Shown piece by piece: positions 1-64,000 of a DNA stretch of 64,000 nt; the stretch's first letter is position 1, and each line of letters starts with the position of its first letter. Origin of the DNA: Octopus sinensis (Eukaryota); NCBI RefSeq assembly GCF_006345805.1, contig NC_043005.1, forward strand, positions 14,818,001 through 14,882,000, in the 5' to 3' direction. The position numbers and the translations under genes are program-made. The notes beneath the pieces were generated by a model that was not told the DNA's origin, did no database searches, and saw only the letters and a list, made by a program, of their open reading frames with translations.

Positions 1-137
1 TAGATAAGCCGATTTACTGATAAATTTATTTACATTTTGTTCCACCTTTCAAATTATTTTAATTTATCCTTTGCCTTTGTAAATGCTTACATGTTCTCAT
101 GCATTCATTTCTTTTTTCTTTCTCTTATTCTCCCCAG

Positions 138-269
138 ACTCACCAATATGGGCAACACCTGTTATTTAAATGCAATCCTGCAGTCTCTTTTTAGTCTAGA
201 GACTTTTGCCACAGAGTTGTTATTTATTAACTGTAAAGTATCAAAAGTAAACCCCAGTTCTTTGCACAG
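138..269 (+). CDS. USP37: USP37-like exon with catalytic Cys box
   Basis: ccccag|A CTC ACC AAT ATG GGC AAC ACC TGT ... CAC AG|gtaac; LTNMGNTCYLNAILQSLF. Confidence 0.93.
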
Positions 270-3200
270 GTAACCGACTTTTTCTGCATCTACCTTTTAT
301 TTGTAACTAGCAGTATCACCCGGCGTTGCTCGGGTTTGTAAGGGAAATAACTATATAAGCATTTTTAGAGATGTAAAGTATAATAGCCATCTCAATATGG
401 CTAACCACAAAGGGGGGGGGTGTTACTGTAGCTTTTTACGTTCTGAGATTTAATAATAAATTTTTAGAGAGTTACTTCCCTTATATGTGCCAAAAATTCA
501 TTAAAAATGGGAAACATTGATGGTAAATTTTTTTTTAAATCGTTGACTCATCGTAGATGCGCGCTAATACCCAGAAGGGCTCGATATGAATCACGACTAT
601 AAGATACCCGCTTTTGGTTAAACTGCACTGCAAAATGTGGGAGTAGTTAGGAATCTAAATCGTAGGAGACAGACACCACACAACCTCATCATCATCATTT
701 AGCGTCCGTTTTCCATGCTAGCATGGGTTACTTTTATATATTTGTAATAAGAAAGAATATTGTCTGTGAACCTGTGTGTGTATACACATATGGCCAGCTC
801 CTGTTAAACCATCCAACCCATGCCAGCATGGAAAACGGATGTTAAATGATGATGATCACGGCAGTAGTTCTTAATCTTTTTTTTTTTTTTTTTTGTAGCA
901 CCCACCTAAGTCACAAGTGAGGTATCACAGCTAGACTAACTTAATGTGAATGATAATTTAAAATTTTTTACTCTAAAATTGGATTGTATAAGTTTTTAAC
1001 AGTGAAACGAGAGAAAAATTAGTAAAGACAAAAGTTGAAATTTATTTTATACATTGCAAGATAATGACTTCCTTGTGCCTGATGAGATTTCATTTCATTT
1101 TGATAACCATTACTGGTTTTATCATGTATAATATAATTACTACTATAGGTAAAATATATGTTAATTACTTCACTATTCCCTTCAACATGCCCAATGTCTC
1201 TTTGGGTATAGTACCACTTACATTGAGAACCTCTGGTATATGATACATCCCCCACTCCCAGATAAAATCTCAAAAAAGTCACCCTAGGTCCTGTATGTGA
1301 AGTTGGACTTCCTATAAGCTAGTTTTGACCCTCATGCTCACTGCTACAGCCTTATTTTAATCAAGATGATCACCAGTACCAACTGATTCGTTGACACTAC
1401 AAATTAATGTTTTCTGCTTTATCTAAGGTACTAATGCTTTCTAATGTACCACTAGATTGATTTAAATGTTACATGCTGTAATGCACTGAAGGCTTTTTTC
1501 CCTTGTATTTGTGCTGTTGATATTGGGGTGTGATAATTCTGTTCAGATTAATTTCTTATTCTTTGCTTGATTCAAATTAAAATCTACCCACAAAATTTCA
1601 TGTTTATGTTTGAAACATCTGCTTAATATAGATAAAATTGTTTTACTAAATACTTCATTGTTTTTAAAGTTATTTGGAACAAAACAGGGTATTTTAACAG
1701 ATAATGGTAAAAAAACGGTTAACGATGGCGAATTGGCATTAGCTTACTGCTGGATCAAGTACTTTAGTGTTTTGAGTTCTAGCTCTCGTTTGTCTCGTCT
1801 GAGTTCAAATCTGGCCAGGATTAATAGAACTATTTGTGATAATGCACTTTAGTTAGTTTAGTCACTTGGGCAATCCCTTCCCCTAGAATGTTGAGTTGGC
1901 TGGGTGAAAAAAAAGTTAGTTACCTTCTTGAGTTTTGCTGACTTGTAAGGGCCAGTTTCCTGGTTTCCATGGCTTAAATATTCTCCACCTGGATGGGACA
2001 TTGGTCCATAATCATTTTTGCCAGCTGAGTGGACTGGAGCAATGTGGAATTAAGTGTTTTGCTCAAGAACACAACGTGTTGCCCAGTCAAGGTATTGAAA
2101 CCACAATCTTAGGATCATGAATTCAACATCCTAGCTACTAGTTGGCTGGTTAGGTACTGGTTGACCAGTTAAAAAATTTGTGGCTTGTATCCTCTCAATA
2201 TATTATGTCTATGACAAAAAATAGTATAACTATCAAATTGCCTAGCTGGTGTTGACATATTTAATAAGACCTCTAAAAAGCTAATTAGGATTGAGGTAGG
2301 GGAGAAATATTAGTTAATGGTTAATATTTTCTTTGTAGGAAACAAACACAGAAATATACTTTAGGCATGTTTCAACTTTATTCTGACCTCATCAGCTAAG
2401 TATAAATTTCACCATTCCTGACAAAGTAGCTATAAAAGAATTACTAAATAGGTGTGCCTGATGTGTGTTGTTATCGCCTTATGGTCCACTGCTGGACAAA
2501 TGCCTCCTCATGTTCTCTCCACCATCCACAGTCTGATGTTTTCCTCTTCCATGTTTGGGTGCTGAAGAATTTAGCAAATTAAAAGAGTGGACACCACATC
2601 CAGAAAAAAGGAGGGGGAAGACCATGTAGGAGTTTGAATGGAGTGTATATGATTATACATTTATTGGTGTAGGAAAATAGGTTTAGCAGGGATTCAGTCC
2701 ACCAGCATGGAGCCCGTGTCTTTTGCTTTTAGCTCTGGGCCAACCAATGCTTGTTCCTTGAGAGTGAATTTGGTTAGTGGAAACTATGCAGAAGTCCTTT
2801 GTGTATGTTTCTATTTGTCTCTCACCACCACTTGATGCAACTCTGTTCATGTCCCTGTAATTTAGCAGTTCAGGAAGAAAGAAACTGATAGAGTAACTAC
2901 CTGACTTAAAAATAGAACTGGAGTCAATTCACTTGACTAAAGCCCTTCAGGACTGCTGTTCATTGACTGGAAATTATACAAGACCATAGTTTAAAAATGA
3001 AGCTAGCTAGATATATTTAGTGAGATAAAACCAATATTAGTTTCTGGTTATTTATTTGCATTTTTCTAGGTGGTGAAGTTGAATAACCCCAGATGTTTCA
3101 AGTCTTATTTTGGCTTCATCCTAGATGCTGCATTCAGTGAAGTAGTAATGCAAGAATTGCTAAATGATTGTACAATATTGTACATTTGAGGTACTGTAGG

Positions 3201-6200
3201 ATAGAAAAAAATTTTCGTCTGTAAGTAGTTGCCACATTGTAAAATTAGATCCTCATTTTGACAGCTTGCAAAATTGCAATTAGTCTGTTTACTAAAAGTA
3301 CTTTCCTGTCTTAGATTGGTATCTTCTGCAAGCAAAGATTTGACTACCATTCACTCAATTCCTTGGAACTAAGTGATTAGTAGACAATTTTATCTCTCAG
3401 CAGTTCTAGAAAGTGTATCACCCTGACCCCTCCATTTCATATTTTATATATATCCATGAGTAATGATGTTCAGTTTTCATTGTATAATGTTTTGCAAAAA
3501 AAAAATTCCTTTTTGGGTTTACATGAAATTAAATTTTAAATTCCTGTTGCAGTACCATGGCCAATTTGTTAATCTCACAGACCAAAAGTGAATCTGATGT
3601 TAGTAAAGTGACCTTATTAGGTAATGTGAGAGAAGCTATATCAACCGTTGGTACACATTTCTTAAGTAATGACATGCAGGTAAGTTCATATTTTTTTCTA
3701 CTTTGTTTCTTTCAGTTGTATAGTGATTTATTTCAACACTGAAACAAGACAATATTTTCAACCCAGTTTCTCAGTTCACCTGTTTTTACCTAGTTGTTAA
3801 GTTCTATTCAACCTCCTACTTTCTTTTAACATAGTGCATAGGTGCAGGAGTGGCTGTGTGGTAAGTAGATTGCTTACCAACAACATGGTCCCGGGTTCAG
3901 TCCCACTGTGTGGCACCTTGGGCAAGTGTCTTCTACTATAGCCTTGGGCTGACAGGTGCAGGAGTGGCTGTGTGGTTAGTAGATTGCTTACCAACAACAT
4001 GGTCCCGGGTTCAGTCCCACTGTGTGGCACCTTGGGCAAGTGTCTTCTACTATAGCCTCGGGCTGACAGGTGCAGGAGTGGCTGTGTGGTTAGTAGATTG
4101 CTTACCAACAACATGGTCCCGGGTTCAGTCCCACTGTGTGGCACCTTGGGCAAGTGTCTTCTACTATAGCCTCGGGCTGACAGGTGCAGGAGTGGCTGTG
4201 TGGTAAGTAGATTGCTTACCAACAACATGGTCCCGGGTTCAGTCCCACTGTGTGGCACCTTGGGCAAGTGTCTTCTACTATAGCCTCGGGCTGACAGGTG
4301 CAGGAGTGGCTGTGTGGTAAGTAGATTGCTTACCAACAACATGGTCCCGGGTTCAGTCCCACTGTGTGGCACCTTGGGCAAGTGTCTTCTATAGCCTCAG
4401 GCTGACAGGTGCAGGAGTGACTGTGTGGTTAGTAGATTGCTTACCAACAACATGGTCCCGGGTTCAGTCCCACTGTGTGGCACCTTGGGCAAGTGTCTTC
4501 TATAGCCTCGGGCTGACAGGTGCAGGAGTGGCTGTGTGGTTAGTAGATTGCTTACCAACAACATGGTCCCGGGTTCAGTCCCACTGTGTGGCACCTTGGG
4601 CAAGTGTCTTCTACTATAGCCTCGGGCTGACAGGTGCAGGAGTGGCTGTGTGGTAAGTAGATTGCTTACCAACAACATGGTCCCGGGTTCAGTCCCACTG
4701 TGTGGCACCTTGGGCAAGTGTCTTCTACTATAGCCTCGGGCTGACAGGTGCAGGAGTGGCTGTGTGGTAAGTAGATTGCTTACCAACAACATGGTCCCGG
4801 GTTCAGTCCAGCTGTGTGGCACCTTGGGCAAGTGTCTTCTATAGCCTCAGGCTGACAGGTGCAGGAGTGACTGTGTGGTTAGTAGATTGCTTACCAACAA
4901 CATGGTCCCGGGTTCAGTCCCACTGCGTGGCACCTTGGGCAAGTGTCTTCTATAGCCTCAGGCTGACAGGTGCAGGAGTGACTGTGTGGTTAGTAGATTG
5001 CTTACCAACAACATGGTCCCGGGTTCAGTCCCACTGTGTGGCACCTTGGGCAAGTGTCTTCTATAGCCTCAGGCTGACAGGTGCAGGAGTGACTGTGTGG
5101 TTAGTAGATTGCTTACCAACAACATGGTCCCGGGTTCAGTCCCACTGTGTGGCACCTTGGGCAAGTGTCTTCTATAGCCTCAGGCTGACAGGTGCAGGAG
5201 TGGCTGTGTGGTTAGTAGATTGCTTACCAACAACATGGTCCCGGGTTCAGTCTCACTGTGTGGCACCTTGGGCAAGTGTCTTCTATAGCCTCAGGCTGAC
5301 AGGTGCAGGAGTGACTGTGTGGTTAGTAGATTGCTTACCAACAACATGGTCCCGGGTTCAGTCCCACTGTGTGGCACCTTGGGCAAGTGTCTTCTATAGC
5401 CTCAGGCTGACAGGTGCAGGAGTGACTGTGTGGTTAGTAGATTGCTTACCAACAACATGGTCCCGGGTTCAGTCCCACTGTGTGGCACCTTGGGCAAGTG
5501 TCTTCTATAGCCTCAGGCTGACAGGTGCAGGAGTGACTGTGTGGTTAGTAGATTGCTTACCAACAACATGGTCCCGGGTTCAGTCTCACTGTGTGGCACC
5601 TTGGGCAAGTGTCTTCTATAGCCTCAGGCTGACAGGTGCAGGAGTGACTGTGTGGTTAGTAGATTGCTTACCAACAACATGGTCCCGGGTTCAGTCCCAC
5701 TGTGTGGCACCTTGGGCAAGTGTCTTCTATAGCCTCAGGCTGACAGGTGCAGGAGTGACTGTGTGGTTAGTAGATTGCTTACCACCAACATGGTCCCGGG
5801 TTCAGTCCCACTGTGTGGCACCTTGGGCAAGTGTCTTCTATAGCCTCAGGCTGACAGGTGCAGGAGTGGCTGTGTGGTTAGTAGATTGCTTACCAACAAC
5901 ATGGTCCCGGGTTCAGTCCCACTGTGTGGCACCTTGGGCAAGTGTCTTCTATAGCCTCAGGCTGACAGGTGCAGGAGTGACTGTGTGGTTAGTAGATTGC
6001 TTACCAACAACATGGTCCCGGGTTCAGTCCCACTGTGTGGCACCTTGGGCAAGTGTCTTCTATAGCCTCAGGCTGACAGGTGCAGGAGTGGCTGTGTGGT
6101 TAGTAGATTGCTTACCAACAACATGGTCCCGGGTTCAGTCCCACTGCGTGGCACCTTGGGCAAGTGTCTTCTATAGCCTCAGGCTGACAGGTGCAGGAGT

Positions 6201-9200
6201 GACTGTGTGGTTAGTAGATTGCTTACCAACAACATGGTCCCGGGTTCAGTCCCACTGTGTGGCACCTTGGGCAAGTGTCTTCTATAGCCTCAGGCTGACA
6301 GGTGCAGGAGTGACTGTGTGGTTAGTAGATTGCTTACCAACAACATGGTCCCGGGTTCAGTCCCACTGTGTGGCACCTTGGGCAAGTGTCTTCTACTATA
6401 GCCTCGGGCTGACAGGTGCAGGAGTGGCTGTGTGGTTAGTAGATTGCTTACCAACAACATGGTCCCGGGTTCAGTCCCACTGTGTGGCACCTTGGGCAAG
6501 TGTCTTCTATAGCCTCAGGCTGACAGGTGCAGGAGTGGCTGTGTGGTTAGTAGATTGCTTACCAACAACATGGTCCCGGGTTCAGTCTCACTGCGTGGCA
6601 CCTTGGGCAAGTGTCTTCTACTATAGCCTTGGGCTGACAGGTGCAGGAGTGACAGTGTGGTTAGTAGATTGCTTACCAACAACATGGTCCCGGGTTCAGT
6701 CCCACTGTGTGGCACCTTGGGCAAGTGTCTTCTATAGCCTCAGGCTGACAGGTGCAGGAGTGACTGTGTGGTTAGTAGATTGCTTACCAACAACATGGTC
6801 CCGGGTTCAGTCCCACTGTGTGGCACCTTGGGCAAGTGTCTTCTATAGCCTCAGGCTGACAGGTGCAGGAGTGGCTGTGTGGTTAGTAGATTGCTTACCA
6901 ACAACATGGTCCCGGGTTCAGTCCCACTGTGTGGCACCTTGGGCAAGTGTCTTCTATAGCCTCAGGCTGACAGGTGCAGGAGTGGCTGTGTGGTTAGTAG
7001 ATTGCTTACCAACAACATGGTCCCGGGTTCAGTCCCACTGTGTGGCACCTTGGGCAAGTGTCTTCTATAGCCTCAGGCTGACAGGTGCAGGAGTGGCTGT
7101 GTGGTTAGTAGATTGCTTACCAACAACATGGTCCCGGGTTCAGTCCCACTGTGTGGCACCTTGGGCAAGTGTCTTCTATAGCCTCAGGCTGACAGGTGCA
7201 GGAGTGGCTGTGTGGTTAGTAGATTGCTTACCAACAACATGGTCCCGGGTTCAGTCCCACTGTGTGGCACCTTGGGCAAGTGTCTTCTATAGCCTCAGGC
7301 TGACAGGTGCAGGAGTGGCTGTGTGGTTAGTAGATTGCTTACCAACAACATGGTCCCGGGTTCAGTCTCACTGCGTGGCACCTTGGGCAAGTGTCTTCTA
7401 TAGCCTCAGGCTGACAGGTGCAGGAGTGGCTGTGTGGTTAGTAGATTGCTTACCAACAACATGGTCCCGGGTTCAGTCTCACTGCGTGGCACCTTGGGCA
7501 AGTGTCTTCTATAGCCTCAGGCTGACAGGTGCAGGAGTGGCTGTGTGGTTAGTAGATTGCTTACCAACAACATGGTCCCGGGTTCAGTCCCACTGTGTGG
7601 CACCTTGGGCAAGTGTCTTCTATAGCCTCAGGCTGACAGGTGCAGGAGTGGCTGTGTGGTTAGTAGATTGCTTACCAACAACATGGTCCCGGGTTCAGTC
7701 CCACTGTGTGGCACCTTGGGCAAGTGTCTTCTATAGCCTCAGGCTGACAGGTGCAGGAGTGGCTGTGTGGTTAGTAGATTGCTTACCAACAACATGGTCC
7801 CGGGTTCAGTCTCACTGCGTGGCACCTTGGGCAAGTGTCTTCTACTATAGCCTCGGGCTGACAGGTGCAGGAGTGGCTGTGTGGTTAGTAGATTGCTTAC
7901 CAACAACATGGTCCCGGGTTCAGTCTCACTGCGTGGCACCTTGGGCAAGTGTCTTCTATAGCCTCAGGCTGACAGGTGCAGGAGTGGCTGTGTGGTTAGT
8001 AGATTGCTTACCAACAACATGGTCCCGGGTTCAGTCTCACTGCGTGGCACCTTGGGCAAGTGTCTTCTATAGCCTCAGGCTGACAGGTGCAGGAGTGGCT
8101 GTGTGGTTAGTAGATTGCTTACCAACAACATGGTCCCGGGTTCAGTCCCACTGTGTGGCACCTTGGGCAAGTGTCTTCTATAGCCTCAGGCTGACAGGTG
8201 CAGGAGTGGCTGTGTGGTTAGTAGATTGCTTACCAACAACATGGTCCCGGGTTCAGTCCCACTGTGTGGCACCTTGGGCAAGTGTCTTCTATAGCCTCAG
8301 GCTGACAGGTGCAGGAGTGGCTGTGTGGTTAGTAGATTGCTTACCAACAACATGGTCCCGGGTTCAGTCTCACTGCGTGGCACCTTGGGCAAGTGTCTTC
8401 TACTATAGCCTCGGGCTGACAGGTGCAGGAGTGGCTGTGTGGTTAGTAGATTGCTTACCAACAACATGGTCCCGGGTTCAGTCTCACTGCGTGGCACCTT
8501 GGGCAAGTGTCTTCTACTATAGCCTTGGGCTGACAGGTGCAGGAGTGACTGTGTGGTTAGTAGATTGCTTACCAACAACATGGTCCCGGGTTCAGTCTCA
8601 CTGCGTGGCACCTTGGGCAAGTGTCTTCTACTATAGCCTCGGGCTGACAGGTGCAGGAGTGACTGTGTGGTTAGTAGATTGCTTACCAACAACATGGTCC
8701 CGGGTTCAGTCCCACTGTGTGGTACCTTGGGCAAGTGTCTTCTACTATAGCCTCGGGCTGACAGGTGCAGGAGTGGCTGTGTGGTAAGTAGATTGCTTAC
8801 CAACAACATGGTCCCGGGTTCAGTCTCACTGCGTGGCACCTTGGGCAAGTGTCTTCTACTATAGCCTCGGGCTGACAGGTGCAGGAGTGGCTGTGTGGTA
8901 AGTAGATTGCTTACCAACAACATGGTCCCGGGTTCAGTCTCACTGCGTGGCACCTTGGGCAAGTGTCTTCTACTATAGCCTCGGGCTGACAGGTGCAGGA
9001 GTGGCTGTGTGGTAAGTAGATTGCTTACCAAGAACATGGTCCCGGGTTCAGTCTCACTGCGTGGCACCTTGGGCAAGTGTCTTCTACTATAGCCTCGGGC
9101 TGACAGGTGCAGGAGTGGCTGTGTGGTAAGTAGATTGCTTACCAACAACATGGTCCCGGGTTCAGTCTCACTGCGTGGCACCTTGGGCAAGTGTCTTCTA

Positions 9201-12200
9201 CTATAGCCTCGGGCTGACAGGTGCAGGAGTGACTGTGTGGTTAGTAGATTGCTTACCAACAACATGGTCCCGGGTTCAGTCTCACTGCGTGGCACCTTGG
9301 GCAAGTGTCTTCTACTATAGCCTCGGGCTGACAGGTGCAGGAGTGGCTGTGTGGTAAGTAGATTGCTTACCAACAACATGGTCCCGGGTTCAGTCTCACT
9401 GCGTGGCACCTTGGGCAAGTGTCTTCTACTATAGCCTCGGGCTGACAGGTGCAGGAGTGACTGTGTGGTTAGTAGATTGCTTACCAACAACATGGTCCCG
9501 GGTTCGGTCTCACTGCGTGGCACCTTGGGCAAGTGTCTTCTACTATAGCCTCGGGCTGACAGGTGCAGGAGTGACTGTGTGGTTAGTAGATTGCTTACCA
9601 ACAACATGGTCCCGGGTTCAGTCTCACTGCGTGGCACCTTGGGCAAGTGTCTTCTACTATAGCCTCGGGCTGACAGGTGCAGGAGTGACTGTGTGGTTAG
9701 TAGATTGCTTACCAACAACATGGTCCCGGGTTCAGTCTCACTGCGTGGCACCTTGGGCAAGTGTCTTCTACTATAGCCTCGGGCTGACAGGTGCAGGAGT
9801 GACTGTGTGGTTAGTAGATTGCTTACCAACAACATGGTCCCGGGTTCAGTCCCACTGCGTGGCACCTTGGGCAAGTGTCTTCTACTATAGCCTCGGGCTG
9901 ACAGGTGCAGGAGTGACTGTGTGGTTAGTAGATTGCTTACCAACAACATGGTCCCGGGTTCAGTCTCACTGCGTGGCACCTTGGGCAAGTGTCTTCTACT
10001 ATAGCCTCGGGCTGACAGGTGCAGGAGTGACTGTGTGGTTAGTAGATTGCTTACCAACAACATGGTCCCGGGTTCAGTCTCACTGCGTGGCACCTTGGGC
10101 AAGTGTCTTCTACTATAGCCTCGGGCTGACAGGTGCAGGAGTGGCTGTGTGGTAAGTAGATTGCTTACCAACAACATGGTCCCGGGTTCAGTCTCACTGC
10201 GTGGCACCTTGGGCAAGTGTCTTCTACTATAGCCTCGGGCTGACAGGTGCAGGAGTGACTGTGTGGTTAGTAGATTGCTTACCAACAACATGGTCCCGGG
10301 TTCAGTCTCACTGCGTGGCACCTTGGGCAAGTGTCTTCTACTATAGCCTCGGGCTGACAGGTGCAGGAGTGACTGTGTGGTTAGTAGATTGCTTACCAAC
10401 AACATGGTCCCGGGTTCAGTCTCACTGCGTGGCACCTTGGGCAAGTGTCTTCTACTATAGCCTCGGGCTGACAGGTGCAGGAGTGACTGTGTGGTTAGTA
10501 GATTGCTTACCAACAACATGGTCCCGGGTTCAGTCTCACTGCGTGGCACCTTGGGCAAGTGTCTTCTACTATAGCCTCGGGCTGACAGGTGCAGGAGTGA
10601 CTGTGTGGTTAGTAGATTGCTTACCAACAACATGGTCCCGGGTTCAGTCTCACTGCGTGGCACCTTGGGCAAGTGTCTTCTATAGCCTCAGGCTGACAGG
10701 TGCAGGAGTGACTGTGTGGTTAGTAGATTGCTTACCAACAACATGGTCCCGGGTTCAGTCCCACTGTGTGGCACCTTGGGCAAGTGTCTTCTATAGCCTC
10801 AGGCTGACAGGTGCAGGAGTGGCTGTGTGGTTAGTAGATTGCTTACCAACAACATGGTCCCGGGTTCAGTCTCACTGCGTGGCACCTTGGGCAAGTGTCT
10901 TCTACTATAGCCTCGGGCTGACAGGTGCAGGAGTGACTGTGTGGTTAGTAGATTGCTTACCAACAACATGGTCCCGGGTTCAGTCCCACTGCGTGGCACC
11001 TTGGGCAAGTGTCTTCTACTATAGCCTCGGGCTGACAGGTGCAGGAGTGGTTGTGTGGTTAGTAGATTGCTTACCAACAACATGGTCCCGGGTTCAGTCT
11101 CACTGCGTGGCACCTTGGGCAAGTGTCTACTACTATAGCCTTGGGCTGACAGGTGCAGGAGTGGCTGTGTGGTTAGTAGATTGCTTACCAACAACATGGT
11201 CCCGGGTTCAGTCTCACTGCGTGGCACCTTGGGCAAGTGTCTTCTACTATAGCCTTGGGCTGACAGGTGCAGGAGTGACTGTGTGGTTAGTAGATTGCTT
11301 ACCAACAACATGGTCCCGGGTTCAGTCTCACTGCGTGGCACCTTGGGCAAGTGTCTTCTACTATAGCCTCGGGCTGACAGGTGCAGGAGTGGCTGTGTGG
11401 TTAGTAGATTGCTTACCAACAACATGGTCGCGGGTTCAGTCCCACTGTGTGGCACCTTGGGCAAGTGTCTTCTATAGCCTCAGGCTGACAGGTGCAGGAG
11501 TGGCTGTGTGGTTAGTAGATTGCTTACCAACAACATGGTCCCGGGTTCAGTCCCACTGTGTGGCACCTTGGGCAAGTGTCTTCTATAGCCTCAAGCTGAC
11601 AGGTGCAGGAGTGGCTGTGTGGTTAGTAGATTGCTTACCAACAACATGGTCCCGGGTTCAGTCCCACTGTGTGGCACCTTGGGCAAGTGTCTTCTATAGC
11701 CTCAGGCTGACAGGTGCAGGAGTGGCTGTGTGGTTAGTAGATTGCTTACCAACAACATGGTCCCGGGTTCAGTCCCACTGTGTGGCACCTTGGGCAAGTG
11801 TCTTCTATAGCCTCAGGCTGACAGGTGCAGGAGTGACTGTGTGGTTAGTAGATTGCTTACCAACAACATGGTCCCGGGTTCAGTCTCACTGCGTGGCACC
11901 TTGGGCAAGTGTCTTCTATAGCCTCAGGGTGACAGGTGCAGGAGTGGCTGTGTGGTTAGTAGATTGCTTACCAACAACATGGTCCCGGGTTCAGTCCCAC
12001 TGCGTGGCACCTTGGGCAAGTGTCTTCTATAGCCTCAAGCTGACAGGTGCAGGAGTGGCTGTGTGGTTAGTAGATTGCTTACCAACAACATGGTCCCGGG
12101 TTCAGTCTCACTGCGTGGCACCTTGGGCAAGTGTCTTCTACTATAGCCTTGGGCTGACAGGTGCAGGAGTGGCTGTGTGGTTAGTAGATTGCTTACCAAC

Positions 12201-15200
12201 AACATGGTCCCGGGTTCAGTCCCACTGTGTGGCACCTTGGGCAAGTGTCTTCTATAGCCTCAGGCTGACAGGTGCAGGAGTGACTGTGTGGTTAGTAGAT
12301 TGCTTACCAACAACATGGTCCCGGGTTCAGTCTCACTGCGTGGCACCTTGGGCAAGTGTCTTCTACTATAGCCTCGGGCTGACAGGTGCAGGAGTGGCTG
12401 TGTGGTTAGTAGATTGCTTACCAACAACATGGTCCCGGGTTCAGTCCCACTGTGTGGCACCTTGGGCAAGTGTCTTCTATAGCCTCAGGCTGACAGGTGC
12501 AGGAGTGGCTGTGTGGTTAGTAGATTGCTTACCAACAACATGGTCCCGGGTTCAGTCCCACTGTGTGGCACCTTGGGCAAGTGTCTTCTATAGCCTCAAG
12601 CTGACAGGTGCAGGAGTGGCTGTGTGGTTAGTAGATTGCTTACCAACAACATGGTCCCGGGTTCAGTCCCACTGTGTGGCACCTTGGGCAAGTGTCTTCT
12701 ATAGCCTCAGGCTGACAGGTGCAGGAGTGGCTGTGTGGTTAGTAGATTGCTTACCAACAACATGGTCCCGGGTTCAGTCCCACTGTGTGGCACCTTGGGC
12801 AAGTGTCTTCTATAGCCTCAGGCTGACAGGTGCAGGAGTGACTGTGTGGTTAGTAGATTGCTTACCAACAACATGGTCCCGGGTTCAGTCTCACTGCGTG
12901 GCACCTTGGGCAAGTGTCTTCTACTATAGCCTCGGGCTGACAGGTGCAGGAGTGGCTGTGTGGTTAGTAGATTGCTTACCAACAACATGGTCCCGGGTTC
13001 AGTCCCACTGCGTGGCACCTTGGGCAAGTGTCTTCTACTATAGCCTCGGGCTGACAGGTGCAGGAGTGGCTGTGTGGTTAGTAGATTGCTTACCAACAAC
13101 ATGGTCCCGGGTTCAGTCCCACTGCGTGGCACCTTGGGCAAGTGTCTTCTACTATAGCCTCGGGCTGACAGGTGCAGGAGTGGCTGTGTGGTTAGTAGAT
13201 TGCTTACCAACAACATGGTCCCGGGTTCAGTCCCACTGCGTGGCACCTTGGGCAAGTGTCTTCTACTATAGCCTCGGGCTGACAGGTGCAGGAGTGGCTG
13301 TGTGGTTAGTAGATTGCTTACCAACAACATGGTCCCGGGTTCAGTCTCACTGCGTGGCACCTTGGGCAAGTGTCTTCTACTATAGCCTCGGGCTGACAGG
13401 TGCAGGAGTGGCTGTGTGGTTAGTAGATTGCTTACCAACAACATGGTCCCGGGTTCAGTCCCACTGCGTGGCACCTTGGGCAAGTGTCTTCTACTATAGC
13501 CTCGGGCTGACAGGTGCAGGAGTGGCTGTGTGGTTAGTAGATTGCTTACCAACAACATGGTCCCGGGTTCAGTCCCACTGTGTGGCACCTTGGGCAAGTG
13601 TCTTCTATAGCCTCAGGCTGACAGGTGCAGGAGTGACTGTGTGGTTAGTAGATTGCTTACCAACAACATGGTCCCGGGTTCAGTCTCACTGCGTGGCACC
13701 TTGGGCAAGTGTCTTCTACTATAGCCTCGGGCTGACAGGTGCAGGAGTGGCTGTGTGGTTAGTAGATTGCTTACCAACAACATGGTCCCAGGTTCAGTCC
13801 TACTGCGTGGCACCTTGGGCAAGTGTCTTCTACTATAGCCTCGGGCTGACAGGTGCAGGAGTGGCTGTGTGGTTAGTAGATTGCTTACCAACAACATGGT
13901 CCCGGGTTCAGTCTCACTGCGTGGCACCTTGGGCAAGTGTCTTCTACTATAGCCTCGGGCTGACAGTGCAGGAGTGACTGTGTGGTTAGTAGATTGCTTA
14001 CCAACAACATGGTCCCGGGTTCAGTCTCACTGCGTGGCACCTTGGGCAAGTGTCTTCTACTATAGCCTCGGGCTGACAGGTGCAGGAGTGACTGTGTGGT
14101 TAGTAGATTGCTTACCAACAACATGGTCCCGGGTTCAGTCTCACTGCGTGGCACCTTGGGCAAGTGTCTTCTACTATAGCCTTGGGCTGACAGGTGCAGG
14201 AGTGACTGTGTGGTTAGTAGATTGCTTACCAACAACATGGTCCCGGGTTCAGTCTCACTGCGTGGCACCTTGGGCAAGTGTCTTCTACTATAGCCTCGGG
14301 CTGACAGGTGCAGGAGTGGCTGTGTGGTTAGTAGATTGCTTACCAACAACATGGTCCCGGGTTCAGTCTCACTGCGTGGCACCTTGGGCAAGTGTCTTCT
14401 ACTATAGCCTCGGGCTGACAGGTGCAGGAGTGGCTGTGTGGTTAGTAGATTGCTTACCAACAACATGGTCCCGGGTTCAGTCTCACTGCGTGGCACCTTG
14501 GGCAAGTGTCTTCTACTATAGCCTCGGGCTGACAGGTGCAGGAGTGGCTGTGTGGTTAGTAGATTGCTTACCAACAACATGGTCCCGGTTCAGTCCTACT
14601 GCGTGGCACCTTGGGCAAGTGTCTTCTACTATAGCCTCGGGCTGACAGGTGCAGGAGTGGCTGTGTGGTTAGTAGATTGCTTACCAACAACATGGTCCCA
14701 GGTTCAGTCCTACTGCGTGGCACCTTGGGCAAGTGTCTTCTACTATAGCCTCGGGCTGACAGGTGCAGGAGTGGCTGTGTGGTTAGTAGATTGCTTACCA
14801 ACAACATGGTCCCGGGTTCAGTCTCACTGCGTGGCACCTTGGGCAAGTGTCTTCTACTATAGCCTTGGGCTGACAGGTGCAGGAGTGGCTGTGTGGTTAG
14901 TAGATTGCTTACCAACAACATGGTCCCGGGTTCAGTCTCACTGCGTGGCACCTTGGGCAAGTGTCTTCTACTATAGCTTCGGGCTGACAGGTGCAGGAGT
15001 GGCTGTGTGGTTAGTAGATTGCTTACCAACAACATGGTCCCGGGTTCAGTCTCACTGCATGGCACCTTGGGCAAGTGTCTTCTACTATAGCCTCGGGCTG
15101 ACAGGTGCAGGAGTGGCTGTGTGGTTAGTAGATTGCTTACCAACAACATGGTCCCGGGTTCAGTCTCACTGCGTGGCACCTTGGGCAAGTGTCTTCTACT

Positions 15201-18200
15201 ATAGCCTTGGGCTGACAGGTGCAGGAGTGGCTGTGTGGTTAGTAGATTGCTTACCAACAACATGGTCCCGGGTTCAGTCTCACTGCGTGGCACCTTGGGC
15301 AAGTGTCTTCTACTATAGCCTCGGGCTGACAGGTGCAGGAGTGGCTGTGTGGTTAGTAGATTGCTTACCAACAACATGGTCCCGGGTTCAGTCCCACTGC
15401 GTGGCACCTTGGGCAAGTGTCTTCTACTATAGCCTCGGGCTGACAGGTGCAGGAGTGGCTGTGTGGTTAGTAGATTGCTTACCAACAACATGGTCCCGGG
15501 TTCAGTCTCACTGCGTGGCACCTTGGGCAAGTGTCTTCTACTATAGCCTCGGGCTGACAGGTGCAGGAGTGGCTGTGTGGTTAGTAGATTGCTTACCAAC
15601 AACATGGTCCGGGTTCAGTCTCACTGCGTGGCACCTTGGGCAAGTGTCTTCTACTATAGCCTCAAGCTGACAGGTGCAGGAGTGGCTGTGTGGTTAGTAG
15701 ATTGCTTACCAACAACATGGTCCCGGGTTCAGTCTCACTGCGTGGCACCTTGGGCAAGTGTCTTCTACTATAGCCTCGGGCTGACAGGTGCAGGAGTGGC
15801 TGTGTGGTTAGTAGATTGCTTACCAACAACATGGTCCCGGGTTCAGTCTCACTGCGTGGCACCTTGGGCAAGTGTCTTCTACTATAGCCTCGGGCTGACA
15901 GGTGCAGGAGTGGCTGTGTGGTTAGTAGATTGCTTACCAACAACATGGTCCCGGGTTCAGTCCCACTGCGTGGCACCTTGGGCAAGTGTCTTCTACTATA
16001 GCCTCGGGCTGACAGGTGCAGGAGTGGCTGTGTGGTTAGTAGATTGCTTACCAACAACATGGTCCCAGGTTCAGTCCCACTGCGTGGCACCTTGGGCAAG
16101 TGTCTTCTATTATAGCCTCAAGCTGACAGGTGCAGGAGTGGCTGTGTGGTTAGTAGATTGCTTACCAACAACATGGTCCCGGGTTCAGTCCCACTGTGTG
16201 GCACCTTGGGCAAGTGTCTTCTATAGCCTCAGGCTGACAGGTGCAGGAGTGGCTGTGTGGTTAGTAGATTGCTTACCAACAACATGGTCCCGGGTTCAGT
16301 CCCACTGCGTGGCACCTTGGGCAAGTGTCTTCTACTATAGCCTCGGGCTGACAGGTGCAGGAGTGGCTGTGTGGTTAGTAGATTGCTTACCAACAACATG
16401 GTCCCAGGTTCAGTCCTACTGCGTGGCACCTTGGGCAAGTGTCTTCTACTATAGCCTCGGGCTGACCAAACCCTTGTGATTGGATTTGGTAGACGGAAAC
16501 TGAAAGAAAGTGGTTTTGTGTGTCTATGTTTGTCCCCCAACATCGCTTGACAACCGATGCTGGTGTGTTTACGTCCCAGTAACTTAGCGGTTTGGCAAAA
16601 GAGAGCGATAGAATAAGTACTAGGCTTACAAAGAATAAGTCCTGGGTTCAATTTGCTTGACTAAAGGTGGTGCTCCAGCATGGCCACAGTCAAATGACTG
16701 AAACAAGTAAAAGAGTAGAAGAGATAGGAAAACAATATTCTATTAAGTGATTCAGCTAGCTAAATATAGCCATGTAATCAAGAAATTCACTTCACATTCA
16801 TGTAGTTCTTGGTTCAATCCCACTGCACAGCACATAAAGCAAATGCTTCCTCCGCTGTTGCTTCAGATTGAGATAAACCTTACGAATGAAAATTGGGTAG
16901 GTGTTAGGCCTCTAGATAGACTGTTCTGGCATAGTCGACCTTAATTCATGCCTAATTTTACATCACCACCTTACTCTTTGTTTCGGTCATTTGACTGTGG
17001 CTATGCTGGAGCACAGCCTTCAGTCGAGCAAATCAACCCCAATACTTATTCTATCAGCCTCTATTGCTGAACTGCTAAGTTATGGGGATGTAAACACCCC
17101 AGCATCAGTTGCCAAGTGATGGTGGCTGGGGGACAAATACACACACACATACAACAGGCTTCTTTCAGTTTCCATCTACCAAATCCACTCACAAGGCTTG
17201 GTCGGCCCAAGGCTATAGTAGAAGGCACTTGCCCAAGGTGCCATGCAGTGGGAATGAACCTGAAACCATGTGGTTGGTAAGCAAGCTACTTACCACACAG
17301 CCACTCCTGCGCCAATATATGTGTGTGTATTTACGTAGGATTGGTAGTCTGTCTGTTTATTTGACTCTCACTCTTTCTCTTTCCTTTCTTTCTGTCTTTT
17401 TCTTGGATCGTTCGTAAACGTTCATAAGAGAAAGTAGCAGTAGAAATGATTTGTAATGGTAGTAGAAAGAGGAAATTAGATTGTATTAGAGGGGAAAATG
17501 GTTATGTATGTAGTTTTATCGATTTTTTTTTTTTCGTAATTGGGGTGTTATTTTGACTGAAAAAATGCCCCTAAGACCTAAGTTATGGTATTTAGAATGT
17601 TAATTCCAATTTTTTCTTCCATTAAATTTGGAATTGTGTAAATGTATGAATTTTCAACATACATACCCACAGAGAAATCTGCCTTTAATAGTTAAGGTAA
17701 TATTTAAAAAAAATAGTGGCATGGGTGAATTATAGCTTTGTATCTAAGAATTCAATACGAATTTCTTTAGATAATGCTGTCTGCCTCTCTTTCTCTCTCT
17801 CAACAGCTACTATGTTTCCATGAGTCTAGATTACCCTCCATGGACAATAAACCCTCTAGGACAACAGATGATGATTTAAAACTTTTTAATATATTGGAGA
17901 GTGGGGTAATTAACGAAGTGGGGGTAGTTGTCGTCAGGAAAATTGTCCTATGGTGGGGGGGTAATTGTCTTGATATAGTTTCCATACCCAAGCATAGACT
18001 CACTCTTGACTTCCTAGAAACAGCAGCCAAATTTCCTCTGCCAACTATCAAAGCCTGTTTCCTTAAAAGAATGACACATTGAATACTGTGGTCCTAGATG
18101 TTACATGAGATGATCTTGGCTAGAATGCTTTTGGTCATAGATCTGCTCAATCAAGATTAACCTAGGGCTAAACAATAACACACACCCATAACTACAATTG

Positions 18201-18553
18201 ACTGCATTTTTTCTGTTTTTATTTATTTATTTATTTTTTTTTTTAGAAAGCCAAAATTGTTTAAAAAATAACTTTTTCTCTTTCTAAACATTGTAGGACG
18301 CTCATGAATGCTTGAACCAAGTCCTTGACTGTCTGAAAGAAGAAGGGGTCAAGTTGGCCACAAGTACTCCTACATCTAATAATTCCAGTTCCGATGATGA
18401 TGATGACCCTAACTGCAGAGATACTTTCATTAACCCCACAGTTCAGAACTTCGAATTTGATATCAATCGCTCTATTACTTGTAAACGGTAAAAAGATACA
18501 TCCTTAATTTTTACTAATGTATTTGAAACCATGTTTCCTGTATCTTCTCTCTC

Positions 18554-18627
<74 letters not shown>

Positions 18628-18860
18628 GAGAGAGAGAGAGAAGATACAAGGATAGCGAGAGGTAATGCAGTACAATCGTTTTGTGCAACTCTATGGAGTT
18701 GCATGAAACGATCGTACTGCATTACCTCTGGATATCCTTGTTGCTTATTTTGATTTTAATCACCTTAGTTTGAAATTGTATGGATAATACCGTACTAAAT
18801 TCTGGTGCCTCAACTTATGTACCATATTCATCTGAATCTCTCTCTCTCTCTCTCTCTTTA

Positions 18861-18933
<73 letters not shown>

Positions 18934-21900
18934 CCCTCTTCCTTTCCATTTGCCTTTCCCAATCCTTTTTCCTCTTTTCCTCCTCCCAACACTGTTACCT
19001 TCCTCACTTTCCCTGTCTATTATCTCTTCTTCTCTACACTATTTCTTTCTCTCTCTCTCTCTCTCCACACACACAAATGTATGTCATTTCAGTTTCATGA
19101 ATCTCTGTGCTCAAAAAAAGATCCTTGACATGGTTGTGAGGTAATAAGGAAACTTCTCTATGGTCATTCAACTTCTAGGGGAAGCAGCTAAGTCTCTCTC
19201 AAATCCCCCGCTTTTTTGTCTCTACTTATTGAATATTGTAATCTGAAAACAATCTGGAAAAAAGACAATGTGGTCATGGCTGGAATGTCCTTGAGTTAAA
19301 CAAGTTGTATAACAGCTGCAACCAGTATGCTGTGTTAGTGTTGTTGATGTCGTTGTCTTGTGCATGTCTCTTGTTGTAGGTTCTCTCAACATCTTTCATC
19401 ATTGAATGCTTATGTATTGTTTTAGTTTATTCGCATCTCCTTTGTGTGGATGATCCTAAAGTGGATCTTTTCGGTTTGAACGGCAGTGTTTTCTAGCAGT
19501 GTCATATGAAATTGTCACCCATAATTATGACCCTAGAATCGATCTATTGCATTTCAATCTGTTTTAGGGGTGGGGGGAGGGTATCTTTTTTTCTTCACAA
19601 ATGTAAATAAACCCAATCTGTTTCTTAAACGAGGGACATATTTATACGGCACAGAATGTTTTTTTTACCTCAATGGACATCAGTGATTGGTTGAAATTGC
19701 AGAAATTGAAGAAAAAAACAACAAACATCTTACAAACTATAGAATTTTCTCAATAAAGCCAAGAGAAAAAGATGTTTTATAAACACATTCTATCAGTATA
19801 CGAAGTTTAAAATTTTTTTAGTTACCTAGAAATTATGTTAAAATCTGCCGTTCAAACCGAAAAGATCCAAGTAAGTTTGTGGGAGGATATTTAATAAAAG
19901 TTGTGGTTCTTTGAACCACCAAGCCATTGCAGTATCTCATCCTCTCATGAGAAGGACAGATTGGAACTCTTAGCACTATGCATCATGTAAAGTTGCTAGA
20001 AATAGCAGCCAAATCTCATTCGGATTACACTTTACTTTCTTGGGTGGGGGACTCATTGGCGAATGTGATCTGAGATATAATCTGTCTGTCTGTACATATA
20101 TATGACAAACTCTCCCATCAAAGACAATTTATGAGTGTTCAGTGAGAGGAAAAGAAAAGAAACCTAACCAAATAGACAATCAACAACACACATTACTATT
20201 GCTACCATTCACTTATATAAAGTGTGATCATGGTTGGAACATGTTTTGATCATAGGCTTTGGCTGATGAGTGATGACCTGGGGCTAAACAACTACTAATG
20301 TTGATTATAATGTACAACTGTCCAACATTTAACCATTTACTAATAGGAATTAGTAATTTTATTTTATTTTGTTTTTGTTTTTAGATGTGGTGTTGTTGTC
20401 TCTAAAGTTGAACAGTGTATAGATTTATCGTTGGACATACCAAAGGGATGGTGAGCCTAACTTTTGTATTTCTTTCTTTCTCTCTCTCTCTCATATTTGT
20501 AAATACAAGGCTAAGAGCAAAAGCAGTGTGACACACTGTAGTTCCATCATTCTTTTTGCTTCTGACTCTCTCCTCTCACTCTACTCTCTTTCATCAACTT
20601 TCATTCACTAATTCCAGCAATCCAAGCATTCAGGATGCTCTCGACTTATTCTTTGTCAAAGAAAATGTGGAATACCGATGTGCTAAATGTAATCATGATA
20701 AATCAGAAGTTTCAAAATGCATCAGTAGATTACCGAGGTAAGATAAATTACTTTTAATCTGTTAGCCATTAGTATGATTCACACATATAATTATATACTT
20801 ATTACTTAACAGTGAAGGCGCATGGCCCAGTGGTTAGAGTGTCGAGCTTACGATCGTGAGGTTGTGAGCTCGAATCCCGGACCGGGCTGCGTGTTGTGTT
20901 ATTGAGCAAGACACTTTATTTCACGTTGCTCCAGTTAACTCAGCTTTAGAAATGAGTTTCGACGTCACAGGTGCCAAGCTGTATCTGCTGTTGCCTTTCC
21001 CTTCGATAACACTGGTGGCGTGGAGAGGAGAGGCCGGTATGCATGGGCGACTGCTGGTCTTCCATAAAACCACCTTGCCCAGACTTGTGACTAGGAGGGT
21101 AACTTTCTAGGTGCAATCCCATGGTCAGTGTCGTGACCGAAGGGGGTCCCAGACCAGAGTACTTAACAATCTGGATTTCTCAGATGCAGTTAAAATTTTC
21201 CTTCCTTCCTTAAGTTAATTACCTCTTCTATATATGGTTCAAATATTTTCAGGAAGTGTAGTTTTGGTGACACCTCTTTCTTATTTTATGGACTTTGTCC
21301 ATTGGAAGCTTTGAGTCTATTACAGTAGATAACATTATCTTTATATCTGGTGCTATGATAAATAACTAAATTTTTATTCCCGGTGTCACAATATAAGTTT
21401 GCTTGTATAGGCTTGGTGCCACAGTGTCACAAAGCATAGTAAACTTGTTCTGATAATTGAGGTATGTTGGTGTCTATGACAATAATGATAATGTTGATTA
21501 TTTTCATTCCAGAGTATTAATTCTCCATTTGAAACGCTACACATACAGTGTCACAGCTTCATGTAACAGAAAAGTTATTCAGCATATTTCTATTCCTAAA
21601 TATCTGACGCTGTCATCACATTGTTCAGAGACCATTATTCCAGCACCTTCTATTAATAGCCTTTTCACTAGGTAAGATTGCAATCACTTATTTTGTGTAC
21701 ACACACACACACACCTTTTTGTCTCACATGTCCATGCATACAGTGCAATAGTTTATCATAAAGGATCGACTCTATGTGAGCAGAAACTCATTTGACTTTT
21801 TTAGACTGATAATAATATTCAATAGAATTGTCATATATCTGCCAGCATAGCTGAGTGGTTGAGAGGTTTGCTTTGGTATCACATGATTAGGGGATTTGGT

Positions 21901-24900
21901 TCCACTTGGTGAATGCTATTGGCTGATGTCCTCAACCATAGTTACAGGTTGGTCAATACCTGGTGAGAGAAATTAGTAGATGGAAATTGGAATAAACACA
22001 CTGTATGTGGTGTGTTATCATCATCATCGTTTAATATCCGCTTTCCATGCTAGCATGGGTTGGACGATTTGACTGAGGTCTGGCGAACCAGATGGCTGCA
22101 CCAGTCTCCAATCTGATCTGGCAGTTGTCAAAGCATCAAACAAAATGCTTTGTAGTATTTATTCTGGCTTTTTGCCAGAATATAACAAATTTTGAACTGC
22201 TGGAGTCCTCTTTGCCTTTGATCTTTATTGGGATGATAAAATAAAGGACCAGTCAAGGGCAATGGATTAGCAGAATTTATAGAGCTTTAGATGGAATATT
22301 TTGAAGTATTTATTCTAGCTCTTAATATTCTGGGTTCAAACCTTGCTGTAGCCTACATGGATGGTAGACATAATCCATTTTCTTACCACCACCTGGCATC
22401 TTGGGTACCATTAGTAGAGTCTGATGCTGATGACTGTTGTAAGCACTTGGACCAGGTATCCAGTTTGAGGATTCCTTCTCTTTTCACTAGTCTTGGAAGC
22501 CAGGGCAATATGGTGATCTGAGATGTCTTAACAAAAAGCTGTCACCAGAGGTAAGAGAGAGTGCAGAGACATTCAATAAAGACAGCACAATGGGCATGAA
22601 GTTTAAGGTGAATTCCAAATTTACTGCTACAATTCTGTTATGCTCTTGGCTGGGCTTAAAATTTGGTTTGCTTTATTTGACTGAAACTGTTTCTCCTGTC
22701 CCAGTTAATGGCCTACTGAAATAATATTTGTGATATTTGCAGCCCACCGAAAGCCCGAACAGAAATGGAGAAAGATTCATCACTTTGTAGAAGACTTGAG
22801 TACACAGATTCTGTGTAAGTTGAAACGATTGATTTGCTTTTTTTCTGTAATCTTTTACTTGTTCGGACATTAGACTATGGTCATGCTGGGGCATCGCCTC
22901 GAAGAATTTTTAATCGATTGAATCAACCTCAATACTTTTTTTTTACCTTTAAAGCCTGGTGCTTATTTTATTGAACTCTTCTGCTGAACTGCTAAGTTAT
23001 GAGTACATAGATACCAACACTTGTCAAGTGGTGGTGGAAAACAAACGTAGATACAAAGAACCCCTATGTGTGTGTGTGTGTGTGTATAATTAAGAGAAAT
23101 AACCTCTATTAAGCAATTCAATAGTGAGAAACAATATCCACACCATCTCGAAAAAATTTAAATATACTACAATAAATATTTAAAAAATCACAAAATTATA
23201 TGGTGTGGATATTGTCTGTCACTATTGAATTGCATAATTGAGGTTATTTCTTCCTAAATGTATGTATGTTTATGAGTTTCTTTCAATTTCTGTCTGCGAA
23301 ATCCACTCACAAGGCTTTGATCAACTTGATGCTCTAGTAGAAGGTATTTGTCTAAAGTGCCATGCAGTGAGATTGAACCTGGAACCATATGGTTGGGAAG
23401 CAAGCTTCTTACTACATAGCCATTCCTGTGCCTTCTCTCTATGCAAATATGATAAAAATGATGATATTGAAGAGAGGTCATCTCAAGCTATGCTCATATT
23501 AGAATTGTTCCAAACAAAATACCATTTCTGCATCAGTTAGCTAAGTTGCACCTTACTCCCATGGTATCAATTTACAACTGAATGAACAAGAGTTGAGTAT
23601 GAGAACATCATAGAACAGTGACACAGATGTAAACTACCAATCCTTCAGCTAAGTGACAATATCATATTTCCAGCCTCGCCTGGCCCCCGTGCGGCCGTTG
23701 CCAGCCTCGCCTGGCTCTCGTGCCGGTGGCACGTAAAACGCACCATCCGTCCGTGGCCGTTTGCCAGCTCCATCTGGCACCTGTGCGGGTGGCACGTAAA
23801 AAGCACCCACTACACTCGCGGAGTGGTTGGCGTTAGGAAGGGCATCCAGCCGTAGAAACACTGCCAGATCAGACTGGGCCTGATGCAGCCTTCTGGCTTC
23901 ACAGACCCCAGTTGAACCATCCAGCCCATGCTAGCATGGAAAGCGGATGCTAAATGATGATGATGATCTTGGATATTGTTACAGGTGTAAATTTTAGTCC
24001 CGAACCTCATGGTTTTGGGTTCATTCCTGCTTGTGTGGAACTGTGGGCAAATATCACTGGTTTAAGAAGAAACTGAACAGAAGCTCATTGAGTGAGAGTA
24101 TATGCATGTGTATATGTGTTTGTGTTCTGGCATCGTCTGCTTAAAAGAAAACATAATGTCAACCATAAAGACACGTCTGGCTGTTGAGCTGTTTGGTGCT
24201 CAACAGATCAGGAGAATAAGTACTTCTGTTGGAAGTAAATAAGGATTATCAACAGGAAGAACACCTGGCCTTGGAATATTGCCTCCATAAGTTCCATCTT
24301 CCCCATGTCAGTATAGAGTGAACATATAAAAAACCTCAGATGTGGTGATGTTGATAATGTTTTCACAAACATTTCCTAAAACTAGAAATGTATATCTTGT
24401 CTTTAAGAAATTTATTATAGCATCAAAGAGGATGTTTTTTCTTAAAAATCTGTTTTCAATTCTAGGTTCATTGTTTTTTTTTTCTCCTTTTTTTTTATTT
24501 ATGTTTTTATGTAAATAATAATTTGCAAACTTTAACAATTACCAAAATCATAAATTTTTGTGTTTTCATTTTTCAGTAATTCAGCACATAAGAGTTCCTT
24601 ATTTGAATCTGCAGAAAATGCTGATGATTTAGGTGTTGTCCCAATTTCAACATTGGCACAAGAATTCTCAAATAATATACAAGATGAGAACTCAACCAAT
24701 CACACTGACAATAAAGTAACTAACTTTTTACTTTTAGTTTCTTTTTATATCAATTCTTTTATTGTTTGCACACACACACACACACACACACTGGACTACA
24801 ACCAACTTGAAACATCACCTAATAATTTGAAGTGGATTACATGACCCCCCAGTCATTTTTGTTCAATAATTTTTCTTGACCTCAGATGGAGAAGAAATAA

Positions 24901-27900
24901 AGTTGACCAGGGTGTGATTTGAATTTAGGATATAAGGGGTTATAATCAAAACAGTATAAAAGTATCAGAAATATTAAATTTCTAAATATCTCATAGAGAT
25001 ATGTACGGTGGTGGAGCGATAGAGTGGTTGTATACTGTCAACTTAACGTGACAGTCCCGTAAGGGAATTACACCACCGCTGTTTAGCCCTAGGAAGCATC
25101 GACGCTTCCTGTCGGCCTTGACACATTTCCTGTGTCAAATATATAAGGACACAGGAAATGTGTCAAGGCCGACAGGAAGCGTCGATGCTTCCTAGGGCTA
25201 AACAGTGGTGGTGTAATTCCCTTACAGGACTATCACGTTAAGTTGACAGTATACAACCACAGTATAAATGTATTTTATCCAAAATTCCTCTGGTTCTGCA
25301 AATCTACATCTGAATGCTCAGTGGAAAAAAGGAGGCTCAGATGTTATAACAAATGGCCAATTGCTTGAAGCATGGCATATTACTGTTTCATCTCCAATCA
25401 GTCATAACTGAGCAGAACTCTGATCAAAGTTGCTCTTCCAGCCACGGTCATCAGGTCTTTCACTTGGACACCAAATATCAAGAATGGCATTCCCCTGTCT
25501 CCTCTTTTGAGGTAATGGCATGTAATGTTTTGGAAGACTTGATTGCTATTTCTCACAAGTTAAGCAATCAAATACAAACTTTCTTCATTGACTTGATGTG
25601 TGGGTTATCTGCCATGTTGGTTATATTGATTTAAAAGGTTTAAAATACATGAAAAAAATCAAAGGTTCTTTACCAGAAGAAAATCCAGAAACTTTGAGTG
25701 TGGGAAGTTGTAGCATATTTCTGGTCGTACTTAAAGGCATTGATAACATTAATGAAGTAAATAGCCTCAGCTAAGAATATTTAAAGCACAACTCAACAAC
25801 TAAAAGTTAAAGATGGATTACTGTGGTAATATGAGAATTAGTCGCATTAATTGCAGTTTTAATCAGCACTTACATGCATTGCATGTCTACAGCTTAACTG
25901 AAAATGTTAATTTTGAAATTATCTATTTCTAGGAATCAACTAAAAGTCAAGATCTTTCTTTCTTCAATGATTTGGAATTTGGGCAAAATTCCAAATTGGT
26001 AAGTAGTTTATATTCTTGAAGTATGTGATGACTATTTTAATTCTATAATGCCTAAATTATCTATATGCATAAAAACATTTATTGGCCATTTTTTCAGTTT
26101 AATGGCAAGGAGTGTGTTTGGATTGGAATATGAAATTTTCTTACTCACAATCACACAAGCAAGTGATTTGATCTCGGATTGTGTGTTGAAGCTCAAGCAA
26201 TTACAGCATGGAAGGCTTAAGTTGGCCATTCAAAAACACACAGTCTGTTAACTTCATGCGGCTCCTCTGCAATGAAACTGTGTCAATGACCAGGTCATAG
26301 TTATGCAACAGAAATTTTGACATCAAATAATGAATGAAATTAAAGTGAAAGTAACAGATTTTGTGTATTTTAGAATGGCTAAGTCTTCTCTGTATTTAGT
26401 GTAATATATAAGGCACTCCGACAGTTATGATGACAAGTGTTCCAGTTGATCTGATCAATGGATCAGCCTACTTGTGAAATCAATATGCAAGTGACTGCAC
26501 ACACACACACACACACATATGTTCCCTTAACGTAGTTCTGAGGGAGATCAACATGACAGAGAATGTGACAAGGCTGGCCTTTCAAAATACAGGCATATAT
26601 ATATATTTTCAACTATCAATTATCCTGAGTTCAGATCTTGCTGGAGTCAACTTTGCATTGTTGATCAGGAGTTATGGTGTGTTAAGGAGAGCAATACCAT
26701 TAGTGGGGGTCCTGCCAATTACTTCTTCAGGTTCTTATATTACTGGCCACTGTTTGGACCATGTTATTGTCAGACTGGTTAAGCCAGGATAAAGAGAGTT
26801 AATAAGTCTTAAACTTTCAGTGAAATTCTTTCAGAGCTTGTCACACTACACATGTGAAAATTGGATTTCCAGTGAACTTTGTGGAGGAAACCCAACTAAA
26901 ATACTCCACTAATGTGTATTGAACACCTTAATGTTTATGCATGTAAGCCACATTACAAAATATCCTTATTTCTATAATATTTCTAATTTGATTTCAGTTA
27001 CCAGATTGCTGCAGTACACCTGAAGATAATTCTTCAGAGACAAAACCCGTGGAAAATGGTAAGTCTGGAAAACGGAGACAACTATTACATATTAAGCTTG
27101 ATGGTGAAACATTTTGTAAAAATAGCTCCAAAACAGTTCCAGAGTAGAACTAAAGAGCTGAAGAAAATTATTCTACATGATGAATAATATAAATTCAGGG
27201 TGAATACTTGATAAATGTAAGCACCTGTATAGCCCGAAACATATGTACCACAACATCCTTTGTGTCCTGTTTTTCATTTATTTCATTTGATGAATAATAT
27301 ATGTAGGCATGGCTGTGTGGTTAAGGGCTTGCTTCTCAACCATGTGGTCTTGTCAGTCCCACTGCATGACACGTTGGGCAAGTATCTTGTGAGTGGATTT
27401 GACAGGCAGAAATCGAAAAAAAAACAGTGTATGTTTTTGTTTACCTTTGTCTTGACATCATTTGAATGATTTTAAATTGCACATCACTATCATACAGGCA
27501 ATGTTATTAATTTCTTGTCTTTCATGGTGAAATATTGCCTTTGTTGGAAACGAGTAAAGGTTGGCAACAGGAAGGACATCGAGCTGCAAAGAAAAAGAAT
27601 TTGCTGCCACAAATTCCATCTTTAAAAGATGATGATGAATAGTATGAATGAAAGAAATATTTAAAGCAATATTATTAAATCTATGTTCACTGCTATAAAT
27701 TGTTTCAATTAAAAACAGTGCATGAATATATAATTCAGAGATGACATCTGTATGGAAATCTATAGTTATGTTAGTGTTGATAGAATCCATAAAATGTTAC
27801 CCATGTCTGATTTAAAGCATGTAAATAAGCTATCAAACTAAAAATAACTCACCGGCAAAGACTCATAATCCTAAATGTTAGATTTCTTCTCTTCCTACAG

Positions 27901-30165
27901 CAAAATATTTTATTCTGCTTTGCAAACATTTTATAGATTTTCTGTTTGTTGATATAGACCATCATAGCTTTCCCTATATTTTACACTTTCAATTAGAAAT
28001 AATTAAGCGGTGGAAACAAATATTGATTGATTACTAATAGTATTTTTCATTTTTCTAGTAAGGAAGGGAAACAGTATATTTTTATAATAATTTACTATCA
28101 TTATGCTTCATGCATCACTATTTCAGTAACTTCAATGAAGTCTGTTCACTGATGAGGTCAGAATAAAGCCAGAGAAATCTCCAGTTATTTCCTATGCATG
28201 ATAGAAAAACGAAAATAACATTAGTTATTGATAAATATCATTTTTTTTTTTCTTGAGCATATAGTTTATTTCCAGTTAGCTTGTAAATTCGTCAGGCAAT
28301 AAAAGTGAAACATTAATTTTACTATTACTTTTCACGTTGATCCCAGTATTAGGAAAAGTGCACTGTCTCTATATGTTGTAAGAAACAACTAAAAGGGTTG
28401 GATGACATGAAGGATCGCCCCGACTGGCCTCCGTGCCGGTGGCACATAAAAAGCATCATCCGATCGTGGCCATTGCCAGCCTCGTCTGGCACATAAAAAG
28501 CACCCACTACACTCACGGAGTAGTTGGCGTTAGGAAGGGCATCCAGCTGTAGAAACATTGCCAGATCAGACTGGGCCTGGTGCAGCCTTCTGGTTTCCCA
28601 GTCCCCAGTTGAACCGTCCAACCCATGCTAGCATGGAAAACAGACGTTAAACGATGATGATGATGAGCTGATGTAGTCAGAATAATACCAGAACATGTCA
28701 GGAAAGATTAAAACAATCATTGACTAATATTTTTTTTCCCCTCCCAATGTACATTTAGATTACATGCATTAAATATGTTCCCAAAATAACTACCAGTCAA
28801 AACATTCAATTACCTCTCAATTTGTTTATTTTCAGGTGTGAAGTATTTAAGTAATGATGATCTGTTTAGCTTGAGTGAAGAAGAACGGATGAGGTTAGCA
28901 ATAGAAAACAGCTTACAGTTGAAGACTGAAATTGAAGATCACAACACTTCAGCTGTGCAATGGCAGCCAGAACAACACCAGTCAATGTTTAACACAGAGT
29001 TTGTAAATGGAGAGAACTCCGTATTACCAGAGAATGAAAATAATTCTTTGTCTTGTAAGTTGTTGTTATTAATTATTTATTATCATTAAAAGTGGTGGAT
29101 TTGTAGAATCATGAAGTGCAACAGAAAAATTCCTTATGCTATTTCTCCTAGCATTTTACATGCTGAGTTCAAATCCTGTTTTTGCTAATTTTGCCTTTTG
29201 TCCCTCTGGTAGTGATGAAAACAAAGTTTTGGTGTTTCAGGTATCAACTAACCCTGTCTCCTCCAATTAGTGGCTTTCTACCTAAATTAGAAACAGTAAC
29301 TTTTCTTCTGGTTCTTTATAGTCCGAGTTGAAATTCCATCAAGAAGTACCAGTTTGGCACTGGGGTTGATGTATTCAAATTACTCCTTCCTATCTCCAAA
29401 TTACTGACCTGGGGCCAAAATTAGAATGATTAATGCTACGAATATCTTTGGATTGACAGAATGCGAGTAGAGCATCAAACAACATGCTTCATAGTATTTG
29501 CTCCGACTCTTTATGTTCTGAGTTCAAATCCTGCTGAACTGAACTTTGCCTCTCATTCTTGTGGGGTCAGTAAAATAGAACACCAGTCAAGTATTGAGGA
29601 TCAATTTGACTAATTGCCTCCTCAACATCATAAGCGGAAAGTGTAACCTCTCGAAAGAGCTGTTCTTCATATTATTTATATTATTATTTAACACCATGCA
29701 TCATTTTCCAAGTAATTTTATCTTAACCTTTTTGATGCAACTTTATTCTATACTGTTGTCTCCCCTATCTTCTCTAATTCCCCCTTTTTTCCCCTTCACC
29801 GTTTTCTATCTGTCTCTCTCTCTCCACCTCTTTCTCTTTTTCTTTGCTTGTTGCTCGCATGTGACCATCGTCCATCTTTCTTTTCTTTCTTGTATGGACA
29901 TTCTAAGGACTGGATGTCACCTATATCTTTCTTTTCTATCTTTTCTCTTTTCAAAGAAAATATTTCAGCATTCACTATTTTCCCCTCGTTCATTTATTTT
30001 GGTATTTATGGGAGCAACTGTCTTTGAAGACATTCTTTGTATTACTTGTCCATTTCTCTCTCTCTCGTTATTTGTGTATTTAAATCATTTGTTTTTGTAT
30101 TTCATTTTGTACCCAAATATGCATATATATTATATTATTATAATACATGTATATATTATATTATT

Positions 30166-30214
<49 letters not shown>

Positions 30215-32508
30215 TACAAGTGTGAGTTGGTATATATTATCCTCATTACAAAATACTTATGAATTTCCACCTCCATTGTTTTCCTATAATTTTTTATTTT
30301 TATTTAATTAAAGGTTATGATGCAGAAAACAAAGAGAATCAACAACCTACACAAAACGGCAAGACAGATTCAAGTTTGATCCCGGTTCTAGTAAACGGTC
30401 CTCATGAAAATGGTGAAGTTAGTGGCAAAACCAACGGCAATAACATACCTGTTGTGGATCTTGAGGTAGATTGCTTAACTTTCTTTGTAGTTCTTTATTG
30501 TTGCCAGCTGGGTTGGTGCAAAATGTGGAAATATGCAACTTTAAAATGTTCTTGTGGAAAGTTAACAAATGTTCATATGTGTGTCAGCAGTAGACTAGCA
30601 CCCTCTCCAGAAGATTTAACTCGCATCTGTTTAACCTGTTTTAGCAATTTGCTCAACAAATTTTCTGTAGTTACAGATTACCAATATATATGATGCTATA
30701 TGTGATTATATTTAAGTGAAAATATCTATACAAATCTTATTACCAAGTTGATGATAACATAATTTCACAAGATAAATACTTGTACACGATCCTATATTAT
30801 AAAGCATATGCAATTTGTTCCTCAACTCAAAATATCTTTTCTGTGGTTAGGAAACTTCCTTTTGTAATTATGTAATCTTGACCTCAGTCCCACTGAGTGG
30901 CACCTTCGGCAAGTATCTTCCACTATATATTTCTTTACTACCCACAAGGGGCTAAACACAGAGGGGACAGACAAGCGGATTAAGTCGATTATATCGACCC
31001 CAGTGCGTAACTGGTACTTAATTTATTGACCCCCGAAAGGATGAAAGGCAAAGTTGACCTCGGCGGAATTTGAACTCAGAACATAACGGCAGACGAAATA
31101 CGGCTACGCATTTCGCCCTGCGTGCTAACGGTTCTGCCAGCTCCCCGCCTTTATCTTCCCCTATAGCTCTCAGGGCAACCAAAGCCTTGTGAGTGGATTT
31201 GGTAGATGGAAACTGAGGGAAGCCCAAAATGTGTGTGAGAGAGAGAGAGATCTCCTTGTCTTGATGTCATAGGATTGTAATACAAGCAGTGTCAGCGGTT
31301 TCCTTCATTTCCAATCTTCTGTGAAAACATGTCCAGCTATGGGAAAATATTATATTGCTTGGTAACAGTAGGAGCATCCAGCTACAGAAAATCTGAAAAG
31401 TGGAAGTTAAAATGATAATTATTTATATATATAATCATAAAGCACCCAGCACACTGTTGAGTGGTTGACAATTAGGAAGTGCATCCAGCTGTAGAAACCA
31501 TACCACAACAGACGATTGTAGTCAGGACAGCTCCCATGTGTCAGCATGAAAAGTGGATGTTAAATGATGATGATATAATACATGAAACTGATGTTGTATT
31601 TCTATCCCTCAATATGTTTTCTTGTTATAACAAAAAAGAAAATATTTGTTTACTTTAGATTGGCGTTAACCAAGAAGAGGAAGATCTGAAGAAAGCTAAA
31701 GCTATGAGTCTTTATGGTGAGTAAAGTTTGTATTGATCTTATTTGCTGAGATATTGGATTTCACTCTTTTCACCATCACTAACATTTTTAAATTTTTTTA
31801 TTTGAGCATAGATGAAGTAGGATGGTGTTACCATTCTCCTTTTACTCCCTTTTATGTCAATTCACTCCAGCAGTAAAATCATGCAAATAATCATATCTAG
31901 CAGCATTATATAGCTAACCCTTTCAGTGTGTAGTGTCAATACATATCTTCACACACACACACACACACAAATACACACATCACATTTGAGCCTTTACAAG
32001 GTTGCTTGACCTAGCAACTGCAAACCAAATTTCCCTGAATATTACAGAGGGTTCATTGAATAATGTAGTCTATAGTATGGATGTGTGTGTGTGAGTGTGC
32101 GCTACTGTCTTCCTGCCTTGACATCATGATAGTTGTAAACAAGTGTCACTGTCATGCAGGTGATGTCCTTCATTGCCAATCTTCTATGAAAACATGCCTG
32201 GTCATTTGGAAATATTACATCACTTGAGAACAGCGAAGGTTGGCAACAGGATGGGTGTCCAGCTGTACGAGATCCACCTCAGTGAATTCTGTCTGACCCA
32301 TGTGTGCATGGAAAAGTGGACCTTAAAAAGACAAGCTATATATATATATATGTTGTATTTAGGAATGGTCATGTTGCCAGTTTAGCCAATAAAAACACAT
32401 GCACTATTTTTATTGGCTAAACTGGCAACATGACCATTCCTAAATACTACAACATCTGTTTCAACACACGATTTCACATCAAGAATCTTGCAAAACAAAT
32501 ATATAAAC

Positions 32509-32554
<46 letters not shown>

Positions 32555-35500
32555 ACAAGCACGTACACAGTAAGGTAGTGGAACGGAAACTTTGTAGCTT
32601 TAAAAGGTTGTGGCATGTTATTTTATTTATGTCACAATTTGTGGATGATAACATCGTTGGTTAGAGTTTGTAATGGATCAATCACTGGTTTCTTGTATTT
32701 CTGAACATTCGAACGTGGCCGTTGCCAGTACTGCCTGACTGTCCCTCGTGCTGGTGGCACGTAAAACTACCCACTACTCTCTCAGAGTGGTTGGCGTTAG
32801 GAAGGGCATCCAGCTGTAGAAACTGCCAGATCAGTTTGGAGTCTGGTGCAGCGATCTGGTTCGCCAGACCTCAGTCAAACTGTCTAACCCATGCTAGCAT
32901 GGGAAGCAGATGTTAAACGATGCTGGGGTGGCATTTATAACTTGGCAGACTTTGAAGTGCTTTTTTTATTTTTGTAGTGTGTGTGCGTGCATGCTACTGT
33001 TAGCATCTCTCACTAGCATACCTTAGTAGAAGATATAAAACACACGTACATACATGCATGTTTATACTTTGTGATATTGTTACACTCTTACTTTTTTGGA
33101 TTCAGAAGCTCAAGTTCTGCCTTTTGTCTCTCTAGATTTGATAAAAAATAATAACCAATCAAGGAGAGGAGATAGGCAGAGGGTCATTCACTAATAGAAA
33201 TCTTTACTCAAAATTTGTCTTTTGTGTTTATAATATGCAAAAAAAAAAGAAGAAAAAAAAACTGAAGATCATTATTCTTGTTCCTAGATTTAAATAATGA
33301 TGATGAACTTCAGCCCTCTCCTGCAGAATTTGGGGTTTCTGTTGAAACATTGAAACGGTCAAAAGAAGAAATTGAAATACTAAAAACTAATGCTGTGGTA
33401 ATTATTTTTTTTATTATATTCTAACAACATTAATTGCAACTATTATTATATTCAAAGCTTTACTACTTCTTTCTCAAACTAAAACTTAGTTTTGAAAGAA
33501 ACTTTTATGGTCAGCTCCTTGGAACTTAGATTTAATTAGTTTAGTTCACATTATTTGTTATATTGATAGTTCTTTCTCAAGCCATACCTGGCTTGTAGGG
33601 CTGGTTTCCTTGGCGTATAGGTTCCCCACCTGGACGGGACGCCAGTCCATTGCAGGTGAGATGCAAGATGCAGGAGGAAAGAGCGAGAGAAAGTTGTGGC
33701 GAAAGAGTCAGCAGAAGTTTGCCGTTACCTTCTGCCAGAGCTGCGTGGGGCTTAGGTGTTTCGCTCATAAGCACACACATCGCCCAGTCTGAGATTCGAA
33801 CCTGCGATCCCTCAACCGCGAGTCCACTGCTCTAACCACTAGGCCATGTGCTTCCATTTGTTACGTTACAGGGGGTGAATTAATGTTTCTCTCTCGTCCC
33901 CCCTCCCTCATTGTTATCAGTGGTTTTACACTGGTTTTCCCATGCTGGCATGGGTTAGACTGTCACACACACCTGTATATTATCATTAGCTTAATATTCA
34001 CTTTTCTGTGCTTGCAAAGCCCCCATCTCTTTCCAAGCAAGGTAACATTTACCTATCCTTCAGGCATAAACAGCATGAAGACTGGGTGTGTTTTTGTGGA
34101 AGATAGCATGCAACAACATTGCTTGTAAGACTGGTCAGCCCTGGGTTATAGTAGAAGAAACCCAAGGTAACATACAGTAATAATAAACCTACAATCACAT
34201 GATTGTTAAATTATCAATTTAACCATTTACCCATGTCTGACCCTGTGTATGTTTAGTGCATGTAGTAAATTTCATGTTAGTCTGCAGGTATTTAGAAACA
34301 GTAGTCAAGGAAGTTATCTTTGGTTGTCTCACAGCAAAAGTCCACTGAAGATTGCTGCTTCAAAATATTTGGGCACCATTGTCAACCAACAGTTAACAGC
34401 AAACCCAAGCAATATATATAAATAAGTAAATATATATATATGAGTGGCTGTGTGGTAAGTAGCTTGCTTACCAACCACATGGTTCCGGGTTCAGTCCCAC
34501 TGCGTGGTATCTTGGGCAAGTGTCTTCTGCTATAGCCCCGGGCCGACCAATGTCTTGTGAGTGGATTTGGTAGACGGAAACTGAAAGAAGCCTGTCGTAT
34601 ATATGCGTATATATATATATGTGTGTGTGTGTCTGTGTTTGTCCCCCTAGCATTGCTTGACAACCGATGCTGGTGTGTTTACGTCCCCGTCACTTAGCGG
34701 TTCGGCAAAAGAGACCGATAGAATAAGTACTAGGCTTCCAAAGAATAAGTTCTGGGGGTCGATTTGCTCGACTAAAGGCGGTGCTCCAGCATGGCCGCAG
34801 TCAAATGACTGAAACAAGTAAAAAGAGAAAAGAGAATGTCCTTTATGTATCCTCAAAGAGAGTTATCACATGTTGTCAAGTCCAGACTTCTTGCAGGTCA
34901 TTTTATGGGCGCTGGGGATGTTACAGAACCATGACCTATCCATTTATTTGGAAAAGTGTCATTGAGATAATTTCGCACAGTGAGGGCATAATGTGCCAGA
35001 GCTCCATCTTGTTGAAACTAAATCTCCTCTCTGATTCCAAGTTCGAGTTTCGGTATAAACCATTGTCGTAACACGTTTAGATATGAAGTGTGGTTTACTG
35101 GCCTTTCAAAAAAGTTTGGTTCAGTAACAAGATGTGCATTAAGTGCTGCCCACATCATGATATGCAGAGTTGTATTCAATTTCTTCATAATAATGAGGGT
35201 TCTTTTTTGCCCAGAAGTAAACATTTTGTGCCTGACTTGAACAGTGAATTGCGCACTCGTCCATAAACGTCACTTTTCCTTGGGAAGGAATCGTATTTAA
35301 TAACATAACATATGGACAGGTAGGGACTTACAGGCCACTGTGCATACACACAGACACACACACTCACAATTTTGTGTCTGTTTTTCTATTATGACCTGAG
35401 TTGGACTGGTCTACTTTCAACAGTCTTGCTACTTACTGACAAAACTTGTTTGTCCATTGTTGTGGCTAGATGCTCTTACTAGCATAATTCATTTCACAGA

Positions 35501-38500
35501 ACGAACTGGTTGCATTTTATCTTCTCACTGGCTTCCTATATGGGTTGTCTTCATTATTGTGTCACATGTAATCTAGTACAACTTGTTAGATGGTTGAGAT
35601 GTCAGCATTTAAACTGGCACACTTAGTAAATGTGATTCGGGGAAACCCAGCAGCATAAAAGTATTACCAATTAAAAAGGTGGACAAACGTAGCATAGTCA
35701 ACAACTATTTAATAATTAAAATAAGGATTCATAAATTCCAAGTGCCAGCCTCGCCTGGCCCCCGTGCCGGTGGCACGTAAAAAGCACCATCCGATCATCG
35801 TGGCCGTTGCCAGCCTCACCTGGGCCCCGTAAAAAGCACCATCTGTCCATGGTCGTTTGCTAGCACCGTCTGGCACCTGTGTGGGTGGCACGTAAAAAGC
35901 ACCCACTACACTCACGGAGTGGTTGGCGTTAGGAAGGGCATCCAGCCGTAGAAACACTGCCAGATCAGACTGGGCCTGATGCAGCCTTCTGGCTTCACAG
36001 ACCCCAGTTGAACCGTCCAACCCATGCTAGCATGGAAAGCTGATGATGATGATGATTGTCTGTCTGGTTGGGTGAGACATTAAGTGTAATGCAGTTTTTG
36101 TTTGTTTCTTCCAGGAAGGTAATTTACCTCATTCCTACCAACTCGTCAGCGTTGTTGCACATATTGGAAATACATCTGTTTCTGGTAAGTTGTAGTAACT
36201 CTTCCTTCACTTTGTTTCTGCTTTCTTAAATCTCTTTTTTGATTTCTCCTCCCTGCACACCAGTTTTATCACAATGCTTGTTATGTCATGTAAGATACCT
36301 GCTCCATTTAAAATGAGCAAATAAAGAAATTGGTTGTTTAACTGAAGAGTTTAAGAATGCTGTGTTCTAAATGTCCAACTTGGCTACTGTTTAATTCTTT
36401 GACTCAGCCTTTGATTTAAGATGTAAAATTGGATCAAATAAATAACATATTGGACTTACAACTCATAGGTCTTTTTCAAGTCCACTGCAAGTCATTTCAT
36501 TGTGTATTTGGTGTGCCATGCCATTAACTGCTAAGCAATCCATAGGAAGGTGAGCCATATCTCCTATGAAAACTATTGTCAAAACTCGGAAAGAAGGCGG
36601 TGGAACTGCAAATGTTGCTGATGGAATGAGACATGTGGCAGACCTGTCTTCAACAAGACGACAGACATGAGTGTAAGTTATCAATAGATGACAATAATGT
36701 GTACAGTTAATCTCAAATACCTCATTTCACCATGGCCAGGTTGAAATAGTCGGGCTGACACTTTTCATTTGGAACAACTTCCCTCACATTCTGGCAGAAG
36801 ACACATTAGTTTTTATAGCAACTGCAGTTAAATTAATATTGGGGTAGGTGAAGAGTCACATAAAGCCGGCAGTAGTTATTTGCCAGGAATATGGTGTAAA
36901 TTAAGTTGAAGACCATCTTTAGAGATGATGGAAATTGTAATTCTTCACCAAACTACTAAGAAGTACCAATTCACCCAAGAATGTTGAAGACTGAATACTT
37001 TCCTACCCACGGAAGCATTAATTTTTTATCTGCTTGATACCAAGAAATTCAAGCTTAGAACATCTTTGATATACTCTCTGATCTTACACATTTTATTTTC
37101 ACATAATGGTGAGACCCACTTGGTCAGTAGACTGGCAGCATTAAGTGCCAGGGTCATGGATTGGCCTAATCATTAGTGTTGAACAAGATGCTTTGTGGGT
37201 CTTTACATTCTAGGTTCAAACCCATTTCCCCTCTTTCTCCTTGTTAATTTTGCTTTCATCCTTTCAGGGTCAGTAAAATAAAGTACCAGTTAAGTTCTGA
37301 GATTGATGTAATAGACTGTTCTCACCCCTCCGAAATTTTAAGCCTTGTGCCTCTGCTGTTAGGAACTTTATTATTATATCTTCTAATATCTAAAAGAAAT
37401 TACATATCTATGTACCCGAGAGTAAGTGTATGTATTTCTATTGTACTCAGCCCAGTGTAGATACACTGGGCTGAGTACAACAGAAATAACTAAATAACTG
37501 GTTTAACCCTTTAGTGTTCAGATTACTCTGTTAAATGTAATACTTTTTCACTCAAATTGTTTTGAATTAATCCTGGATCATCTTACAGCTTTGAGGTTTC
37601 AATGATGTGATTACTTATTTTTAAAATGACATTGTAGGTTAGGTGTGAGAGGCTAGATATCGCCAGTTTGAATATAAAACATGTGGAATATATTGGGCCG
37701 GATTTGGCCAGTTTAAACACTAAAGGGTTAAGAAAACAATTTCTAAAAATTAATAACTTTTATGATGTCTGAGAAAGCCATAAAATTGGTTGAGACACAT
37801 CAAAGAATGGACATTGAGGAAGATGGTGGAGAATACGAGGTGTTGGACTCAGAAGGGCTTCTTTTCTGTGTCGATGGCCTCTTAAGGTTACATATTTTCT
37901 ATTTGTTGACCAGAGGCTGAAGTTATGATGCAAACAGGATAACTGATGAAATGTGTAACATCTACTTGTTATGATATTTGGGAGTAGTATTTAGTCATTA
38001 GTCACATCTCTTAACAGCCTGAGTTCAAATTCTTCCAGGTCACCTTTGCTCTTTATACTTCACCGGCTGATAAAATAAGCGCAAGATATGTCAGAGTTGC
38101 ATATACTTTTCTTTTCTCTTTTAAATGTCTAAATGTTTTTTTCTTTATTATTCCTTTTATTTCACATCAGGACACTATTTAAGTGAGGTTTTAGATTTAC
38201 AGACCAATAAATGGTATTCCTTTGACGACAAAGAAGTACGGTTAACTAACGAAACTGAAGTACAAAACACTCGTCAGGATTCTGGTTATATATTTTTCTA
38301 TTTATCAAAGTAAGTTTACTTTTATTATTATAATTATTACTATTTTTATTAAATAGGCAAAATGTCTATCAGATTTAACTTTGGTGTTTCATCAATCTGG
38401 GGACCAAGAAAATAATCATGTCCTGTACTAATATCATTTTCATTGACTATACATTTCAATCAAAATATGCATCTCTGTGTCCATGTTGTTGGATAGAGTG

Positions 38501-40775
38501 AATTGTTTGAGAGCGTCTCTGTAAATGTCTTAAAATATTTAGTTATGCTACTCTAGGCGCAGGAGTGGCTGTGTGGTAAGTAGCTTGCTAACCAACCATA
38601 TGGTTCCGGGTTCAGTCCCACTGCGTGGCATCTTGGGCAAGTGTCTTCCGCTATAGCCCCGGGCCGACCAATGCCTTGTGAGTGGATTTGGTAGACGGAA
38701 ACTGAAAGAAGCCTGTCGTATATATGTATATATATGTATGTGTCTCTGTGTTTGCTTGACAACCGATGCTGATGTGTTTACGTCCCCGTTACTTAGCAGT
38801 TCGGCAAAAGAGACCGATAGAATAAGTACTAGGCTTACAAAGAATATGTCCCGGGATCGAATTGCTTGACTAAAGGCGGTGCTCCAGCATGGCCGCATTC
38901 AGATGACAAACAAGTAAAAGAGAGTAAGAGTACATTGAGACTAAATCCTCTTGGGGTCAACTTTGCCCTTCGTCCCCCTTAGGTCAGTAAAAGAGTACCA
39001 GTCAAATACTGAGGTATATTGTATTAACTAATCCCACTCAGATTTTAAACCTTGGGCTTAGGCTAGCAACTATTATTAGGGACAGACGGAATGTCTTGCA
39101 ATATTTGGTTGGCATTCTTTGTGTTGTATGTCTGAATCCCTGCTAGGATAAATTTTTCCTTTTATCTTCTCTTGGTTAGCCCAAAAAGTTCTGGGATGGA
39201 GGAAGGATTCTGTTTCACCACAATTGGTCCTTGTCCTTTGAAACAAAAACAAATTGTTTAGCTTTATGACTGTAAAAATCTTATTCAATAATACATTACA
39301 CTTGTATCCTTTTATACTTGATTAGTTCTGATTAGTTCCATTGTAGGATTTGAACTCAGCACAACATGCTGTTAATTAGGCGTAATATGCCTACTACAGG
39401 GGATGTTTCCAGTTACTTTTGGGTACCCCCTCGTAGAAGTTGCTTTTACTTTTGAAGGATTAAGTTCAAGGAGTAGGGTAGTGGACAACTGAGAGATTAG
39501 TGGTTTGTATTCATGGCTTTCTACAATTAACTCAGGCTGCTTACCTACTCTTTTACTTGTTTCAGTCATTTGACTGTAGCCATACTGGAGTACCACCTTT
39601 AGTCGAGCAAATCAACTCCAGGACTTATTCTTTGTAAGCCTAGTACTAATTCTATCGGTCTCTTTTGCCGAACTGCTAAGTTACGGGGACGTAAACAGAC
39701 ACAGACATATACACATAGATACGACTGGCTTCTTTCAGCTATAGAAGACACTTGCCCAAAGTGCCACGCAGTGGAACTGAACCTGGAACCTTGTGGTTGG
39801 TAAGCAAGCTACTTACCACACAGCCACTACTACGCCTATATATATATAGTACCACCTTTAACCCTTTCATTACCAACCCGGCTGAAACCAGCTCTGGCTC
39901 TGAGTATAAATGTCTTGTTTTCATAAGTTTTGAATTAAAATCTTCCACCAAACCTTAGTCACAATTTATGTTCCTAACACTAACTGAATGGTAACTAAGT
40001 TATTTTACTAAATTCTTTGTTATATTTGAAGTAATTGAAAGAAACACAGAGCATCTCAAAATAAATATAGTAACAAAAGGGTTAAGTAACACTTCACGAG
40101 TGATTGCTTAAATTTTAAAATTTTATTTGGAGTGAAAGAGTGCTTAGTTTTATTCCTCCTATATCAGAGGTTACTCCTCAGTTGATTGGCAGTTTATATC
40201 CCTCATCTGTTTTACATTATGAAAACTGGAGATAAGTACAAAGCCCTGTAGATTATTTGTACTAAGGGTTATATTCTCTCACTTATTTTAGACTTTGAGA
40301 ACATTTCAAAAATATTAAGTTCATAATTTTCTGGATTAATTAATCTCATCTTTAGTGTATATATTTATGCCTATGCTTTATTTTTGATTTTTATCAGGGG
40401 TCCTATTCTCAAATATCTACAGCTAAGGAAACCTTTGTTTTTTTTTTTTGATCCATCATTTGGCCTACTGGAGATAGATATAGATATTATTGCATTCATT
40501 TCAGAAATAAAGGTGCTTAGTGTGAGAATTCAGTCAGTATGCATGTACATATCTAGGAATATGTTGATTGGAGATTGAAACATAAATAATTTTTCCAGAA
40601 TTAACCTTAAGTTAAGGTTAATTCTGGAAAATTACAATCTTCTATTAGTATTCCATATCCGTCAACTCAAACAATTTTTTGAACTTTCTATATTGGTTTC
40701 ATTAATATTTCCTGTTTACTGAATGGGTTGATATTCTTGGGATTTCAAAATGTTCGTTTGCAAAGTATACATATT

Positions 40776-40821
<46 letters not shown>

Positions 40822-41209
40822 AAAAAATTAAATTAAATTAGAGAGAAAACTTATATTATATTTAACTTTTTTATACTTTTTGGTTAGTTAAAAAAAAAAG
40901 CTTAAAGTTTATAAATATAAATTTTAATAATTTAAATTTTATATATTATATATATATTTTTTTTTAATGTTTTGGTTTACGTCTATCACTGTTTGAGTTG
41001 CCTAATAGTGGTTTTATCTCTAATTTAATTTATATTTATACTGTGAAATTTGATTTAATCCTAAATCTAATTTTTTCCCTGTAAGTTTGGATATACTCCC
41101 TAATATTATTATTATATATATATTTATTTTATTTTTCTGTTGCAGAGAAATTGCAAATAGTTTACGTTCTCTCTCTTCAAATAAAGACAGTTGTGTAAAT
41201 GGGCATTAG
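138..41209 (+). CDS. USP37: USP37-like ubiquitin carboxyl-terminal hydrolase (USP26/29/37 family), 5'-partial; join(138-269,3553-3679,18297-18487,20385-20450,20618-20737,21513-21671,22743-22814,24577-24715,25933-25998,26998-27058,28836-29054,30314-30465,31659-31716,33288-33397,36115-36184,38171-38309,41146-41209)
   Basis: 17 exons with AG/GT boundaries and consistent phase (1945 nt, ending TAG). Contains Cys box LTNMGNTCYLNAILQSL, MQ|DAHE, RLPR|VLILHLKRY, two UIM-like helices and GNLPHSYQLVSVVAHIG..SGHY..WYSFDD..SGYIFFY, which closely matches the vertebrate USP37 C-terminus as recalled. The middle low-complexity exons rest mainly on splice and phase logic. Confidence 0.88.
307..742 (-). mobile_element. 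Non-autonomous Helitron-like element with a nested short retroposon tail
   Basis: Minus-strand 3' hairpin cccgagcaacgccggg plus CTAG|T end; homologous to 59263-59659. Confidence 0.75.
3553..3679 (+). CDS. USP37: USP37-like exon
   Basis: ttgcag|T ACC ATG ... ATG CAG|gtaag; LLGNVREAISTVGTHFLSNDMQ leads into DAHE of the next exon. Confidence 0.9.
3841..16467 (+). repeat. Tandem array of 112 units (111/114 bp) derived from the tRNA-like 5' head of a SINE
   Basis: Unit ggtgcaggagtggctgtgtggttagtagattgcttaccaacaacatggtcccgggttcagtcccactgtgtggcaccttgggcaagtgtcttc(tac)tatagcctcgggctgaca; matches the 5' ends of dispersed SINE copies at 34442, 38555 and 17313(-); units counted by hand. Confidence 0.97.
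16354..16715 (+). mobile_element. tRNA-derived SINE family A: last array unit plus intact body and tail
   Basis: The final unit continues gctgaccaaa..ggatttggtagacggaaactgaaagaa..caaatgactgaaacaagtaaaagag, as in the dispersed copies. Confidence 0.9.
16970..17313 (-). mobile_element. SINE family A, inverted copy
   Basis: Reverse complement of head and body (cttaccacacagccactcctgcgcc). Confidence 0.88.
18297..18487 (+). CDS. USP37: USP37-like exon (DAHE box)
   Basis: ttgtag|GAC GCT CAT GAA; DAHECLNQVLDCLKEE..NPTVQNFEFDINRSITCK; donor cg|gtaaa. Missed by the ORF track. Confidence 0.92.
19463..19868. mobile_element. MITE with 24-bp TIR ggatcttttcggtttgaacggcag
   Basis: Perfect TIRs; aagt on both flanks (candidate 4-bp TSD); second copy at 52320-52730. 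Confidence 0.88.
20385..20450 (+). CDS. USP37: USP37-like exon
   Basis: ttttag|A TGT GGT; CGVVVSKVEQCIDLSLDIP (completes CxxC, DLSLD motif); tg|gtgag. Confidence 0.9.
20618..20737 (+). CDS. USP37: USP37-like exon
   Basis: ttccag|C; SIQDALDLFFVKENVEYRCAKC..SRLP; ag|gtaag. Confidence 0.92.
20812..21159 (+). mobile_element. tRNA-derived SINE (family D) with 9-bp TSD
   Basis: A box tggcccagtgg, B box gctcgaatccc; direct repeat tacttaaca at 20803-20811 and 21160-21168. Confidence 0.85.
21513..21671 (+). CDS. USP37: USP37-like exon
   Basis: ttccag|A; VLILHLKRY..KVIQHISIPKYLTLSSHC; ag|gtaag. Confidence 0.92.
22743..22814 (+). CDS. USP37: USP37-like exon (insert region)
   Basis: ttgcag|C CCA CCG ... 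TCT GT|gtaagt; open frame, phase 2-2; no motif support. Confidence 0.65.
22850..23430 (-). mobile_element. Degenerate SINE family A interrupted by a foldback insert
   Basis: Tail at about 22855, head at about 23340-23430. Confidence 0.65.
23094..23252. repeat. Imperfect inverted repeat (arms of about 55 bp)
   Basis: gaaataacctc..caatatccacaccat / atggtgtggatattg..gaggttatttc. Confidence 0.8.
23670..23968 (+). mobile_element. Non-autonomous retroposon family B with (GAT)n tail
   Basis: gagtggttggcgttaggaagggcatccag..ccatgctagcatggaaag..gatgatgat; further copies at about 28417-28665, 32715-32922, 35743-36056, 44231-44462(-), 51572-51827(-), 22016-22123(-), 795-856. Confidence 0.85.
24577..24715 (+). 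CDS. USP37: USP37-like exon (insert region)
   Basis: tttcag|T AAT TCA ... AAT AAA|gtaac; phase 2-0. Confidence 0.7.
25024..25260. repeat. Long near-perfect inverted repeat, 113-bp arms, 11-nt loop
   Basis: Arms 25024-25136 and 25148-25260, three mismatches by eye. Confidence 0.93.
25933..25998 (+). CDS. USP37: USP37-like exon (insert region)
   Basis: ttctag|GAA TCA ... AAA TTG|gtaagt; phase 0-0. Confidence 0.68.
26998..27058 (+). CDS. USP37: USP37-like exon (insert region)
   Basis: tttcag|TTA CCA ... AAT G|gtaagt; phase 0-1. Confidence 0.7.
28836..29054 (+). CDS. USP37: USP37-like exon with UIM 1
   Basis: tttcag|GT GTG; LSEEERMRLAIENSL fits the UIM consensus; t|gtaagt. Confidence 0.85.
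30314..30465 (+). CDS. USP37: USP37-like exon
   Basis: taaag|GT TAT GAT; YDAENKENQ..; GAG|gtaga; phase 1-0. Confidence 0.75.
30930..31150 (-). mobile_element. SINE family C (Meta-domain-like core)
   Basis: Core gcctttcatcctttcgggg..aagtaccag; near-identical to 50758-50985. Confidence 0.85.
31659..31716 (+). CDS. USP37: USP37-like exon with UIM 2
   Basis: ctttag|ATT; QEEEDLKKAKAMSL; g|gtgagt. Confidence 0.85.
32350..32455. repeat. Inverted repeat, perfect arms of about 41 bp
   Basis: gtatttaggaatggtcatgttgccagtttagccaataaaaa and its reverse complement. Confidence 0.9.
33288..33397 (+). CDS. USP37: USP37-like exon
   Basis: tcctag|AT TTA; ..SKEEIEILKTNAV|gtaat; phase 1-0. Confidence 0.8.
33578..33856 (-). 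mobile_element. tRNA-derived SINE with V-domain-like core
   Basis: Minus strand: tggcctagtgg..ggttcgaatc head; atggactggcgtcccgtccagg core. Confidence 0.8.
34442..34830 (+). mobile_element. SINE family A, near full length
   Basis: A-box-like tggctgtgtgg, B-box-like ggttcagtccc, internal TA/TG microsatellite, gaaacaagtaaaaagag tail. Confidence 0.9.
34838..35270 (-). pseudogene. Decayed Tc1/mariner-type transposase fragment
   Basis: MMWAAL..PNFFE, FQQDGALAH, RSLDLTTCDNSL*GYIK. Confidence 0.75.
35743..36056 (+). mobile_element. Retroposon family B
   Basis: Near-identical to 23670-23968, with internal gtgccggtggcacgtaaaa subrepeats. Confidence 0.85.
36115..36184 (+). CDS. USP37: USP37-like exon (His-box first half)
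   Basis: ttccag|GAA; EGNLPHSYQLVSVVAHIGNTSVS; g|gtaagt. Confidence 0.94.
37441..37480. repeat. Perfect hairpin, 19-bp arms, 2-nt spacer
   Basis: ttgtactcagcccagtgta-ga-tacactgggctgagtacaa. Confidence 0.9.
37507..37727. mobile_element. piggyBac-type MITE (TTAA TSD)
   Basis: TTAA|ccctttagtgtt ... aacactaaaggg|TTAA. Confidence 0.8.
38171..38309 (+). CDS. USP37: USP37-like exon (catalytic His/Asp)
   Basis: catcag|GA CAC TAT; GHYLSEVLD..WYSFDDKEV..DSGYIFFYLS; aa|gtaagt. Confidence 0.94.
38555..38930 (+). mobile_element. SINE family A, full length
   Basis: aggcgcaggagtggctgtgtggtaag.. through caagtaaaagagag. Confidence 0.9.
39544..39837 (-). mobile_element. SINE family A with internal deletions
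   Basis: Homologous head and tail on the minus strand. Confidence 0.82.
39862..40081. mobile_element. piggyBac-type MITE (TTAA TSD), second family
   Basis: TTAA|ccctttcattac ... gtaacaaaaggg|TTAA; decayed relative near 1570-1722. Confidence 0.75.
40591..40631. repeat. Perfect palindrome, 20-bp arms, 1-nt spacer
   Basis: ttttccagaattaaccttaa-g-ttaaggttaattctggaaaa. Confidence 0.9.
41146..41209 (+). CDS. USP37: USP37-like terminal coding exon
   Basis: ttgcag|A GAA ATT ... CAT TAG; (K)EIANSL follows YIFFYLS. Confidence 0.8.
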
Positions 41210-41614
41210 GGCATTAAGATGCCACAAGCATTACATCAAAGGGTCAAGAAGAGAACTTAACAGAGCAAAGGAAAAGAAGAAAAAGAGCATACAGAACAAA
41301 TATATCATTCCCCACCTCCCAAAACAGCACCAACTCACGGCTATAAAAGTACACAGAGGATAAATATAGCTAAAAAGTTGGGGTGAGATGATATCCTTCA
41401 TTATGTTCTGTGTAGAGATCAAGTAATTCTTTACATATTTTAAAAAACTTTTATTGGTGAATAATTTCCCTATCAAACTCTTAAACGATTGACTGAAAAA
41501 TTAGTCACTTTCTCTTTTTAAGATCCGAGTTAGTGAATGGATGAATTGAAATTTCTCTTTTGCCATTGTTGGAGCCATTATTCTCCTGTTAAACTAAAAG
41601 GAATATGATGAATG

Positions 41615-41648
<34 letters not shown>

Positions 41649-43345
41649 CATGATCTATAGAGACACACACACACATATATATATATATAATCAAGTGGTT
41701 TGAAGAATCCTTACTTGAATGTTGATGCAAAAGAAGAATCAATCTTATATTTAAAACATTTGTTGAATGCAAAAACAAAAAAAAAAAAGCACCAAGCAAG
41801 TTGTCAGTTTGTCCCTTAACCATATCTGTGAAGATTTTTTGCAGGTTGTTAAAGCTAATTTTGTTTTAGTTTATTTTTTTCTAAAAAAAAAAAAGCATAT
41901 AACAGGTCTCATAAAAATTAATCATGTCCATAGATTATTGAGAAATGTTCAGTGACATTCTTTATCAAAGATAATCTGTAAATTCAGGTTGTATTATGTT
42001 ATGTGAGAAAGATATCTACAAAGGATGTATGTTAATTATATTTTATGGTTGCATTTGAAAATATATTCTTTTCATTATTTAAAACAAAAGCAAAAAAAAG
42101 AAAGTGGAGCGAGCAGTATTAAATTTGCCAGTATTTTTTTCTTCATTGAAATTGTAACAATGTATAGGGCAATACAAAGTACCAGTAATATGCTGTAGGA
42201 CAATTCAATTGACTAAATTTCCCCACCTACAAGAGACAAAAGTTAGCCTTCTGCCTGGTATACACACAGTAGAAAAATTAGCCCACAGTAAACCAAGAGT
42301 AGTTTGATTTTTGTCAGTAGAAACCAGTTTGCTTTTGCTGCTAATGACATTTAGACCAACATGAACATAGAAGTTGTTGTTCTCTGGTCTTGTGCCTAAA
42401 TACACACTCATTTTACACATATCTTGTGGATCTCAATAATTGTATGTGCTACTTCAACAGTTGCCTTAAAACAAGTCTTTATGACTGAGTGTGGCCTTAT
42501 AGGGTCTTTACCTACCACCACTAAATCTAAACTCATACGTCCAAAGTCTTGGACACTGATGCCTTATTTTTTGGGATGCATTAAGTGCAGCATTTGTTAA
42601 CATCACAAAACAGTTGTGCTTCTATTTCTTTAAAAATATTTTCTCTCCTTCCTAATTTATATTACATCAAAATGTGAAAAGATATTGGGTTACAAATCCA
42701 TTTGTTTTGTTCATTCATACCGTCTTTTATTTGGACAGGGCAGTTAATTCTCCATTGTTTTTGTTCAATTAACTGTCTGTGTTTGTAGGGATAAATACAT
42801 TTCAATTTTTCTCTCAGCCTGTCCATATATGGTGTTTAACCTGAATTAAATATTTAGCATTTTCAAACCTTCAGAATTGATAAGTCATTGGAAATGTGAA
42901 ATGATAGGGAATAAGTTGTCTTAAAGAACGGCAGGAATAAAAATGGCAAATATTTGACTACTCCAATAGTTGGTAATGCTTAGTCTCACCATTCCATACA
43001 CTCTTGTTGTCCAGTGTTAAAAAAATTTGACCATTTTTATTTCTCATGTATTTAAGATTGTTTTTTTTATAGATGTACCTATCATTAAATATCTACAAAT
43101 TTGGCTTGTTACCAAGACTTTCACAAGCTACACTACACTTCAGGCTCTCTTAAAAATTCATTTTGATCAAGCAATATAGTTTCCAGTAGATTTGTACGAA
43201 ATTTAATTAAAATATTTTTGTTATATATACATATATATGACTTAACATATTTTATTTATAATTATATGAATTGTGTTGATTGGGTAAATTTGTTTCCTTT
43301 TCAATAAGCTTAAGTGATTTTGTTTGGTAATAAAGAAATAAAAAA
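41210..43345 (+). other. Putative USP37 3' UTR ending near tandem AATAAA signals (about 43329-43342)
   Basis: Repeat-poor AT-rich 2.1 kb after the stop; two AATAAA followed by GT/T-rich sequence; end point inferred. Confidence 0.4.
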
Positions 43346-43563
43346 GACACAAACACCATCGTATGGATATACTTGTTATTTAACCGTTTTGTTTATTAGG
43401 TGTGTGGAGGAGAAACAAATGACAGCCTTGAATGGATTGTTCTCATTATTGCCTTACTAGAAAAACTTCAATTTTCTGAAGAAAAATACAGTTGGAAATT
43501 TTATCCAAAATTTAATAAATTTTAAAAACAAGCTAAAATGTGTTGCTTTCTTTTGTTCTTTAA

Positions 43564-43918
43564 CTAGCAGTATCGCCCGTTGTTGCTCGGATTTGTAAGG
43601 GAAATAACTATAAAGCATTTTTAGAGTTATAGCCAAAAAATGGGGGGAAAAAATGATGGTAAATTTTTTTTTAGTTAAAAAGGTCGAGTTGCGTCCCCTA
43701 GACAGTCTGTGGTTTGTGTTTCTCGACCCCATGTCGAATTTATCGATTTTTTTCAGAACTGGGGGAACTTTTCAAAATTTTGGCTGCGTTAGTTTTGAAT
43801 TATGACATTGGGCTATGTGTGTGTCAAGTTTCATCAGAATCGGTTGAAAGCCGTGGTCAGGGTGAGGGTACAACCTAACAGACACACAGAGACAAACTGC
43901 CGTTTATATATAGAGAGA
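43564..43918 (-). mobile_element. Non-autonomous Helitron-like element
   Basis: A|TC start, subterminal hairpin, CTAG|T end, no TSD. Confidence 0.8.
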
Positions 43919-45417
43919 TTACTCATAATTCCTTAAGCACTTGCTGACTGCAGACGTTCAGCCTTACCAATGCAATGAAACCTCATAGCATATTTACTGT
44001 ATGGTGGTAGACTAGAAACAAAATCTAGCCTCATTAACATTTAATGCAATCAGTTACATATGTCTACCAAGTTACATTACATGAACATGTCTAGAAGCTG
44101 CACTGCTCAGTTTGGTAACACCAAACATATGGTGGTTTGATTCCCATTTAGTCATAAGTACCATAGTAAAAATACAGCCAATTTCTGTATAAAGAGACAT
44201 GTATTAAGTCTGACCAATACTATACTTTAAATCATCATCATCATTTAGTGTCTGCTTTCCATGTTGGCATGGGTTGGACACTTCAACTGGGGTCTGGGAA
44301 GCCAGAAGGCTGCACCAGGCCCAGTCTGATCAGGCAATGTTTCTGCGGCTGGATGGCCTTCCTAACGCCAACCACTCCATGAGTGTAGTGGGTGCTTTTT
44401 ATGTGCCAGACAAGGCTGGCAAACAGCCACGATCGGATGTTGCTTTTTACGTGCCACCGGCAATGCAGTCATATATAAGGATCTACCCTAAGTTCAATCT
44501 TGTTCATAGATTGAACACACTGAAAGTACATAATCTGTTGTCAACAATCTCTTGATTGATAAGGCACTCTACTAGATTGGGTATGTACAATTATGGAAGG
44601 AATGGGGCAGGGCTTGTATAATTGAGAAATGTTTGTGCTGAATTCAAACAATTTTTATCTGAAAATTGTTTTTTAACCTTAAAAGTGCTCCAGCTATGAC
44701 CTCATTTCAACCCCACACAAAACTACATACATTATCCTTCCTTTCTTTCATGATGGTATAAGGGAGATATGGCAGCTATATCTAGCTGGTCGGTGACTAT
44801 GTAGAGGCTTCTTTGTTGATTCCAGAAGTCTCTTGTATTGTTATTTGAGGCACATTCCAACATTAGTCACTACCATTGGTTTAGTAGGAGATTCAGTCAC
44901 TTAATCCTCTTCGTGGTTGAATGCTAACAACCTGTTGGATTTAAACCATTTTGCAGTTGAATGGTTATTCCTCTGCCACTTTGGAGTTGAACACACACTA
45001 AGAAACGGGCAGGTGATAAACACTTTTTTTTCTCTTTTCAAACATATCCATTATTAATTTAATGATTATCTTTTGTTCCACAAATCCAAGATTTTCCCAT
45101 TGTGGCAAGTGTATTCATAGTACTTACCTATCTAAATATCTCTCTATTTCACCATTCCATAGCCTGATGCAAATTGTGATAATCCAAGATCCTGGTCATA
45201 TTCATTCATTTGTTGGTTTAACATCTGTTTTTTTTTCCATGCTAGCATGGGTTAGATGGAGAAGAGTGTAGGATTTTTATGGCTAGATGTTCTTGTTGCT
45301 AACCCTTGTCTGTCTTTCAAGTAAAACTTGCAGATAGTTTGTTGTCACCATTTGCAGTATTGTACTGTAAAATTGACAGTAATATGATTGCAGAAGTGGG
45401 TAATCAAAGAAGCAGCT

Positions 45418-60103
<14,686 letters not shown>

Positions 60104-60399
60104 TGAAAACTTTTGAAGAAATTTGAAGGAAGAATTCGAAGAGTTTTAGGAACGTCGCTTAGTACAACACGAACATAAACAACAATGAAAATCACTTTTA
60201 TATATATACGAATTTTAATATTGCTTTTTCTTCTTATAAAGATATTTTGCGTGAAGAAAAAGAAAAGTAATTCACAAAATGATTAACTAAAAAATATATT
60301 TGTAATTACATTATTGTATCGAGTAACATTTTGATACAAGCAAATGAAAAAGAAAAGAAAGCCTGTTCAGTGATGTTGTTAAGCGGCCACACAAGCAGG
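60104..60399. promoter_or_regulatory. Probable bidirectional promoter and 5' UTRs shared by METTL23 and SIRT7
   Basis: Divergent start codons separated by 296 bp; repeat-free, with several CpGs retained. Confidence 0.7.
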
Positions 60400-60519
60400 A
60401 TGGCGTCGACCGAGTATCAAAATTTAGATCCTCTGATGTTCTCTCGGCGTCAGAAACGGAAATCGGATTCCCTCGATCAAATGATAATGCTGCAGGAATC
60501 ACGAAAGAGAGTATTTCAG
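60400..60519 (+). CDS. SIRT7: NAD-dependent deacetylase sirtuin-7, exon 1 (alternative in-frame ATG at 60373)
   Basis: aggATGG start context; MASTEYQ..FSRRQKRK..QESRKRVFQ|gtaga; phase 0 into exon 2. Confidence 0.72.
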
Positions 60520-60791
60520 GTAGAAAATCAAAAACATATTCTTCACCGAACACTTTTCATTTCACTTAACAATGTATAATTATGAAGAAGTGTGATTGCT
60601 TTACAAAGTGAAATCAACTTTGTTGTTTTTGTTTTTACAATACAAATCGCTTCGAAGTAGTCTCTCTGTTCAATGTTTTGCTTTGAAAATCTTTATTCTC
60701 TAAAAAGTCCTGTAGTGAAAAATTTATTCTATGTACAGTATTATAAAAGAGATATTGTACGATAAATAGCTCTCGGTAAATTGATAAATAA

Positions 60792-60931
60792 AAATTCCGC
60801 CGAGGTCGACTTTACCTTTCATCCTTTCGGGGGTCGATAAATTAAGTACCAGTTACGCACTGGGGTCGATGTAATCGACTTAATACCTATGTCTGTCCTT
60901 GTTTGTCCCCTCTGTGGGTAATAAAGAAATA
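60792..60931 (+). mobile_element. 5'-truncated SINE family C with perfect 17-bp TSD in SIRT7 intron 1
   Basis: ggtaaattgataaataa at 60775-60791 and 60932-60948. Confidence 0.9.
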
Positions 60932-62319
60932 GGTAAATTGATAAATAATTATTCGTTGTATAATTGTTAAATCATCCTCAGTTTGCGTTGCGGACAGGAT
61001 GACATAGTACCAGTAATATACAGAGAATCGATTCACTCAGATAACCTTCTCTGCTTGAATATCTAACGTACATAAGTTTGAAATGAACACGTATGCGTGT
61101 GTGACTGCTTTTACACGTGTTAAATGCCATGCCGTGTTCTTATTAGCTCAGAAACCTGATCTTGATGAAAAATAATTACCTTAAAGGTATACAAAGACAC
61201 TCCCACTCTAAATATTGGCCTTGAGGTTAATTCCAAGAAATTTGCGTTTAATTATTTTTCTTGAGTAATTATAATAACGATATCTTTCTTAAACACTTGA
61301 CTACATGTTTTGGGGGAACGGACGCATCCAATTACATCGATCCAAGCACTTCACAAGAGTTAATTATTAGCCCTGGAAAGACGAGATATAAAGTCGACTT
61401 CAGCGAAATTTGAACGCAGTACGTGGCCATATACAAATGCAGTTAGTCCGTCGCTCTACTGATTCTGCAGTCAATCGTCATAGTTAATATATAATAACTG
61501 AATTTTTAATTACATCCTCAGGGTTCCCAAATCTAAATATAGCCATCTCTCTCTCACCCCCCCCCCCCACCGCCCAATAAAGTTGACCTTTTCTTGTTTC
61601 ATACAAATCCGTTGTAGTGATGCTTACTGATTTCCCTAATAGTCGAATTTGTTATGAATAAAGGGAGCTAGACTCTCACAAAGAACTCTTCCCTTCCTCT
61701 TAAGTGACGGCTAAGATGCGAGAACTGCATTCTTTATTTGGTCATTCATTCAACATGCAACAATCAAATCCTCATCGAATTACATTCTACTATCTTAGAG
61801 AGAAAAAAAAAAGATAGACGGAATGATTACGGCTAGAACGCATTTGATTATTTATAGATCTGTCTGTTTGGTCAGAGTTACCTTGTAGACAACCGAAGGT
61901 CCAACAATCATTGTTTATTTTGTGAAGAACTGTCAATAGAACAAGGGGAAGTAACTTCTATTTATATCTCGTTTTATCCATAAATATAACACTGAGAACA
62001 TGACTCTCTGTCTGTGTGTGTCTGTATTGAGTACATCCCTAACACTCTAGAACTACCCAACCGATTTCATTCAAATTTTAAGCATGGACTACTTAGGGTC
62101 CATTGAGTTTCATGAATCCCAAAAATTTTCAACATCTTGCCTAATGCGAGCTCGGAGCAATCCCTTAGATGGTTGCGGTATTACGTGTCAAAAGTGAAAC
62201 TATAACATGTCTGTTGTTATGTAAACATAATAGTTTCACTATTAAAAGTATAACTATTGTTTCATTACATATATATACAAGCATATATATATATATATAT
62301 ATGATATAAAAAATAAATG

Positions 62320-62565
62320 AGCCCTTTTAAAGCCTAGCAAGTCTCATGGGCCCGGTTTCCCGGTTTCAATGGCGTATGTGTTCCCCAGCTGGACGGGACG
62401 CCAGTCCATCACAGCATTACTCATTTTTGCCAGCTGAGTGGACTGGTGCAACGTGAAATGAAGAGTTTTACTCAAGAACACAACGCGTCGCCCGGTCCAG
62501 GAATCGAAACCACAATCTTACGATCATGAGGCTGACACTCTAACCACTAAGCGACGCGCTTCCAC
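62320..62565 (-). mobile_element. tRNA-derived SINE with V-domain-like core (family E)
   Basis: Minus strand: gcttagtgg..gtttcgattcc head and gatggactggcgtcccgtccag core; related copies at about 33578-33855(-) and 1940-2140(-). Confidence 0.8.
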
Positions 62566-62712
62566 ACACACACACGTATATATATTTATATACACACACA
62601 CACGACAAGAATTAATATTTATCTCTTTTTATGGAAACGATAGGCTATATTGCACAGCAAAAAAGAAGTGGTCAAATGTAAATGAGATAAAGATATGGAT
62701 ATATATATATAA

Positions 62713-62751
<39 letters not shown>

Positions 62752-62799
62752 TATATATATGTGTGTGTGTATGTGTATATATATATGTGTGTGTATGTG

Positions 62800-62846
<47 letters not shown>

Positions 62847-63472
62847 TAGCATCACAGTCCCAGCCACACCACCAGTACTCCAATGTGAGTCACATGTTTG
62901 GAATTGCACTGCTACTACACACACATGTAAGTCACATTTCAGTTTTGCAGTCTGTAACTAACTAGGATCAAAGTTTTCTGGCCCTTCTGAAGGTGACGTC
63001 TTGTTTTTGCGATGTAGTTTTATGAATATGGTTGTTACTGTTTAGCTCTTGGCCAACTTTAATAGAGGCAATCCATTTGTGACCATTCTTTTTTTCTATA
63101 GATATACCTTAGATTACATTATCTAATGCATCACTTCCTTATTTTTGTATTTACTGAATTCAATCATTGGTCTGTGGCTATACTGGAGCATCACTTTTAA
63201 GGCTTTTCCTTTTTAGTTGACTATTTTGACCTCAGTCTAATACTTATTGACATTGATGGAAGACAAAAGATGATGTCAACTCAATGTAAGGGAGCCAATA
63301 TAGCCAAACCATTTTTGTTTAATGTACCAGTTTTTCAATATTAAATGTTAATCCAATTATGCAAATACATATACATGGACTTATGTATGCTCTACAGCCA
63401 GAAAGAAGTCCTGATATATGCCAGAAATGCTACCTGTCTTTCACTAAGTCATGTAAAAAAAGGATTAAAAAA

Positions 63473-63617
63473 AGTACAGTTTATCTTGATTTAGTTGGGT
63501 TTTTCCTATGCACGAAGGATTAAGAATCTATAGAATTTGTTCTTAAAAATAGTACAGTTTATCTTGATTTAGGAGGGTTTTTCCTATGCATGAAGGATTA
63601 AGAATCTATAGAATTTT
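63473..63617 (+). repeat. Direct tandem duplication, 79-bp period
   Basis: agtacagtttatcttgatttag..gaaggattaagaatctatagaattt occurs twice. Confidence 0.85.
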
Positions 63618-63667
63618 TTCATTTGTACTATGCATTATTAATACATTTCTTTCTTTTTTCTTCAAAG

Positions 63668-63805
63668 ATCAACAAAATCTTAAAGAAGCCTGAACAAGAA
63701 AGAAGTGCTGAGGAGTCTGTAATTCTTGAAACAAATCCAGATCTTGTTAAAAAAGCTGTAGAAAGAGCAAAAATTCGATGTAAATTAAAAAGACGAGCAT
63801 TAGAG
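63668..63805 (+). CDS. SIRT7: Sirtuin-7 exon 2 (N-terminal helical domain); gene continues beyond the window
   Basis: caaag|ATC; INKILKKPEQERSAEESVILETNPDLV..KLKRRALE|gtaac aligns without gaps to recalled human SIRT7 VSRILRKAAAERSAEEGRLLAESADLV..GLKRRQEE; the catalytic domain is outside the window. Confidence 0.82.
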
Positions 63806-64000
63806 GTAACAAACAAACAATTTAATCCCTAGCAATATCTGTTTTATCATAAAGCTTTTAACTTTTTTTAAAAAAACAGGTGATACATGCATAACTCTAA
63901 GCATTCTAATTGCAAGCTTTGGTTTAAATAATGATAATGAAATTATTGTATACAGTGCTCAGGTGCACCACAACTTGTCAGAGTATATGCAGTAATGTAA

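Follow-up and report, generated by a model that had tools for sequence, protein, structure and literature searches.

SINE-Derived Satellites and Related Tandem Repeats

The closest described relatives of the array reported here are sSat1-3, the SINE-derived satellites of squamate reptiles (Vassetzky et al. 2023, PMC10702118). In the available part of that paper, the units, 70-290 nt long, correspond to 5', middle or 3' segments of a tRNA SINE; the terminal unit is longer and extends as far as the end of the SINE, and arrays reach about 1200 units with locus-specific subvariants. Orthologous loci differ by at least 10 units, and the variants sSat3Gja2 and sSat3Ppi2 cover the head. The array found in the window (64,000 nt of Octopus sinensis contig NC_043005.1) is alike in derivation, in its terminal unit and, in kind, in its size and variants; its unit is likewise a head, and the difference between the 3-unit and 112-unit copies of the insertion can be likened to that between orthologous squamate loci. 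As far as the available text describes the squamate satellites (PMC10702118), the differences are several. Firstly, the octopus unit occupies a single locus, while the sSats are multi-locus families. Secondly, the octopus array is intronic rather than subtelomeric. Thirdly, its unit holds both promoter boxes, whereas the snake unit has box B only. Lastly, copies with 3 and 112 units at a flank divergence of about 0.3% set it apart from the sSats.

Mollusc tRNA SINEs in direct tandem, many of them intronic and ascribed to unequal recombination, are described for the bivalve Scapharca broughtonii in the available part of PMC11481361, and the octopus array is alike in these respects. The bivalve arrays consist of 4-15 units of at least 150 bp, some split by target-site duplications, whereas the octopus array has 112 head-only units, each with one flank base. 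The amphibian repeats PolIII/TAN, OAX and Rana/polIII, to which the array can also be likened, have tandem units with Pol III promoter boxes, and PolIII/TAN is transcribed in vitro; a SINE parent is unconfirmed in the available text on these repeats (PMC10702118, PMC12054243), while the octopus parent family and insertion are both visible. The human tRNA VNTR at 1q23.3 is a copy-number-variable Pol III tandem array proposed to be a boundary (PMC4041453, available part). It is comparable in these terms, but its 7.3-kb units contain real tRNA genes and bind CTCF, in contrast to the 114-bp degenerate SINE heads of the octopus. A literature search for SINE-derived satellites in cephalopods returned no report. 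The octopus array is likely to be a fast-changing satellite of the reptile kind, which would extend SINE-derived satellites to cephalopods.

Structure of the Array and Its Parent SINE

The array lies at 3840..16466 on the + strand, with a period of 114, 112.0 copies (as counted in the assembly) and 97% matches, and so bears out the 112 head copies that an earlier note on this DNA had claimed. Each unit is one upstream flank base plus SINE positions 1-113. Unit lengths are 114 bp (63 units), 111 bp (46 units, the number that carry a 3-bp deletion) and 113 bp (three units); there are 40 distinct sequences, with a mean pairwise difference of 3.3. The last unit runs without a break into a single SINE body and tail (16467..16723, +), again as previously read. 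This stretch is colinear with nine dispersed copies, and its TA-rich tract is internally deleted. The features that define an sSat can all be recognised: a unit, repeated head to tail, that represents only a portion of a dispersed SINE (here 114 bp), at least four homogeneous middle monomers (here 112 units with 97% matches), and a terminal unit that reaches the SINE terminus through body and tail. A subtelomeric location, which is a tendency in the paper and not a criterion, is not shared; the array is intragenic, 14.8 Mb into a 109.7-Mb contig.

The parent element is roughly 370-390 bp long, and its family has 25 near-full-length copies in a sampled 329 kb, in keeping with the SINEBase definition of a SINE (an interspersed element shorter than 1 kb with 100 or more copies). 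For a tRNA-derived SINE, SINEBase asks for at least 60% tRNA identity across at least 60 nt. The best values, borderline at up to 47/75 (63%), came from comparing unit 111 and a dispersed copy with 15 distinct tRNA genes, and none of 200 shuffles scored as well as the head. ARAGORN found no tRNA gene in the 64-kb window, a search of Rfam gave no tRNA and only two chance matches to CRISPR-DR10, and the head folds no better than shuffled sequence (z 0.60). By description, the family is similar in tRNA origin, abundance and octopus host to the tRNA-derived SINEs of Ohshima and Okada 1994, one of them named OR2 in citations of that work. The flanks of the insertion have a possible 4-5 bp repeat, ATAG(G), on either side, with no empty site for comparison. 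The names of the octopus SINEs of 1994 reportedly also include OK and OR1.

The host gene is USP37-like and has the same orientation as the array, which lies in its intron 3680-18296; the earlier placement inside USP37 therefore holds. The upstream exon (3553..3679, +) encodes aa 181-223 of P0002 and ends at a splice donor (3680, +) 160 bp ahead of the array, and the downstream exon (18297..18488, +) encodes aa 224-287; both map at 100%. Pfam UCH was matched in four of the eight exon frames scanned, three with E below 1e-4. The best protein matches are named USP37 or USP37-like in four of seven cases, the other three being unnamed, and PDB matches are generic USPs. A genome search with Pfam UCH_N gave no match, and neither did its control. 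The array would be removed with the intron by splicing.

An Inverted Duplicate with Three Heads

Positions 1..33390 of the window belong to a region that is also present as an inverted copy (G000:C9:15485133-15562476). The duplicate begins 55 kb upstream of the window, is 3'-truncated, lies 680 kb away and differs by 0.1-0.9% substitutions per block. The new observation is that this near-identical duplicate holds the same SINE insertion with only three heads (L031:4877-5218, minus), against 112 in the window, at a flank divergence of about 0.3%. The copy number of the array therefore changes very fast between near-identical regions. Head 2 of the duplicate is identical to unit 106 and nine others, and head 3 to unit 112 and two others; head 1 equals a hybrid of unit 1 and unit 105, with 105 the one unit that fits in this role. 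The three heads may be what is left after the collapse of a longer array rather than a frozen precursor, with the balance tilting modestly towards collapse.

The USP37 copy in the duplicate is truncated and lacks the last two exons, and thus its three heads are no proof that an intact gene tolerates few. The duplicate stops inside an exon at window position 33390 and passes into single-copy DNA with no gap, which makes it doubtful that it is simply an uncollapsed haplotype. The same stretch also has a direct duplicate that ends at an N gap, a counterpoint to this doubt.

Origin and Turnover of the Array

Head and body were compared with the majority of nine dispersed copies. Private differences occur at 7 of 110 positions in the head and 20 of 224 in the body. 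A 24-nt motif with two of the private letters has 116 matches in 2.72 Gb, of which 110 are in the array, three are attributable to the heads of the duplicate and three are elsewhere. Since the heads share the private mutations of the insertion, amplification is likely to have happened after insertion, in DNA. Nearly all units have an identical head-to-head junction, which shows no microhomology. Adjacent units differ by 2.05 on average, compared to 3.30 when shuffled (none of 10000 shuffles was as low), units 32-36 are identical to units 37-41, and all four gametes are seen in 28 of 45 site pairs.

The array is thus best read as a SINE-derived satellite that probably arose by post-insertion DNA duplication followed by unequal exchange or slippage, and that probably has no selected function. 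The minimum claim of the earlier note, namely that a single SINE within USP37 became a satellite, is in this way supported and extended. To judge from colinearity, a member of a tRNA-derived SINE family would have inserted in sense in the intron and gained private mutations. Its first 113 bases and one flank base, as the junction records, would then have been duplicated once, perhaps by a repair or template-switch event. Misaligned exchange may subsequently have expanded and shuffled the units, consistent with the variant pattern, and the duplicate may later have lost most of them. One insertion with 3 and 112 heads, near-identical flanks and variants that record exchange is an unusually clear snapshot, and therefore a handy locus for the rate of satellite birth and collapse and a marker of the VNTR type.

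Tandem SINE Arrays Elsewhere in the Genome

Head tandems are present at 32 other loci, the next largest having 44.5 units; the 112-unit array is the largest head array found. A search with three-copy 10-mers gave no larger head array among the matches listed (100 of 205), which are mostly unrelated minisatellites. Tandem motif matches number 636 for the promoterless tail and 79 for the head, the latter count leaving out the 112-unit array, which lacks the motif. By hand count, there are 27 tail loci and 16 head loci on C1-C26, near the background ratio of tail to head motifs in one 329-kb region (16:9, small counts). The promoterless tail of the SINE is thus amplified at least as often as its head. 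Head tandems at other loci mostly begin near the SINE 5' end, which might mean that the first duplication had a cause linked to the promoter.

Promoter-Like Motifs and the First TTTT

The earlier note held that every unit keeps A- and B-box-like motifs, which is too strong. In unit 1, the A-box-like motif TGGCTGTGTGG (3851..3861, +) does not have the A that is conserved in tRNA A boxes, and in the B-box-like motif GGTTCAGTCCC (3894..3904, +) a G replaces the conserved A. Of the 112 units, 74 have TGGCTGTGTGG unchanged, 55 have GGTTCAGTCCC unchanged and 38 have both. Mutations fall within the boxes in 37 and 52 units, respectively, the latter having lost the conserved C of the B box; the two commonest substitutions alter conserved box positions. 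The family-type GTTCAGTCC is kept in 60 units, and the same non-canonical B box is found in 22 of 28 sampled dispersed copies. The box-like motifs stand 32 bp apart, a normal spacing. The B-box consensus GTTCRANNC (PMC5391098) is matched by 15 of 15 sampled tRNA genes of the same genome but by none of the units, and the A-box consensus (TRRYNNARYNG, 30-60 bp ahead of the B box) by 13 of 15 of these genes and again by no unit. The boxes take up 22 of 112 positions and account for 6 of 27 events; they show no shortage of variable sites and are conserved no better than the remainder of the unit.

The + strand of the array has neither TTTT nor TTT and the first TTTT follows at 16514..16517 (+), as had been reported. 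This TTTT is private to the insertion, being missing at this place from all nine aligned dispersed copies. The minus strand of the array likewise has no T4, so its absence is not strand-specific.

Alternative Explanations

It is improbable that the array is an assembly artefact in which a few true heads were inflated by the assembler. The one other assembled copy has three heads, the surrounding region is a duplicated one with much indel noise, and a short-read contig of run X1 equals the tail of the three-head copy exactly, with the tail variant of the window absent among the matches listed. Against this stand the 40 unit variants arranged in regional blocks and the absence from the three-head copy of four of ten shared variants, including the 3-bp deletion (46 units) and a substitution (37 units). 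Singletons comprise 16 substitutions and three deletions, unlike indel-dominated read error, and assemblers usually collapse arrays. Assembled contigs of runs X1, X2, X5 and X10 were compared with the three-head copy, the SINE itself being swamped by family contigs. Unique-flank contigs of X1, X2 and X10 enter the SINE by 10-27 letters, below the 31-letter threshold, and so hint weakly at a shared insertion; the depths of the flanks in X1 (36.5, 48.4, 50.4 and 68.6) do not tell an allele from a paralogue.

A comparably slim chance is given to a reading in which the array would be a battery of Pol III/TFIIIC sites of variable copy number that works with the non-canonical boxes of the family, alleles of 3 to 112 units would modulate the elongation, splicing or editing of USP37, and head arrays at dozens of octopus loci would be seeded by breakage where SINE promoters are occupied. 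Such seeding, if true, would account for head-array units that start at the SINE 5' end.

Slightly less credible is a battery of Pol III promoters, in which many units would initiate RNAs that run on through the units downstream as far as the TTTT at 16514 and yield a ladder with steps of about 113 nt. Each unit does contain a whole tRNA-like head (56-63% identity to tRNA genes of this genome over about 75 nt), no T4 precedes 16514, the retained GTTCAGTCC is the B box with which the family mostly spread, and Pol III-transcribable tandem repeats are known in newt (as summarised in the available part of PMC10702118). However, the consensus boxes are absent from all units, many box copies are mutated, the TTTT is a private feature of this insertion, and promoterless tails amplify no less often. 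A SINE head is necessarily free of T4. In mouse ES cells, Pol III is bound at only 241 SINEs, according to the available part of PMC3245943. The proposal of 112 Pol III/TFIIIC sites with a shared terminator, giving an RNA ladder or a barrier, thus finds no positive support, and the array is likely not a working promoter set; its importance would grow only if Pol III machinery occupied the heads, an outcome that the sequence disfavours.

More remote is the possibility that the multimer was made at insertion by reverse transcriptase jumps onto 3'-truncated SINE RNAs, with heads stacked before a full element. Template jumping is known for non-LTR reverse transcriptases, and most other head loci examined have the form (head)n plus full SINE with units starting at the SINE 5' end. 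This reading is opposed by private mutations common to all heads, which match no subfamily of the genome, by the nearly invariant junction and by the spatial clustering of variation; at most, template jumping at insertion accounts for the first dimer.

Equally remote is a TFIIIC-bound barrier or loop anchor inside USP37 with strength scaling with copy number: TFIIIC binds sites without Pol III, marking boundaries in fission yeast and associating with cohesin in mouse (PMC3245943, available part), but here the B-box consensus is found in no unit, the array would sit mid-gene, 160 bp past a splice donor, with no evident domain to separate, box-free tails amplify equally, and near-identical regions have 3 and 112 copies.

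A separate SINE of the same family lies downstream in the same intron (16978..17313, minus strand), with 79% identity to the last unit and body.

Structure of the array and its host intron

The array is quite probably a real, well-preserved transition from SINE to satellite, of a known kind and likely neutral. It spans 3840-16466 and contains 112.0 copies of a 114-bp unit with 97% matches (Tandem Repeats Finder), a count made in the assembly sequence, which agrees with the 112 heads of the earlier note. When split, it yields units of 114 bp (n = 63), 111 bp (n = 46) and 113 bp (n = 3), with 40 distinct sequences. Each unit consists of one upstream base and the first 113 bases of the dispersed repeat, and the final unit runs uninterrupted into one SINE body and tail, colinear with nine dispersed copies, as had been proposed. 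The genome search suggested for the head-to-head junction gave 64 exact matches, 63 in the array and one at G000:C9:15502077, within an inverted duplicate of the region.

Exon-by-exon mapping of the USP37-like protein P0002 places the array between aa 223 and aa 224, on the sense strand of an intron (3680-18296) of which it forms 86%, beginning 160 bp after the splice donor. The flanking exon frames match Pfam UCH, and a search with the His-box exon found seven proteins, of which four, from octopuses, carry the name USP37 or USP37-like. The intron also contains an antisense member of this SINE family at 16978-17313 (minus strand), 250 bp beyond the element; in the pre-mRNA, each of the 112 heads would be a possible pairing partner for it, and such pairing could give a double-stranded editing substrate.

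Parent family and growth of the array

The parent family is abundant: a sample of 329 kb gave 71 hits, of which 25 are nearly full-length. Contig depth over the family exceeds that of the flanks by orders of magnitude, and is here not a copy number. The heads share 55-63% identity with tRNA genes of the same genome over ~75 nt, beating all 200 shuffles, which is just sufficient for a tRNA-derived SINE by the SINEBase criterion (PMC3531059, in part). The array's insertion differs from the majority of dispersed copies at 7/110 head and 20/224 body positions. Every head in the array bears private letters of this insertion, which indicates that amplification probably followed insertion and decay of the SINE. 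A 24-nt motif with two private letters has 116 genome matches: 110 in the array, three attributable to the duplicate and three elsewhere.

Neighbouring units differ by 2.05, versus 3.30 in shuffled order (0/10000 shuffles were as low). Similarity falls with distance along the array, one block of five units occurs twice, and four gametes are seen at 28/45 site pairs. This pattern would be the trace expected from unequal exchange or conversion. No microhomology was found at the head-to-head junction. Since the variation is structured, and singletons comprise 16 substitutions versus three deletions, it argues against an assembly artefact in an array known from assembled sequence alone.

The duplicate with three heads

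The duplicate (G000:C9:15485133-15562476, ~77 kb; loci L031-L033, L036, L043-L046 and L066) covers window positions -55212 to 33390 and differs by 1.2 to 9.2 substitutions per kb, depending on the block, with numerous indels. It breaks off inside an exon at 33390, adjoining single-copy DNA via a SINE tail with no gap, and lacks the last two USP37 exons, one of them the single-copy exon with the His box. Either a young partial duplication or a rearranged haplotype would account for it. Another USP37-like protein, P0010 (677 aa), stops short of the His box. More duplicated blocks surround the duplicate, one terminating at an N gap (15644470).

The same SINE insertion is present there with three heads, possibly a preserved three-unit precursor. 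The sequences rather favour collapse of a longer array, because head 1 equals unit 1 to position 64-69 and then unit 105, exactly and with no other unit fitting, head 2 matches unit 106 and nine others, head 3 matches unit 112 and two others, and the duplicate lacks 4/10 of the long array's shared variants.

Comparison with known systems

No octopus SINE satellite was found in the available parts of PMC13282606 or PMC4758252, and no report of a cephalopod one in the literature searched, which covered few subscription papers; as far as searched, the transition is new for cephalopods. SINE-derived satellites of up to ~1200 units have been defined in squamates (PMC10702118, in part) and, in what was available, share the architecture of the octopus array; the supplements may hold head-only examples closer to it than those of the main text. 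In a bivalve, SINEs have been reported in intronic tandem arrays with 4-15 units, and tRNA-like tandem repeats have been catalogued in amphibians (PMC11481361 and PMC12054243, both in part).

Promoter boxes and function

The proposal that the array serves as a battery of Pol III/TFIIIC sites with one terminator, or as a chromatin barrier, appears improbable. Both box motifs were said, incorrectly, to be kept by every unit; the A-like motif occurs in 74/112 units, the B-like motif in 55/112, and both in only 38/112. No unit (0/112) matches the B box GTTCRANNC or the A box TRRYNNARYNG (consensus from PMC5391098, in part), which occur in 15/15 and 13/15 sampled tRNA genes of this genome, respectively. 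The proposal draws support from the dispersed copies, 22 of 28 sampled having the array's non-canonical B box, which may therefore serve for transcription of the family, and from the start of most head tandems near the SINE 5' end (~21/24 with periods near 100-130 within the first 16 bases, by hand count). The boxes lack protection from variation: their 22 positions take 6/27 variable events, the commonest of which alter the A box's conserved G (in 37 units) and the conserved C in the B box (in 52 units). As the earlier note observed, no T4 run precedes the body: the plus strand of the array has neither TTT nor AAAA, and TTTT first appears at 16514. This TTTT is absent at the corresponding place in 9/9 dispersed copies and is the product of a local change. 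Moreover, only 241 SINEs were Pol III-bound in mouse ES cells (PMC3245943, in part). Two controls suggest that the promoter is not special to tandem amplification, since the boxes are not conserved and the promoterless tail motif gave 636 tandem matches, versus 79 for the head motif in an equivalent search.

Head and tail tandems elsewhere in the genome

The 79 head matches (period 100-129, all listed) lie at 32 loci and exclude the array itself. Among the 28 loci inspected, nine carry arrays of at least 3.5 units and one is a nested insertion. The largest (G000:C22:13540049-13545159; L106-L107) is an independent array of 44.5 units of 115 bp with 98% matches and no full SINE body behind it. 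Several head-tandem units (L076-L088, L108-L125) end at TATAG near position 100 or at a TA tract near 180, which suggests microhomology with TA-rich 5' flanks. Two or three independent head tandems lie within 10 kb at L112 (G000:C9190), L111 (C1445) and L125 (C27:13.55 Mb), which marks some regions as hot spots.

Among the 100 tail matches listed are a multi-locus satellite of period ~119 (G000:C27:1.0-2.5 Mb and beyond) and an array of 16-plus units of period 112 (C23:3351089-3352766). With 536 further matches unlisted, the genome's larger SINE-derived satellite family may be this tail satellite. On C1-C26, a hand count gave 27 tail versus 16 head tandem loci, close, in small numbers, to the motifs' background of 16:9 in the 329 kb sampled. 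A 112-bp tail unit (~positions 260-378) is doubled at five loci (L132, L142, L146, L150 and L153), either because microhomology recurs there or because a SINE subfamily carries a doubled tail.

The window also holds two-copy tandem duplications at 59316-59517 (102 bp) and 63465-63620 (78 bp). Minisatellites were found at G000:C20:6520823-6524156 (52-bp units), at G000:C14:13434000-13435399 (units of ~58 or 116 bp) and, derived from the B-box side only of a SINE head fragment, at G000:C3:13781672-13782605 (61-bp units).
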